A DNA stretch of 64,000 nucleotides, taken from Schmidtea polychroa. Lineage: Eukaryota. Below the pieces are notes generated by a model, which worked only from the letters and a program-made list of their open reading frames with translations, was not told the origin of the DNA and searched no databases. The translations under genes were made by a program, and so were the position numbers. Positions within the stretch are counted from its first letter, which is position 1. Every line of letters begins with the position of its first letter. Location of the stretch: NCBI GenBank assembly GCA_044892525.1, contig CM097885.1, forward strand, positions 7,814,001 through 7,878,000, written 5' to 3'. This document shows positions 1-64,000 of the stretch, piece after piece.

Positions 1-17
1 TTTATTACAATTTTAAA

Positions 18-480
18 ATGTCATCAATTAATACTAAAATCAATGTGGTTCTTTCGAGAAATGGTAAGGATTTTTATTTATTTATTTATATTAAATAATT
101 AAATTTACAATTAGAAACTCGTACCGTTAACTCGTCAGTCTTCAATAGGCGATTAGGTTCTGGAAATGATGGAAATGGTATATTTATAATTATTATAAAT
201 ACTTTAATTATTATTATTATCTTTATTATTTAGACAATTATTTTGGTGATTGGGCCGCAATTACCGAAAATGACGACATATTAGATATTTCAAACATATT
301 CCAAAATGGGAATTTATTAGTTTAATTAAAATTGTATTACCATTAACATTTTAGAATCTTCTGTTTCTCATAACAAGAATTTTCCAATAATAAATGCCGC
401 AGTAGTGGATACCTCCGTTGTGTATAATTTGAATGATCCCATCCCTATTGGGGACTCAGTTTCGAATAACGAATCAAAAT
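18..480 (+). CDS. Putative spliced 5' exons of the pPolB gene (18-63, 115-177, 234-308, 355-480), joining an acceptor at 921
   Basis: ATG at 18. The introns at 64-114, 178-233 and 309-354 are AT-rich (46-56 nt) and end in TTAG; all introns are phase 1. Internal exons are 63/75/126 nt and stop-free in one frame. The donor at 481 (GTATGT) spliced to TTATTAG|GC at 921/922 is in frame with ORF 954. The third donor reads GG instead of GT. Confidence 0.6.
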
Positions 481-650
481 GTATGTTTCATTTTATTAAT
501 ATATAGTTTTTAATTAATTAATAACTTAATAATAATATAGATTTTATGTAAATATAATGTAAATATAACTTTATGTAAATTATTTCAGTTATCATTAAAA
601 TAGTAATTGTAATAGTAATAATTATAATAGTAATTGTAATAGTAGTAGTA

Positions 651-728
<78 letters not shown>

Positions 729-804
729 TTAATATTTAAAATTTGTCTATAATATTATCAACTATAAAATAATTAGTTAATGTTAAATAATGCTAAGTTA
801 TTAA

Positions 805-873
<69 letters not shown>

Positions 874-953
874 ATAAATAATACATTTTCATTCAATAAA
901 TAATTATTTAACTTTTATTAGGCAAATTTTATCTTAAATATTGTAATTCGTCT

Positions 954-3900
954 ATGGGTCATGACAATAAATGCCACAAAAATATGAAGAAATATTATCG
1001 CCAACCTTTTAATGGCATCAACTTTTTTATTTGCCCCATATGCAAAACTTCCCAGAGTGTAAGGTATAAGGAATTTTATAGTCAACATTCTCAGCACTTA
1101 AATTCTTTCAAAACAAATAAACAAGAACTGTTTAAAATAATAAATAAGAATAACATTGAAATTGTAAATATTTTAAATAATAACACAAAAAAGAAATCTA
1201 ATAAAAGACCTGCTGAACATAGGGTGTCTAAAATTAAAAATAAAATTATAAAAACTGAAGTTATTGAGATCAGTGACGACGAAATTATTAAAAATGAAGT
1301 CATTCTACTCAGTGATGACGAATGTAATAATATTACATATACTATAAATCATGATATTATAAATGATAATATTGATACTATAAATGCTATAAATGAAAAT
1401 ATAAATAATGATAATACTATAAATACTATAAATCAAATAGGTGGATCATCTTTAGCGATTGAGCCGATAATAGAATCAAATTTAAATGGCGCCATTCGAA
1501 CTATTCGATTTAATATTGCCGATTCACAATTAATTAAAATTATAATAACGGATAAAATCACTGAAAAGTTAACATCTGAAATAAATAACATGGGTAGCGT
1601 CAAAATTCAATTCGCTATTCTTATAAGATTTGAAAAAGATGGGGAAATCCGTGACAACTACTTTTCAAATAACGCCGAGATCTTTTCGGATAACTTTTTA
1701 ATTGAGGGAGTTAATAAGTTAAACGAAAAAATTGAAAAGTTTACTTATTTAGGTAGTGGCTGGAGAGTAATTAATATCTTAGAGATTGATTTCATTCTGA
1801 CTAAATTTGCTCCTATTTGTCGCCTATCTGGTCATAGTTACATTCGTACACCCGCAGATTTGAAATCTAAAGGAGCAATTATTAATGTTAAAAATAAGGA
1901 TCATAAGTGTTTCCTTTATAGTATTCTCGCGCTCTTGAAAAAAGATGAAATAGGTAGCCACCCTGAAAGAGTTTCAAAATATGAAAATCTTTTAAATATT
2001 CTTAATTACAATGAAGTCACGGATTGTCCGATGAAATTGTGTAATATACCTAAATTCGAAAAGAAAAATTTAGACTTAAATCTTGCCATAAATGTTCTGG
2101 CTTATACCCCTACTGTGATAGTTGATGATGGTCAGGTTCCTAATGACTATGTTTTTAAACACCCCCACTTAAGTATAATTCACAGATCAACGGTTACTAT
2201 CGGTACTCCAATTTATTTATTACTCTTGGAAAATAAGGATAATTATCATTACACCGCAGTGACTAACATTACACGTTTAATGAACTGCCATCGTAATAAT
2301 GACTGTAGTATTCAAATAAGATGCAAATGGTGCCCACATTGTCTTAACGGTTTTCGATTAGACAATGCTTTCACTAAACATGTGGCCCTATGCAGTAAAA
2401 ATCAAACGGGTACAACCCTTTACACTTTACCCGAAAATAAATATTTAGAGTTTCAAAATCATTCAAAGAGAATCACCCCACCCTTTGTTATTTATGCCGA
2501 TTTTGAATCGGTTTTACCTAAAGATGTTAAACATCATCAAATACATTTACCTATTTCAGCAGGTCTTTTATTAATAAATAATCTTAACAATAGAAAATCG
2601 TATTACGAGTTTTATGGTCTTGATTGTATACCTCAATTTCTTAAAAAAGTAGAGGAAATTGCTGTCACAATTGTCCTACCTTATTATGAGCTTGAAGGGA
2701 AAAAACGGTTAGGACCTATGACTTTTGCTGAGGAACGACAATTCAAATCTTGTAGGAACTGCTATCTTTGCAAGAAGGTTTTATCCCTTGCTGTTCGAGA
2801 TCATGACCATTTTACTGGTAATTATCTCGGTGCAGCCTGTAGGAAATGTAATATGGCTCGCAGAATTTATAAACAGCTGCCGATTGTATTTCATAATTTA
2901 CGAGGCTACGACTTACACCATATTTTAAAATATGGTCTCAATGGCTTTCCTTCTTGGAATTTGAATATAATACCCACAAGCACAGAGAAATTTATCTCGA
3001 TGATTGTTCACATTAAAAAATTAGCTGTTCGTTTTATCGACAGCATACAATTTGTTAATTGTTCTTTGGCTAAGGCTGTAAAAACTCTAACTGATCTTCC
3101 TTTGACTTCGTCGGTTTTTGATAGGTTAATAATAGATGCTAAAGCCATATTTCCTTATGATTATGCGACTGATTTGGATGTACTTGAAACCACTTATGAA
3201 TTGCCTCCTATTTGGTCTGGTGTTACTGAAGATGAGTATGCTAAGGCTCAACGTATTTGGACTCAACAACGTTGTACTAAATTGGCTGACTATATGTTAA
3301 CTTATCAAAAATTGGATGTATTCCTCCTTGCGGACTATTTCCAACAATTTCGTGCCAAGGCCATTGCATACAATGGTCTAGAACCTCTAAACTTTTATGG
3401 TATTCCGGGTATGTCATGGGCCTCAGCGCTTATGACATTAACTGAGCCTATAGAACTTTTACAGGACATGGAAATGTTCAATTTTTACGAAGGAGGAATA
3501 CGTGGTGGGTTAACATTTGTTAACAAACATTACGTTGCTGCTTCCGATAATACAGAATTATTATATATTGATATAAATAATCTGTATGGTTGGGCTCTTA
3601 GCCAAAATCTTCCTTTTGCTGATTTCACTTGGGTGTATGATGGATTGAATGATGTATTGCTTGAGTGCATGAATGCTGACATTGAAATCCTTCCCTATGG
3701 TTATACCATAGAAGTGGATATAGATATTCCAGAAATTTTTCATGATTTCTTAAATGACTTTCCTCTTGCTCCTGAGAAAATGTGCCCGCCTGGTTCGAAA
3801 GTTGAGAAGTTGATGCTCACGCATTGGCCAAAGAAGAACCATGTTCTTCATTGGAGGCTTCTCAAGCTTTATTTGTCTCTTGGTGCCAAAGTTGTACACA

Positions 3901-4855
3901 TCCATAGAGCTACAAAATTCAAGCAAGCACCGATTTTTAAAAATTATATAAATAAAAATACACAGCTAAGAGCTGAAGCAAGCAGTGAACTGTACAGAGA
4001 TTTATTCAAATTGTATAATAATAGCTTGTACGGTAAATCCGTTGAAAACCTTAAGAAGAGATTAAATTTACGACTATGTAATTCCGCGAAAAATTAATTA
4101 CATATTCATCAAAACCATCATTTAGAAAAACCATCAAAATTGATGATGATCTTTTTGGTGTACATCTCAATAAGGAGTCTATATGTTTGGATAGACCCAG
4201 CTACATCGGACAATCAGTGCTGGATTTATCCAAACTAAGGATGTATCAATTACAGTACATAGAATTATCAAAATATAGGAGTCAGTTTAACTGTGATATA
4301 AATATAGTTCCGGGTGATACCGATAGTTTCTTCTTAGAGGTCAAAAATGTAAAGCTTGACGTTCTTTTGCCAGCGATGATTTCGGATGACTTGTTAGACA
4401 CCTCAAATTATGATCCCTCTCATCCTTTATATTCTAGGAGACTTGACTCAGTTATAGGAAAGTTTAAGGATGAGAGTAAGGGTGTAGGATATAGTGAGTG
4501 GGTTTTCTTGCGACCAAAGTGCTACAGTCTTTTAGGAAATAAATCTACTATGAGAGCTAAGGGCGTAAAATTACCAGGTACAGATATAAAACATCAATCT
4601 TATTTAGACTGTTACAACAACAACACAGTTATTTCTGTACCTCAGACTAGAATAGGAACCCGAAATCATCAGCTTTTTACCTTTAAAAACTCAAAGATTG
4701 CTTTAACTAATCATGATGATAAAAGAGCTTGGGTAGAGAAAAACTCTAGTTTTGCATATGGTCATTATTTAGGGGTTGATGTCATTGATAATGACGATAA
4801 TGATATTCAATCAGGAGCAGATCCCGATCTCATCAATCAACATCTACAAGATTAA
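954..4855 (+). CDS. Protein-primed family B DNA polymerase (pPolB), split by a 1-nt frameshift at ~4089-4094
   Basis: Exo I VIYADFES, Exo II FHNLRGYD, Exo III YQKLDV; polymerase motifs YIDINNLYG, KLYNNSLYGK, GDTDS and RPKCY. Endonuclease VII-like Zn insert CYLC...DHDHFTG...ACRKCN; N-terminal GSGW and DHKCF...HY region. After TAA 4095-4097 the -1 frame continues LITYSSKPSFRKTIKIDDDLFGVHLNKESICLDRPSYIG into ORF 4187-4855. Confidence 0.93.
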
Positions 4856-5229
4856 TTTAATTCTGTGATCGGACTTGTTTGAATTTTTGTAAAATAGAAA
4901 TTATTGTAAAGTCTCTTTTTCGTTTTATAATTATCGGTTTTATTTCTTTGATTTTTTTTTTTTTTTTTTTTTTTTTAATAATTTGATGTGTAAAAGTATT
5001 TTATTAGAATGTAGTTTGTTAATAAAAATAATAATAAAAATAATACTTACTATATTGCGCACAAACATTATATCTTCAAATATATAACCACTGGATAGAG
5101 CTCTTCAAGACCTTTTTAATGAACCATTATTCAATAAAATCTATCGAAGATAATCCTTAAAATTACCATTATTGATTTTAAATTATTTTCTTGTTTAATA
5201 AATGAGTTGTTTTAATGTATCTCTTATAA

Positions 5230-5787
5230 ATGTGTGCAGAATATAAGTATTTTCATAAATTTATTAAGAAATTACTGATGACCACGAGATCATTCAAGTT
5301 TTTAAACTGCACCGTTGAAGATTTTATGAACAATTATGATACTCTCACTGAAAAGGAAACCATAAAAATTTTAGAAATTTTCAAACATTCCTCCATTGGA
5401 TATTTGATTGATTTATTTAATTACAATAAATGCATTTTGAAGTTATCGATTTATTTGATGCATTTAGACAAAGCAATAGTAGATAATGATTCATTGAATG
5501 AATGCTTTTGGAATTGTATGGATTTAAGGCTGGAACCAGGATATAGTAGTAGATTGATTTATGAATGGATATCGAAATCCGAATTGATTGAAAATAAGCT
5601 AAGGAAAAAACTCAATGATGGTAGGAAAATGTATTTAACTTGTTACATTTGTAAAGAAAATCAAGTATCGGTTTTGTTTTTACCTTGCGGACATGTAATT
5701 GTATGTTCTAAATGCCATGATTCAAATGTTCGCAAATGTAAAGCATGTTCAATGTATATTAATGAGTATCATACTATATACATTTAA
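5230..5787 (+). CDS. C-terminal RING finger protein (IAP/MDM2-type RING, no BIR domain seen); putative E3 ligase cargo of the Polinton
   Basis: CYICKENQVSVLFLPCGHVIVCSKC...CKAC at the extreme C-terminus, followed by AATAAA overlapping the stop. The true start could be the ATG at 5278. Confidence 0.85.
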   Translation: MCAEYKYFHKFIKKLLMTTRSFKFLNCTVEDFMNNYDTLTEKETIKILEIFKHSSIGYLIDLFNYNKCILKLSIYLMHLDKAIVDNDSLNECFWNCMDLRLEPGYSSRLIYEWISKSELIENKLRKKLNDGRKMYLTCYICKENQVSVLFLPCGHVIVCSKCHDSNVRKCKACSMYINEYHTIYI

Positions 5788-5857
5788 TAAACATTTATTT
5801 CTTTACCTTTGTTATTAATACTCAAAATAATATTCAAACTAAACCAAATTTACAAAC

Positions 5858-5910
5858 TACCGCGCCAGCCCCTTCGGGGCGGGCGGCGGGCGGGCGGGCG
5901 AACGGCGGTT
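5858..5910 (+). other. GC-rich hairpin with C(TTCG)G loop followed by a (GGGC)n tract
   Basis: CGCC-A-GCCCC-TTCG-GGGC-G-GGCG then GGGCGGGCGGGC, an isolated GC island in otherwise very AT-rich DNA. Confidence 0.7.
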
Positions 5911-6049
5911 GTGTATGTCGATGATTTTAATTTTTATTAAATTCATTTGTTTGATTTCAAAATTAGATTTGTGTGACGAACCTTGTTAAATTTTTGGTTT
6001 GATGTATTCGAGGAAGAAAAAAAAAAAAAAAATTTGTAAAACATTCTTT

Positions 6050-6868
6050 TACTATTTAGTTGGAAAATTTGGGAAAATAGTTTTGAAAACTTTTTAAAAT
6101 TTGAAAGATTTTGAGTTGGGAAATTTGGGGAATTTCATTTTTGGGACTTTTTAATTTTTGAAAAAATTTGAGTTGGGAAAATTGTTTTTGGGAATTTTTA
6201 AAATTTGGGAAATTTTGAGTTGGGAAATTTATTTTGGGGATTGAAAATTTGTTGAAATGATCAATTTACAGTTTGAATAAAAATCAAAGTTTTTGACACT
6301 TGAGGGTAAGGACTCACCATACATCTTTGAAGGTTTGACCATCACACTCTACTCTCAAATACCTTTTGAATGATGTATATATATTATAAAGTTTGAAAAA
6401 ATTCGAAATTTTTTGACCCTTTGAAGGTGAAGGACTCACCATACACCTTTGATTGTATGACCATCATACTCACATCTCAATTACCTTTTGAATGACATGT
6501 ATTATAGAGTTTGAAAAAATTCGAGGGTTTTGCACCTTTTGAAGGTTAGGGATTCACCATACACCTTTGAAGGTATGATCATTGTACTCTACTCTCAAAT
6601 ATCTTTTGAATGATGTATATATTATAGGGATACATGTTAAAAATAACTTGACCTACATATTTTTTTTTTTTTATAAACTATATAGTCGTGACCTACTTAA
6701 TTTGACTTATTTATTTATATAGTGTCCTGGAGGTAACATATATTTAAAGTAACTTGACCTACATATTTTAATACCTATATAGTCGTGACCTACATAATTT
6801 TAACTTGACCTACTTATATATATGTGTCCTGGAGGTGACATGTCCTGGAGGTGACACATCTTACTACT
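6050..6868. repeat. Polinton subterminal/terminal repeat region (GAGTTGGGAAA repeats, three ~120-bp units, TGACCTAC and TGTCCTGGAGGTGACA repeats)
   Basis: Direct repeats are visible at 6060-6240, 6290-6625 and 6645-6860. The ~120-bp unit recurs at 54400-55030. Confidence 0.8.
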
Positions 6869-6948
6869 ATTTACATTATTCAAATTATTTACATTATAAA
6901 AATTATTTACATTATTATAACCAGCATTTTCATCAAAATCAAAATTAC

Positions 6949-8046
6949 CTAATAAATGGCTCCTATCATCGCCTCCTGTGATGGAGCTTCCTCGTTTGGG
7001 TATTGCATTTCGTCGTATTTCTCTTCGGCTTCGCTTGAATAATTCAGTTGATAGTTTGCATCTTGATTTCCAATTGCTGCTACCTCTCTTCTGTTATACA
7101 GATTGTTCTGTTGAAATCGGCCCCCTTTATTTCGGTGTGCTGCATTATTTCTTCCGTAATGATTCATTTTCGGCTTAAATCTTTCTAGGTTTGTATAACA
7201 TTCAGTTTCTTTGTGACCTTGTAGATGACATCTCCTACACTGAATGTTTGGACATTCTCGGCGTACGTGTCCATATAATCCACATCCAAAACACTGAATC
7301 CTCCTCTTCATAGTACATTCTCGGCTTAAATGACCTGGTTTATGGCATGTCCAGCATACGACGTTCTTAGTCGCTTCCAATGGTTTTGACATTGGCATCG
7401 TATTTGTCTGCGCGGGTCTTTGAACGGCATCTCTGTAGGTTTTGACAGGTTTCATATATGTTATAGGTCGGATGGAGTTAACATGGTTTATAGCTTTATT
7501 CACTTTCTCAACTTTTCTAATTGTGCTTTTAATTTCTTCTGACGTCTTGAGTTCTTGCATTTCTATTTCCTTTTTAACTTTTTTATCTCGAGCCCCATTC
7601 ATGAGTAGGCACTTTTTAATTTCTTCTTCGTTCCACTCATGTCGCAGTAATCTTTTGGTTAATTTCTCTACTTTTTCCATAAAGCGGTCTGCTGAATCGG
7701 ATCCTTGTTCATAATTTAGAGCTTCCTTTAAGTCTTCGAATAATGATTTTGGCCTCGAAAATGCTGATCTGAGCTTCTCTTCAAATGTTTTTCCTTCTGC
7801 TTTTTCATATTCATCGTATAATGGTTTATCCAACAGTGTGGTAACCAGAATAATCTGCATCTTGACTGATGTTTTCGTAATATTAAAAAGATTTTGGCCT
7901 TCTTTGATGAATTCTTCCAGGTCGTCGTCTCTGTGGAATCTTTCTGGTAGCAACCTGCTAATCAATAGGTTTGTTGGCGTGGTCGCCATGTTAGCCGCAA
8001 CAACGTCAAATTCATTCTCAATCTCCATAATTAATAAATTAAACAA
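6949..8046 (-). CDS. gag: LTR retrotransposon (Gypsy-like) Gag with three CCHC zinc knuckles
   Basis: CWTCHKPGHLSREC, CFGCGLYGHVRREC and CRRCHLQGHKETEC; helical capsid-like N-terminal half; frameshift signal at the 3' end. Confidence 0.9.
   Translation of the reverse strand: MFNLLIMEIENEFDVVAANMATTPTNLLISRLLPERFHRDDDLEEFIKEGQNLFNITKTSVKMQIILVTTLLDKPLYDEYEKAEGKTFEEKLRSAFSRPKSLFEDLKEALNYEQGSDSADRFMEKVEKLTKRLLRHEWNEEEIKKCLLMNGARDKKVKKEIEMQELKTSEEIKSTIRKVEKVNKAINHVNSIRPITYMKPVKTYRDAVQRPAQTNTMPMSKPLEATKNVVCWTCHKPGHLSRECTMKRRIQCFGCGLYGHVRRECPNIQCRRCHLQGHKETECYTNLERFKPKMNHYGRNNAAHRNKGGRFQQNNLYNRREVAAIGNQDANYQLNYSSEAEEKYDEMQYPNEEAPSQEAMIGAIY
6959..7000 (-). promoter_or_regulatory. Gag-pol -1 programmed ribosomal frameshift signal
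   Basis: In-frame slippery heptamer C CCA AAC (7000-6994), a 6-nt spacer, then the stem-loop GCTCCATCA...TGATAGGAGC. The -1 frame stays open to the Polinton junction at 6869. Confidence 0.8.
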
Positions 8047-8528
8047 ATAAAATTACTAAATTTATTTTTATTCACAAACTGCGCTTTTTTTGTAATATTC
8101 AAACAATCTGTTCGAGGCTTTTTTATTATTTTAATTTTGATGCTGATTTCAATGCTGGTTTAATTTATTTTAATATTTAATATATTTTTAGTTATTTTTA
8201 TATTTTAAACTTACTTTAATTTATTAATTTAAATATTTATATAAAAATTTATGTAATCTGATATATACAATTTAAATGTTTATTAGCAATATCCAGTTTT
8301 AACTTAAACGTGAATTCTACCCTTTCACATACTATGCCAATTTTACAGTTTTTTTTATCAATTTCGTTGTAAATATAGAGCAAATTGTAAATTTTTTGTT
8401 TTGTCCAGTTTGTAGATACAAAGAAACAGAAACAAAATACATAAAAACATATAAAACATACTAAAAAAAATTTTTTTTGTTACTTTTTATTGATCCATGT
8501 TAACCTCCGGTTTTAAAGGGGGAAGTTG

Positions 8529-9193
8529 TGTCATGTACAGTTATATACTTTATTTATTTCTAAACAAGGTTTTGCGACGCCTTGTTATTTTATTGAGTGT
8601 AGGTCGCAATGGAAAAAGAATAAAAAATACTATATAGCGATAATTTACTATGGTAAATTATCGCTATACAAATAAGGACAAATAAAAATTTTCAATAAAA
8701 AAATTCTGAAAAATAATTCAAAGTTAAAAATAAAGTTACAGATCCAGTTAGCTAACCAATAATTATATTTTAATTCAAGATAAAAATAAGGTAAAGATAA
8801 AATTTCAAGCTCCAATAACGAGTCAAAAATTTGGTTTTTAATACGAGAACAAAGATAAAGATAAAGTAAAGATAAAATTTCAAGATCCAAAACGAGTCAA
8901 AAATTTGTTTTTTAATACGAGGACAAAGGTAAAGTTACAGTACTCGCTATCTAACCAAGAATTATATTTCAACTCAAAGATAAAGCTAAAGTGTCAAATC
9001 TTAAGGACAAGTTAAGGATTTGCGTTGCTATACAAGGTTTTCATAATTTTTATTTGAATAAAAGTTTATGTTTGATATATATTATTGTTAATTTAGTATT
9101 TTATTTTTATATATTCTTACATACATTCACCCCAGCTGTCCCGAGACAGTTTATTTACTGGAGACTTGGCTGGGTACTACCATATTTCTTACA
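8529..9193 (+). repeat. LTR-like segment preceded by a polypurine tract
   Basis: AAAGGGGGAAG (8515-8525) directly precedes TGT...; the segment ends TTCTTACA at 9193. It has internal ~75-bp tandem repeats (8790-8930) and AATAAA at ~9057. No second copy in the window. Confidence 0.5.
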
Positions 9194-10559
9194 GCATTCA
9201 CGAACATAAATACAAACATAATATATATAGCATAATACATATAATATAAGACAAATATAACACGCACACAACAAAGGAACCTCCTAACAAATACTATTAA
9301 GAAGATTATTATTTGAATTAATAAAATTTAATTACAACTTGACTTTTAATTATGGATACAATAAATACGACAAGCAATGTAGCTAATAAGCCAATTTGAT
9401 AAATTTGACTGTATATCCAGTGAATATTGCATAAATCTGAGTTAATTTTAACAAATATTATTGAATATTCTACCAAAGTAGTAATTGTAAAATTAATTAA
9501 GATTTAAAAGTAGTTATTTATGAACGTATATCCAATGCAAAAAAAAGTTTTTATTAAAAAATATTTATGAAGGATTTAATATTGAAAAAAATGTCACAAA
9601 AAGAATAAAATTCATTTTTCTTTTACAGCAGTCAAGTGAAGAGGTTTCTTTATAAAAGAAAGACATCGGTTTAAAAAAGTGAGTTGTGAAATTTTTTCCT
9701 TAAAAAGATCTGAAAGGAAATAATTAAATTAATCCGTCGGCTTCTCTCTAATTTTCAATAAATATTGATAGAGAAAATTTTAATTTCTATGCCAATTTAA
9801 CCGGGCTTTGTGATTTTCAGAGACAAATGAAAACATTAAATGATACGGAAGACATTTAAATGAAAATTGCGATTAGAATAATCGCCAACTATAAGAAATG
9901 ACAACCAAAGAAAAATTACTTTGAAGTTTTTCATTGGAAATTTATCGCGAAAAAAATAAATTGTTAATAAAAATATAGAAAACATAATTTTTTTTAAATA
10001 GGCTTTTTAAACAAGATAAAATACATAATTTAAAATATTCGTTTACAAATTTTCTAGGATAAATTCTAAAAGATTTATTCATTCCCATATTCTGATAGCA
10101 TTCAAACAAAATAGGAACTAATAATAAAAAATCTTTTGTAAAATTTGAGAAACAACCAACAAAAGGAAAATATTCCACAAATGTTTTTTATGTCATTTAA
10201 AAAATATTTTATACAGACAACACAAAGGTGAAATTTCACAACAAAGGTGAAATGGGGTGGAGCGATTGAAGCACTTGTCTTAAATCATAAAATGTAAATG
10301 TAAAAGTTTAAAATAATAATAACAGTAGGTAGATAGTAGCGCACGGCAGCAATGACCCCCCCCCCCCCCGGGGGGGGGTCTGCTGCCGTAATTTTTTTGC
10401 TGCAACTTTTGATTACGCAATTTTTCAGACTATAGTGAAGGGGTCTCGATGGTCCTGGGATTTTCAATACAAAAAAAATTTTTCAATACAAAAACGATGG
10501 TCCTGAGAATTTCAATAGAAAAAGGTGGTCTACACTAAAAAAGCGTGGTAAATTTTTAA

Positions 10560-11260
10560 AATAAAGTAAATAATGGGTCTAAAAATTAAATTACAGTAAA
10601 TTATGGTTCAAACTTTTGAATTACAGTAAATAATGGTCCAAATTTTTGAATTACAGTAAATAATGGTTCTAAAAAATTAAATTACAGTAAATAATGGTCC
10701 AAATTTTTCAATTACAGTTAATTATGGTTCTAAAAAAATTAAATTAAAGTAAATTAAGGTTCAATTTTTTCAATTAAAGTAAATTATGGTCCAAATTTTT
10801 GAATTACAGTAAATAATGGTCCAAATTTTTGAATTACAGTAAATAATGGTTCTAAAAATTGAATTACAGTAAATTATGGTTCTAAAAAATTAAATTACAG
10901 TAAATTATGGTTCTTAAAAATTAAATTACAGTAAATAATGGTCCAAATTTTTCAATTACAGTAAATTATGGGCTAAGATTTTTAAATTAAAGTAAATAAT
11001 AGTCCTAAAAATTAAATTAAAGTAAATTATGGTCTAAATAAGTAAATTAAGGTTCTAAAAATTAAATTACAGTAAATATTGGTCCAAATTTTTCAATTAC
11101 AGTTAATTATGGTTCTAAAAATTTATATTAAAGTAAATTAAGGTTCAAATTTTTCAATTAAAGTAAATAATGGTCCAAATTTTTGAATTAAAGTTAATTA
11201 AGGTCCAAATTTTAAAATTAAGTAATCAATGGTCAAAAATTTTAAATTAAAGTTAAATAA
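10560..11260 (+). repeat. Subterminal ~30-bp tandem array (AATTACAGTAAATAATGGTCCAAATTTTTG-like), mirrored at ~24150-24885
   Basis: About 20 degenerate units are visible. Unit order and number differ between the two arms. Confidence 0.85.
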
Positions 11261-11569
11261 GTAAATTAAAGTAATAATTTTTAAATAAGTAATGTAATAA
11301 GTAAATTAAAGTAAGATTTTAAAATTTATTAACAAAAAGTTGAAATAATAGAAGGTGTTTGAGAATTGAAATTTTTTAATGAAAATTTTTATGAAATAAT
11401 TTTTTAAGTAATTTTTAATAGAAATTTTTATGGAATAATTTTTTAAGTTAATTTTTAATGGAAATTTTTATGAAATATTTTTCAATGATAATTTTAGATG
11501 GAAATTTTTAGGATAATTTTTAATGAAAATTTCTATGAAATATTTTTCAAAGACAAATTTTAATAATAA

Positions 11570-12610
11570 TTCAACAACAAACCAACAACTTAGTACCAAC
11601 AACCAGTAACTTATGAACATGTATTAACAATCAGATACCTACAACTAGTTACTAACAACCTGCTACCAAGTACTTACAATCAGTTACCTGCTACCAAATA
11701 CTTTCAACATGATACCACGTACTAAATAACTCTCAAACAACCAGATACTTACAACCAATTACCAGATACCAAGTACCTACAACTAGTTACTAACAACTAG
11801 TTACCTGATACTAAGTACCTACAACCATCTAACAAGTACTAACAACCAAAAACAAGCAACCAACTAGGTACCAAGTACTAACAACCGACAACAACCAGCT
11901 AACAACTAACTACAACCTACCAAGTACCTACAACCACATACTAACAACTAGTTACCAGATACCAACTACTCACAGACGTCAACAACCAGGTACTAAGCAT
12001 TATTAACCAACTACTAAGTACCAACAATAACTAACTACCAACTACTAAGTACCTACAACCACCTACCTATTAACTAGCTACAACCACCTACCAACTAGCT
12101 ACCACCTACCCATTAACTAGTTACAACCAGCTAACTAGGTACTAGATACCAAGTACTAACAACCAGTTACTTGCTACTAAGTACCAACAACCACCTACCA
12201 AGTACATACAACCAACATCAACCAGGTACTAAGCATTAATTACCAACAACTAAGTACCTACAATCACCTACCCATTAACTAGTTACTAAGTACTATCAAC
12301 CAACTAGGTACTAGATACCAAGTACTAACAACCAACAACAACCAGGTACTAATCATTAATTACCAATTACTAAGTACCTACAACCATCTACCAAGTACAT
12401 ACAACCAAGTACTAAGCATTATTAACCAACTACTAAGTACCTACAACCGACTAGCTACCACCTACCAAGTACCACCAACAACGAGATACCTACAACTAGA
12501 TACTAACAACTAGTTACCAGATACCTACTACTCACAGCCGTCAACAACCAGGTACTAAGCATCATCAACCAAGTAATAACAACTAGATACCTAGTACTTA
12601 CAACCAGATG
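11570..12610 (+). repeat. G-poor, C/A-rich degenerate repeat block (ACAACC/TACCAAGTAC motifs), mirrored at ~22795-23835
   Basis: Strong strand asymmetry, recurrent motifs, frequent stop codons and no ORF in the track. Confidence 0.8.
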
Positions 12611-13137
12611 ACCACATGAAATTATTGGTTAAATAAGTAAATTAATGTCTAATTTTTAAATTAAGTAATCAATGGTCTAAAATATTAAAGTTAAAGTTAA
12701 TTTAAGATGAAGATTTTCTGGGATTTCCAATGTTAATTTTAGATGCAAATCTTCGTCAATTAATCAATGACCACATGAAATTATTAGTTAAATATGAAAA
12801 TAAGGGTTATAATTAGTTGTTTAGTAAATTATGGTGTACAATTAAGAAATAAAGAATAATTAGGTAAATTAAGGATAAATTAAGGAAATTAAGGTTCAAA
12901 ATTTAAAATTAATTAACCAATGGTTCAAATTTTAAATTAAAGCTAAATAAGTAAATTAAAGTAAGATTTTTAAATTTATTATCAAAAGATTGAATAACCA
13001 CCAACTTTTTTGAGAAATGTAATTTTTAATGAAAATTTAAATGGAAATTTTTTTTTAAGTTAATTTTAAATGTAAAATTTTTTAAGTTAATTTTTATGGA
13101 ATAATTTTTTAAGTAATTTTTAATGGAAATTTTAATG

Positions 13138-13183
<46 letters not shown>

Positions 13184-13624
13184 TCAACAGTTCCCAACAA
13201 TCGGTTACTAAATATTTTTAACTAGATGCTAACAAATACTTTGAACATGATACCACGTACTAACTAACTCTCAAACAACCAGATACCTACAACTAGTTAC
13301 TAACAACCAACTAAGTATTCTTTATTGTATTTTATGAAATGCTTTTAAATTAATTTTTTATCTGTCTTTAAAAATATGTTTAATTACAATCAATAGAAAA
13401 CCTTTTCAAAATATCTAAATTTAACAAACATGTTGACTTTCATCAAAAAACCACAACTCAATCACTTTAAAACACCACGTGAAATTCAAAATAATTTAAA
13501 TTACAATGAAATACTAATGAATTATAATTTACAAAAACATCTTCTTTTAAATGATAACTACTGACTTATTATTGCAAAGTAAAAATCACATTCAATAAAT
13601 ACTTATTGTTGATCAGTTTTATTA

Positions 13625-16600
13625 TATATACTCTGAGTTTATCCGACAGGATGTTTTGACCCCCTAAGGGTACTGGTCGTAAGGGTACTGGTCGTAAGGG
13701 TATTAGTCGTAAAGGTACTGGTCGTAAGGCTATTGGTAACACTCAACCACCACCTACTCATTAATTAACTACCATGTACTAACAACCAGGTCTCAAACAA
13801 CTAAATACTAAACACTTACAACCCACAACAACCAGCTACTAAGCATTATCAACCTACAACTATATAACAACACTGTACCAGCTACCAAATACAAGATACC
13901 AAGTACCAACAATCAACTAACCACACATAAAAATAATAGCAATTAAATACAAAATATTCTTCATCACATACACTATCTTCTTATCAAAATCTAAAAAGTC
14001 AATCAGATACCAACTACCAACTACCAAGTACTAACAACCAACTACCTACAACCAACAACTATGTACTAACAAATTGATCTTTAAAAGAAAAATACTCATC
14101 ACTTGAAAAATTAGATGGAAAATTAATTGAACTCAAGACATCAATAACTTGGTAAAAATTGATTAAATAATTGCAAAAATTTAAATTTACTCAAAATAAA
14201 TATCATAAAAATTTAATTAATAGACAAGAAAGAATTCTATTCATTAATCATCCAGTAAATAAAAAAATACTGATCATTCAAGTTGAATCGACTAAGATAA
14301 TAAATTAATAAGATAAGATTTAGTAGATAATTGATTTAGATTGAATGAATTAATTGAAATAAAATTAATTTTAATTATTTTTTTTAAAAATAATACATGT
14401 ACTCAAATTGATTGACTGAATGCTCAAAATATTCAAAAATCAGTATAAATTCATTAAAATTATCAATGTCATCAATCTACAATAAAAATAATTATCATTA
14501 AATTCCAAAAGAGACTAGAAAACTAACAAACCAGAAAATTCATTCAAATGACAATAATTGGTATATTCAAGCGAATTCTCTAATAAAATCATCTAAAAAG
14601 AATCATTTCGCCTGAAATATCTCTATTTTTAAAGATTAGTATCTTATCGATAAGTACTTGTTAAATATCATATATTCACCTCAAACTAACAAGATTCCTT
14701 AAAATCCCTTAAATGACTATATTTCTACCCTTAATCAATATTATTACAAATAATTCAATAAAATCATCTAAAAAGCATCAAATTTCCCCAAAAATAACTC
14801 TATCTTTAAAGATTAGTATTTTATCGATAAATATCCTTAAAAGGTTATATATTTACCTCAGACTAATAAGATTCCTTAAAATCCCCTTTAAATGACTATA
14901 ATTCTAACTTTAATTCGTATTATCACAAATATTTCCCTATAAAACAGGTAAAATCATTAACTCTAAATAATTTATAAAATCTAATGATAAAACCGGTTAT
15001 AATAAAATTTTTGTTAATCACTGTACTCGAAATTTAAAATAAATATTGCTTGAAATTTGACTGTACAATATAACTGAGTAGTTGCATAGAAAGATTAAAT
15101 TTATCCATATTTCTTCAAATGATCATTTTTACCGATATCCAACCGATTTAATTACTAATTAAAATCACCCGATAGATTTCTCCCAATAAAGATCAATTTT
15201 CTTTAGTCGACGTTTTAAATCAATATTTCCAACTTTTGTCGTTGTCCGTCTAAATAAAGATAAAAAATAATTTAAAGTTGATATCAATCCCAATTATCTG
15301 TAAAGTTTTCATTGTCAAAACCAAGTAAATAGATTATCCCTACTTAATAAAACATTGTTCTAAAACATAAATCTAAATTAATTTACTGTGCATTAATCAC
15401 AACCTAATAAAACAATATAATTATTATTGATTCATAACTAATGTATTGCAATTTCCCTTAAAACATTGATATTTTGCCAACATCACCATTAAAAAAATCA
15501 TATATTCCCATCTTAACCCATCCTTAATTAAATTTAACCAACTATATCCCCTCAAAAGATCATATTTTCCCACCTTATTCGATCCCTCATTAAATCTAAC
15601 CGACAATATCCCATCTTAACCGATCTCTCACCAAATATTTCTACCCTTTTAAACATCTAACCAAATATATCCTTCAATTCTACCCACTTGAATCCTCCTT
15701 TAATTCAATTCAGTCTTAAAATCCTTAGAGAGAATTCTTCAAAAAATATGACTTTTAATTAACTGTTAAAGACACCAGACATTCTTCTATTGAAATAATT
15801 TAGTAGCTAAATAATAAGAGCCCACTAAAAGGTCAAAATTCACTAAAATTTTCTACAAATATTCACCATCAAATACCTAACTGGAGATGATACATATATT
15901 AATTGATGATAATTCTTCAGCTATTCAACCAATCATTTTCAAGCAGTAACAGCAAACTAAATTTCTGTATATCCTACAATAATTATCAAGTAAATTTAAA
16001 GTCCTTGATAAGGTTAACTGTTTCTTAGCTTATGTTTTTTAAAGTTCATCAAAGTGTAAATATTCTTAGAAAAATATTGAAAAATTATTTATTCAAATAC
16101 ATTACAAAGTTATCATCAAAAATCACTTAATTATTAACCTAATTGTCAATGAAATTAATTTTTATTTAAAAACTATTCAATAAAATACAACTAATTATCA
16201 AGAAATTAATTAAATTTATCAATTAAATTTATCAGTCAACATGAAATTCTTAGAAAATTATTCAATATCCACATAAAAATTTATCCACTTGATTATTGTA
16301 AAAACTCTAATTATTAACATTGAAAATAAATTTTATTTAACATTAAAAAACCAATCAATAAAAATACATTCAATTATCAAGAAATTAATTAAATTTACCT
16401 TAGAATTAGCATTAAATTACAGAAATTCACAAAAATAATGGAAATTCACAAAAATGATAAAAATTCACAAAAATAATAGAAATTCATGAAAATGATAGAT
16501 ATCCACGAAAAATTACGGAAATTCATGAAAATATTAGAAATTCACAAAAAATGATGGAAATTCATGAAAATGATAGAAATTTACTTGAATAAAACCATCA

Positions 16601-16776
16601 ACTCTAAAAATTATCAATGCCTTAAACAACAAATTTGTCTAAATAATCATTCAAATAAAAGCATTAAATACCTTTACGACTAATACACTTACGACATGTT
16701 GAATGTGAGTAGTACCCTTTGTGAGCAATACCCATAGGGGGACAGAATATTTTGTCGGATAAACTCAGAGTATATA
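13625..16776. mobile_element. Possible nested TA-flanked TIR element (ends TATATACTCTGAGTTTATCCGACA... / ...TGTCGGATAAACTCAGAGTATATA); mirror copy 18632-21783
   Basis: Two copies of the same ~45-bp motif plus 15-30-bp subrepeats face each other as inverted repeats, bounded by TATATA. Confidence 0.5.
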
Positions 16777-19700
16777 TTAATTAACTCATTCAAATTTATC
16801 ATTGAATCAGTAAAATTATCATAAATTTCGATAAAAATTCTAATGTGGTAAGCAATGAAAAGAGAAATATTCTTTAAACTTAGATAAAACTAACAATGAA
16901 GGTGGTAAGAATCATTAAAGTGAGAAAATTATTCATTACTCGATGATAAATTCAAATGGATGAAAATAATTGGTAGAATAATTTATTAATGGGCATAGAT
17001 AAGAAAAAAGGTTGATAAGAATGGAAATATATTAATTGAATTTATTTAAAATTATTTCATAAAATTCATAAAAAAAACTTTTAAAAGAAATATTTGTGGA
17101 GATGTTTTAGGTGAAAATTAATCAAAATCGGCGGAATATAATTGATTAAATATCGAGGATGGGGGTTATAATTAATGGAAAATCAATGGGATACAAATGA
17201 TTAAATAGTGGAAAATCCGGGAATATAAGTGATTAATTAATGGAATATTGAGAATCGGAGGAATATCAATGAGAAGGATATATAATTTAAACTAGTTTAT
17301 TACATAACAAGCCGCGACTAGTTTATTACATAACAAGCCGTGAATGATAATTTATTGAGAATTATTGATTAGATCTTTTTTTTTTAATTTTTGACTAAAA
17401 TAAATTCTAAAATAATAGCAAATTATTACTAAAATGTTTTAATTTGAATTATGTATTTCATAAACAATTATCATAAAAGAAAATAATATATATATTACCC
17501 TTTTCATTCAAAATAAGTTAAATATTCAAATATAAGTCTTAGAAAATACAATCAAAATTAAATTTTAAAAATATAAATTTTATAAGTTTTTCAAATTCTC
17601 GAATAAAGTAAATAAGAAATTAATCTATTACCAGTTACATACTTTTAAACTTATTGATGGAATAAAACATTAAAAATAAAAAGTGTTTTTTTGTATAAGT
17701 ACTTGTAATAATAGCTATATATTATTAAATTTACTATTCTACACTAAATATTTCGAAAACAAATATCATAATATGAATTATATTACTCCTTTCAATCAAA
17801 GTAAATTAAATGTATCATTCAAATACAATTAAAATTAAATCATCAATTTAATACTTTAATTTAAAAATAAAAATTTTATAAGTAAATGTAAATAAGTGTA
17901 TTAACAGTTCTAAACTTTTTAAACTTATTGATTAGGCAGTAGAAGCTAACTTTTTTTTCAAAAAGTCCTTTAACATTGTATTCTATTTATTATCAAATTA
18001 ACTATTTTACACTAAAATATTTCAATTTAGAAAAAAAAAATCATCATAATATTGAATGTGATACTTCAATCAAAATAAGTTAATACTCAAATATATGTCT
18101 TATAAAGTACAATCAAAATTAAATACTTCACTTCTCATTGATATTCCTCCGATTCTCAATATTCCATTAATTAATCACTTATATTCCCGGATTTTCCACT
18201 ATTTAATCATTTGTATCCCATTGATTTTCCATTAATTATAACCCCCATCCTCGATATTTAATCAATTATATTCCGCCGATTTTGATTAATTTTCACCTAA
18301 AACATCTCCACAAATATTTCTTTTAAAAGTTTTTTTTTATGAATTTTATGAAATAATTTTAAATAAATTCAATTAATATATTTCCATTCTTATCAACCTT
18401 TTTTCTTATCTATGCCCATTAATAAATTATTCTACCAATTATTTTCATCCATTTGAATTCATCATCGAGTAATGAATAATTTTCTCACTTTAATGATTCT
18501 TACCACCTTCATTGTTAGTTTTATCTAAGTTTAAAGAATATTTCTCTTTTCATTGCTTACCACATTAGAATTTTTATCGAAATTTATGATAATTTTACTG
18601 ATTCAATGATAAATTTGAATGAGTTAATTAATATATACTCTGAGTTTATCCGAAAAAATATTCTGTCCCCCTATGGGTATTGCTCACAAGGGTACTACTC
18701 ACATTCAACATGTCGTAAGTGTATTAGTCGTAAAGGTATTTAATGCTTTTATTTGAATGATTATTTAGACAAATTTGTTGTTTAAGGCATTGATAATTTT
18801 TAGAGTTGATGGTTTTATTCAAGTAAATTTCTATCATTTTCATGAATTTCCATCATTTTTTGTGAATTTCTAATATTTTCATGAATTTCCGTAATTTTTC
18901 GTGGATATCTATCATTTTCATGAATTTCTATTATTTTTGTGAATTTTTATCATTTTTGTGAATTTCCATTATTTTTGTGAATTTCTGTAATTTAATGCTA
19001 ATTCTAAGGTAAATTTAATTAATTTCTTGATAATTGAATGTATTTTTATTGATTGGTTTTTTAATGTTAAATAAAATTTATTTTCAATGTTAATAATTAG
19101 AGTTTTTACAATAATCAAGTGGATAAATTTTTATGTGGATATTGAATAATTTTCTAAGAATTTCATGTTGACTGATAAATTTAATTGATAAATTTAATTA
19201 ATTTCTTGATAATTAGTTGTATTTTATTGAATAGTTTTTAAATAAAAATTAATTTCATTGACAATTAGGTTAATAATTAAGTGATTTTTGATGATAACTT
19301 TGTAATGTATTTGAATAAATAATTTTTCAATATTTTTCTAAGAATATTTACACTTTGATGAACTTTAAAAAACATAAGCTAAGAAACAGTTAACCTTATC
19401 AAGGACTTTAAATTTACTTGATAATTATTGTAGGATATACAGAAATTTAGTTTGCTGTTACTGCTTGAAAATGATTGGTTGAATAGCTGAAGAATTATCA
19501 TCAATTAATATATGTATCATCTCCAGTTAGGTATTTGATGGTGAATATTTGTAGAAAATTTTAGTGAATTTTGACCTTTTAGTGGGCTCTTATTATTTAG
19601 CTACTAAATTATTTCAATAGAAGAATGTCTGGTGTCTTTAACAGTTAATTAAAAGTCATATTTTTTGAAGAATTCTCTCTAAGGATTTTAAGACTGAATT

Positions 19701-22223
19701 GAATTAAAGGAGGATTCAAGTGGGTAGAATTGAAGGATATATTTGGTTAGATGTTTAAAAGGGTAGAAATATTTGGTGAGAGATCGGTTAAGATGGGATA
19801 TTGTCGGTTAGATTTAATGAGGGATCGAATAAGGTGGGAAAATATGATCTTTTGAGGGGATATAGTTGGTTAAATTTAATTAAGGATGGGTTAAGATGGG
19901 AATATATGATTTTTTTAATGGTGATGTTGGCAAAATATCAATGTTTTAAGGGAAATTGCAATACATTAGTTATGAATCAATAATAATTATATTGTTTTAT
20001 TAGGTTGTGATTAATGCACAGTAAATTAATTTAGATTTATGTTTTAGAACAATGTTTTATTAAGTAGGGATAATCTATTTACTTGGTTTTGACAATGAAA
20101 ACTTTACAGATAATTGGGATTGATATCAACTTTAAATTATTTTTTATCTTTATTTAGACGGACAACGACAAAAGTTGGAAATATTGATTTAAAACGTCGA
20201 CTAAAGAAAATTGATCTTTATTGGGAGAAATCTATCGGGTGATTTTAATTAGTAATTAAATCGGTTGGATATCGGTAAAAATGATCATTTGAAGAAATAT
20301 GGATAAATTTAATCTTTCTATGCAACTACTCAGTTATATTGTACAGTCAAATTTCAAGCAATATTTATTTTAAATTTCGAGTACAGTGATTAACAAAAAT
20401 TTTATTATAACCGGTTTTATCATTAGATTTTATAAATTATTTAGAGTTAATGATTTTACCTGTTTTATAGGGAAATATTTGTGATAATACGAATTAAAGT
20501 TAGAATTATAGTCATTTAAAGGGGATTTTAAGGAATCTTATTAGTCTGAGGTAAATATATAACCTTTTAAGGATATTTATCGATAAAATACTAATCTTTA
20601 AAGATAGAGTTATTTTTGGGGAAATTTGATGCTTTTTAGATGATTTTATTGAATTATTTGTAATAATATTGATTAAGGGTAGAAATATAGTCATTTAAGG
20701 GATTTTAAGGAATCTTGTTAGTTTGAGGTGAATATATGATATTTAACAAGTACTTATCGATAAGATACTAATCTTTAAAAATAGAGATATTTCAGGCGAA
20801 ATGATTCTTTTTAGATGATTTTATTAGAGAATTCGCTTGAATATACCAATTATTGTCATTTGAATGAATTTTCTGGTTTGTTAGTTTTCTAGTCTCTTTT
20901 GGAATTTAATGATAATTATTTTTATTGTAGATTGATGACATTGATAATTTTAATGAATTTATACTGATTTTTGAATATTTTGAGCATTCAGTCAATCAAT
21001 TTGAGTACATGTATTATTTTTAAAAAAAATAATTAAAATTAATTTTATTTCAATTAATTCATTCAATCTAAATCAATTATCTACTAAATCTTATCTTATT
21101 AATTTATTATCTTAGTCGATTCAACTTGAATGATCAGTATTTTTTTATTTACTGGATGATTAATGAATAGAATTCTTTCTTGTCTATTAATTAAATTTTT
21201 ATGATATTTATTTTGAGTAAATTTAAATTTTTGCAATTATTTAATCAATTTTTACCAAGTTATTGATGTCTTGAGTTCAATTAATTTTCCATCTAATTTT
21301 TCAAGTGATGAGTATTTTTCTTTTAAAGATCAATTTGTTAGTACATAGTTGTTGGTTGTAGGTAGTTGGTTGTTAGTACTTGGTAGTTGGTAGTTGGTAT
21401 CTGATTGACTTTTTAGATTTTGATAAGAAGATAGTGTATGTGATGAAGAATATTTTGTATTTAATTGCTATTATTTTTATGTGTGGTTAGTTGATTGTTG
21501 GTACTTGGTATCTTGTATTTGGTAGCTGGTACAGTGTTGTTATATAGTTGTAGGTTGATAATGCTTAGTAGCTGGTTGTTGTGGGTTGTAAGTGTTTAGT
21601 ATTTAGTTGTTTGAGACCTGGTTGTTAGTACATGGTAGTTAATTAATGAGTAGGTGGTGGTTGAGTGTTACCAATAGCCTTACGACCAGTACCTTTACGA
21701 CTAATACCCTTACGACCAGTACCCTTACGACCAGTACCCTTAGGGGGTCAAAACATCCTGTCGGATAAACTCAGAGTATATATAATAAAACTGATCAACA
21801 ATAAGTATTTATTGAATGTGATTTTTACTTTGCAATAATAAGTCAGTAGTTATCATTTAAAAGAAGATGTTTTTGTAAATTATAATTCATTAGTATTTCA
21901 TTGTAATTTAAATTATTTTGAATTTCACGTGGTGTTTTAAAGTGATTGAGTTGTGGTTTTTTGATGAAAGTCAACATGTTTGTTAAATTTAGATATTTTG
22001 AAAAGGTTTTCTATTGATTGTAATTAAACATATTTTTAAAGACAGATAAAAAATTAATTTAAAAGCATTTCATAAAATACAATAAAGAATACTTAGTTGG
22101 TTGTTAGTAACTAGTTGTAGGTATCTGGTTGTTTGAGAGTTAGTTAGTACGTGGTATCATGTTCAAAGTATTTGTTAGCATCTAGTTAAAAATATTTAGT
22201 AACCGATTGTTGGGAACTGTTGA

Positions 22224-22266
<43 letters not shown>

Positions 22267-25200
22267 CATTAAAATTTCCATTAAAAATTACTTAAAAAAT
22301 TATTCCATAAAAATTAACTTAAAAAATTTTACATTTAAAATTAACTTAAAAAAAAATTTCCATTTAAATTTTCATTAAAAATTACATTTCTCAAAAAAGT
22401 TGGTGGTTATTCAATCTTTTGATAATAAATTTAAAAATCTTACTTTAATTTACTTATTTAGCTTTAATTTAAAATTTGAACCATTGGTTAATTAATTTTA
22501 AATTTTGAACCTTAATTTCCTTAATTTATCCTTAATTTACCTAATTATTCTTTATTTCTTAATTGTACACCATAATTTACTAAACAACTAATTATAACCC
22601 TTATTTTCATATTTAACTAATAATTTCATGTGGTCATTGATTAATTGACGAAGATTTGCATCTAAAATTAACATTGGAAATCCCAGAAAATCTTCATCTT
22701 AAATTAACTTTAACTTTAATATTTTAGACCATTGATTACTTAATTTAAAAATTAGACATTAATTTACTTATTTAACCAATAATTTCATGTGGTCATCTGG
22801 TTGTAAGTACTAGGTATCTAGTTGTTATTACTTGGTTGATGATGCTTAGTACCTGGTTGTTGACGGCTGTGAGTAGTAGGTATCTGGTAACTAGTTGTTA
22901 GTATCTAGTTGTAGGTATCTCGTTGTTGGTGGTACTTGGTAGGTGGTAGCTAGTCGGTTGTAGGTACTTAGTAGTTGGTTAATAATGCTTAGTACTTGGT
23001 TGTATGTACTTGGTAGATGGTTGTAGGTACTTAGTAATTGGTAATTAATGATTAGTACCTGGTTGTTGTTGGTTGTTAGTACTTGGTATCTAGTACCTAG
23101 TTGGTTGATAGTACTTAGTAACTAGTTAATGGGTAGGTGATTGTAGGTACTTAGTTGTTGGTAATTAATGCTTAGTACCTGGTTGATGTTGGTTGTATGT
23201 ACTTGGTAGGTGGTTGTTGGTACTTAGTAGCAGGTAACTGGTTGTTAGTACTTGGTATCTAGTACCTAGTTAGCTGGTTGTAACTAGTTAATGGGTAGGT
23301 GGTAGCTAGTTGGTAGGTGGTTGTAGCTAGTTAATAGGTAGGTGGTTGTAGGTACTTAGTAGTTGGTAGTTAGTTATTGTTGGTACTTAGTAGTTGGTTA
23401 ATAATGCTTAGTACCTGGTTGTTGACGTCTGTGAGTAGTTGGTATCTGGTAACTAGTTGTTAGTATGTGGTTGTAGGTACTTGGTAGGTTGTAGTTAGTT
23501 GTTAGCTGGTTGTTGTCGGTTGTTAGTACTTGGTACCTAGTTGGTTGCTTGTTTTTGGTTGTTAGTACTTGTTAGATGGTTGTAGGTACTTAGTATCAGG
23601 TAACTAGTTGTTAGTAACTAGTTGTAGGTACTTGGTATCTGGTAATTGGTTGTAAGTATCTGGTTGTTTGAGAGTTATTTAGTACGTGGTATCATGTTGA
23701 AAGTATTTGGTAGCAGGTAACTGATTGTAAGTACTTGGTAGCAGGTTGTTAGTAACTAGTTGTAGGTATCTGATTGTTAATACATGTTCATAAGTTACTG
23801 GTTGTTGGTACTAAGTTGTTGGTTTGTTGTTGAATTATTATTAAAATTTGTCTTTGAAAAATATTTCATAGAAATTTTCATTAAAAATTATCTTAAAAAT
23901 TTCCATCTAAAATTATCATTGAAAAATATTTCATAAAAATTTCCATTAAAAATTAACTTAAAAAATTATTCCATAAAAATTTCTATTAAAAATTACTTAA
24001 AAAATTATTTCATAAAAATTTTCATTAAAAAATTTCAATTCTCAAACACCTTCTATTATTTCAACTTTTTGTTAATAAATTTTAAAATCTTACTTTAATT
24101 TACTTATTACATTACTTATTTAAAAATTATTACTTTAATTTACTTATTTAACTTTAATTTAAAATTTTTGACCATTGATTACTTAATTTTAAAATTTGGA
24201 CCTTAATTAACTTTAATTTAATTTTTTAGAACCTTAATTTAGTTATTTGAGCCCATTCATTACTTTAAATTTAAAATTTGAACCATAATTTACTTTAATT
24301 CAAAAATTTGGACCATTATTTACTTTAATTGAAAAATTTGAACCTTAATTTACTTTAATTTAATTTTTAGAACCATAATTTACTGTAATTCAAAAATTTG
24401 AGCCATAATTTACTGTAATTTAATTTTTTAGGACCATTATTTACTTTAATTTAATTTTTTAGAACCATAATTTACTGTAATTCAAAAATTTGGACCATTA
24501 TTTACTGTAATTTAATTTTTAAGAACCATAATTTACTGTAATTTAATTTTTTAGAACCATAATTTAATGTAATTAAAAAAATTTGGACCATTATTTACTT
24601 TAATTGAAAAATTTGGACCATTATTTACTGTAATTTAATTTTTTAGGACCATTATTTACTTTAATTTAATTTTTTAGAACCATAATTTACTGTAATTCAA
24701 AAATTTGGACCATTATTTACTGTAATTTAATTTTTAAGAACCATAATTTACTGTAATTTTATTTTTTAGAACCATAATTTAATGTAATTGAAAAATTTGG
24801 ACCATTATTTACTTTAATTTAATTTTTAGAACCATAATTTACTTTAATTTTTAGAACCATAATTTACTGTAATTGAAAAAATTTACCACGCTTTTTTAGT
24901 GTAGACCACCTTTTTCTCAGGACCAAGGAGACCCACCTTAATTGAACTAAAAAAATCCATGCTTTTTTATTGATAATCGGATTTTTGTATTGAAAATATC
25001 TTGAGACCTTAAATTGCCACTCTTTTTTTAGTGTAGACCACCTTTTTCTATTGAAAATATCCTGAGACCTTAAATTACCATGCTTTTTTATTGATAGTCG
25101 GATTTTCTATTGAAAAAATTTTATTTGTATTGAAAATCCCCGGACCATCGAGACCCCCTCACTATAGTGTGAAAATTCCATGCTTTTTTAGTGGTAGTCG

Positions 25201-25730
25201 GATTTTTGTATAGAAAAAATTTTATTTGTATTGAAAATCCCAGGACCATCGTTTTTGTATAGAAAAAATTTTTTTGTATTGAAAATTCCAGGACCATCGT
25301 TTTTGTATTGAAAAAATTTTTTGTATTGAAAATCCCAGGACCATCGTTTTTGTATAGAAAAAATTTTTTGTATTGAAAATTCCAGGACCATCGTTTTTGT
25401 ATTGAAAAAATTTTTTTGTATTGAAAATCCCAGGACCATCGAGACCCCCTCACTATAGTCTGAAAAATTGCGTAATCAAAAGTTGCAGCAAAAAAATTAC
25501 GGCAGCAGAACCCCCCCCCCCCGGGGGGGGTCATTGCTGCCGTGCCCTACTATCTACCTACTAATAACATTCCATTATTATCAAATAATAACAATTTTAT
25601 AATGTTCTTTTAAGTTTTAATAGAAAACACGAAAACGCCAGATAAATGAAATATATTTCAAGGAAATTATCTTCATCATCAGTTTGCCATCATAATGTAT
25701 GTCAGCATTTATATATGGAAACAATAATGA

Positions 25731-26362
25731 TGTAATATTTATGATTTAATGATTTAATTAAGAAATTTCAATAAATTTGTTTCCGATTTAATGTTTATTG
25801 CATGGGATTGTAATTTAGTCAATAATAACTTATATAAAGTTCAGAAATTATAATGGGAGTTTAATAAGGTATTCATATGAAAAGTTAATGCGGAAAAGCA
25901 AATTAATTAAAATTAATTAATCTGTAATGGAAAGCCCGAGCGCTGAAGGAAACCCTATGTGCAGTGAGACCCGAGCGATCAGATAAACAAATTAAAATAA
26001 TTTGGAAACCCTCAAATGTTTTCCTAGGATTCCCGGGAAATAATTAATTACCCCCTCATAAATAGTATAAAAACAGAGCTCAGAAACAAAGAGAAGCTCA
26101 GAGAATCAGGCCCTCAGTGATCAGAAAACGAAATATAGTAATTCGAAAAAAGTTTAATCCTCGTACCATAAAAGGTGTTTGCCCCTTGGGTTATCCACCT
26201 TATCGAGTGATAATTATATTGAGCGAAAGGTACAAATATAATGACAAATTGTAATTAGATTGAAATTGAATAAAGCTATTCTGTGTTGGGTTTCTAGTTA
26301 TTTGTTTGAATAACGACACGAGGAGTCGGAGAGAGAACCGACTTAAAAAATAAAACCCAACA
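25731..26362 (+). repeat. Solo-LTR-like segment
   Basis: TGTAAT start, TATAAAA at ~26066, AATAAA at ~26269, 3' hairpin TGTTGGGTTT/AAACCCAACA ending in CA. No TSD found, so the boundaries are uncertain. Confidence 0.35.
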
Positions 26363-29149
26363 ATTATAAGGTATGCATGTTGTGTAGATATGCTCTGCTT
26401 GTATGTTTTTACTCACATACTTTTTTCGGTCATTTTAATTTGGAGAATATTGATCTACCTCAGCTGTTTGCATCGAATAATAACATCCATAATACAGGTT
26501 GCTGTGTAAATCAACTACACGAATCATCATTTTTATTATTATTTCTTTTAATCTATAAAGGTGTAAAAACCATTTTAACACTTGAATTTATATTTCATAT
26601 AAATATAAAATCATTTTTAATTTTATACAAAATTTCAATTATAATTTATTGATTTAAAATTTGGGATTATTTCGATTTAAATTGAGTTAGATATATTTTA
26701 AATTATTAGCAAAACAAAAATAATTACCAAAGAAATTTAAGAAAATAATTACGAACATTAACAAAATAGTTTTTAGGTTTTAATAATCTTCTTTTTTAAG
26801 CTTAATCTCCAGAGCCTCGTTGACAACATCGAACCTGTTTGGGCAGGACATTAAATTATACATATTTGCACTTGTCATCGTCTTCCTTAAGCTGCATTTG
26901 ATTACACGCTTTGTTTATTGCCACCTCTCTTTACTTTTGATATTTCACGAAATTCTTTGCATTTGTAAATTAGGGCTTTGACTGTTTTTTTGAGGTTTCC
27001 TAAAACTTTTATATAATTAAAATAATCTTCTCCAGATTCCATGGCGTTGATGATTTTTAATAATTTATGCTTTACTACGTGATAAGATGAAATTGGGATA
27101 CAAACGAATTGTTGAATCCAGCCATATTATGCAAATTTTGAGAAAGTATATCAGAATGGTTACAAAACCGTATTCCAGGAAGTCGTTAGTAAGATCATTT
27201 TCATTCTTGATCAGTGTCTTTGACGCAAAGTTCAATATTTATAAGCAAGTAGCTAAATCTTGTTCCTCATTAATAAAGTAGAGAAAACTGAAATTCCCAA
27301 CGGGGGAATATTAGTTTAAAGAGAGTGGAGAAATGCATAATTTTTAAGCAATGTCATGTCTTTAAAGTTGAATAAAATGAAACTCAATAAAGACATTCGC
27401 GAAATTCGCGCTTGCAACAACCATAAAATAATGAAGTACAAGTAATTGACAACATATTTTCTTGAAATTATATACTTCGTTATTCCATGTTTTTCAGTAA
27501 TCAGTTTACTTTTTAATGAATTAAAACAATCTTTTCCAAGTGTACAACTAAAAATAACCGATATAATATTTCAGAAAAGATTGTGAATATATAATCTATA
27601 TATTTATTTAATATAAAATAATTAATTTGTTTTAAAATCACTCAAAATCACTGTGTGTAATATTGAATTATTGGCGTAGTTGTAAATTGGTAATCAGTTG
27701 CGTTGGTTAATAAAAATGTACGTAAATTGTCTGGAATTCATTATTGTTGTCAAACAAAACACGTTTTGAAGTCAGATAAATAATTGTTGAATTTCACATT
27801 TCACTGACAACCCCAACGACATAGAGAAATATTTTATGAAATGATTTTAAAATTATTATTTAAAAATAAAATGAACATTTTCTTGTGAATTTCAAAATTC
27901 AACACAAAAATATATTTCTTCCACAATGAGAATATGTTCAGCAATTATCTCTAAATCTATCTCTTTAATATAACCAAATTATCCATAATAATAATAAATT
28001 GTAATAATAATTATGGGCAAATTGATGTTCAATTTCGAGCGATTTCATTGGCGGAAAATTCATCACTAGAGTCGACTTTAACATTTTCAATAGAAATAAA
28101 GGAAAATCACGCATTTTTATCTTTGGGGAAATTTTTATCAAGCTTTATCAAAATCAGGTAAAATTTTATATTTATTTGCATATTGTTTTTATTTAAACAA
28201 TTTAAATATTTTTTATTATATATTTAAAGTATTCATTTATTACATTCACTAAATATCATATAATTTGTCTGATATATACTACGATAACTACGATAACCTT
28301 TATACTTTATCAGTGATATAAACTCATAACAAACTATTTGTCATGGGAGATAGTGATACTGTTTACTAAAAGGGTTCAAGTTGGTTTTTGAATTTAATAA
28401 TAAAATATATTGTGACTATTACAGTATTTTGCTCTACCTACTCTGCCTTAAAGTAATATTACTCAAAAATATCACACAAAAACACAGAAATTTAGCAGAT
28501 TGCATACAAAAATATATATATTATTTATAGACAATTAAAGAAATTTTTAAAAGAATTTATAAATGACTGTAAACGGTAAATCGTTTCGTTAAAATTAAAC
28601 TTTAACAACTTTGCATATATGTATATTTATATATAAACTAGCTAAGTACATGTTAAAAAATTGTCAAATATTTATGTTAGAAAATTGATTTCGGATGATT
28701 TTGTGTCATTTATAAAAATTTCAACTAGTCAATTTCAAATGAGTTCAATTTACAATATGCAATCCAAATGTCGCTTAATAATAACATTTCTTAAAATAAA
28801 GTGAAGTAATTTTATTTTGTTCAATTAAAGGATATTTATTTGCCTATGATTGAGTAATTGACCGTAAACAATTTAAAGATTTTATATTTATTTTAATGAA
28901 TAATCCAAAATATATCCAGGGAACATTAACAACTGGTGTAATGTGCCTAATTACTAATTTGAGATTGTAAAGGCGTGGCAAACTTATCCATATTGAAAAA
29001 TGACTCTAAAAAATTGCTTTGCCTATGATGAGCATTTGTCAACATTTTTAATAATAATAACAATAATAGTACTGTTTAAGAGTCATTTTTAAATTTTTAT
29101 ATTATATTTTGGGTAAATGTTTGTTTAAAATGATATGAAATTATCATAA

Positions 29150-29271
<122 letters not shown>

Positions 29272-29419
29272 CATTATTTTATTTATTAAAAAGCTTGACT
29301 AATAGTCAGTAAATATATCGATATTTTTGATATTCATGAATTTTCAACAATGTGTTTTTGAAATAAATACAATGTCAATGGAAAAGAAATCAGTGGTGAA
29401 ATTGGAAAATTAGTTTTTA

Positions 29420-29554
<135 letters not shown>

Positions 29555-30932
29555 CACTAAATTTAATTATTATTTCAATTATAATTACCTATATAATTTA
29601 AATTAAAGAAATAGGAAATATTGTTAATTAAACAAGTATCATGTGTTTTTCATTTTTCATTTTAATTAATTGCTGATCATGGGAACGTAAAAAGTGATAT
29701 ATTTAGCGAATTCAATTCATATGGTGATACTGTCAAGAAAATTAGCAAATTCAAACAAAAAATTACATTTAATGGCAATTAGATAACAAGAAATTTAGTT
29801 TTTTCTTTGAACTCTAATTTCAAAATCAATATAATTAATTAAAAAATTGTTTTCAATGAAAATTCCACTAAACCTTCTTCTAATAATTCTTAAACTAAAT
29901 AATTCGATTAATTAAAACAAAAAATAATTCGTTCTCATATCAATTTTCTAGTACCTGTATCGATCAGCAATAATTTGCGAACGATACTTTCATGGAAACG
30001 AAAACCAAGAAATGCATAAAGAACCGTCATTGAGCATGGTTTCAATGTCACTGTTCGTGACTCGATGGAAATTTTTTCATTGGGTTTTAGGGAAATAATT
30101 TTCATTCTATAATTTCTCCTTTTTAATTAAATATTTTAATCACGTAAACTAAAACGGTTTTTATTCGCATTTAACTCGTCGGCATCACAGTAGTTGATGA
30201 TTGAAAACAGAATCATTGGACCATGGGGAACTGACATTTCCCATATAAATATGTGGAGGGGAGAAAAAAATAGCGTCCTCCTAGAATTGTTTTGTTCATT
30301 TAAAACATGACAATAAAAACATATCTAGCTCATTTCATGATGTTATAAAACATGAAAATTTACATAATAAAGATGTAATAATGATTATATTTGACTCCAT
30401 TATGCAAAATTTAATTTAAATTTAATTGCTCAAAAGAATATTTTTCTTATTCTAAACTTTGATATGTAATAATGTGAAATAAAAATAAAATTTGATTTAT
30501 AATATTACCAAAATAGTTTAAAAATTTTCATTCATCAACTTTGATGGACAATGCAACTTTAAGCCATTGCCAGTGACGAGTTCACCATAATGGGTATAAT
30601 GAAGCAACATAAGGCCCGCGGGTCTCTTATTTATATCTAAATTTCAACAATACAATACAATACAATATTAAAACACTAATGCAGATTAAAAAATAATAAG
30701 TGAAACAAACACTCTTTTTTAATGAAAAATACATTTACAAACTGAAATGACATATTTAAAACATCTTAAAACAAAAATATACATATGCTTAATAAAAATC
30801 GAGTCTAATGAGAATAGTTAATCCCTTTTCTTCGTTGATAATGATTTTTAGACCAGGTGTAAATCCGCTGGTATGAATTGTCAAAAGGGATTTAAGATGG
30901 GAATCACTCAAATGGAATCTATAGATTTAATA

Positions 30933-31182
30933 CAGCCATGGCCAACCGGTAGCCCGCGAAGCGTTTTGATGTGGCCCGGAATCAATTTTACACATCAAAT
31001 CAATAATTGTCTTTTTTAGAATTCATATTCGAATTAAGCATGTTTTTAATTTTAAAAATTGATTCTAATTTTACTTGAATTGTTAAAAACGAGTTATATT
31101 TATTTAAATGAATTTATTGTGGCCCGTGATAGTATTTTTCCGAAAATTTGGCCCTTCGATTGATTTGAGTTGGCCACCACTG
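30933..31182. mobile_element. hAT-type MITE
   Basis: TIRs CAGCCATGGCCAAC / GTTGGCCACCACTG, GGCCC subterminal motifs, 8-bp TSD ATTTAATA / GTTTAATA (7/8). Confidence 0.75.
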
Positions 31183-31192
31183 GTTTAATATA

Positions 31193-31389
31193 TCGTATTA
31201 GCCCGAATATAGAAAAAAATACTCATAAAAAAATTAAAATTAAGGGAAATTCAATCAGATAAGCGTTTGGTTAGGTAATTAAAAGTAATACATAGGTTAT
31301 ATTCATGACAATAAATTTGATTAATTTAAACCAAAATTTAATAAAAATAAAATGTTAAAAATTGTCGCGTTATATTCGGGTTAATACGG
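31193..31389. mobile_element. Tc1/mariner (pogo-like) MITE
   Basis: TIRs TCGTATTAGCCCGAATATA / TATATTCGGGTTAATACGG flanked by TA on both sides. Confidence 0.7.
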
Positions 31390-32316
31390 TAATTCATTTT
31401 TAGAAAAGATTTTTTCACACAAGTAATTAATGTCAAAAATGAAAAAGAATTTTGAAAGTCTGACTGTAAAAATATTTGAAAGTTACCTTTTAAACTGCTA
31501 GTAATTGTTTCCTAAGGAAATTCTGGCATGACCGTTTCTATTTCGCAGCTAGAAGAATTTTGAAAATTTCTAATGATCATTTCTGATGTGATCAAGATCA
31601 AAAAATCATGATTCGAAATTATTTTTAAGCTCATCCAAATATGTTAATGTAAATTTAATGGGAAACGAAGACTGTTGTTTTGTCTAAATGATCATATTTG
31701 GATGTAAATATCAGAAATAAGTTGTTTTGCTCCCTGTAACTTTACATTAAGATCATTCATATGTTTGGTCAAATCATTGGCTTCCACACCCATTTATTAT
31801 TTGTGTACTAAGTTACATGTTTTTTATTCTCTCCATTGGTCTATTTAGTCTCCATTGGTCTTTAAATGCTCTGCATTACCTGTCAATCTTTCTTTTTATC
31901 TCAACATATCAAAAAATAATTCAATATAGAAATAATTTGATAAAGAAATAACATGAAATATACGTACAACATATAAACCAAAGAGTAATTTACTTGATAG
32001 AAAAACAAGAAAAAAATTTGTAAAATTTTTAACAACTTTCAATAAAAAATAAAAAATTGTGCTTAATATCGGATTGAAGCCCCTGATAATTAAAATATTT
32101 CCTTATCTGACCCACAACCTAAATCTGTTGGAGAACTCTGAACTTGGATAAAATAAATTTCATTTAAAAATAAAAATTTCAGAAATTTCAAATAATTAAA
32201 ATCTTCAAATTGTATTAATCAAAAATATGAATTAAAATATAATTAGACAATTAATTAAAAATATTTGCTAAATACCAGTGAATTAAACATGAGTATAACG
32301 TACTTATTTATATAAA

Positions 32317-32545
<229 letters not shown>

Positions 32546-32946
32546 ACTTGTATATTTAATATTTGGGATGATGTTGTTGTTTGTAAAAATCTTTTCTATA
32601 AAATCAATTTTTAATTTTTAATTTTTAAATTTAAATTAATTTTTTATATTAATTTTGAAAAAGATTTTTTGTATGAGAATGTTAACAATTTTTGTGCGTT
32701 TTTAAAATTAAAATAAGTTTTACATGAAGAAGACTGTTAAACGGTCGAAACATACAGCAATGTTATATTTTAATAGACTTAGTTGGCGATTTTCTATTAT
32801 AAAAACGTTGCCTTCGTTCTTTTATTATTATTATTCACTTGAAAAGGCAGTGCCGAAAATTTGTTAGTATAAACAAACATCGATATATTACAGATTTATT
32901 GTCTTCAAACTCTCTTTTCAATTATTATTATTATTATTATTATTAA

Positions 32947-33035
<89 letters not shown>

Positions 33036-33568
33036 GTAGTAGTAGTAGTATAAAGTGATGATTTCTTGGTAGTAGCATTTATTATTTAAAACTATAAAAT
33101 GAAATCATAATTTAAGCGTTTTGCCGCAAATAATGTATTTAATGAAAAAATTTTCGACTATAAGTCCTTGTCAATCTCCTGGAATTTAGCAACGTTCTTC
33201 GCAAAAATACCTTTCAATCTTTCTTTTATTTCCTTTCTCTTAATTCGCATTGGTTATAAATATAATATATACTTTAGTTTTATGAATTTCTTTATTAAAA
33301 TTTTTTTTTAAATTTTATTGAAAATTAAAATTAAAAATAAAATAAAATAAATACCATTTAAAATTCCAAAATGATACAAACTAAAAATTTTTAAATTTTT
33401 TGATACAGTTTCTAATATTATCTTCTAGAAGCCTAATAAAATATTTCGAAATATTTTAAAATAAAGCCTCCAATAACTACTTATATATGTAATTTAAATA
33501 TTTTGATTTTTAAATCCTATTTTTTGAAAGTATATTTCCTAAAATTTTCTTAACTTATCATTTTATTG

Positions 33569-33632
<64 letters not shown>

Positions 33633-35673
33633 TTTATTTTATTTAAATAAGTACAATAATAAATATTCCTTTATGATTTATCAATTTTAACTATGATTTC
33701 TATAACGATAGTTGTAAAAATTAGTTATAGGTCAACATATTTTATTAATTTTAAAAATAATATTTAAAAAATGTCAATCATTTCTGTAAAAAATTATCTA
33801 ATAAAATATAAAAATATTGATTTTCTCCTTTGTTTTATATTTCTTTGCAAACTCTGAAACGCAACAGATGTTAACGATAAACCACTACTAAAACAAGAAT
33901 TTATTCATTCATCAAAACAAATGATTAAAGAACAAAATTATTTCAATATTTTCTTGTATCACAACCGGATTCATTATTTGACTATATTTTTCAATATTTC
34001 TTCACGAAATCAACAATCGCATGTTTTTATTTTTATTTTATCACTCTAAATGGAGTTTGAATTTGTATCATATTTTTACAGTTTTCTTTATTTATTTTGC
34101 AGAATAATGTGAATTTTTGAAAAAAGACGTTTATGAATTTTTATTTTTATTTTTAATTATCAAATGAATTTTTCAAATCGGTAAAAACAGGCAAAAAAGC
34201 AAAATATCAAAACTTAGCTTTTCCGCTACAACGTGACTTATAATCTTGTTTTCAATATTTTAAGGATACCAGTTCGTCTTTTTTTCATTAAATAGCAGAT
34301 GTCAAACAATGGAGTAGCATAGCAATCACCATTTTGAGGTCCTAAGCTAATATGAGACTTAGAGTGAAACATTTACACATAAAATTGTTTTTTAATTATC
34401 AAATTCTGAAAGCATGAAAATATTTATTTTGAGAGTGATTCACTATTTGAAAAAAACATACTATAAGTGTGATTGCTTCTGAATAGGTTAGAAAGAAACT
34501 ATAAAATATATTTTATAATAAATATAAAATGTAATATTATTTTAGTTTAAAAATAAAAAAAACCTAGTTTAAAATTGTATTTTATTTCTTATGCAAACAG
34601 AATCATTAAATTTATTTCCAATTATTATAATCAATTTATAACGTATTTCATTCATTCAAAATGTCACTGTTAAATAGTGAGTACTACATAACGAAACAGT
34701 TGATATTTACAATACTTTTGATTATCTATTTTTAGTCATTACTTTGAAATCGTAATTTAAATTTTTCAAAACTTTTTTATTTAAATTTTTTTTCTAATAA
34801 AATTATTTTTCTTTAAATATTCTTAATATAATTTAATATACATTGATTTTGTAACTTTAATTTTTGTATTCATGACAAACTCCTTTCTGTCATTTCCGTC
34901 AGAAATATCCATAATACATAAACCGAAAAATATTTATTATACATTATTTCCAGTTCGAAAGCTCTAAACGATTCGAATACTTTTGTAAACAGATTTTAAA
35001 TATTTGCCTTGATTTCATTGTTTGTTCTTCTAAAGTAAATTTTTATTCAACAAATTCCCGTGCTGGGTTTGAAAGGAAAGTTTTCCTAAAAATTTACAAT
35101 GTGGGCTTTTTTTTCTGTTATTTTTACAATTAAGCTCATTGATGAATTTGTTGAAATAGTGGCAATTCTGTTTTTGCAATTACCCAACTTTCTCAGAATA
35201 ATGATATAATTAATGCGCAGTAGACTATCTAATAGGGTAGCGAGTTAATTAATTAAAGGATTAAGTGAAAATTTGAAATTAATTTATATTATTTTAAACA
35301 AGATTACGAAATTCTTTGAATATTTATTAGCAGTAAATATTTTGCGGTTCATTATGAATTTATCCACTTTATGCAAACTTTATATCGCTTTTCGAATTCT
35401 TTATTATTATTATTATTTTATTATTATAAAATAATATTTATTAAATAAAATATAAACATGATCAAAAATCGAAGGTCTATTTCAACTGCTTACATATTGC
35501 ATGTGTTGTTATTTGATACAGATCATTTATACACATGCATACCTAATTTATATGGTAAACTGTCATAGAATGAATACTTTATAATACAATCCCACTTTAT
35601 TTTCGTCATACATCGATGTCATAATAACTTGGTTAGATAATTAAATTAGTATAGACTATTATAGCCATTCCTA

Positions 35674-35784
<111 letters not shown>

Positions 35785-37859
35785 ATTATTGAAATTTGTT
35801 ACATGTATATGATTAATAAAATATTTAAGTTTAATACTACATGTGGAAACATGCTGCTATTTTTAATAAGGTGATCAGAGAGGAATTATAATTTATGGGT
35901 AGTTCATTTGTAATTTGTTAAATAAAGAATTTTTACTTTGTATTAAAAATATTTTTATTATTATAATTTATGTGGAAAATAATCAAACGTATTTTTAAAT
36001 ATTTATTTGGGATCAAATGTTAAATTACCATTTAATAATTTTTCACTTAACAATTACGCAACGTATTTTACAATATATTACTGTAATGTTTTAGTTAGTT
36101 TTGTTTATATACATTAAAAGAACTGGATGAAGGAATCTAAACTATAGTAAATATCAGTGGGTGACATTAGATTGCAGCCTATAACAGAAAACAAAACCCG
36201 AATCAAGAAACATGATTTGAAAAAGAAATGAAAAAAATAGAATTAAAACAAAATAAAATAAGAAAAGCAACTAAATCGAATCTACTGATCATCGAAACAA
36301 AAACACTAGTCAAGTGAATTGTAATAAACATGATATTCCTTCCGAATTGTTGCAATAAGCACTCAAGCCATTGTTAAAATTTAGAATTATTGATGTCACT
36401 GTAAATTAATAAACAATTGTGTTAATCAATAAAAGACAATATTGTCTGGAGTTCGTTAATGTTGTTAAACAACGAAGTCTTTGGAGTCAGATAAATAATT
36501 AAAAATATTTTATTTTACCGACACAGCTATATATATATATATATATATATATAATTATTTATAATGTCCACAATTCCAATTAGTCATTTCTATGAAAAAT
36601 CAAAAATGATTTCAATAAAACTTTGACTCAAATATCCAAATATGTAGTTTTTCAAAAGGATTCCATAAAAATTAATAAAGTGAAACTTTCCGGAAATTTT
36701 TATTTTTCAATCTCATTTAAAGGGAAAAGACAGTTAGAAAAATTCCTGTTCTGAATTCGAGATGAACTTTTAACAAAAAGAAAATAATTTATTTACTGCA
36801 TTAAAACAAAAATTAAATATTGAATTTCTGAAAAAGTTTTCAAAACGAGATAAAATCATTTTAACAAACTGGGCAAACCATTCAAGATCTTGATAATGGC
36901 TCAATAAATTCCAGCTCCATTTTTCATTTTTTGTTCCTTTATATTTTCCTTAATTACAATTCAAAATATTTGGATAAGCGGCTTTTTATGTTTATTAATT
37001 TTCATTTAAACAAAAAAAAACATTTTCAATATATTTAGTTGATAATTAATTTTCATTATCACAATAAATCAAACATTTATTTTCCTATTTTTGATAATAA
37101 AGATTTTTGAAATATTAAAAGAAAACAGATCAAAAGTGAAAATAATTATAAATGATTTTATTAATAAATACTTTTTAATATCTTTTTAACGTTTATTGTA
37201 TTTACTTAATCAATCGTAATTTATTTTATTGAATAGAAATTGAGAATTTATAATATTTTTAATTACTTTTTTCAATAAGATTACCCTTTAATTATTCCTT
37301 TAGAGAATGTTCAGCAAAGATCCGAAAATGAACTCTTTGGCATCAGTAAAAATGTAACATGAAAAGTAAACATAAATCAGTAAAAATATCATGAAACAAG
37401 AAATTTGAAAAATTGAAATAAATATTTGACAGATTAAAACAATAAACATTTTTTAAGCTCTATTCTCAATTTTACTTAAAGGAAAAAAATCCCGTTTAGA
37501 AAGTTAAAAACTGAATTTCAAAAATTATGAAAAAGAAAAGAGCAAGATTTCTAAAAATAAAAATTTGCTTGTAGTGATCTATGCAAATGCATTAAGTTAA
37601 TATAATTGAATAGTTTCCCAAATATGAGATTATATAAAATATAATTTAACATGATTAGTAAAGTAGATAATTTAAACAAAAGTCGCACTGCGGCCATTAT
37701 TATAAATTGATTTATCACTTACAATTTATTAGCAATAAAACATAATTGCTCTCGATAATCAATTTAATAAATCTTAGAGCAGTAAAACAAACATAAAACA
37801 ATTAAGATACTCACATATGATTTATGTGTCTACATATTATAATAATAATAATAATAATA

Positions 37860-37891
<32 letters not shown>

Positions 37892-38169
37892 ATTTGAAAT
37901 TAAATTTAATGTAAAACTCGAAATAAAAGAAATAAAAAATGTTTAAAATTTATAAAGCTTTTATAATTATTTTTTAATCTTATAATAAAAAATATCTTTA
38001 TATATACAATTTAAATATTTTAAAGATAATTTTATCTTGATTTTCATTTCTAATAATTCCTGAATGTTTTCTCACTTAAAATTTGATATAATTATATTTT
38101 ACAATTAAAAAAAATTATTTAAAAGAAGCCTCAATACCAAACCTCAATGCTGTTAAGCAACCATAATTT

Positions 38170-38324
<155 letters not shown>

Positions 38325-40642
38325 AAGCAAAAAACTTTAAAAAAATGAGGAAAAATAAATTTTATCAAGTTCAACGTCAACCAAATCTAACACTGAAATT
38401 AAAACAAACTGATCATCCTCCGAGTCAATATTGAATAATTACATTGGCAAATTTATCTCCCTGATCCTCTGTTTGAATTTCTTCTGACTTTAAATGACAA
38501 TTTCAGATTGAATTTATTGCCGAATGTTACAATTAAAAATCAGGAAAATTCTTGGAAAATCTCATTCAAACAAACAATGAACGTAATCAGTTCAACATCA
38601 TTAATCAATTACGATTTATTTAAAACAAGAAATTATAAATAGAAATCCATAAAAACACGGAAGGTAATACGACAATACAAACATAAAACTTTCCAATGTA
38701 ATAAAATAATAAGTAAAAAATTTTTCTTTAATTAAACGTATTAGTTAGAGTGTAATGTGAGTGACATTTATTATGTTTGGGAAGGGGGAGGGTAATGCAG
38801 TCCATTATTTCATAATTAATTTATTAACAGAGGGAAATATTAACTTATTTATTCTTTATTCATTATAATTCATTTAGTTTGTCCTGTTATTACAAATTTA
38901 TTTCAATTTATTTCAATCGGTAATCATGAATAATATTGAAGAAATCTTCACTCTTTACATTCCACATACAAATCTCCATTCGAGAATCACTTGTCTCTCA
39001 AAAAGTTTCAAGTTGAAAATAGTGCAGTTGACCTAGAACTGACAAACGAAATAATATCTACAAATGCCACGTTGTTACTCTCCACCGTTTGGGTGGAGGT
39101 CTTGCGACATATAAACAAACACATATTGGAATTCCATTAAAATGCACAAATAAAGTTTAAACGGCAAAAATATCAAATGCCAAGCAGGTAAAACTCAAAA
39201 ATTTAAATTAAGAGTAAAATTAATATAAAAATAAATTAAAATCAAAAATCAATATTTTTCGGGGAAAAGGTATGGATGGGTAACAAATAAAAGTGTGAAG
39301 ATGAATATATTAATTAAAAATCACCAGGTAAATGCATTACAAAAATAAAACTAATTAATTAATTATTCAATAATTTGGTTGATAATCACAAATGTGGAAA
39401 GTGTAGTGGTGATCTCAAAAGTGGATAATTAGAATTTTCTAGAGTTTGGAACCACTATTGATAGATGATAGCCTAATTCAGATTAATAATGCACTGCTTT
39501 TAGGTAACCAATGTTAGGAGATTATCAGATTGTTTGGATCGGTAATTAACGGCTCTAATGAATCGGTATTGTTGAACAGATTATGTTGGCATTTTGGGAT
39601 TTAGCAAACAATTAACTATTATACCAAAATTAGGTCAGCAACAAAATAATTATAATGAGACTAAAATCTTTAAAGATTCCAAAGAAATTATTGTCAAATA
39701 AAATTATAAAGATTAAGTTAGATAAAAATAGTTATTTCTTCCCAAGGTATCAATCATTTTAAATATCTCTTGAGCATTTTACCCTTGGAAAATATACTAA
39801 AATTTAGCAAGTGTATATTTACTGCACAATTTTGTAACTTGATATAAACATTGTCATTTATTTTGTTCTAATTTATATTGATCAAAGGCACGCACGGAGT
39901 CAGTGCAAAATCAAATCCTACCAAAACAATTATATAAGCAAACAGATGTAATTTCTGTTTTTATATTATAAATTTATTTAAAGCATGAATGTTTTTTCTT
40001 GGTAAATATATATAAAACCCATTTTTATCATTACTTTTAATAATTTTGGTATTCCGGGTTCGTCAGTCTTCTTTGCTCATGATTTCAGATAAACCAATTA
40101 TACCTCAACGATACGTAAGTCATAACATTTATTTCCTCAAACAATTATTCTTACAAATCCATTCGCCTTTCTACTTCTGTAGAAACCAGCCTACAACGAA
40201 TATCATTTACTATAACATAAATCCCATTGTTTTTAGATCTTAATTTATTTAACTTTAAAATCAGTTTTTTTAATTATCAATTAAATTTAAGTTGTGAATT
40301 TTTTTTAAATGTATATAAATTTTAACTTTACAAAAAACAGTTATATTCAAATAAACTAAGAAATATGAAGTAAAATAAATTTATTAAATTAATTTTTTGT
40401 ATAATTTTCCAGTGTCAATTTCAAACATTTATCTTCTTCTACCATTTAAAATATGGGCAAAGTCACTTATTTATACAATAATTCCCAAATCTTAATAACG
40501 TGCTAAATTCTTTAATTTCGTCAGCTTACAATAATCTAGAAATAAGCTTTATTGTCCGTCTGTCAATTGTGAAATCAAATCATATCCTAAATAATACACT
40601 TTCAATGAAATTTTAATTAATGAAATTGACAAGACCTTTCAA

Positions 40643-40753
<111 letters not shown>

Positions 40754-40935
40754 CATTTTTAATATTGTATTTATTAAAAAGCTTGACTATGAATCAATAA
40801 ATATATCGATGTTTTTTTATATCTTTACTGATTCATAGTCAAACCTTTTAATAAATAATATGTCAATTGAAAAAAAATCAGTGGTGAAAATTGAGAAAGT
40901 TCTTATAATATTAATATTATTATTCTTATTATTAA

Positions 40936-41010
<75 letters not shown>

Positions 41011-41049
41011 TAAAATAAACAGTACAAGCTTTGTGATACCCAGTGCAAA

Positions 41050-41102
41050 TCCCAATAGTAGACTAGTTTCGAGCTTTTGGCTCTCATCAGTACTATGCGG
41101 GA
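41050..41102 (-). ncRNA. Type I hammerhead ribozyme, copy 1
   Basis: Minus strand: UCCC-GC-AUAGUA CUGAUGA GAGC-CAAAA-GCUC GAAA CUAG UC^ UACUAU-U-GGGA. Full catalytic core, stems I and II, palindromic mini stem III (ACUAGU), GUC cleavage between 41061 and 41060. Confidence 0.93.
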
Positions 41103-41432
41103 GACACGAAGATTTCTCTTCGCGCCAGGTAAGTATACAATATTGTTGATTCAACTCTATTGCATACTTTCCCCGGTACACTGGAAATCACATCGCTTGC
41201 AAAATAGCTTGGTCACAGAAAAAAAAAATTCTGTAAACTTGTAAACATGGCGTATGAAAAATCATAATCACCTCTGCGGACTAAAAAATTAGTCGATACA
41301 CAGAAACTGTTTACAAGTGCATCCGATTACCTTTAGCATTTTTGACTTTCAAAGTAATGGTGTAAAATATTTTTGTCGGATGTCTCACTTGAATAAAATA
41401 AACAGTACAAGCTTTGTGATACCCAGTGCAAA

Positions 41433-41485
41433 TCCCAATAGTAGACTAGTTTCGAGCTTTTGGCTCTCATCAGTACTATGCGGGA
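41433..41485 (-). ncRNA. Type I hammerhead ribozyme, copy 2
   Basis: Identical to copy 1, offset +383. Confidence 0.93.
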
Positions 41486-41815
41486 GACACGAAGATTTCT
41501 CTTCGCGCCAGGTAAGTATACAATATTGTTGATTCAACTCTATTGCATACTTTCCCCGGTACACTGGAAATCACATCGCTTGCAAAATAGCTTGGTCACA
41601 GAAAAAAAAAATTCTGTAAACTTGTAAACATGGCGTATGAAAAATCATAATCACCTCTGCGGACTAAAAAATTAGTCGATACACAGAAACTGTTTACAAG
41701 TGCATCCGATTACCTTTAGCATTTTTGACTTTCAAAGTAATGGTGTAAAATATTTTTGTCGGATGTCTCACTTGAATAAAATAAACAGTACAAGCTTTGT
41801 GATACCCAGTGCAAA

Positions 41816-41868
41816 TCCCAATAGTAGACTAGTTTCGAGCTTTTGGCTCTCATCAGTACTATGCGGGA
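41816..41868 (-). ncRNA. Type I hammerhead ribozyme, copy 3
   Basis: Identical to copy 1, offset +766. Confidence 0.93.
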
Positions 41869-44392
41869 GACACGAAGATTTCTCTTCGCGCCAGGTAAGT
41901 ATACAATATTGTTGATTCAACTCTATTGCATACTTTCCCCGGTACACTGGAAATCACATCGCTTGCAAAATAGCTTGGTCACAGAAAAAAAAAATTCTGT
42001 AAACTTGTAAACATGGCGTATGAAAAATCATAATCACCTCTGCGGACTAAAAAATTAGTCGATACACAGAAACTGTTTACAAGTGCATCCGATTACCTTT
42101 AGCATTTTTGACTTATTATTATTACTATTATTATTAACTTTATAATTATTAGAATGTTTAAAATTTTAGTTTTGTATAATGTTTAAAACAGTCCCTTTTA
42201 CATAGGAACGTTTACTCTTGCCAAAATTTGCCAAAATTCTTTTTATTGAAATTATACTAAAATCGGTTGACGATTTTTTAGAACTTGTATATTTGTTGTG
42301 AAAATAAAAATAACTTATTTTTGTTTTGTGATATTTAATGTGATATTTAATGCATTGAACCAGATAAAGTTTTAAACCCACCGAAATCTATAGGAGTCCA
42401 ATAATTTTATTTATAATTATTATTATTGAAATTAAACTTTATTTGAATAAGATTAAAAAATTAAGCTTGTCAAAAAAATTGTCGTTATCATCCTATAAAT
42501 GCTCTCTTATTAAGTTGACATAATCTGTGAATTTTCCCATTTTCAGATGTCATTCCATGTCGAGAGTTTGCAGAATTGGGAAATATGTATCATTTGTTGC
42601 TAGTAGAAATCCTAATGAAAACCGATTAGCTGGAAAACGAGTCTTGTAAATCCATCCAACTGACAAAAAGTATTTTTCCTTTATCAATGAATCCTTTGCA
42701 ATTTTTTCTTATCAATGCCATTGTGGCGCATTTCATATGGATTGGTAAGTGTCTTTTTTATTTTAATTTGTCTGTATTTTAATTAAGCTTGACTTTGAAA
42801 AGTCTAAAAAATGAAATTAATAGGGAGCACAATCCTCTTTTTTTTGCACGGTATAAAATTTTATTAAAACAATATTAACGGTCCCAAAATTAATCTAATT
42901 TAATCATAAACTATTTCTCTAACACTCAAATTATACCAGGAGCTTAATATTTGCAATATCATATTTTATCATGATAAAAATAATATTTTATAATTGTTAT
43001 ATTTATAACCAATTTTAAGGCTACTTGTATTCCAAGACAATCTTATATATATGAGCATATAAACATATTAATATTATACACAATATATCTTTTTGTTCAA
43101 ACAAAATAAATGGAGACCTTTTTGATATTTTTAATATTTTTACTAAACAATTAAAAATATTAATTTAATTTAAAATATATTTCTATAAAATATATTTTTA
43201 TTTTATCAGCATTTAATACGCATTTCATTGTATGCACACATTCAAACATATTATAAGTATTACTATCAATTAAAACAAAATATTAAAATTATAAAATTTA
43301 ATTAACTATAATTCTATTTTCTGTTTAGAAGTCTATTTAAATATTTGTATTATTCTTTATTTTATTTTATTTATTATTTTAATGAAGAAGACATCAGCTC
43401 AGATTTCTAAATTGAAAACTTAGCGCACTTTTACAGTTTCCTTTTCTTCTACTTTTGTTTAAGAAAAAATTGATTATTTTGATAAAAGTGAATATGTCTA
43501 TTTTTCTTTTTAGGTTTTTAAGTTAAAAAATAGTCAAAATTAATAATTATTATTAATATAATATAACATATATTTACTCTATAAAATGTCTATATAATAC
43601 ATTGTAATGTAACATTAATTTTTTGAATGCAATTACGAATGATAATCATTATTTTCATCCGAGACATATCTTTCACAAACCAACAAAAAGAAACTATATA
43701 GTAATTTTCTATAGTAATAATTTACTATAGAGAAATTACAAATTACAAAATTACAAAATACAAAAATTCAATTGAAAGAATTAAGAAAATTAGAAGTCGC
43801 AAAATAGTCAAACAAATATAATATTAGGAAGTCTCAAAAAGGAATTATTAAAGGAGTAATCCTATATTACAAAAGAGAAAGAAACTACATCGCTACAATT
43901 TCTACTACTATATAATATCAGAAAGGTCAAATAATATACAAATAAAAATTAATTCAACACTAAAAAGTTTTTGTAGAGCCAAATCGTGCAGAAAAATTTG
44001 CAATCCACAATCTTCGTGGTAAATCGCAATTGACCCTTAATTTTTACTGTTCTCCTCAGACAATTGTCTTTCCAAATACTAACATAACAACGATCGTAAA
44101 TAGTATACCGAATCACTATATCCTGTCAATATTATAAAGTATATATTTTTTTTAATAAAGTTGTATTTTTTGATTAAATTCTATTTTATATCTCGGTTAT
44201 CATTGAACATACAAGCACCCGGGTTGTCCCGATACTTTTAACTGGTGACTCCACCGGGTTCTCACAAATTTCTTATTACACACAAATATTACAAACATAA
44301 TATACATAGCTATACAAACATAATAACGCATAACACTAAACTTCATAATATACACAATAAAATAAATAAATACCATTTTCAATTATAAATAA

Positions 44393-44880
44393 CTAGCTTT
44401 GTACCCGGCTTCACCCGAGTTATTATTTATTATAATAATTCATGTAAATTAATTTTTTGTTTAATGATGTTATTACGTTCCAGTATTAATTTTATAACAG
44501 CTTCAATTCCATGTTTAATTCACAATAAGAAAAGCTTTCAAAATAAATTTCAATTTGTAAAATCGTAAAGGCACTTCAATTTAAATCGAAAAATAACTGG
44601 CAATATTTTTCAAATTGCAAACTGGTTCACTAATCAAATAAAATGCAAATTCTCCGTGTTTGAATTCTGCTTTGAAAACATTTGACTAAATTATAGTACT
44701 TTTAACTGCAAGTAGCAAGCATATAATAAATTATTATTTATATGGTGAATTTCTGAGCGCACAGACAAACAAACCGACTTAGGGTACCCTAGGGGTGGTC
44801 ACTTGGGGTTGAAGCATAGCATATGACCTGTCCCGAGTCAAATGAGGGTAACATGCAAAATTTCAACACCCTAGTTCAAT
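44393..44880 (-). mobile_element. Non-autonomous Helitron-like fragment (3' end at 44393)
   Basis: The minus strand ends CTCGGGTGAAGCCGGGTACAAAGCTAG|T (GC-rich subterminal hairpin then CTAG). The other boundary is uncertain. Confidence 0.5.
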
Positions 44881-45575
44881 TTATATAACGAACGTAAGTC
44901 AGTTATGCGGAAGACCAAACAGGGGTTCATTAATGTTGATAATCAAATAGATTAAATGAAAACAATTGAATTTATTTATTGTTTATTAACAGATAATTAG
45001 TTACGGACTTATCCTGTAAGAAAAATATTGTCTGTAGAAACCATACAAAAGCTTCTAATTTAATATATGATTAGAAAATAAAATAATGCAAAAAATAGAT
45101 TGCAAAGTTAAATATTTACAATGAAATTTATATAAATTCTATATCAATAAACATAACATGTAATGCGCTAGACATCTTCATACATTCATTTTAGTGTCAT
45201 GCAGTCAAAAGGACGTGACAATTAAACAATTGGTAAATTCGAGCTTTCTTACAACTGAGTATACAGAATGTATTTGTTCTTATTTAACATTACAATTGTT
45301 TGATCATTAATGTCACTGTTAGTATCTTCTTTTCCCGAACTTCGGGTGTTAATTGCATCGATCATTAAATTACAAGTAAATTCACGCTTTCAATAAAATA
45401 TATTTTTATTAAACAATATTTAAACAAAGTTAGGAGAATCCAAACTATGCAATTTTCATTGACAGGATCTTTTTAAATATTCATACATACATTCAACAGA
45501 CGATATTTAATTATTGTATTTCTTTTCGTTGTCATTCATTCTTTCAAATTAATTTCAGTTATATTTTAATAAACT

Positions 45576-45620
<45 letters not shown>

Positions 45621-46929
45621 CTTTATTAAACTTTTACTGTAAATTTGATTTTAACAGTTCTAAATATCAAAAGTTTTACTTGATAATTATTTTTACTTTA
45701 AACGAAATGTTTCCTTTACAAAATACTTTTTTTATTACAATTAATTTATAGAAATCTTTAGAGTATTTTGAAATATATCACGGTCGTTATTGAACCAAAT
45801 GTCTAGTTAGACGTGCAAGTGACTTACAAATTATTTACTTATAGTGAGGCAATAGATTGATTATAATAATTCAAATATGGATTGAAGATTTAAATAAAGA
45901 TAAATGGGGTATCAAATCATTTATTTTTCTTTTTTTTTGTTTTAAAAATTGACATACGTTTTATGTTATTACAATATGGACACGTTACAGATATCAATTT
46001 AAGCTAAAATAATTTTGGAAATAAATTATTCAAATTGATACCTATGATAAAATTGTCAGCGTAGATTTTGCCAAATCCGTTCGCTAACTTGGATTCATTA
46101 ACTTGGATCGAAAAGTCTTTTAGATTATCATTACCAAATCCATCGTGAATTAGAACTTCAATTTTGTTTTGAGCGTTTCTGACATCTTTTTAATAATCGA
46201 TTCCAAATACCTTTCTGCTTCATTAGCCGGTTCAGTCATCCATTTATCAGTTTTAATTAATACATCTTTTTGAGTAAATGCAGTGTCAGGTGAAATTTCT
46301 TCAGAATTTACTGGGAATTTCATCTTGAAATTTCATCATTAGTTTGAATTTCATCGTCTTCGTTAAACATTTCATGTCAATATGTATTTTATTGTTATCG
46401 TTTTCCAATTCTAATTGTTGTGATTCTTCACGTTTTACAATTAAAACCCGTAAATAAGTTTCATATTTCATCATATAATCATTATATTCTGTAACAAATT
46501 CATTTATAACTAATTAAATTAAGCAATTTTAGAAGTAACTTTCAAATTAAATTTTCAAGGTTCAAAACATTTTATTTAAAAAAAATATGAAAAAATAACC
46601 AAATCACTTTTTCAAACAAAAACTCTAATTCCAGAAAAAATTCAATAAAAGTCCAAAAAAACATTGTCCGCGTCTGTGTACAAATTCAAAAACAACGCGC
46701 ACACAGATGCGATAATTAACCTCATGTTTGACCAACTTATATGAGCATAATCCTTGTAAACATCACTTTAAATTATTCTTCGTATAGCTTTCTTGATTCA
46801 TAGCCTTAAAATGATTACCCCATAGTAGTAGGATGTGTCACCACTGGCACATGTCACCTCTGGCACACTACCGCCCCCGGGGGGGGGGGTAAACGACATT
46901 TTTTTTCAAGGTCAAATTTTAAACAAAGA

Positions 46930-47360
46930 CATATGACTCATCAAGGTCATTGAAACAAAGACCATGACTCATCATATGACACATCAAGGTCACTGAAACA
47001 AAGACCATGACTCATCGAGGTCATTGGATGACTCATCAAGGTCATTGAAACAAATACCATGACTAATCCTATGACTCATCAAGGTCACTGAAACAAAGAC
47101 CATGACTAATCCTATGACTCATCAAGGTCACTGAAACAAAGACCATGACTCATCGAGGTCATTGGATGACTCATCAAGGTCATTGAAACAAAGGCCATGA
47201 CTCATTCAAGGTCATATGATGACTCATCAAGGTCAAAGGATGACTCATCAAGGTCATTGAAACAAAGACCATGACTCACTCAAGGTCATATGATGACTCA
47301 TCAAGGTCATATTTTTAAGGTCAAGGTCATATTTTTTAAGGTCAAGGTCATATTTTAGGG
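46930..47360 (+). repeat. TIR tandem array of ATGACTCATCAAGGTCA units, mirrored at ~55050-55500
   Basis: More than a dozen TGACTCA and AAGGTCA motifs per arm. Confidence 0.9.
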
Positions 47361-49806
47361 TCAAACCTTCACCAAAGGGTATCATTCGAAAGGTATTTGA
47401 GAGGTCTATCTAATGGTCATACCCTCGAAGGTGTATGGTGGGTCAATAACTAACAATTGCTATAAAATATTGAATCCCCAAATGATTATTTTATTACAGA
47501 AGAAACCGTGAATGGTATTTGACTGAGTAATTATGATAAATTCATATTTTAAATTTTGATTAAGTCCTTTAATATTAGCAATTTATTATTAAATTTACTA
47601 TTTTACACTAAATATTTCATTTTCAAAAACAAATATTCTAAAAGATAATTTAAGATACATTACTCTTTTCAATGAAAATTAGCATTCAAAGTTAAAAGGG
47701 ACACACGAAAACTTACTCAAATATAACCGAAAGACATAAAACAACAAAACCAAATTCCATTAAATACTTTATAGCAATTGTTAGTTCTTATAATTTCTAA
47801 CTTTAATGAAGATTCTTACCATCTGAGAATAATATTGTTAATTTATCTCGAGTGTTATTAAAATTATCTTTCGACTTTACGCTTCTTACCATTTTAGAAT
47901 AAGATTTGTTATCAAAATTTGTGTTAATTTGGCTGATTTAATTTGATGGAGTTATTGTTAATTCGTTTTATTATATAAATATATACTCCCTCTATGGGTA
48001 CTGTTCACAAATGGTACTGCTCGTAGGGGTACTGGTCTTAAAGGTACTGGTGTGTTTTAATGTTTTTATTTAGGCAAATATTTGGTTATTATTTGGCATT
48101 AAATTCATTGGTAAATTTTTAGAGTTAGCGGGATTTTACTAACATCATTACTAACATGTTTTGTGAATAATTGAAAGAATATTTAAAAAATTAAGGTTTT
48201 AGTGTTAATTCTAAGACAAATTTAATTAATTTCTTGATAATTTGCTATATTTTATTGACTTGTTTTTAAATTTAAATAAAAATTATTTTTAATGACAGTT
48301 AGGTTAATAATTAGAGTTTTTACAATAATCAAGTGATTATTATTTAATTTTTGTAAAAATTATTGTAAAATATACTGAAATTTGTGATTTTGAAAGATAT
48401 ATCACGGTTATAATTGCTATATAATTGGCTGAATCGATGAAGAATTATGATCAATATATTTCATCTCTAGTTAGGTATTTGATGGTAAATGTGGTGAAAT
48501 ATTTGTAGAAAATATTGATTTTAGTGAATTTTGATCTTTTAGTGAGCTCTTACTACATGAATTTAGATACTAAATTATTTCAATGGAAGGATGTCTGTAA
48601 CAATTAAATAAAATTCATATTTTGAAGAATTTTCTATGGATTTTAAGAGAATTGATATATTAAAGTCGGTAGGATTTAGTGATGGTTTAGTTAAGATGGT
48701 AATATATGATTTTTAAAGGGGGGTATTTAAAGGGGTAGAAATATTTAGTGAGGGATCGGTTAAGGTGGAAATGTTTGAAATCTTTATTTAAATCGACAAT
48801 GTTCTTATTGATAAAATATCAAAGGGACATAGTCAGTATTTAGCTATGAATTAATAATAGTTCCTGTGAAATTATATCGTTTTAGAGGTTTATTAGGTTG
48901 TGATGAATGTTATTGCACAGTAATTTATGTTTTAGAATCAATTTTATTAATTAACCATTGTTTTATTAAGTCGTTTAGGGTTAATGATCAATTTACTTGG
49001 TTTTGACAATGAAATATTTGAAATCTTTAGAATTAATTGGGATTGATATCAAAGGTTATTAAATTATTTTATTTAAGAAGTTATTTTATTCATTGTGGGG
49101 AAATATTGAGAAATATTGACTTAAAAGTTGGAAATCGACAACAGCTAAAGAAAATTGATCTTTATTGAAAATATTTTATGATTTTAATTAGATTTCTAGA
49201 AATTAAATCGGTTGAATATTAAGGGTAAAATCTATTGAAGGAATATTGTTATCGGATGGATAAATCTTTCAATGATATTTTACTAAATTACCTTTGTTAA
49301 ATATTATTTTAACTGACTAAGAAAGAGAAAATTAACCAATATTCTTAAATTATTCGCACAAAATATCGCTGTTTTGGTAAAAGGTTACTCAAAATCCCTA
49401 TTTAATAATGTTAAGCATGTATTTCTCACAAAGATATATTACACCCAATGATCATCTCAATAAATTAGAAAAGAATTGTAACCCTATATTTCTAACTAAT
49501 AAGCGCCTTAATTGGTTAAATGATAACTAAATGATCATGTTTCTATTATGACTCCTTTTGCCTCAAACAAAGATAGAAATTTACTCCAAATGATAAAGAC
49601 TTTCTACCAAAATTATCAATGAATATATGTTGTTATTAATGAATATCCATTTCCCAAGAAGTTATATTAACTATTGCAATGAACATTACATGAATAAATT
49701 ACCTATGAAATATTAAATATTCATATCTTACCTTTTGCTAAATATTATTTTAAATGACTAAACATGACAAAGTTAACCAATAAATTAGTCGCTCGAAATG
49801 AGAATT

Positions 49807-50497
49807 CGGTAAGTTACATTCAAAATATTCACGAATTTCTGATATCTATGATCATCCATTTCTCACTAAATTACCTAAGAACTTTTAACTAATATACATG
49901 TGCTTTAATTAATATACCCTTGCGACATGTTGAATGTAAGCAGTACCCTTGCGACATGTTGAATGTAAGCAGTACCCTTACGACAAATACACATAGGGGG
50001 ACAAAATATATTGTCGGATAAATTCAGACTATATATAAAAACTTACAATATGCTATGATTTTTATTGATTAATTTGTTGTATATTGCATTGATACATCAA
50101 AATGTCAGATAATATTTATAAATTAACTAAAAAATACGGTAAGTTACATTCAAAATATTCACGAATTTCTGATATCTATGATCATCCATTTCTCACTAAA
50201 TTACCTAAGAATTTTTAACTAATATACATGTGCTTTAATTAATATACCCTTGCGACATGTTGAATGTAAGCAGTACCCTTGCGACATGTTGAATGTAAGC
50301 AGTACCCTTGCGACATGTTGAATGTAAGCACTTCCCTTACGACAAATACACATAGGGGGACAAAATATATTGTCGGATAAATTCAGACTATATATAAAAA
50401 CTTACAATATGCTATGGTTTTTATTGATTAATTTGTTGTATATTGCATTGATACATCAAAATGTCAGATAATATTTATAAATTAACTAAAAAATACT
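49807..50497 (+). repeat. Tandem duplication (~330 and ~360 bp) differing by one 29-30-bp CCCTTGCGACATGTTGAATGTAAGCAGTA subunit
   Basis: CGGTAAGTTACATTCAAAATATTCACG starts at both 49807 and 50137. Confidence 0.9.
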
Positions 50498-51417
50498 ATA
50501 TTACCTAAGAATTCAGTTATGTTTCTAGTTAAATAATTGAGATAATTGGTATTACTATCAGCTATATAAAAAAATTTGTTATGAATCCAAGAATATTTTA
50601 ATTAAATGGTACAGCCAAAAACCATGGATTTCTAACTAAATTTTTAAATTTATCTGGAAATATTTTACTTAAGAAATTGCTATATTTAAAATAACTTTTC
50701 ACTAAATTGCCTAAAAATTTGCTATATGGTATTGTTAAATAATCATAATAATAAAAATAAAAATAATAATATTATGAAAAAATAATATAATTGTATGACT
50801 AATAAATTTGCAATACAAGTGCATAATTAACAAAGACTTAGCAATAAATGGGCATGATTAACAAAGACACTAGAAATATTATCTTTACATTTTGTCGAAG
50901 ATGATTATGGCAGTAATATCAGAGGAGAATCAATGAACAGAAGAAAAGCATCATTATGATTTATAATAATTGTAAATATAATTTTATATATAATTGTAAA
51001 TTTCCATATATATAAATAACACTATATAAAAAAATTAATACAAATATTAAAACAAAATGAATATGTTTTAATCAAAAAGTATTACAATAAAACAATAAAT
51101 TTATAAAAACAAATTAAAACATTTATTTCCGAAAAAATAATAACCAATACATCCAGCATCTTCATGGTTCTTGCGAAGATCTTTTTCCATTTTGATGAAC
51201 TCATGGGTATATTTCATTCTGAATAATCTAAAAATAATATTATAAATACCATTCGCTTCATCATATCATCAACATTTGGTAGTTGCGCCCAATATAATTA
51301 ATTACCAAGCTGATTTCATATTATTCAATGTTTGAAAATTTCCTACATTATAGTACCGTCATTATGTCTGTTAATAATTCATTTGACTTTGATATTGTAT
51401 TGATTTGTATTGAGAAC

Positions 51418-52075
51418 TTACATGTATATAGTATGATATTCATTAATCAGTATTAAACAGGCTTGACGATTGCGAACATTCTTCTCGTGACACTAAGAAC
51501 AAACAATTACGTGACCACACGGTAAATACAAAACCGAAACTTGATTTTCTTTACAAATTGAACAAGTTAAATACCTTTTCTTAACATCGTTCAGTTTTTC
51601 CGTTAGCTTATTTTCAATCAAGTCGGCTTTTGCTATCCATTCATAAATCAATCTACTATATCCCGTTTTCAACCTTAAATATATGCAACTCCAAAAGTAT
51701 TCATTCAGTGAATCGTTGTTTACCACTGTTTTTTCTAAATACATTAAATAACTAGATAACTTCAAAATGCATTTATCATAATTAAATAAATCAATCAAAT
51801 ATTCAATAGAGGAATGTTTGAAAATTTTTAAAATATTTATGATTTGCTTATCACTGTAAGTATCATGATTATTTATAAAATCTTCAACTGTGTTGTTGAA
51901 AAATTTCAATGAACGCTTATCTTCGGAATAGGTTGGACTTAATATTTCATTATTTCTAGTAGGATGTCCTTGCTATAAATGACATATATAAAAAATATTG
52001 ACAAAATAATAAAGTTACCAAATGTGTTTTGTGATTTACACATTCATATTCAACAGTTTTACTTGTAGAAATCAT
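51418..52075 (-). pseudogene. Spliced homolog of the 5230-5787 RING gene with a premature stop (exons 52075-52019 and 51972-51418)
   Basis: Clear protein similarity (IFKHSSI.YLIDLFNY.KCILKLS.YLM; CSICKENQVSVLYLPCGHVIVCS). TAG at 51495-51493, then the frame continues CHEKNVRNRQACLILINEYHTIYM* with one RING Cys changed to Arg. A 46-nt GT-AG intron (52018-51973) joins MISTSKTVEYECVNHKTHL in frame. Confidence 0.85.
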
Positions 52076-52320
52076 CAGTAATAAATTTCTTAATAAATAA
52101 ATTACTTTTGTTTTTACATTTATAAAAATTGAGATAGCCAATCAAATAAGAGTTTTCAAAATTTAGAAATTGTAACCATGGTTGAACCTTCAAATGTCTA
52201 AGTAAGATCATATTGTATAACAATAATAATAAGCATGACTAGTAACCTTGCAACCTGTTGAGTGTGAGCAGTACCCATAGGGGGACAAAATATTTTGTCG
52301 GATAGACTCAGAGTATATAG

Positions 52321-52378
<58 letters not shown>

Positions 52379-52764
52379 TACTTTGAAAATAAATAATAAG
52401 AAATTTGAAAATAATTTTGAAAATGATAATAATAATATTTTATAAATAAACTAAGAATTTTGAAGAAAATTATGATGAAAATATTGAAAATCGTGAAAAT
52501 TATGAAAATGTTAAAAATCATGAAAATATAGAAAATGATGAAAATGTTCCTGAAAATGTTGAAAATCGTGAAAATATGGAAAATAATGAAAATGTGGAAA
52601 ATGATGAAAATATTGAAAATGATGAAAACGTTAAAAATTATGAAAATGTTCCTGAAAATAATCATCAAATATTGAAAATCGTAAATTGATGCAGAAATTA
52701 AGTTTTATGAATATTTAAGTAAATAATAATAAAACATCGAAAATAAAATAATGAGAACTTCGCA

Positions 52765-52805
<41 letters not shown>

Positions 52806-53036
52806 TAATAATAATAATAATAATAATAATAATATTGATAAAAACTTTGAAAAATATTCGATGAAAAAATCCTGAAATAATCATGAAAATGTAGAAAATT
52901 ATTAAAATAATCATGCAAATGATGAAAATGTTGAAAATCATGTAATTGACGTAGAAATTATAAATATTTTATAAATATTTAAGTAAATAATAATAATGAA
53001 ACTTCTAAATTAAAATAATAATTAGAACTTTCCAAA

Positions 53037-53085
<49 letters not shown>

Positions 53086-55619
53086 TCTTTGAAAATAATT
53101 CTTTGAAAATAATACTTTGAAAAATATTTGATGAAAATGTTCCTGAAATAATGATGAAAATGCTGAAAATCGTGAAAATGTTGAAAATCATGAAATTGAC
53201 GTAGAAATTAAGTTTTATGAATATTTGCAATAATAATCATAATCATAATAATAATAATAATGATAATAATAATAATAATAATAATATTGATTAAAATTTT
53301 GAAAATAATAATAATAATTTTGAAAATAACATCTTCCGCGAGGGCGTTAATATCTTTCCCAATAATAATGATAAATTAAATAATTACATAATCGATAATT
53401 TAAACAAACGTAATCGATAATTAAAACAAAAAAATAATATAATCAACGATTTAAATAAAATAAATTATTATGTAATTGATAATATTTTGAAAATAATAAT
53501 ATGTCCTCGAAAATAATAATAGTTTGAAAATAATAATATGACCTTGAAAATAATAATATTTTGAAAAATAATAATATGACCTTGAAAATACTAAAATAAT
53601 AATTATAATAATATTAATACCCTTGCGACATGTTGAATGTGACCAGTACCTCTACGACAAATACACATAGGGGACAGAATATTTTGTCGGATAAACTCGG
53701 ACTATATAATAATAATAATAATAATATTGATTAAAACTTTGAAAATAATAATTTTGAAAATAACATCTTCCGTGCGGGCGTTAATATCTTTCCCAATAAT
53801 AATGATAAATAAAATTATTACGTAATCGATAATTAAAACAAAAAATTATATAATCAACGATTTAAACAAAATTAAATCATTACGTATTCGATAATTAAAA
53901 CAAAAAATAAAAATATTATTATATAATTAACGATTTAAACAAAATTAAATTATTACGTTATCGATTATTAAAACAAAAATAAACCGCTGGAACAAAAATA
54001 GATGTCTTTGTTACTAAAAATAGAACGACTTTGGCGAGTCATCGGATCAAAAATGTTACTAAAAATATATTCAAAATATTACTAAAAATAGATGTCTTTG
54101 TTACTAAAAATAGAACGACCTTGATGACTCAGCGGCTGAGTCTGTGTTTAAATTACCTTGATAATTTAAACTTGATGATAATAATAATATTAATAATAAA
54201 TTTTGAAAATATCTTCGAAAATAATAATAATACTATTGATAATAATAAATAGAATTAATAATAATAATAATAAATAATAATAATACTATTGATAGTAATA
54301 AATAATAAATCCCATGGGCGCGTCATTGTCTTTGTTCAAAAAATAAATGAGTCATCGATGAGTACTTTTGTATTGCCGTTTGTTTGATATGTATATTACA
54401 AGGTTTGAAAAATTTAAACCTTGTATCCTTAGACTCTTTGACCTTCAAACTTGGACCATGATACTTACATCTCAAATACCTTTTGTTTGATATGTATATT
54501 ATAAGGTTTTAAAATTTTTGAACCTTTTGGACCCTTTCGGTGGTATGACCTTTGAGGGTATGACCATCATACTCACCTTTGTATTACCTAATTTGACATG
54601 TATATATCTATATGTATAATTTTTAAAGGTTTTGGACCCTTTGAAGGTTCAGGACCATTCATAAACCTTTGAAAGTATGACCATGATACTTACATCTCAA
54701 ATACCTTTTGTTTGATATGTATATTATAAGGTTTTAAAATTTTTGAACCTTGGACCCTTAGACCCTTGGACCTTCGAACTCACCATCAAAAGTCCTTTTG
54801 AATGGTATATATATTATATGATTTGAAAAATATTTAATTTTGGATACCCTTTGAAGGTTATTGACCCACCATATACCTTCGAGGGTATAGTCATTAGATA
54901 GACCTCTCAAATACCTTTCGACTGATATATATATATATTATAAAGTTTGAAAAAATTCGAAGGTTTTTGACCCTTTGAAGGTTATTGACAGACCATACAC
55001 CTTCGAGGGTATGACCATTAGATAGAATGATACCCTTTGGTGAAGGTTTGACCTTAAAATATGACCTTGACCTTAAAAAATATGACCTTGACCTTTAAAA
55101 ATATGACCTTGACCTTAAAAAATACGACCTTGACCTTAAAATATGGCCTTGATGAGTCATCATATGACCTTGAGTGAGTCATGGTCTTTGTTTCAATGAC
55201 CTTGATGAGTCATCCTTTGGCCTTGAATGAGGCATGGTTTTTGTTTCAATGACCTTGATGAGTCATCCAATGACCTTGGCGAGTCATCATATGACCTTGA
55301 ATGAGTCATGGTCTTTGTTTCAATGACCTTGATGAGTCATCCAATGACCTTGAGTGAGTCGTGGTCTTTGTTTCAATGACCTTGATGAGTCATCCAATGA
55401 CCTTGATGAGTCATGGTCTTTGTTTCAGTGACCTTGATGAGTCATAGGATGAGTCATGGTCTTTGTTTCAATGACCTTGATGAGTCATATGTCTTTGTTT
55501 AAAATTTGACCTTGAAAAAAAATGTCGTTTACCCCCGCAAAACATCTTAAAGAACAAAGCTTAAAGATAAACATTTGTCATCCTTAATGAAGGTAGAAAC
55601 GTCAAATACATTTAAGCCG

Positions 55620-56295
55620 AATATTTTAGACCATAAATAACTTTAATTCAATTTTTAGACCCATAATTTACTGTAATTGAAAAATCTGAGCCCATAATTT
55701 AATTAAATTTTTAGACCCATCATTTACTTTAATTCAAAAATCTGAGCCCATAATTTGCTGTAATTCATTTTTAGACCCTTAATTTACTTAATTTCAAAAA
55801 TTTACCACGCTTTTTAGTGTGGACCACCTTTTTCTATAGGATTATCAGGACCAAGAAGACTCACCTTAATTTACTTTAAATATTCTATGCTTTTTTAGTG
55901 ATAATCAGATTTTTGTATTGAAAATATCATGGGACCTTAAATTACCACTGTTTTTTAGTGTAGACCACCTTCTTCTATTGAATATATCCTGAGACCTTAA
56001 TTTACCATGCTTTTTTATTGAAGACCGCCATTTTGTATTGAAAATTCCAGGACCATCGAGAGCCCCTCACTATAGTCTGAATAATCCATGCTTTTTTATT
56101 GAAGACCACCTTTTTGTATTTAAAAAAATTTTTGTATTGAAAATCCCAGGACCATGGAGACCCCCTCACTATAGTCTGAAAAAAAAATATTTTGTACTAA
56201 AAATCCTTGAAAGCAAAGAAAGTGAGTTGCCCCATTTGCGTAATCAAAATTTGCCTCAGAATTTGATTGCGGCAGGGGGACACTAACTACCTACT
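55620..56295. mobile_element. Right-terminal fragment of the 10324-25562 element family
   Basis: Same ~30-bp CCATAATTTACTGTAATT array and CAGGACCATCGAG...CCCTCACTATAGTCTGA motifs; terminus ...CTACCTACT at 56295. Confidence 0.8.
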
Positions 56296-56426
56296 AACTT
56301 GAACTGTAATAGTTATACGTGTTTCATACTGTTTTGCTTTCCGTTATGTGTTTTAGTTTCGCAGTTGCGTATCGTCACGGTAAGATGTAGGAAGGCCACA
56401 TACGCACTGTAATCTAACATTTGGCA

Positions 56427-57190
56427 TGAGATGACCAGATTTTTAGATGAGCAAAGCGGGACAACAAATATTTTCATATAGAATAAAAATAATATGGTAA
56501 TATTTTTTGATTTTTAACATAAGTACAATTTATAAATATAAAAAATTGTATAATATTTTATTCCTTGACATATTATTAGTTTGATTAAAATATTTGCAAA
56601 ATTTTAATTTTTTATTTCTTTCTAAAATTTCTTTAAGGATTAGGGTCAGTGATATACTTTTTGTTATCAATATAAAATTGAAGACTACGAGTATTTTAAG
56701 CTAAGTTTAAGAAAATTTATGTATTTATGAAATATATAAATAAATAACTTACCTTAATTTTCTATGGTAAGTAGCAGATTTGTAATATTTATTTGTTTAA
56801 TTAGCTTCCTAGCACGCAGTATGTGTTAGTCTTAGCAGTCTATAGGATTCTTAGAATGAAAAACAATGATTTTCATAAATATAAAATTTAACTTAATTTT
56901 AAAAGTCCGGACTTTTAAAAAACGTTGCGGGACGCGTGATAAATCGTGAAAAATCGGGACTGTTCCGCGGCGGGATACAGAAAAATTGTGTTAGTCAGCG
57001 TATGCGTGGGGAAGTCCCGAATTGTGATTACGCTGACTAATAATACATAATACATATCATATACTATTAAAACAAGATTTAACCCTGAATTTTTCGCCCC
57101 TAAATTCGTGCGCCTGTAGCAGACTGCTTCAACTGATCCCCGGTAGCTACGCCCCTGATCCCGCGAAAAGCGGGTCGTCTGGTCACCTTA
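56427..57190. mobile_element. hAT-type non-autonomous element with a nested fragment of another element
   Basis: Ends TGAGATGACCAGA / TCTGGTCACCTTA, CGGGAC subterminal motifs, 8-bp TSD ATTTGGCA / ATTTAGCA (7/8). The internal GTAGCTACGCCCCTG (57143-57157) resembles a second TIR end. Confidence 0.65.
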
Positions 57191-59862
57191 ATTTAGCAGC
57201 ACAGTGGTTGGAGGAGAATCACTGAAAAAATGCACTGTACTTTTGTATATTTTCTTTATTTGAAATAATTATTTTCAGCCAATATTTGGTGAGAAAATAT
57301 TTACATAAATTATTTAACAAATACATCAAATATTTCATTGTAGAAAGTCCAAAAATTTACTATAATGTTCACATGAAATCCAGGAGGTGGATAAATAATT
57401 CAATGAAAATAAATTATTAATAAATAAATTATTTTGGAAAAATTCAAATATAAAATTTCATTAAATAAAAAACTGAACATTGGAGAAAAGAAATTATTAA
57501 TTAAATTTATTGTTTGAATCAGTATGATAATGGCCAATAAAAGGAAAGAATATTCCAAAAAAAGGAGTTGGTGAAGAAATATATTGTCAGTTTTTAAATG
57601 GAATTATAATGAAAATTCAATAAAAAATGAAAAAAAAATATAAAAAAATATAAAAAAATTTATTAAAATAAAATTATTCACCAGTGATCTAGATCCCAAT
57701 CTCGGTCATCATTCAGCAACAAAATATGAAGAAATAATTTTATAAATACAAAAAAAGAATTAAATAAAAAACGAGAAAAGTCATCAAAATTGATTTTGGA
57801 AAGCGATTTCCATGAGAGTGAAAGTCGAGAAAGATTATTATGATGAAAATGGGAGGAATTGTACAGGTGAGATGAAAATCATTTATTACAAAATTTTCTA
57901 AAGTATTCAAAGGAGACTTAAAATTCAGAAATTCAGATTTTAGCCTAAGGTAAGAAAAACATCAACCAAGAATTGACGTATAGAAAAAATTTAAAAAATT
58001 AAGAAATTAAGAAGTAAGAATGATCTCGTTAAAAATGGTAAAAGTATAGTTGATTGTACATTTTTTGAATCAGTTGTAATTAATTTGTTATCAATATATT
58101 TTGTGTGATTTTGTTAACTTTTGCGTTTATTAAAAAACAGAAAGAGTCAGCGACCGACTACAATATTAATTCCTTAACTTTCCACAAAGATATCATCCAA
58201 TCCTCCTTATAACTAGTAGGGAAAGTATTTATTCCTATTACATCGGCCTTCAACGAAAAGAGTATCTGTAGTTTCCTAATATATAATTATTTTAATGAAA
58301 CAAGTTAATTATATATATACATAATAAAAAATTGAATATGCTCACCATGAAATCCCATATTCACAATACGTTGACCACTTAATTGTTCAAAATTGAATTA
58401 TGGCGTTCTCTGTTGATTATTGAGATGTGACATAACTAATCCTTTTTTGTCCTATGACAATGTGACCCAAAGAATTGAAAATTTTTATCAGACAAAAAAC
58501 AACCCCAAATCCGACATCAATTCTCAAAAGTCGTTAATCATTGTCTTTTAATTCATTAGAGAAACATAAATTTTTTTTTATTTTTTTTTGTATTTATCGA
58601 TTATGCTAACTGCAATTTTCTTTCTAATTTCATTCATAAATTAAATTAAATTTCATTTGTTTGTTTTGCCGATAATGTTTAAATGAAAAGTATAATTAAA
58701 ACAAAAATTAATCTATAAATGAGAGATAACCTTAAAAATATATCGATTATCGATATTAAGAAGGAATAAAAAAATAGGAAATTACACAACAATAAAAGCA
58801 TTAATTTTTTTTAAAACAAACATTTTTGACAAAATATCCTGTCTACGCGCGTCAATACGTTTTATAATATATATTCAGTTAATTCTTGTTCGTTTAATAT
58901 CATTATTTTTATTATATCAAAATCACTGATATTAAAACAAATATTTTCAAAACAATTAATATTTCTGATATCGATAATTGAAAATCACTTTAAAAGACTG
59001 CTGAAATTCGTGAATATCAAAAAAAGACATCAACATTAATTTTTTAATAAATACAATTTCAATTGAAAAAGGTTCTTATAATATTCAAAACTGTAGTTTA
59101 TATTTTAAATTTTAAATTTAATATTTTTTTTAAAAATTCCTTTTATATAAATTTTTTCATTTTTCAAGCAAATGGAAAGAATTTTCACAAAAATTTCTAT
59201 AAAATACTGTCAGCTTATTGTTTTAAATTTACGCAGGTGACATACGTAAAAACGCATTCTCAAATACTTTTCTAATCAAAATATGACCTGTATGAATATT
59301 TTAAAAAAATAAAGTCTCTCTAGAAAAGCAATTTTAATAAGGTTATGTAATTATTAGACTTAAAAATATAAAAAATATAGTATAATATTTCAATTTTGTT
59401 TGAAAATCAACTTTATTCTATCGAATGATGTATAATTTATTCAGTTTCACCAAGTATCTGTTGAAATTGTTATTCTTTGTTAAAAATATTTTAGAATAAT
59501 ATTTTAATTCATTAAAGTTATTTAGCGTTTTAATTAAAAATTAAATTTTCTTTAAAGAATTAAATAGAAATTAAAATTAACAAAGATTTTCAAATAATAA
59601 ATGCCTATTAATAAAAAATGAACATATATTTTATTAAACTTTTGATATGTAATTAATATTAAATTAAAATTAATTAAAATTTAGCTTATGGTGTAATAGT
59701 AAAAACACTTTGGTATACTTACTACATATTAAGCCTTGTAGAATAAATCTAACTTATTGATTTGAATTTTTGCACAATAGTCATGGTAACAGTAATTATA
59801 ATTTAGGAATCAAATGGTTTCAAATTGATATCAAATTTAATAGTTAATTAAATGAAAATAAT

Positions 59863-59912
<50 letters not shown>

Positions 59913-59932
59913 ATAATAATAATAATAATAAT

Positions 59933-60058
<126 letters not shown>

Positions 60059-61416
60059 CAAAATAGGAATAATAAGAAATTTATACTGGTTAACCCATTT
60101 GAAAAAAACATTTGACCTCATCGTTGTAGATTAAGAAAATTCATTGCTAAAATATCTCAAAAGTTACCAAAGAGAGTAAAAGAAAAAAAATCCCAATTTC
60201 TCAATCCAAATAAATTAAATAAAGAATTGAGCAGCTGGACATATTTGAATATCAAATCCCCAGTTATTTGTGATTTGAATAATTGCAAGTTTAAAATTCA
60301 ACCTTAATTCATTACTAAATTCCCCAATAAAATCTATCTGTCGAAAAGAAACAACAGTAAAACACGAAGTAAATGAAACAAAATTTGAATTGGCGACAAA
60401 TTTCTATGAGTCGAACTTGATTAAGAAAACGAGAGCCTTAAAACCTAAAACTACTTGTTTTGTTTTAATGGGATAATTAAAAGGAGTACTATTGATTATT
60501 TTCTGTGTTGATCTAATAAATAGGAATGAAGAAAAAACGACTTCAATTTACAAAAAAAAATTATTCAAAAATTTAAATTATTCTGAGTTTTTGTTTTAAT
60601 AAAGTCTTTTTCTTTTCTAAAGATTTTTAAATTAGAAAAATTCAAAAAGTATGTATAATTAATTAAAAATTTAGTATTTGTATTCTTTTGCAAATAATGT
60701 CTGATTTATGGTAAATAAACTAGGGAAAAAACAAAATACTTACATTAAATTGTTATTTTTTAAAATTAAATATCATTAAAATATATTTCTTTAATTGGCT
60801 ATTTGTTTTTTTTTGCGAGTTCATTAAAACGATACTAAAATTATGTTTCTTTTATTTTGAATTATATTTTTGAAATTTTAAATTAAACGAAATAATAACA
60901 TTTTTTTATTGAATCAGGTCTATTAAATAAACAACTGCTGGAGTTTTCGAAATAATAGGGAAAAAAAACTTTTAACAGCAAAATTAAAAAAACCCATTTG
61001 TATTGGTTTTGCAAATATTTGCAACACGATATTTAAACGTTATGTTACATTTTACTTATTAAAAACTTCTATAGTAAAAATACTGTTATATTTTTAAAAT
61101 TTTACTTTTGCCGAGTTTAAAATTTTCCCAACTTCGGTCACTCATTTAAAACAACAATGATAAAAATGTATTTCAATAATATAAAATGTTCTTTTGGTTA
61201 ATGGCTTTTTTATTTTTGTATTTTATTTTCTCGTCAAAGCAAACAATTTTACAGTGAGCAAACTATTTTTATAATAGTAATTTCATTATAGTTATTAAAT
61301 TTTATTTAATCAAACTTAAACCAATGAAAAGACAGAAAATGAATATATTAAGGAAAACCAATAATGGAGTAAAATATTTTTTTTACGGATGTCTAACATT
61401 AAAATAATATAAACAT

Positions 61417-61469
61417 TACAAGCTTTGTGATACCCAGTGCAAATCCCAATAGTAGACTAGTTTTGAGCA
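61417..61469 (-). repeat. Fragment of the 383-bp retrozyme unit, truncated within the hammerhead
   Basis: TACAAGCTTTGTGATACCCAGTGCAAATCCCAATAGTAGACTAGTTTTGAGC matches the unit. Confidence 0.85.
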
Positions 61470-61914
61470 TAAATCAAAATAGAAACATTTTTAAAAATAT
61501 TTAAATTGCGTATATAAATAGCTATTGGAAACTATATTTTATACATATTTTAAGAGTATTTAATAAATAAGGTTTCTACGAGCTAATTATAGAAGCTTTA
61601 AAAATTTAAAGATTTTTCTTTGTGAGTCGTTTTGAATTTTAAAGGATATTTAATTAAAACATCTTTAGAAATTTTATATGCTTCAGAAAAAAGTTTATTA
61701 TCATTATTGACCAATAAGAAGTAAAAAAATGGAAATAAAAGAGAAAATAAAAAAAGCTAAAATCCATGAAATTGAAAAGGACTATCTTATATTTGAAATT
61801 TTTTCATTTGTATTAAATATATTATTCGTAGCAAAGGGCTTAAATTATCATTTAATTGTTTAAATTTTAATTAATGCTGCTACCAAGTAATCATCAATTT
61901 ATACTATAATTATA

Positions 61915-62430
61915 TCACTTGAATAAAATAAACAGTACAAGCTTTGTGATAACCAGTGCAAATCCCAACAGCAGACTAGTTTAGAGCTTTTGGCTCTCAT
62001 CAATACTATCAAGATTTCTCTTTGCGTCAGGTAAGTATACAATATTGCTGATTCACTCTATTGAATACTTTCCCCGATACACTGGAAATCACATCGTTTG
62101 CAAATTAGCTTGGTCACAAAAAAATCTGTAAACTTGTAAGCATGGCCTATGAAAAATCATAATCACCTCTGCGGACTAAAAACTTAGTCGATACACAGAA
62201 ACTGTTTACAAGTGCATCTGATTACCTTTAGTATTTTTAACTTATAAAATAATGTTGTAACATTTTTGTCGGATGTCTCACTTGAAATCTTCATGTCTCC
62301 TGCATAGTACTGATGAGAGCCAAAAATAAAATAAATAGTACAAGCTTTGTGATACCCAGTACAATTTCCCAACAGTAGACTTGTTTCGAGCTGTTGGCTC
62401 TCATCAGTACTATGCAGGAGACGCGAAAAT
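61915..62430 (-). mobile_element. Diverged ~1.3-unit retrozyme copy with an internal inverted half-hammerhead
   Basis: Homologous to the 383-bp unit. The HHR at 61963-62009 has core mutations (UUGAUGA, UAAA); the HHR at 62367-62419 has an intact core. An inverted 5' half sits at 62284-62325. Confidence 0.85.
62367..62419 (-). ncRNA. Type I hammerhead ribozyme variant
   Basis: AUAGUA CUGAUGA GAGC-CAACA-GCUC GAAA CAAG UC^ UACUGU. Stem I is kept through a U-G wobble; the stem III palindrome is broken (ACAAGU). Confidence 0.75.
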
Positions 62431-64000
62431 TTATGCTAAAGAAAAATGCTTAGAATTTATATTCAAATAAAATAATTGTAGAACTCTTTAAATAGTAGAG
62501 TTTGCGTAATCACTAACTAATTGTATTGTATTACACAATGTACAATAAAATTGATTATATATTCGGTATTTGGCCTTTGATGCAATATCATATCTAACGT
62601 TATTATGAGGGGTGAGTAATATCATTTAGAAATTGAAAAATTAAGTTTGGTTTTAATAAAATTGAGATTATTAAATTTTGATTTTATTTATAATGTTAAG
62701 AAATTTAGAATTTAATTTAAGATATAATATATAAAATATTTACACAGCATGTCGAAATGTATGTTTGAAATGATAACTTGTAAAGAAGAATTATAGTTAA
62801 ATGAAATTTTCCGCTTCGGTCATTATATGACACCCCCCCTGCTATATTTATTTGTTTTCCAGCCTTTTATAATTTGTTAATATGAGGCGACAAATTAATG
62901 AATTTTTTTCTACAATCTCTTCGGTTTCTTATGCATATATCTTATTATAAAATAATAATAAATATATATAAAAAAATATAAAAATTATTAGTGATATAAT
63001 ATATAGTATAATGTCATATTCTGTCTTTTCAAAATAAGGGGTTATTGTAAAATAAAATTTTTAATAAATATTAAACTCAATGATTGAATTTCCATGATAT
63101 CTTTTAATTATAATTAATACAATTGTTTTAATTAATCAAAAATAATTCCAATCGATTTCCAAAAAGATGAATATAAACAAATTCCCACATTTTCTAAATC
63201 CCTGTCGATGAAGCATAAATTTAATTTACAATAATCCATTTGATGCTAGAATTATCAGAAAAAAATTAATTGCCTTATAGTGAATGTCTATCAAAATTTC
63301 TCCTAAATTTCCACATGTCGATTCTATATTTTTATAATTGAAAAACCATATTTACTATTAATTTAAATTTAAAAAAATATATAATTTCTTTTTTTTTCAC
63401 TCACGTATTGCCTAATTGTTTAAATGCATTCAAATTTATAAACTTCATTTTATAAAGTAAAACAAACTTAATAAAAAGCAATTAGACAAACAAATCCCAA
63501 TTTGTTATTCTGGAATTTGAAATCAGTATAAAATTTCTTGTTTAAATTTCCATTGCTCCATTTGATATTTGGAATTTGAAAATTAAGCCGGTTTGTAATT
63601 ACTTCAGACGACTTAAAAGGTAAATAAGGAAAAATTCAAATAAATAAAAAAAAATCTTTATAAACTGTTACTTTGAAACTCTATCTTCGACTTCAAAAGA
63701 TGATCAATGAAATACAAAGGTTATTTCGGATATAACTAAAAATAATTTATAGAAAAAAAGTATTAACCGTTTGCGACGGATTTTGTTCCAGACGTTCTAC
63801 AATGTATAATGGCCAGCTGTGCTGGCCAAACTTTAAAAAAATCATACCACGATATCGGGCATTCGTATACTAAAAGATTTTATGCTAAAAAATAATATAT
63901 TAAAATACTACTTATTAAAATTAATTCCATCCGCAAACGATTAAATCAAATTTAAAATTAAAATCTTACACTTTTATACACAGAACATCTGCAATAATTA

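Follow-up and report, generated by a model that had tools for sequence, protein, structure and literature searches.

The insertion at positions 10324-25562 of the window (the whole analysed stretch of 64,000 nucleotides of Schmidtea polychroa contig CM097885.1), here called W, is a gene-less palindromic element with the tips AGT...ACT. The explanation that fits best, to which as a whole we give a probability of about 0.78, is that W belongs to a high-copy family of gene-less palindromes that are non-autonomous derivatives of Maverick/Polinton elements. On both of its sides W carries the cis-acting ends of the coding (helper) copies: the tip, a C/G palindrome, arrays of 47-nt and 30-nt units and a polymerase-side end of ~1.7 kb. 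W would have been inserted by a retrovirus-type integrase and was probably replicated by a protein-primed polymerase, both provided in trans from coding copies, of which the genome holds many uninterrupted ones.

The first-pass annotation had described AGT...ACT termini and an exact 6-bp target-site duplication (TSD), and both are found in the sequence. AATAAC stands directly outside the left tip (10318-10323) and is repeated exactly outside the right tip (25563-25568). The left tip AGTAGGTAGATAGTAG (10324-10339, forward strand) reiterates TAG four times and is shared with the coding copies E2 and E7, whilst its reverse complement forms the right tip (25547-25562, reverse strand). The tips read AGTAGG...CCTACT and show the AG(T)...(A)CT pattern of Maverick ends; within the window the tip 16-mer has 9 matches at up to 3 mismatches, where 0.22 are expected. 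Next to each tip lies a subterminal palindrome, on the left ACGGCAGCA-ATGA-C14G9-TC-TGCTGCCGT (10343-10389) and on the right the same stem version with other C/G tract lengths (25499-25543). Across 72 tips, a C(n)G(n) core that varies in length sits within at least six different self-complementary stem versions, and there are copies whose ends differ in version (for example L062 and L064, L074 and L076, L113 and L115).

The annotated near-perfect inverted arms are confirmed and make up 94% of W: a left arm of 6953 nt (10324-17276, forward) and a right arm of 7432 nt (18131-25562, reverse). Complementarity is 100% between positions 13142-16719 and 18688-22265 (3578 nt) and 99% between 11154-13180 and 22224-24250, and the innermost pair (17070-17276 and 18131-18337) leaves a gap of 854 nt. 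In a global alignment, the arms inward of their outer ~1 kb differ by only 4 substitutions and 3 small indels, a divergence of 0.07% that changes sharply to scrambled outer arrays. The tandem arrays of that outer ~1 kb are non-collinear: the alignment gives 85 apparent substitutions there, plus 11 indels that include one of 454 nt. On the left, 47-nt units are followed by 30/61-nt units (10424-11260, forward; 72-85% identical to the ends of coding copies). The right arrays (24146-25441, reverse) have the 454-nt excess over the left ones and consist of 30-nt units (24146-24880), 61-nt units (24957-25116) and five 47-nt units (25203-25441), all on the reverse strand. A G-poor, CA-rich block in the non-coding module (11560-12613, forward; A.42, C.29, G.08, T.21) has its mirror copy at about 22791-23844.

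W was also annotated as lacking coding capacity, and this is borne out. A stop-to-stop scan with the standard code gave three open reading frames (ORFs) of at least 80 aa, all in the right-hand tandem arrays (24864-25546), and none elsewhere in W. By tblastn the helper ORFs matched only pseudo-ORFs of the repeat arrays; neither pPolB nor an rve integrase was detected by the two approaches.

Mavericks or Polintons were reportedly described as self-synthesising, virus-like transposons by Kapitonov and Jurka in 2006 and by Pritham et al. in 2007. An autonomous partner with the tips of W had been predicted and was found: the coding copies E2 and E7, whose 16-nt tip is identical to that of W, carry genes for pPolB, an rve integrase (35.5 bits; cut-off 32.6) and a Pox_A32-type ATPase (29.2 bits; cut-off 22.8). 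The integrase is present in both copies, with PHROG transposase matches and a weak chromodomain match. The helper ORF of 1374 aa has 727 homologues, many with PF03175 and one named 'DNA polymerase type B, organellar and viral', and each of its 34 scored genomic matches stays open over 1365-1423 aa at 98-99% identity. As regards the jelly-roll capsid genes (major and minor) and the adenain-type protease of Mavericks, several ORFs of 120-410 aa in E2 and E7 had no Pfam or PHROG match. E7 also contains a nested hAT-like ORF.

E2 is 16.6 kb long with a TIR of 1109 nt. Positions 13523-15239 of W match E2 14991-16575 at 77% identity, a segment that is the entire non-coding end downstream of pPolB and reaches beyond the TIR of E2, and the outer 1.2-1.7 kb of W match the E2 ends at 72-85%. 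Helper sequence, from the polymerase-side end, is confined to the outer ~1.7 kb of each arm; the remaining non-coding module of ~5.5 kb resembled the helper neither in DNA nor in protein. The shared tips, TSD and ends support the earlier view of W as a non-autonomous Polinton/Maverick relative, and the termini belong to pPolB/integrase copies, not to an unrelated DDE-transposase family.

The genome-wide tip search that had been proposed revealed a high-copy family. In the 781-Mb genome the tip 16-mer has 3548 matches (1764 forward and 1784 reverse), against 16 for a control pattern (13 forward and 3 reverse). Within the first 43.6 Mb of C1 we sampled 29 tip pairs separated by at most 22 kb. 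Eight were read whole and comprise five foldbacks (W and E3-E6), two coding copies (E2 and E7) and one chimera (E1). The remaining 21 were each examined at their midpoint alone; every one matches the foldback-type module or centre sequence (centre-type in at least 12), none shows helper coding sequence there, and in 15 the distinct flanks carry a perfect TSD. Over 32 tip pairs the TSD is 6/6 in 25, 5/6 in four and 2/6 in three, which agrees with the 6-bp TSD being a family trait that other copies share. Relatives of W at 98-99% occur elsewhere in the genome among the best 40 candidates, and the best 40 of 1270 candidates for the spacer are full or near-full matches at 91-97%. Together with the perfect TSDs and a probable allele lacking the insertion (below), the relatives at 98-99% are an indirect hint that helper proteins may mobilise W in trans. 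Copy numbers are lower bounds or extrapolations, with 34-40 candidates scored per search; on this basis the palindromic gene-less lineage has at least hundreds of copies and, by extrapolation, more than a thousand.

The two arms of these elements evolve in concert. In W and its four closest relatives the arms differ from each other by 0, 1, 1, 4 and 1 per 2.5 kb, compared with 5-26 per 2.5 kb between elements, and the two arms mirror each other at 24 of the 31 ungapped columns that vary. Copies at separate loci share mirrored, phylogenetically informative variants (GGAAGGAAAA is one such pattern), which indicates that in the source lineages homogenisation came before transposition. In E6 the tips and the TSD are perfect but the arms are just ~81-83% alike (~18% apart), and therefore arm likeness is not required at insertion. 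The non-collinear outer ~1 kb and the differing end palindromes argue against simple self-templated copy-back in each cycle.

One possible option is that the arms are re-templated or repaired against each other in a self-annealed single strand during strand-displacement replication. Another is that they undergo arm-to-arm gene conversion in the chromosome, as large palindromes do. That conversion alone keeps the arms alike, with no role for the life cycle of the element and with arm identity then uninformative on replication, is a rival for this last step only; it is conceivable but would not be our expectation. It would yield mirrored substitutions, and the non-collinear outer arrays would resist it, which fits the contrast between inner arms and scrambled ends; yet the informative mirrored variants at different loci place homogenisation before transposition, and the arms of E6 are unconverted. 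The same data fit both conversion and repair in a hairpin intermediate.

Another question that is raised by these palindromes is how the foldback form began. The central spacer of W (17277-18130, 854 nt) starts at a 26-nt repeat of the family, ACTAGTTTATTACATAACAAGCCGCG. W, E3, E5 and E6 align through the spacer at 82-89% with the arm boundary at this same repeat, which is tandemly repeated there and returns in inverted form across the spacer in E3, E5 and E6. The conserved spacer of the family is 0.85-1.05 kb long, and the right side of the W spacer is ~170 nt shorter than in relatives. Since the arm/spacer boundary is inherited by all four, the foldback arose earlier and then multiplied; the shared centre suggests a single such origin.

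That copy-back can occur is seen at locus D, where the polymerase end of the helper has been cleanly copied back within a unit flanked by a TSD. Its path runs from E2 16575 to 5933 and then back from 8679 to 16575, giving arms of 7.5 kb at 96.2% identity and two polymerase frames of 1415 aa. The junction shows an AT microhomology, the TSD is TATTCA, and both arms derive from one parental end, duplicated in inverted order and joined by one switch. Its junction is unique among the best 40 of 1465 candidates. E1 is likewise a one-off, a single-armed, TSD-flanked chimera of foldback and helper whose junction is unique among the best 40 of 1277. From these two products, template switching does happen in the family, and our literature search found no paper that links Polintons with copy-back genomes. 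By analogy with locus D, the founding event was probably a copy-back that started at the polymerase-side end, with the product then multiplied as a foldback; the ~5.5-kb module without helper similarity puts this event beyond reconstruction. The snap-back/copy-back origin proposed by the first-pass annotation therefore holds as a mechanism that exists in the family but needs changing for W itself. W is unlikely to be a newly made copy-back: it shares its centre with the family, its arms are parental in their outer ~1.7 kb only, and the family inherited the switch from an ancestor.

Alternatively, each copy may fold back afresh, with a single-armed progenitor snapping back at the inverted 26-nt repeats that flank the spacer; the shared centre would then be a hotspot and the arms would be identical at birth, with no later homogenisation. 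The tandem motif at the arm boundary and its inverted form in E3, E5 and E6 would suit such a process, as would the copy-back at locus D, and it predicts mirrored lineage-specific substitutions. We consider it unlikely. Some arm matches among the best 40 candidates seem unpaired, but this may just reflect the scoring of 40 candidates; no single-armed progenitor lineage was found among the copies read and the best 40 candidates, and the sole single-armed copy read is the one-off chimera E1. The outer arrays are also unlike at the two ends of each foldback, and the arms of E6 are ~18% apart despite its perfect TSD.

It could also be asked whether W is an assembly artefact, a palindromic chimeric read produced by hairpin-adapter read-through or strand switching at a locus that is truly one-armed. 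The read-level data are short-read contigs from four runs, and in three of three runs of organism A the left-flank contig departs at 10322-10324, continues with 96-104 unlike letters and does not enter W; this probably marks an allele without the insertion, though contigs that fail to enter W would suit an artefact too. Two of the three TSD-less tip pairs (P38 and P44) have flanks that are reverse complements of each other, so that their palindromes extend into the flanks in the way expected of such artefacts. The flanks of W, however, are not mirror images and bear a direct 6-bp duplication, the left flank is unique in the assembly, the centre is the conserved family spacer and not an arbitrary point, and the arms differ by the 454-nt array indel and other changes. 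With the centre-type midpoints and perfect TSDs in distinct flanks described above, we regard an artefact as very improbable, in line with what the first-pass annotation had argued.

That W is an unrelated cut-and-paste foldback (FB/Galileo-like, MULE-foldback or similar) with Polinton-like ends by chance is hardly credible, since, despite the hallmark of long, internally repetitive inverted arms without genes, its tip, palindrome, arrays and ~1.7-kb end are common to pPolB/rve/A32 copies, 25 of 32 pairs have a 6-bp TSD, E1 and D join foldback-type and helper sequence in single TSD-flanked units, and no other transposase was seen inside the copies apart from the nested ORF in E7. Classical foldbacks rely on DDE cut-and-paste transposases (P or Mutator type) and differ in TSD length, whereas the partner of W is an integrase/pPolB element with a TSD of 6 bp. 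Galileo is a foldback of the P superfamily (PMC3573991), and with Drosophila FB, Tetris (PMC4079207) and Tm1 (PMC3169594) it shares with W very long repetitive inverted arms, little or no coding sequence and high copy number.

In size the family is Maverick-like: full foldbacks are 14.3-17.5 kb long (mean 16.1 kb, n=15), close to E2 and to the mean of 16.9 kb given for vertebrate Mavericks by Barreat and Katzourakis (2021; PMC8097293), where the tip motif class is 5'-(AGT)2//(ACT)2-3'. The same paper gives TIRs of 46-1447 bp for intact vertebrate copies, in contrast to the arms of gene-less W, whose interior is a module unrelated to the helper. By the definition in PMC5499653, that every Polinton encodes pDNAP and integrase, W without these genes is not a Polinton proper. 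Butterfly Polintons have TIRs of ~2 kb that hold hexon and adenain genes (10.1101/2025.02.07.637071), which shows that inverted duplication of one end can extend Polinton TIRs inward; these elements still code and their TIRs are short beside the 7-kb arms of W. As reviewed in PMC13506859, copy-back or snap-back defective viral genomes have one end inverted and duplicated around a unique loop and need helper replication proteins, a definition that locus D fits exactly. Unlike them, the present family is chromosomally integrated with TSDs and has reached very high copy numbers, and most of each W-type arm is non-helper sequence. Incomplete-particle DNA of adenovirus with long inverted repetitions and symmetrical adenovirus minichromosomes have reportedly been described (by Daniell in 1976, Daniell and Mullenbach in 1978 and Hu et al. 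in 1992), and the Maverick replicator is likewise protein-primed and adenovirus-related.

Mavericks/Polintons are assumed to be viruses that replicate like adenovirus, by protein priming and strand displacement; to our knowledge direct evidence for this in animals is scarce. A tentative and rather doubtful extension of our explanation is that the foldbacks are defective-interfering satellites of a Maverick virus. A half-length gene-less replicon would persist as an inverted dimer because efficient packaging or replication would be limited to DNA of helper size (~16 kb), its arms would be re-templated or repaired each round through the hairpin intermediate of protein-primed replication, and the copies would compete with the helper and damp it. 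If so, arm divergence would date insertions as LTR divergence does, and the chromosomal fossils (W-type copies, D and E1) would document in sequence, for the first time, that Mavericks in an animal pass through extrachromosomal replication with template switching. The three TSD-flanked product types (D, E1 and the palindromic lineage) are hard to make except by template switching on a replicating linear genome. An extrachromosomal replicative phase, defective-interfering satellites and a size rule for propagation can now be tested. About nine in ten sampled tip pairs are gene-less, so that protein-based Maverick counts miss most of the family DNA, and 7-kb arms at 99.9% identity are an assembly hazard.

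The element at positions 10324-25562 of the window (W) is a real feature and is correctly classed as a non-autonomous relative of Mavericks/Polintons. Its left end is the 16-nt tip AGTAGGTAGATAGTAG (10324-10339, plus strand), its right end is the reverse complement of AGTAGGTAGATAGTAG (25547-25562, minus strand), and the hexamer AATAAC lies immediately outside both tips. Two inverted arms of 6953 and 7432 nt surround the spacer, in a window with a base composition of ~25% G+C. A repeat finder showed that the arms are 100% complementary over 3578 nt (13142-16719 and 18688-22265) and 99% complementary between 11154-13180 and 22224-24250, with 854 nt between the innermost pair (17070-17276 and 18131-18337). 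When the left arm was aligned globally to the reverse-complemented right arm, 4 substitutions and 3 small indels were seen over the ~5950 nt that lie inward of the outer ~1 kb. The outer ~1 kb is built of 47-nt and 30/61-nt tandem arrays that are non-collinear between the arms, and the same alignment gives 85 apparent substitutions and 11 indels there, one of them 454 nt long. Only three ORFs of at least 80 aa (stop-to-stop, standard code) were found in W, all in the right-hand arrays. The ciliate code (table 6) was tried as a source of hidden ORFs and is uninformative, as it gives open frames everywhere in DNA of 25% GC. Rfam searches (E <= 1) of window 10000-26000 and of eight loci of related elements (E1 and E3-E6) gave just two chance-level matches, to P9 (E 0.52) and U6atac (E 0.17), and none to SRP RNA. 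Every item that the first-pass annotation listed for W, from tips, duplication and inverted arms to the spacer and the lack of coding capacity, is present.

The search for the tip that was proposed with that description covered 1012 contigs (781 Mb), and the window is on one of 271.6 Mb. With at most one mismatch, the 16-mer is found 1764 times in forward and 1784 times in reverse orientation, against 13 and 3 matches for a control pattern. Pairing was based on the first 100 tip places listed, which represent the first 43.6 Mb of the contig bearing the window (G000:C1); these comprise 29 plus/minus pairs with a spacing of at most 22 kb, 7 with a spacing of 27-36 kb, and 28 tips without a partner. 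Eight of the 29 close pairs were read whole. Besides W, these are four gene-less foldbacks, E3, E4, E5 and E6 (G000:C1:13845020-13862548), whose arms are 96.6%, 95.8%, 97.3% and ~81-83% alike, respectively; two coding copies, E2 (16.6 kb, with TIRs of 1109 nt at 96.5%) and E7 (19.2 kb); and E1, a chimera at G000:C1:4717073-4732320 (L031+L032). For the other 21 pairs, a midpoint of 600 nt was sampled along with the flanks and tips. All 21 midpoints are of foldback type (12 in the centre or spacer, 9 in arm sequence) and none of them has helper coding sequence. The gene-less type thus makes up about nine in ten tip pairs of the sample, from which we extrapolate, rather than count, more than 1000 foldback copies genome-wide. 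Foldbacks with a centre midpoint are 14.3-17.5 kb long (mean 16.1 kb, n=15), near the 16.6 kb of the helper, which hints at a size rule for propagated elements; contrary to such a rule, derivatives of 8-12.4 kb with perfect target-site duplications (TSDs) are also present. Three tip pairs (C1:2877368-2910893, 25662891-25696050 and 25758942-25792374) are 33.2-33.5 kb apart, about twice the helper length, with no intervening tip. Reading of TSDs in the long pairs covered L004/L005 and L010/L011. The latter, one of the three, has a perfect TSD, TTTATA, and these pairs may be larger dimers or composite elements.

Both flanks were readable for 32 tip pairs (7 by eye, the 21 sampled at their midpoints, E5-E7 and the rearranged element D). 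The 6-bp TSD expected on other copies is exact in 25 of the 32, four more match at 5/6 positions and three at 2/6; the chance of a 6/6 match, calculated from base composition, is ~0.001. No consensus is evident among the duplicated hexamers. P38 (G000:C1:35791844-35801664) and P44 (C1:39330587-39344901), two of the three TSD-less pairs, have flanking 20-mers that are exact reverse complements, so that the palindrome extends beyond the tips. Such pairs are either artefacts of assembly or cases in which the element was truly duplicated in inverted order together with its flank, and W is unlike them. E6 has exact tips and a perfect TSD (AGTGTA) despite the low likeness of its arms, which may have separate subfamily origins. 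Each of 72 tips (L001-L030, L053-L115) is accompanied, at a distance of 20-70 nt, by a subterminal palindrome, in W at 10343-10389 and 25499-25543. Its self-complementary stem exists in at least six versions: GGCAGCA/TGCTGCC, GGGAACAA/TTGTTCCC, TGCAACAA/TTGTTGCA, TGGAACAATT/AATTGTTCCA, TGCCGCA/TGCGGCA and TGCAGCA/TGCTGCA. The core is C(n)G(n) or G(n)TAC(n), its length differs among copies and between the ends of one copy, and some copies have different palindrome versions at their two ends.

The genes that are missing from W are found in the coding copies. E7 and E2 encode a Pox_A32-type packaging ATPase (29.2 bits, cut-off 22.8) and an rve integrase (35.5 bits, cut-off 32.6), the latter followed downstream by a weak chromodomain match (21.5 bits, under the 25.1 cut-off). 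They also have an ORF of 1359-1374 aa, in which Pfam, PHROGs and PDB sequence searches recognized a weak endonuclease VII motif and gave no name beyond it. The 1374-aa ORF has 727 homologues, mollusc proteins included, many of them with PF03175 and one named 'DNA polymerase type B, organellar and viral/Recombination endonuclease VII'; judged by these homologues, the ORF is the protein-primed polymerase. A partner with the same tips, a pPolB and an integrase had been sought, and E2 and E7 carry both. The ends of W and the length of its TSD match those of these coding copies, which bears out its assignment as a gene-less Maverick/Polinton relative. Pfam and PHROG searches of the coding copies recognized no capsid or protease genes. 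The best 34 genomic matches to the 1374-aa ORF were scored; each is a frame of 1365-1423 aa, free of interruptions and 98-99% identical to it. The helper family is both numerous and young. E7 contains ~3.4 kb absent from E2 (L043:7983-9608, L044:1-1850), with a 364-aa ORF that has a hAT dimerisation domain (E 1.7e-11); this is a hAT-type transposon nested in the Maverick.

The outer 1.2-1.7 kb of W on each side match the helper ends at 72-85%. The longest match joins W 13523-15239 to E2 14991-16575, that is, the entire non-coding end after the polymerase gene (stop at E2 14836), reaching past the E2 TIR; therefore both arms of W begin with the polymerase-side end of the helper. Neither the spacer nor the inner ~5.5 kb of either arm resembles the helper at blastn E 1e-10 and tblastn E 1e-3, and at this sensitivity an origin of this non-coding module from decayed helper genes is ruled out. 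The module is common to all foldbacks read (72-83% identity), and one 1-kb block within it is poor in G and CA-rich. From the tip towards the centre, the arm strand has the same asymmetry in every subfamily (A.43, C.17, G.09, T.31), with a GC skew down to -0.44 in window 11560-17276 and its mirror and in the arms of E3-E5. A deamination footprint of the displaced strand was considered for this asymmetry and dropped, as the observed direction is opposite to the prediction.

One of the questions raised by this structure is how the foldback form arose. The centres of W, E3, E5 and E6 are alike (82-89% aligned identity) and in all four the same tandem repeat, with a 26-nt unit, marks the boundary between arm and spacer; relative to the other three, W is short of ~170 nt on one side of the centre. 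The best 40 of 1270 first-look candidates match the W spacer at 91-97%, and a 2.5-kb inner-arm probe has relatives at 96-99%, mostly as inverted pairs, among the best 40 of 5739 candidates. Therefore the foldback form was inherited, and the lineage from which W was recently copied was palindromic already. The first-pass annotation had suggested that W is itself an integrated copy-back genome, which does not hold for W, with its inherited centre; the idea does hold for the family, by way of locus D.

D was found through two polymerase matches head to head, 6.5 kb apart. It is an 18.1-kb element (G000:C1:186706800-186726300; L116+L117) with tips at one mismatch to the standard 16-mer, a perfect TSD (TATTCA), arms of 7.5 kb at 96.2% identity, a unique loop of 2.7 kb and two polymerase frames of 1415 aa. 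It runs from the polymerase-side end of the helper inward to E2 5933, switches strand, and returns from E2 8679 to the end, with a single junction at an AT microhomology that is unique among the best 40 of 1465 candidates. D is a textbook copy-back genome of the polymerase end of the helper that was later integrated. In E1, one foldback arm with ~650 nt of spacer is fused to the left half of the helper at E2 position 7442, within a perfect TSD (TTTATA). E1 was ruled out as the foldback progenitor, as its junction is unique among the best 40 of 1277 candidates and the homology ends inside the spacer; it is a one-off chimera from an intermolecular switch between a foldback and a helper. We infer that the simplest explanation for both D and E1 is template switching while linear genomes were being replicated, with the products integrated afterwards. 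The founding event of the foldback family was probably a copy-back as well.

Another question is why the two arms of one element stay alike. In an alignment of 2.5 kb of both arms from W and its four closest relatives, the arms differ within elements at 0, 1, 1, 4 and 1 positions and between elements at 5-26. The ungapped part of the alignment has 31 variable columns. In 24 of them the variant is mirrored, with the two arms agreeing in every element, and these comprise element-private variants as well as variants common to groups of elements; the remaining 7 are single-arm changes. On a wider scale the arms are 96-100% alike within elements and the subfamilies are 17-28% apart. The mirrored variants, together with the likeness within elements, therefore need a homogenising step. 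One possible option is that, in the course of strand-displacement replication, the single strand anneals to itself and its arms are then repaired or re-templated; the adenovirus panhandle is a known analogue. Arm-to-arm gene conversion in the chromosome would serve equally well. An obligatory perfect copy-back at each round would also keep the arms alike, yet it is argued against by the outer arrays, which are unlike at the two ends of every foldback, by the copies with two palindrome versions, and by E6, with arms ~18% apart behind perfect tips and TSD.

Intact vertebrate Mavericks span 12.7-24.6 kb and have 6-bp TSDs, (AGT)2-type ends and TIRs that measure 46-1447 bp (PMC8097293). W resembles them in its ends and TSD, lacks genes, and has arms five times as long as the longest TIR given there. 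Butterfly Polintons have ~2-kb TIRs that bear genes, according to a preprint (10.1101/2025.02.07.637071), and a definition of snap-back genomes is found in PMC13506859. With Repbase reports and subscription journals outside the coverage, we found no literature that joins Polintons/Mavericks with copy-back or snap-back, and no description of gene-less palindromic Maverick derivatives. New in this analysis are the identity of the helper, the figures on TSDs, the centre common to the foldbacks, the finding that the arms evolve in concert, and D and E1 as two rearranged genomes flanked by TSDs.

The insertion site of W was followed in short-read contigs from three organism-A runs of two studies. 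The left flank of W is unique in the assembly. In each of the three runs the sole left-flank contig ceases to match at 10322-10324 and continues for 96-104 letters unlike W; in run X1 the contig agrees with the window at all 734 flank letters. Run X17, from organism B, has almost no cover over the arrays of W and is not counted as evidence. The right flank meets a ~225-nt interspersed repeat 47-53 nt beyond the junction, which fits the end point of these contigs. This looks like an allele without W, and hence like recent mobility, and a filled allele may be present beside it. The repeat, ~50 nt from the insertion, is present as two adjoining copies at 25602-26050; a first look across the genome gave ~2000 candidates for it, at 77-89% identity.

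Other features lie in the same neighbourhood. At 912-4855, ORFs of 1061 and 257 aa have a weak endonuclease VII motif as in the helper polymerase, with just 67% nucleotide identity to the polymerase region of E2; this is a second, divergent Maverick lineage beside W. A fragment of a W-type module (64-73% identity) and a TIR-like fragment were found at 48421-49246 and 55619-56295, the TIR-like one ending in a degenerate tip, AGTAGGTAGTTAGTGT, with 3 mismatches. Intron-free ORFs, which may be host genes or parts of retroelements, lie at 5230-5787, 51493-51972 and 6949-8052 (minus strand); they comprise ORFs with RING-finger zf-C3HC4_3 domains (E 4.7e-10 and 8.3e-07) and one with a CCHC zinc knuckle.

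Follow-up and report, generated by a model that had tools for sequence, protein, structure and literature searches.

The array at positions 41011–42114 (minus strand) of the window, which is the whole 64,000-nt stretch analysed, is very probably a recent insertion of a non-LTR retrozyme, whose minus-strand RNA would self-cleave, circularise and be copied by a Penelope-like reverse transcriptase (RT). The array is an exact period-383 run of 1104 bp with 721 of 721 overlapping bases matching, i.e. 2.88 units at 100% identity, which bears out both the exact 383-nt hammerhead spacing and the non-integer (~2.9-fold) tandem arrangement given in the preliminary description. Read along the hammerhead strand, the array begins at 42114, partway through a unit that is cut short there, and finishes at 41011, 50 nt beyond a cut site. 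The cut positions place two predicted cut-to-cut monomers of 383 nt at 41444–41826 and 41061–41443 (minus strand). The units have a GC content of 37% and form a pure tandem without an LTR layout; the listed stop-to-stop reading frames in them do not exceed 79 aa, and the four unit frames scanned gave no Pfam hit. A target-site duplication (TSD) flanks the array on the plus strand (40995–41012 and 42113–42130), and the left copy ends the (ATT)n tract at 40909–41012. Both the tract and the duplication had been described, the latter as 16 bp, and we refine the length to 14–18 bp: an 18-mer is common to both flanks, of which 2 nt per end could be element sequence. Within this 18-mer the ATT tract is broken by ACT, and the word has only two further sites in the window, compared with 467 pure (ATT)5 words. 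One such duplication encloses the entire non-integer array.

The three minus-strand type I hammerheads proposed previously (41055–41096, 41438–41479, and 41821–41862) all align to Rfam model RF00163 with 27.4 bits (E = 4e-4) and with every core position matched, confirming the CUGAUGA, GAAA, and GUC core. The covariance-model search thus recovers the match, but at a score under the curated gathering score of 34, and for this reason the whole-window scan at gathering level returned no matches. C17 falls at 41061, 41444, and 41827 in the three motifs, which confirms the cut position predicted earlier, 41061/41060. The extended stem I (6 bp, one bulged C and 5 bp more, reaching 41816–41868 in the third hammerhead) and the 4-bp stem II are as described. 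In stem III, the palindrome ACUAGU is present, but the two pairs assigned to it would close a 2-nt loop, so that in the monomer the stem is in practice likely to be one pair plus a palindromic tetraloop. Between two molecules, ACUAGU is computed to form a 6-bp duplex of −4.8 kcal/mol.

Comparison with the assembled contigs of four out of 24 public sequence runs points to a very abundant, high-copy and dispersed family. None of the 24 is listed as RNA carrying the array, which says nothing for or against expression. In X6, a DNA-type run, 5768 contigs match the compared stretch and lead into many different flanks. Their summed depth, which is not a copy number, reaches ~1.2 million on the unit compared with 23.7 on the unique flank, for which the contig ends at 42178 and positions 42106–42144 were left out as repeat. 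Forty X6 contigs exit the unit at 41781, 4 nt from the equivalent of the array 3′ end, into long, heterogeneous AT-rich sequence, and this common exit point suggests an RT start shared among family copies. The status of the other runs (X9, X17, and X20) as RNA is a guess. X9 yielded just three contigs, one of which spans the head-to-tail junction, agrees with the array at all 285 aligned nt, and carries the minority alleles of the array at 41865 and 41872; this is a weak hint that the subfamily of the array is the expressed one, and tandem DNA also yields such junctions. The allele frequencies in X17 are genome-like (87% variant at 41865), so this run may be DNA or reflect broad transcription.

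A second locus of the family, at 61.4–62.4 kb, is absent from the preliminary description. It comprises an older, diverged stretch (61924–62432, minus strand) with one unit at 88% and a damaged hammerhead, within which lie a second hammerhead at 91% (62327–62432; core intact, stem III non-palindromic) and an inverted hammerhead half of 42 nt (62284–62325), as well as a short fragment at 61362–61468 (minus strand). Together with the many flanks of the X6 contigs, it shows the family to be multicopy and dispersed. A related retrozyme family exists in a second organism (organism B). The only block shared with it at 80% or more, defined by contig comparison, is 41799–41902 (minus strand), spanning a U1-like motif, a hairpin, the hammerhead, and 28 nt of 3′ sequence, in which the hammerhead core and the palindrome are retained and loop II is altered. 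Within the species, none of the 42 hammerhead positions varies compared with 16 of 341 elsewhere (Fisher p = 0.15; 0.14–0.15 for excess conservation of the core); the proposed test of core conservation is therefore not significant at this level, but the cross-species comparison supports it. As the stem III palindrome has no variant at ≥5% in X6 nor in organism B, dimer-only or dimer-best cleavage is plausible. In the available text of PMC7229834, efficient monomer cleavage is reported for most invertebrate retrozymes, and eight of nine predicted dimer elements in a Xenopus preprint are given as without in vitro cleavage.

The predicted fold of the minus strand is unusually stable. The monomer at 41061–41443 has a minimum free energy of −132.8 kcal/mol (z = −9.35; 0 of 100 shuffles equally stable) with 266 of its 383 nt paired, and the circular form −128.7 kcal/mol (z = −10.4 against 60 shuffles), compared with −101.2 kcal/mol for the plus-strand circle. 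Five flanking control windows gave z-scores of −0.82 to +1.65. Formation of stems I and II in the circle is predicted to cost only ~3 kcal/mol, and in each unit stem I is separated from a U1-like motif by a 10-bp hairpin capped with a GAAA tetraloop (41869–41892, minus strand). Natural variants support the minus-strand fold: 11 of the 16 sites that vary at ≥5% in X6 are paired in it, and all seven transitions at paired sites preserve the pair (56% expected, p ~0.017), compared with none of four on the plus-strand fold. Counting against the structural reading, the four paired-site transversions all disrupt pairs, as do two of six majority changes of organism B, in the GAAA hairpin.

The data thus show a tandem anatomy with hammerhead motifs, a duplicated target, a high copy number, and structural constraint on the minus strand, and since every defining feature that can be tested is present, as the proposed architecture implied, we assign the array to the animal non-LTR retrozymes. 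In the mechanism that we favour, a promoter within the preceding unit would most likely drive minus-strand transcription, with the U1-like motif as its start, or the transcript would alternatively arise by read-through, and the transcript would self-cleave into 383-nt monomers that are then ligated into circles. A Penelope-type endonuclease would nick the (ATT)n tract, and the RT would start at a fixed internal site ~46–50 nt 3′ of the cut, run 2.9 times round the circle and drop off, which would account for the identity of the units, the 5′ truncation and the 14–18-bp duplication. The Poseidon protein, from a Penelope-like element (PLE), is described as cutting 5′-ATT-3′ and beginning reverse transcription at fixed internal sites (PMC11167929). 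Reverse transcription round a circular template fits these data. The copy runs through three cut sites, which excludes a cleaved linear monomer as template; the circle itself we infer, because an uncleaved multimer could also template the array.

Indeed, the same element may have given rise to the array from an uncleaved linear multimer or by local duplication, with circles as a by-product, an account that we regard as possible but not probable. According to the available text of PMC11167929, hammerhead cleavage is dispensable for insertion and uncleaved RNA is the dominant PLE substrate in vitro, so the circle is not the sole possible template; oligomeric uncleaved transcripts are described as PLE templates in PMC6765202, and unequal crossover is considered as a route to local tandem expansion in a preprint on vertebrate retrozymes. 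Against this account, the overlapping bases of the array are identical throughout, although only 1270 of the 5768 X6 contigs are ≥99% alike, a single TSD surrounds the whole non-integer array, and a template with three competent hammerheads would be expected to cleave itself. It is highly improbable that we are dealing with satellite DNA of an ordinary kind, or with an artefact of repeats collapsed or polished in assembly, in which the hammerheads are dead relics. Perfect repeat identity can arise from assembly consensus, no contig in the compared runs bridges array and flank, and the 62-kb copies have decayed, but the TSD with its diagnostic interruption, the independent X9 contig that is identical across the junction, the core invariant in two organisms, and the strand specificity of the pair-preserving variants all argue against this.

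No Penelope partner, RT or RT-GIY-YIG ORF was found in or beside the array, nor elsewhere in the window, and the array, in which no RT and GIY-YIG ORF lies between pseudo-LTRs, is not an autonomous PLE. ARAGORN found no tRNA genes in the window, a search that a decayed tRNA-derived Pol III head, of the kind in hammerhead SINEs of the Schistosoma type, would escape. Downstream on the plus strand lies a putative host exon (42547–42744). A Brix-like fragment (Pfam E = 0.005, under the cut-off) had no match in a homologue search, a splice-site scan gave 11 weak candidates, and a search for Gag-like sequence returned nine protein matches. A sigma-70 promoter scan, which has no bearing on a eukaryote, did not rise above chance (4 compared with 2.0).

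Each unit also contains a 13-nt motif (41890–41902, also 41507–41519 and 41124–41136, minus strand), absent from the preliminary description, that matches the 5′ end of U1 snRNA. It starts 76 nt upstream of each cut, and its plus-strand complement is a perfect 5′ splice donor (CAG/GTAAGT). The match to the human U1 start as printed in PMC3936765 covers nt 1–13 only. None of the 13 positions varies at ≥5% in the family, and the motif is the 5′ edge of the block shared with organism B, which has U1 nt 3–12 and differs at nt 2. In the circle, fold prediction has an upstream arm (41930–41942, minus strand) pairing with the motif and sequestering it, 10 of the first 12 motif nucleotides being paired at a probability of at least 0.97; three of the 13 arm positions vary in the family, and the arm has no alignable counterpart in organism B. 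The unit is not a U1 snRNA gene or a SINEU-type head, as the stem-loops, the Sm site, and an Rfam U1 match (searched up to E = 10) are lacking. Two candidate U1 loci were retrieved for comparison, and neither proved to be U1. Other likenesses, namely an octamer or U1A-loop-like word after stem I, an insect PSE-like word upstream, Pol III boxes, and spliced-leader RNA, are too short or mere candidates, and we set them aside.

The motif may serve as an snRNA-type start site, mimic U1, or act as a splice donor in antisense. It may mark a built-in transcription start, for which the tandem layout could supply each unit with an upstream promoter. Tentatively, we suggest that the beginning of a U1 snRNA gene may have been taken up by a retrozyme lineage, giving a circle-forming element that uses the promoter of that gene and releases a U1 mimic. 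Every unit would then bear an snRNA-type promoter for the next, and the RNA would begin with the splice-site-reading arm of U1. Cleavage would give a capped 76-nt RNA, whose free U1-like arm could base-pair with the 5′ sites of splicing, together with a circle of 383 nt that keeps the U1-like arm folded away. Such an element would be a selfish circular RNA with a borrowed spliceosomal gene promoter, retained in at least two species.

Two other explanations of the motif have to be weighed against U1 capture. It is rather unlikely that 41890–41902 is a plus-strand donor, used in antisense or derived from a PLE-like pseudo-LTR, and not a U1-type start. The U1 nt 3–12 shared with organism B, which differs at nt 2, are essentially the complement of the donor consensus, PLE pseudo-LTRs contain introns, and the possible exon at 42547–42744 means that plus-strand read-through could occur at the locus. 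However, the described Penelope intron lies on the hammerhead strand and ends at helix I, whereas the donor here is on the opposite strand; the U1 match extends to nt 12–13, past the donor consensus; structural selection acts on the minus strand; and no spliced joint from this donor is among the 15 joints listed out of 50. It is also conceivable, if doubtful, that the likeness to U1 is due to chance, the motif being conserved only as an arm of the circle hairpin or as a binding site for a helper RT. In keeping with this, the motif is mostly paired in the predicted circle, the likeness was noticed post hoc, Rfam has no U1 match, and four scans of sequence collections gave no other family with the same layout. 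The counts expected by chance per unit on both strands are only ~1e-5 for the 13-mer and ~5e-4 for the 10-mer, however, and the motif is invariant where its pairing partner varies and is kept by organism B without an alignable partner.

Elsewhere, the layout of U1 motif plus hammerhead was matched 22 times (2 in viral, 19 in metagenome, and 1 in prokaryote-genome sequence), which we treated as chance: none of the 21 that were scored has more than two stem II pairs or resembles the unit by BLAST, and the remaining one shows no hammerhead by eye. The family-specific pattern occurred in 0 viral contigs. As the scanned collections are poor in animal DNA, these scans are weak evidence of absence. 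We found no report of a U1-like motif in retrozymes in the literature, and the available text of PMC7229834 does not mention one; supplementary retrozyme sequences might show it to be common. Motif words had 0 matches in 11 files of the PMC3088659 supplement. Hammerhead words had 0 matches in one file of the PMC8557442 supplement, where two donor-word matches were unrelated, and thus revealed no sequence link of the array to a PLE.

As a retrozyme the array is ordinary, yet it is a clean specimen: its identical units, intact TSD, ATT target, and shared 3′ end make it testable whether a Penelope-type RT copies the circle and where the RT starts. The U1-like feature matters more than the retrozyme itself. 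What drives the strong transcription of animal retrozymes is unsettled, with no apparent promoter according to the available text of a review (PMC7761336) compared with an snRNA-type promoter in newt satellite 2, and the conserved U1-like 5′ end narrows the search for capped starts to a single base, 41902. If the released 76-nt piece does pair with splice donors, host splicing would be directly affected by a selfish element of very high copy number.

Among known systems, the comparisons being limited to the available parts of the sources cited, the crocodilian SINEU (Kojima 2015, PMC4494074) is likewise non-autonomous and has a U1- or U2-derived 5′ head. In contrast to the array, which matches U1 over 13 nt only, its heads derive from snRNA genes, and the account of it mentions no hammerhead and found no promoter. 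PLE pseudo-LTRs and the Poseidon PAc mechanism (PMC4209133, PMC11167929, PMC8557442, bioRxiv 10.64898/2026.07.22.740005) share with the array the palindromic dimer-type hammerhead, the partial-tandem layout, an ATT or microsatellite target, an RT start at a constant internal position 3′ of the hammerhead, and inverted truncated pieces, here at 62284–62325. Unlike PLEs, the array is without an RT-GIY-YIG ORF, and its hammerhead has the canonical form, with 6 bp in stem I and 4 bp in stem II, rather than the minimal PLE form. Newt satellite 2 is a ~330-bp tandem hammerhead repeat that cleaves as a dimer and has an internal snRNA-type Pol II promoter (Coats, Zhang and Epstein 1994, as cited in PMC2220036; Pol II transcription in PMC6765202). 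It is therefore a precedent for a promoter within the unit, whereas in the array no promoter element was identified and just a putatively transcribed U1-like 5′ end is present. The closest match is to the metazoan non-LTR retrozymes (Cervera and de la Pena 2020, PMC7229834), described as tandem 150–450-bp repeats that have type I hammerheads, GC below 50% and TSDs >4 bp, lack an ORF, and form a highly self-paired monomer. The array resembles them in unit size (350–390 bp in mussel), type I hammerhead, low GC, long TSD, thousands of copies, and a self-paired monomer whose hammerhead is accessible, in line with the low predicted cost of stems I and II in the circle. It differs in its family-specific sequence, and its stem III is nearer to the weak palindromic amphibian type (HHR_Amex1) than to the monomer-active coral type.

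The array keeps an exact period of 383 bp across 41011-42114 (1104 bp, 2.88 units) with 0 mismatches among 721 overlapping bases, as the preliminary description had claimed. It lies at one end of an (ATT)n tract, and an 18-mer with an ACT interruption flanks it on both sides (40995-41012 and 42113-42130). Because 2 nt are ambiguous at each end of this shared 18-mer, the target-site duplication is 14–18 bp, which refines the 16-bp duplicated flank described earlier. The 18-mer occurs at two other places in the window, and pure (ATT)5 words number 467.

A covariance-model search (RF00163, the Rfam type I hammerhead model) recovered the three minus-strand hammerheads described before, one per unit (41055-41096, 41438-41479, and 41821-41862), each at 27.4 bits (E=4e-4), where the model's gathering cut-off is 34. 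The cleavage-site nucleotides (C17) are at 41061, 41444, and 41827; therefore, three cuts would free two 383-nt monomers. The stem III palindrome ACUAGU was confirmed and gives a 6-bp duplex between two copies (-4.8 kcal/mol), but the two-pair form would require a 2-nt loop to close within one monomer. The linear monomer fold has a z of -9.35, with 0/100 shuffles as stable, and the circular fold a z of -10.4; control folds of five flanking windows were unremarkable. The plus-strand circle folds 27 kcal/mol weaker than the minus-strand circle.

Related copies are a decayed locus at 61924-62432 (88–91% identity to the unit) and a fragment at 61362-61468. The unit junction of the decayed locus holds an inverted 42-nt hammerhead 5′ half (62284-62325), at the same unit position as the end of the main array; truncated fragments in inverted orientation are likewise found in Penelope-like insertions. 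Four of 24 listed public sequencing runs were aligned to a single monomer together with 586 nt of the flank on its right, with contigs in all. For X6, DNA by our guess, 5768 contigs aligned; summed depth, which is not copy number, reached ~1.2 million in the unit versus 23.7 in the flank, and indicates a very abundant family. Sixteen unit positions vary at ≥5% in X6, leaving out four flank sites and rows below 5%. None falls inside the 42-nt hammerhead, which is not significant by itself (p=0.15), so the within-species excess conservation of the core that had been set as a test did not reach significance in this run. Of these 16, 11 fall at paired positions of the predicted minus-strand circle, where pairing survives 7/7 transitions (56% would be expected to preserve it, p ~0.017) and is lost with 4/4 transversions. 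In the plus-strand fold, 0/4 transitions at paired positions preserve pairing. Selection thus acts on the hammerhead strand. Among the loose ends listed, 40 X6 contigs depart from the unit at 41781, 4 nt from the equivalent of the array's 3′ end (41777), into long AT-rich stretches that differ among contigs (agreement 0.52, median 216 nt), from which we infer a shared end of independent insertions. X9, RNA by guess, gave just three contigs; one spans the head-to-tail junction without a difference, and at 41865 and 41872 it shares the minority alleles of the array, which hints weakly that the array's subfamily is the expressed one. Allele frequencies in X17 are genome-like and say little.

X20, from organism B, gave 163 contigs (92 of them <90% alike), aligned almost entirely within 41799-41905. 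Six of the eight pieces listed cover ~41799-41900; the other two are near-identical to the window at depth <5 and may be carry-over. None of the listed changes touches the hammerhead core or palindrome. Three of the six majority changes are unpaired (two in loop II), one keeps its pair, and two break pairs, both in the hairpin upstream of the hammerhead.

The preliminary description did not include a 13-nt match to the U1 snRNA 5′ end: the hammerhead strand reads ATACTTACCTGGC 76 nt ahead of each cut (41890-41902, 41507-41519, and 41124-41136, minus strand), and the decayed locus retains 11 nt of it (62028-62038). According to PMC3936765, the first 11 nt are the U1 5′ end required for 5′ splice site pairing, and a primer printed there extends the match to nt 13. 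The likeness was spotted post hoc; by composition, ~1e-5 occurrences of the 13-mer and ~5e-4 of the 10-mer are expected per unit. The remainder of the unit is unlike U1, with no Rfam U1 match up to E=10. In X6, 0/13 motif positions vary at ≥5% versus 3/13 in its circle pairing arm; the block shared with organism B ends at U1 nt 3, 13 contigs diverging at 41900 (consensus agreement 0.66), and nt 2 is changed there. Since the motif is invariant while its partner arm varies, and the organism B block reaches nt 3, the motif sequence itself seems constrained. An snRNA-type start or U1 mimic remains one reading, and in the predicted 76-nt product (from 41902 to the cut) the first 10 nt are mostly unpaired. 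Chance together with structure remains another; the predicted circle buries the motif, with 10 of its first 12 nt paired at ≥0.97. A plus-strand splice donor likewise remains, as the complement reads CAG/GTAAGT. The same motif–hammerhead layout gave 22 matches in viral, metagenome, and prokaryote contigs, all taken as chance.

At 42547-42744 (+) lies a candidate host exon whose acceptor and donor sites are both good, and ~42590-42690 of it aligns with an organism B contig having a 3-nt insertion; if the exon is real, the array is intronic, with its hammerheads antisense to that gene. Elsewhere, a 6.8-kb inverted repeat (97.9% identity, 10517-17288 and 18116-24917, ~830-bp spacer) is rich in short tandem repeats and has no long ORFs. 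A PolB-like coding region recognised by eye at 912-4855 (+), in two overlapping frames (1061 and 257 aa) with only a weak Endonuclease_7 match in Pfam, is probably a Polinton/Maverick. Related RING-finger ORFs occur at 5230-5787 (+) and 51493-51972 (-) (DNA 83% alike over 498 bp), and a 367-aa Gag-like zinc-knuckle ORF at 6949-8052 (-) has nine homologues (27–56% identity). Pfam matches below cut-off are a Brix domain at 30139-30324 (-) (E=0.005) and a Sleeping Beauty-type HTH at 26905-27126 (-) (E=0.0007). A nested 21/43/95-bp tandem repeat element has two inverted copies (78%) at 46885-47450 and 54981-55536. All long ORFs in the 64-kb window lie away from the array and none had an RT match, so the array is no autonomous Penelope-like element (PLE).

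Array anatomy, target duplication, abundance, and strand-specific structure are established; beyond these, the minus strand would be transcribed, and the predicted hammerheads would self-cleave with dimer assistance. Preprint 10.64898/2026.07.22.740005 describes 8/9 predicted Xenopus dimers as without cleavage. A host RtcB-type ligase may then join the monomer, a reaction that PMC7229834 shows in vitro with retrozymes of the axolotl and of mussels. A Penelope-type protein would make a target-primed copy into DNA, which fits the Poseidon protein, described in PMC11167929 as cutting 5′-ATT-3′ and starting reverse transcription at fixed internal sites. The cDNA would begin at a point 50 nt 3′ of one cut site, then cross three of them, for which a cleaved linear monomer cannot be the template, whereas a circle or an uncleaved multimer can. 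That the units are identical within a diverse family favours the circle, but uncleaved RNA was the main PLE substrate in PMC11167929.

All testable defining features of metazoan non-LTR retrozymes, as set out in PMC7229834 and the preprint, are found in the array, and 41011-42114 is very likely a real, probably young, insertion of this already known kind. The element has one conserved extra feature, the U1-like motif, which could, though this is rather doubtful, set it apart from known retrozymes; no report of a U1-like 5′ end in hammerhead repeats was found in the literature within reach, older subscription papers and key supplements lying beyond it. The review PMC7761336 says that retrozymes seem to be promoterless, while newt satellite 2 has been described, as cited in PMC2220036 and PMC6765202, with an snRNA-type promoter inside its repeat. 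SINEU has U1-derived heads, according to PMC4494074, whereas the array unit has only the 13-nt U1 likeness.

Follow-up and report, generated by a model that had tools for sequence, protein, structure and literature searches.

A probable non-autonomous Polinton derivative and a giant palindrome share a foldback centre in Schmidtea polychroa

The segment 46824–56295 of a 64,000-bp stretch of Schmidtea polychroa DNA (contig CM097885.1, 7,814,001–7,878,000; the window, whose numbering is used throughout) is most likely two things: an element of its own, M (46824–55536), and the end remnant of another, palindrome-type element. Judging from its sequence, M is most likely a non-autonomous Polinton derivative. 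What is new here is a spacer-like unit in M, bracketed by a 31-bp inverted repeat whose edges correspond to the arm/spacer edges of a giant palindrome at 10324–25562. We give a probability of about 0.6 to the reading that M is the one-armed remnant of a foldback Polinton derivative, joined by a second deletion to a foreign end. A preliminary description of this DNA had taken 46824–56295 as one mosaic element; this view was abandoned, since M has two ends of its own and the palindrome-type end is separate and joined to it without homology. The features of the locus, together with the giant palindrome and P, a Polinton at 1–6868, are listed in Table 1.

Table 1. Features of the locus and of the two elements compared with it (window positions).
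Feature	Positions	Strand	Remarks
Left flank CCCCAT	46818..46823	.	Not repeated behind any Polinton-type end of the window
Polinton-type left tip, AGTAGT start, C-tract/G-tract	46824..46884	+	Right-side counterpart absent
M left terminal inverted repeat (TIR)	46885..47450	+	TGACTCA/TCAAGGTCA array, 21-bp units, part of one 120-bp unit
31-bp stub	47445..47475	+	Inverted copy of 47759–47789; 3-bp overlap with inner end of left TIR homology
Spacer unit, 283 bp	47476..47758	+	Homologous to three tandem units forming the giant palindrome spacer
Retained arm, innermost 31 bp	47759..47789	+	Collinear with giant palindrome arm/spacer edge 18118–18148
Inner-arm homologue of palindrome 18476–20300	47790..49246	+	64–83% collinear blocks; G-rich strand skew in both
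330-bp tandem duplication	49803..50496	+	Copies 90.7%; each with 29-bp iterated units and 44-bp box (49992, 50351)
RING (zf-C3HC4_3) gene	51418..51972	-	Stop inside RING domain at 51493–51495
Boxes at 52276 and 53665, decayed AAT-rich/9-bp repeated modules	52237..54310	+	No protein family match
About five ~120-bp subterminal units	54376..54980	+	Homologous to P 6267–6629, 69–77%; high summed depth
M right terminal inverted repeat	54981..55536	-	Ends within poly-C tract
Linker, 83 bp	55537..55619	.	Matches nothing else in the window; read depth indicates a low-copy repeat
Right end of separate palindrome-type element	55620..56295	-	Cut within its 30-bp array; tip of another subfamily
Right flank AACTTG	56296..56301	.	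No AACTTG then AG start anywhere in the window
Giant gene-less foldback element	10324..25562	.	6-bp target-site duplication AATAAC; exact arm pairing stops at 17276 / 18131
Left-truncated Polinton P	1..6868	+	pPolB 954–4855, two frames; RING 5230–5787; 120-bp units; ACTACT end

As previously proposed, the left tip of M corresponds to the end of P, with 83% identity over 47 bp between 46822–46868 and the reverse complement of 6824–6870. Inside the tip lies a pair of inverted repeats (46885–47450 and 54981–55536) that agree at 94.6% over 533 aligned columns and, outside the array, at 163 of 166 and 88 of 91 positions (97–98%). The right repeat breaks inside a poly-C tract with its outer ~60 bp missing; the Polinton end motif (AGTAGT start) and the TIR pair are present and the right tip is absent. 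The ~120-bp units do show the homology to P that had been claimed (69–77% to 6267–6641), but not the placement: nearly all lie on the right side of M (54376–55018), and the left side has merely ~70 bp of one unit (47380–47450). Inward-pointing GGTC arrays are common to all end types, and the sub-tip array of M has no match even in P. Through the tip, the 120-bp units and a RING gene, M is homologous to the pPolB-coding element P. No core gene (pPolB, integrase, ATPase, protease or capsid ORF) was found in 46500–56800, and an intact autonomous Polinton was rejected because these genes are absent and the sole gene is a broken RING gene. The same interval gave no Rfam match at gathering score. 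An old palindrome symmetric about the middle of M was likewise rejected, as only one 33-bp box-to-box inverted match was found. The TIR pair, the poly-C break, the linker, the 31-bp repeat and the RING stop had escaped the preliminary description.

The RING gene of M (51418–51912, minus strand) is a homologue of that of P (83% identity to 5290–5787), as stated earlier, with dS of 0.41 and dN/dS of 0.31 between the two. Its protein shares 93% identity with an independent protein that has no interruption, compared with 74% with that of P. Since purifying selection acted while the RING genes diverged, and the identities differ in this way, P is not the parent of M, whose gene comes from a lineage sister to P's. 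The gene points away from the nearest end, and the arrangement in P is the opposite. The role of autonomous helper, previously assigned to P, is not borne out by what the window shows of it: the polymerase reading frame is split in two near 4082–4097, so that no uninterrupted pPolB was found, the element is cut by the window edge, and integrase, ATPase, protease and capsid ORFs were not found in the window. This polymerase carries an endonuclease VII-like insert and has at least 500 relatives among the matches listed, many of them with PF03175. An ATAAAC promoter was found upstream of none of the three genes (pPolB and either RING gene).

The giant palindrome has arms that are 99.8% identical over 5992 columns, AGT...ACT ends and a 6-bp target-site duplication (TSD) on both sides, and no ORF with a family match was seen in it. 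Its ends, TSD, near-identical arms and absence of genes are those of a foldback Polinton satellite, and its sequence supports a relationship to Polintons. M runs collinearly with its spacer and inner right arm (47484–49246 against 17316–20300) in blocks of 64–83%, the best of which scores 211 bits. None of 30 locally shuffled subjects scored above 43.7 bits, and none of three non-element stretches above 35.6 bits, which confirms the interior homology first noticed from the sequence alone. The spacer unit 47476–47758 matches 17316–17517, 17689–17800 and 17955–18041 in blocks of 70–79%, and the GC skew of the inner arm is +0.40 in M and +0.32 in the palindrome. It had been considered that this interior might be a repeat found mostly outside Polinton-type termini; in the window it has no match in non-element DNA, and all eight good copies of the 44-bp box (8/8) lie within M or the giant palindrome. 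The box was rejected as a hairpin or RNA (z-scores -1.65 and -0.11; no Rfam match). A direct alignment of P with the palindrome gave nothing beyond AT-rich noise (at most 34.7 bits); M aligns to both and therefore bridges them. This bridge had been called the best in-window evidence that the palindrome is Polinton-derived; the TSD and AGT...ACT ends of the palindrome are themselves direct evidence, for which no mosaic is required.

The symmetry centre of M is homologous to that of the palindrome, with correspondence of the spacer unit and of both its edges. The 31-bp inverted repeat that brackets the unit is 90% complementary, with 19 bp perfect, and on both sides its edges lie no more than about 15 bp from those between arm and spacer in the palindrome. 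It is the sole perfect repeat of at least 17 bp within 400 bp in 47400–54400, and none of 200 local shuffles reached a 19-bp perfect repeat. Two of 11 non-element control stretches hold a perfect repeat of at least 19 bp, one being an AAT microsatellite and the other a 29-bp pair (62295/62422); a twelfth stretch overlapped M and was dropped. On the arm side, 47759–47789 is identical to 18118–18148 at about 21 of 31 positions (rank 18 of 30406 scored positions), a short, AT-rich match that five other sites equal or exceed. Directly after this edge the palindrome has 330 bp (18149–18475) that M lacks. The left copy begins where TIR homology stops, inside the truncated 120-bp unit; the 28-bp stub has no other copy with fewer than 8 mismatches in the window. 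M is without two long arms, since its left side consists of the TIR and the 31-bp stub only.

We consider it quite improbable that M simply derives from a sister Polinton family by internal deletion, so that common descent alone accounts for the shared pieces and the 31-bp repeat either arose by chance or marks the ends of a small inserted cassette. Both edges of the bracketed unit match the edges of the palindrome centre, no shuffle (0/200) reached 19 bp, and the unit has no flanking target duplication. For lack of such a duplication and of further copies of the stub in the window, 47445–47789 was also rejected as a MITE or small cassette. Such a derivative would fit a divergence that is similar throughout (tip 83%, units 69–77%, RING 83%, interior 64–83%), the 29-bp inverted pair elsewhere in the window and the degraded state of most genomic Mavericks as described in PMC8097293.

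Between the two 31-bp copies identity is 90%, against only about 68% with the matching palindrome segment, and the length-weighted identity of the other blocks shared by M and the palindrome is ~69% (summed from alignments). The copies were therefore kept alike after the two lineages split, a likeness that long arms explain, as in the palindrome at 99.8%, and that a lone 31-mer does not. This bears on the rather doubtful alternative that M is an unfolded progenitor, that is, an ancestral one-armed state in which a short inverted repeat beside the left TIR seeds fold-back priming, so that giant palindromes arose from M-like elements by copying back at the repeat. In its favour, the repeat edges match the palindrome centre here too, both elements have a spacer that continues collinearly into the right arm, and the lengths are close (8713 bp from the tip of M to its break, 8274 bp for palindrome spacer plus right arm); in yeast, as reported in PMC7999016, a 42-bp inverted repeat adjoining a break gives large palindromes. 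It does not fit the far greater closeness of the copies to each other than to the palindrome, nor the start of the left copy at a 3-bp overlap inside the truncated 120-bp unit, which resembles a deletion join.

On the reading that we prefer, the collapsed foldback, the ancestor of M would have been an arm-spacer-arm element of about 16 kb that shared its centre with the giant palindrome and had Polinton-type tips, 120-bp subterminal units and a RING gene in the arm; mirrored about its centre, M measures 15963 bp, compared with 15239 bp for the palindrome. A first deletion, whose join shows a 3-bp overlap, would have taken nearly the entire left arm, beginning within the first 120-bp unit and stopping 31 bp before the spacer, and would have left 47445–47475 as the last remnant of that arm. 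A second, non-homologous deletion would have begun in the right-end poly-C tract, removed the right tip and fused M to a cut-off palindrome-type right end with 83 bp of other repeat sequence between them, hence the mismatched flanks. The AGT...ACT ends of the family and its GGTC arrays, which point inwards, may be where a Polinton integrase and a protein-primed polymerase, provided in trans, act, and each round of copying may keep the two arms alike as the unpaired spacer drifts and duplicates. Against this history, no full-length foldback of M type was seen, and the linker is itself repeated (13–17 contigs). The RING orientation, opposite to that in P, requires a further inversion or relocation.

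The palindrome-type right terminus reported earlier was recovered at 55620–56183, which matches the giant palindrome at 70–96%; the outer 56184–56295 has no match of at least 45 bits, so that the tip at 56295 belongs to another subfamily, and the 83-bp linker separates this end from M. The flanks CCCCAT and AACTTG do differ, as do the tip types, and the conclusion that this is not one clean insertion stands; a single transposed unit was rejected because matching ends and a matching TSD are both absent. As for a 6-bp TSD of M alone, its right tip and the flank beyond are gone. M nested inside a palindrome-type element was also rejected, since no upstream AACTTG with an AG start exists and 42200–46823 lacks homology to the elements. 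No homology was seen across the join between the right TIR and the palindrome-type end, and the best local score of the linker against the rest of the window was 40, compared with 36–42 in five of five shuffles. Mismatched flanks, lack of a partner TSD, the C-tract break and the non-homologous join all support a second deletion.

Among sequencing runs, part of 46500–52300 occurs in 20 of the 24 rows listed, with no RNA dataset among those listed. The linker occurs in 13 contigs of run X1 and 17 of X5, and in none of X7 and X9. Summed depth was 2.42e6 at 55501 versus 5382 at 55595 in X1, and 9.36e5 versus 1424 in X5, placing the linker ~450–650-fold below the M TIR in two runs, a ratio that is not copy number. 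With the mismatched flanks, this depth marks the join as a rare composite. An assembly artefact between two repeat arrays at 55536–55620, which would be compatible with loss of the left arm, is highly improbable: the join is not within a shared repeat, and at 56295, where the tip meets its flank, one X1 contig runs across with 0 differences and one X5 contig with 9. None of the contigs listed bridges 55536, which concerns those contigs only and proves nothing, and all X1 depth at 55595 carries another letter than the window.

The locus had also been offered as evidence of swapped termini, which the differing flanks and the rarity of the join do not sustain. That termini are swapped routinely, with a family of M-type TIR, linker and palindrome-type tip of which the locus is a unit or an ectopic recombinant with M, seems unlikely. 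The linker is repeated at low copy in two of four runs, the ends of M align to P and not to the palindrome whereas its interior aligns to the palindrome, GGTC arrays occur in all end types, and module replacement is described for nematode Polintons in 10.1101/2023.08.22.554363; these points are set against unmatched flanks and a linker depth 450–650-fold under that of the TIR. Moreover, since the sub-tip array of M is unmatched even in P, end arrays change rapidly, and ends that cannot be aligned do not call for a swap; P, whose interior lies outside the window, may carry the centre there. Most likely, 46824–55536 ties palindromes to Polintons and the locus itself is not an end-swapping unit. 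It is a decayed composite, of worth as a marker of family history and not as an active system.

Non-autonomous Polintons are reportedly known from zebrafish, through the 2006 work of Kapitonov and Jurka and Repbase. Animal Polintons/Mavericks (polintoviruses) have (AGT)2...(ACT)2 ends, as far as their features are given in PMC8097293 and 10.1101/2023.08.22.554363. The AGTAGT tip and ~630-bp TIR of M, the ACTACT end and pPolB of P and the 6-bp TSD of the palindrome resemble these, whereas M lacks core genes, a matching TSD and a right tip, and palindrome arms of ~7.5 kb are far longer than the TIRs of 100–1500 bp given in the same two accounts. Gene-poor remnants with Polinton ends, like M, rearrange neighbouring DNA at the C. 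elegans eri-6/7 locus (10.1101/2024.01.15.575659); unlike those remnants as described there, M keeps a vestigial symmetry axis in common with a 15-kb palindrome. In Anolis, chimeric non-autonomous hAT, mariner and Helitron transposons form by inter-element recombination, and an apparent absence of non-autonomous Polintons is noted for the anole (both as given in PMC3014272). The present locus is likewise a mosaic of pieces from several families, but those chimeras are amplified families and the two-ended mosaic here is a rare composite. Short inverted repeats and palindromes are rearrangement sites, and foldback inversions are seeded by short inverted repeats, according to PMC7999016. The arm-spacer-arm geometry centred on a short inverted repeat is similar, although here it belongs to a mobile family that is integrated and inherited and has kept its centre through ~30% divergence, which is no one-off event.

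Searches of viral contigs gave no locus for pPolB or the tip pattern and one RING pattern match, unconfirmed (0 confirmed), and metagenome contigs gave no match to the box pattern. The 80 pPolB loci kept of 432 metagenomic ones had no DNA match to M, the left half of the palindrome or the tail of P, and tblastx of M against them found only RING, weakly, in 2 of 80. A PDB sequence search with the polymerase profile returned nothing, and an atlas search returned generic RING clusters only. The literature search, which covered few subscription papers or Repbase reports, found no paper on foldback or end-swapping Polinton satellites.

Snap-back, self-complementary defective genomes occur in DNA viruses and linear plasmids. 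It is possible, as a tentative extension, that a heritable class of self-complementary Polinton satellites exists, each a half-length replicon that doubles back on a conserved centre and so nearly reaches genome length; the centre, the inner arm and the 44-bp cis box would then be a functional module that has survived ~30% divergence and passed among helper families whose ends differ, M being the gene-bearing missing link. If so, a foldback would rebuild both ends from one arm, and a single template switch would swap both termini; the transcription-factor-like sites arrayed in the TIRs of M would link replication to signals of the host. To our knowledge, Polinton replication has been inferred and never directly observed. 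Polintons have been characterised mainly in silico, as stated in 10.1101/2023.08.22.554363. M supports an origin from Polintons and a foldback centre that has long been inherited. A centre common to two lineages with different ends, one of which has a Polinton gene, makes three questions testable with nothing more than genome data: whether each round of copying renews the arms from one another, whether element length stays close to a packaging size, and whether the history of the ends differs from that of the centres.

We consider it somewhat probable (about 60%) that the stretch 46824-56295 is a collapsed, RING-bearing foldback derivative of a Polinton joined to a foreign end. The preliminary description, borne out in part as an observation and supported in part as a reading, had treated it as a mosaic element; as one element it is not supported: an inverted pair overlooked at that stage stands at both sides of 46824-55536, which is therefore an element with two ends of the same type (M), the palindrome-type end is separate from it, and, as had been seen correctly, neither flank of the whole stretch has a partner. 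Because an integrase would leave matching flanks, the two-ended 46824-56295 presumably never transposed as one unit. The right repeat of M ends within a poly-C tract, its outer ~60 bp missing; the linker that follows has no match elsewhere in the window, and beyond it lies a palindrome-type element of which only the cut-off end is present.

Coordinates of features in the window. The reference for the GGTC counts (+/-) is 18/13, found over 21.2 kb outside the elements; motif counts in end arrays are inflated through tandem amplification.
Feature	Coordinates (strand)	GGTC +/-	Remarks
Polinton P	1-6868		RING gene, 120-bp units, ACTACT end
P end	6267-6868	0/8	units WAWNTRGGTCA, 5x
Gag-like ORF	6949-8028 (-)		intact, 359 aa, CCHC zinc knuckle; 80 bp past P right end
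Palindrome	10324-25562		foldback, gene-less
Palindrome left end	10324-11300	16/1	
Palindrome right end	24100-25562	1/24	
44-bp box, palindrome	13668 (-), 16733 (+), 18675 (-), 21739 (+)		
Transposase HTH match	26905-27126 (-)		Sleeping Beauty-type; weak, under curated cut-off
383-bp unit array	41011-42114		2.9 copies, 100% identity; related to 61915-62432
M	46824-55536		
M inverted pair, left	46885-47450	22/5	94.6% to right copy over 533 columns; outside array 163/166 and 88/91 identical
M inverted pair, right	54981-55536	5/23	units TCAAGGTCA 14x per TIR; TGA(C/G)TCA 11-13x
31-bp inverted repeat	47445-47475 / 47759-47789		90%, 19 bp perfect; encloses 283-bp spacer unit
44-bp box, M	49992, 50351, 52276, 53665 (all +)		
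E-N-x triplet stretch	52450-52689 (+)		79 codons without stop; downstream of box and AAT run
Linker	55537-55619		83 bp
Second palindrome-type end	55620-56295	0/14	
Stretch between perfect 29-bp inverted repeat copies	62295-62422		128 bp

All of the homologies first described were confirmed. The left tip of M is homologous to the P end (83% over 47 bp), M carries a homolog of the P RING gene (83%), and 47484-49246 shares blocks of 64-83%, in collinear order, with the palindrome's spacer and the inner part of its right arm. The best match scores 211 bits, whereas 30 shuffled subjects gave no more than 43.7 bits and three non-element stretches no more than 35.6 bits. The 120-bp units match those of P (69-77%), but nearly all lie on the right side; the right end is palindrome-type over 55620-56183 (70-96%), its outermost 110 bp being those of another subfamily. 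Past 49246, M and the palindrome have in common only a 44-bp box, which is 82-93% conserved, above most of the collinear interior, and is confined in the window to these two elements (0-9 mismatches; next best 16). It ends in TATATA, follows iterated units of 15 or 29 bp, contains ATAAAC or nearly so in six copies, and is a candidate promoter, packaging or origin signal. The E-N-x triplet stretch, for which no family match was found, is either a decayed gene or a plain 9-bp repeat.

The RING domain of the M copy contains a stop. Over the 140 codons before it, P and M differ with dS 0.41 and dN 0.125 (ratio 0.31; 19, 14 and 31 changes at the three codon positions). The open part of the M copy is identical at 128/138 positions to P0001, an uninterrupted protein from a cluster of five, compared with 120/162 for the P RING, which argues that M derives from a sister coding lineage and not from P's own family. 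M has a Polinton-type end and Polinton homology but no core gene, and no TSD was seen, its right tip and the flank there being lost; it works like a non-autonomous Polinton derivative.

The 19-bp perfect match of the 31-bp inverted repeat was reached in 0/200 local shuffles and in 2 of 11 control stretches (AAT runs and a 29-bp pair at 62295/62422, the latter enclosing possibly a small MITE; 12 were drawn and one, overlapping M, was dropped), and its weight is its position. The left copy starts at the end of the TIR homology, with a 3-bp overlap and within a truncated 120-bp unit, and the M spacer unit starts ~10 bp from the palindrome spacer start. The right copy aligns with 18118-18148 (~21/31 identical, rank 18 of 30406), spanning the exact palindrome arm edge at 18131. 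Since the copies resemble each other far more than the palindrome, they would have been kept alike after the lineages split, as long arms are (99.8% across 5992 columns in the palindrome). The retained half of M, mirrored, measures 15963 bp, which comes close to the palindrome at 15239 bp. Judged from sequence, the simplest history of M would be a foldback that lost almost its entire left arm.

The mosaic had also been offered as support for a Polinton origin of the palindrome. That origin stands without it, since the palindrome's own ends and the flanking 6-bp duplication AATAAC on both sides constitute the Polinton signature, as given in PMC8097293. With low-complexity filtering, P and the palindrome gave no alignment; without it, their only matches were AT-rich and did not exceed 34.7 bits. 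The arms show mirror-image GC skew (-0.32 at 15100-16950, +0.32 at 18470-20300), and M is similarly strong at 47790-49250 (+0.40). A C-tract/G-tract hairpin near the tip is strong in the palindrome (10324-10420, z -5.95), weak in M (46874-46890, z -1.53), whose right end breaks inside such a tract, and absent from the P end and the 56295 tip.

The window DNA is eukaryotic and AT-rich, with few genes and numerous AAT microsatellites. Only the right part of P, a Polinton, falls inside the window, the remainder lying beyond the edge; its protein-primed polymerase (at least 500 relatives among 8000 candidates scored) carries an endonuclease VII-like insert and is split across two frames near 4082-4097, so that calling P autonomous is not supported. 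About 60 unnamed metagenome proteins (P0002-P0059; L001-L012) form a close pPolB group at 35-58% to P, whereas named animal homologs, at 29-36%, stand clearly further off. No pol ORF was seen near the gag-like ORF, the HTH match is probably a Tc1/mariner remnant, and the 383-bp array is either a recent duplication or an assembly artefact.

Contigs from 4 of 24 listed sequencing runs were placed on 54330-56900 at 85% likeness. In run X1, summed depth, which is inflated by repeats and is not copy number, was 2.42e6 at 55501 in the TIR, 5382 at 55595 in the linker (at least 13 contigs) and 6.5e5-6.7e6 in the palindrome-type arrays; the X5 values were 9.36e5, 1424 (at least 17 contigs) and 1.2e5-1.1e6. 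X7 and X9 had no contig on the linker among the matches listed. A dip of this size, 450- to 650-fold, indicates that the join is rare. Several points speak against this reading: the linker is a repeat in its own right, though of low copy, no contig bridging 55536 was found among the matches listed, X1 has only another letter than the window at 55595, and X1 is possibly the source sample. At the outer flank (56308-56393), a single X1 contig crossed tip and flank with 0 differences at depth 315. Contigs of X1 and X5 had A for window G 28 times, against 12-15 changes from A to G.

Beyond the observed structure and homologies, we infer that Polinton enzymes would act in trans, copying and integrating elements via AGT...ACT tips and GGTC arrays, which point inward at all four end types. 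Arms would be re-templated on one another while the unpaired spacer drifts; M has one spacer unit and the palindrome three. Long palindromes are unstable, according to PMC7999016, which would explain the left arm loss after insertion. A further non-homologous deletion, starting in the C/G tract, may have fused M to its neighbour. G-tracts can seed deletions, and may have done so here. The M and P array motifs correspond to the NR5A/ERR, AP-1 and ROR/Rev-erb binding consensus (putative sites).

Within the window, which does not reach the interior of P, M aligns with P at its ends and with the palindrome at its centre, and the palindrome ends align with neither. This pattern is what an ancestral exchange predicts; the mismatch visible at 55536 does not count as evidence of one. 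Not even P has a match to the M sub-tip array, which indicates fast turnover of end arrays. Module replacement in nematode Polintons (10.1101/2023.08.22.554363), rearrangement of surroundings by Polinton remnants (10.1101/2024.01.15.575659) and non-autonomous transposons arising by recombination (PMC3014272) are already known. The sections seen of PMC6431247 make no mention of a foldback Polinton, and we found no foldback Polinton satellites in a partial literature that excluded Repbase reports, Kapitonov and Jurka 2006 and supplements. A heritable class of self-complementary, end-exchanging Polinton satellites may be represented here, a wider reading that we hold to be rather doubtful.
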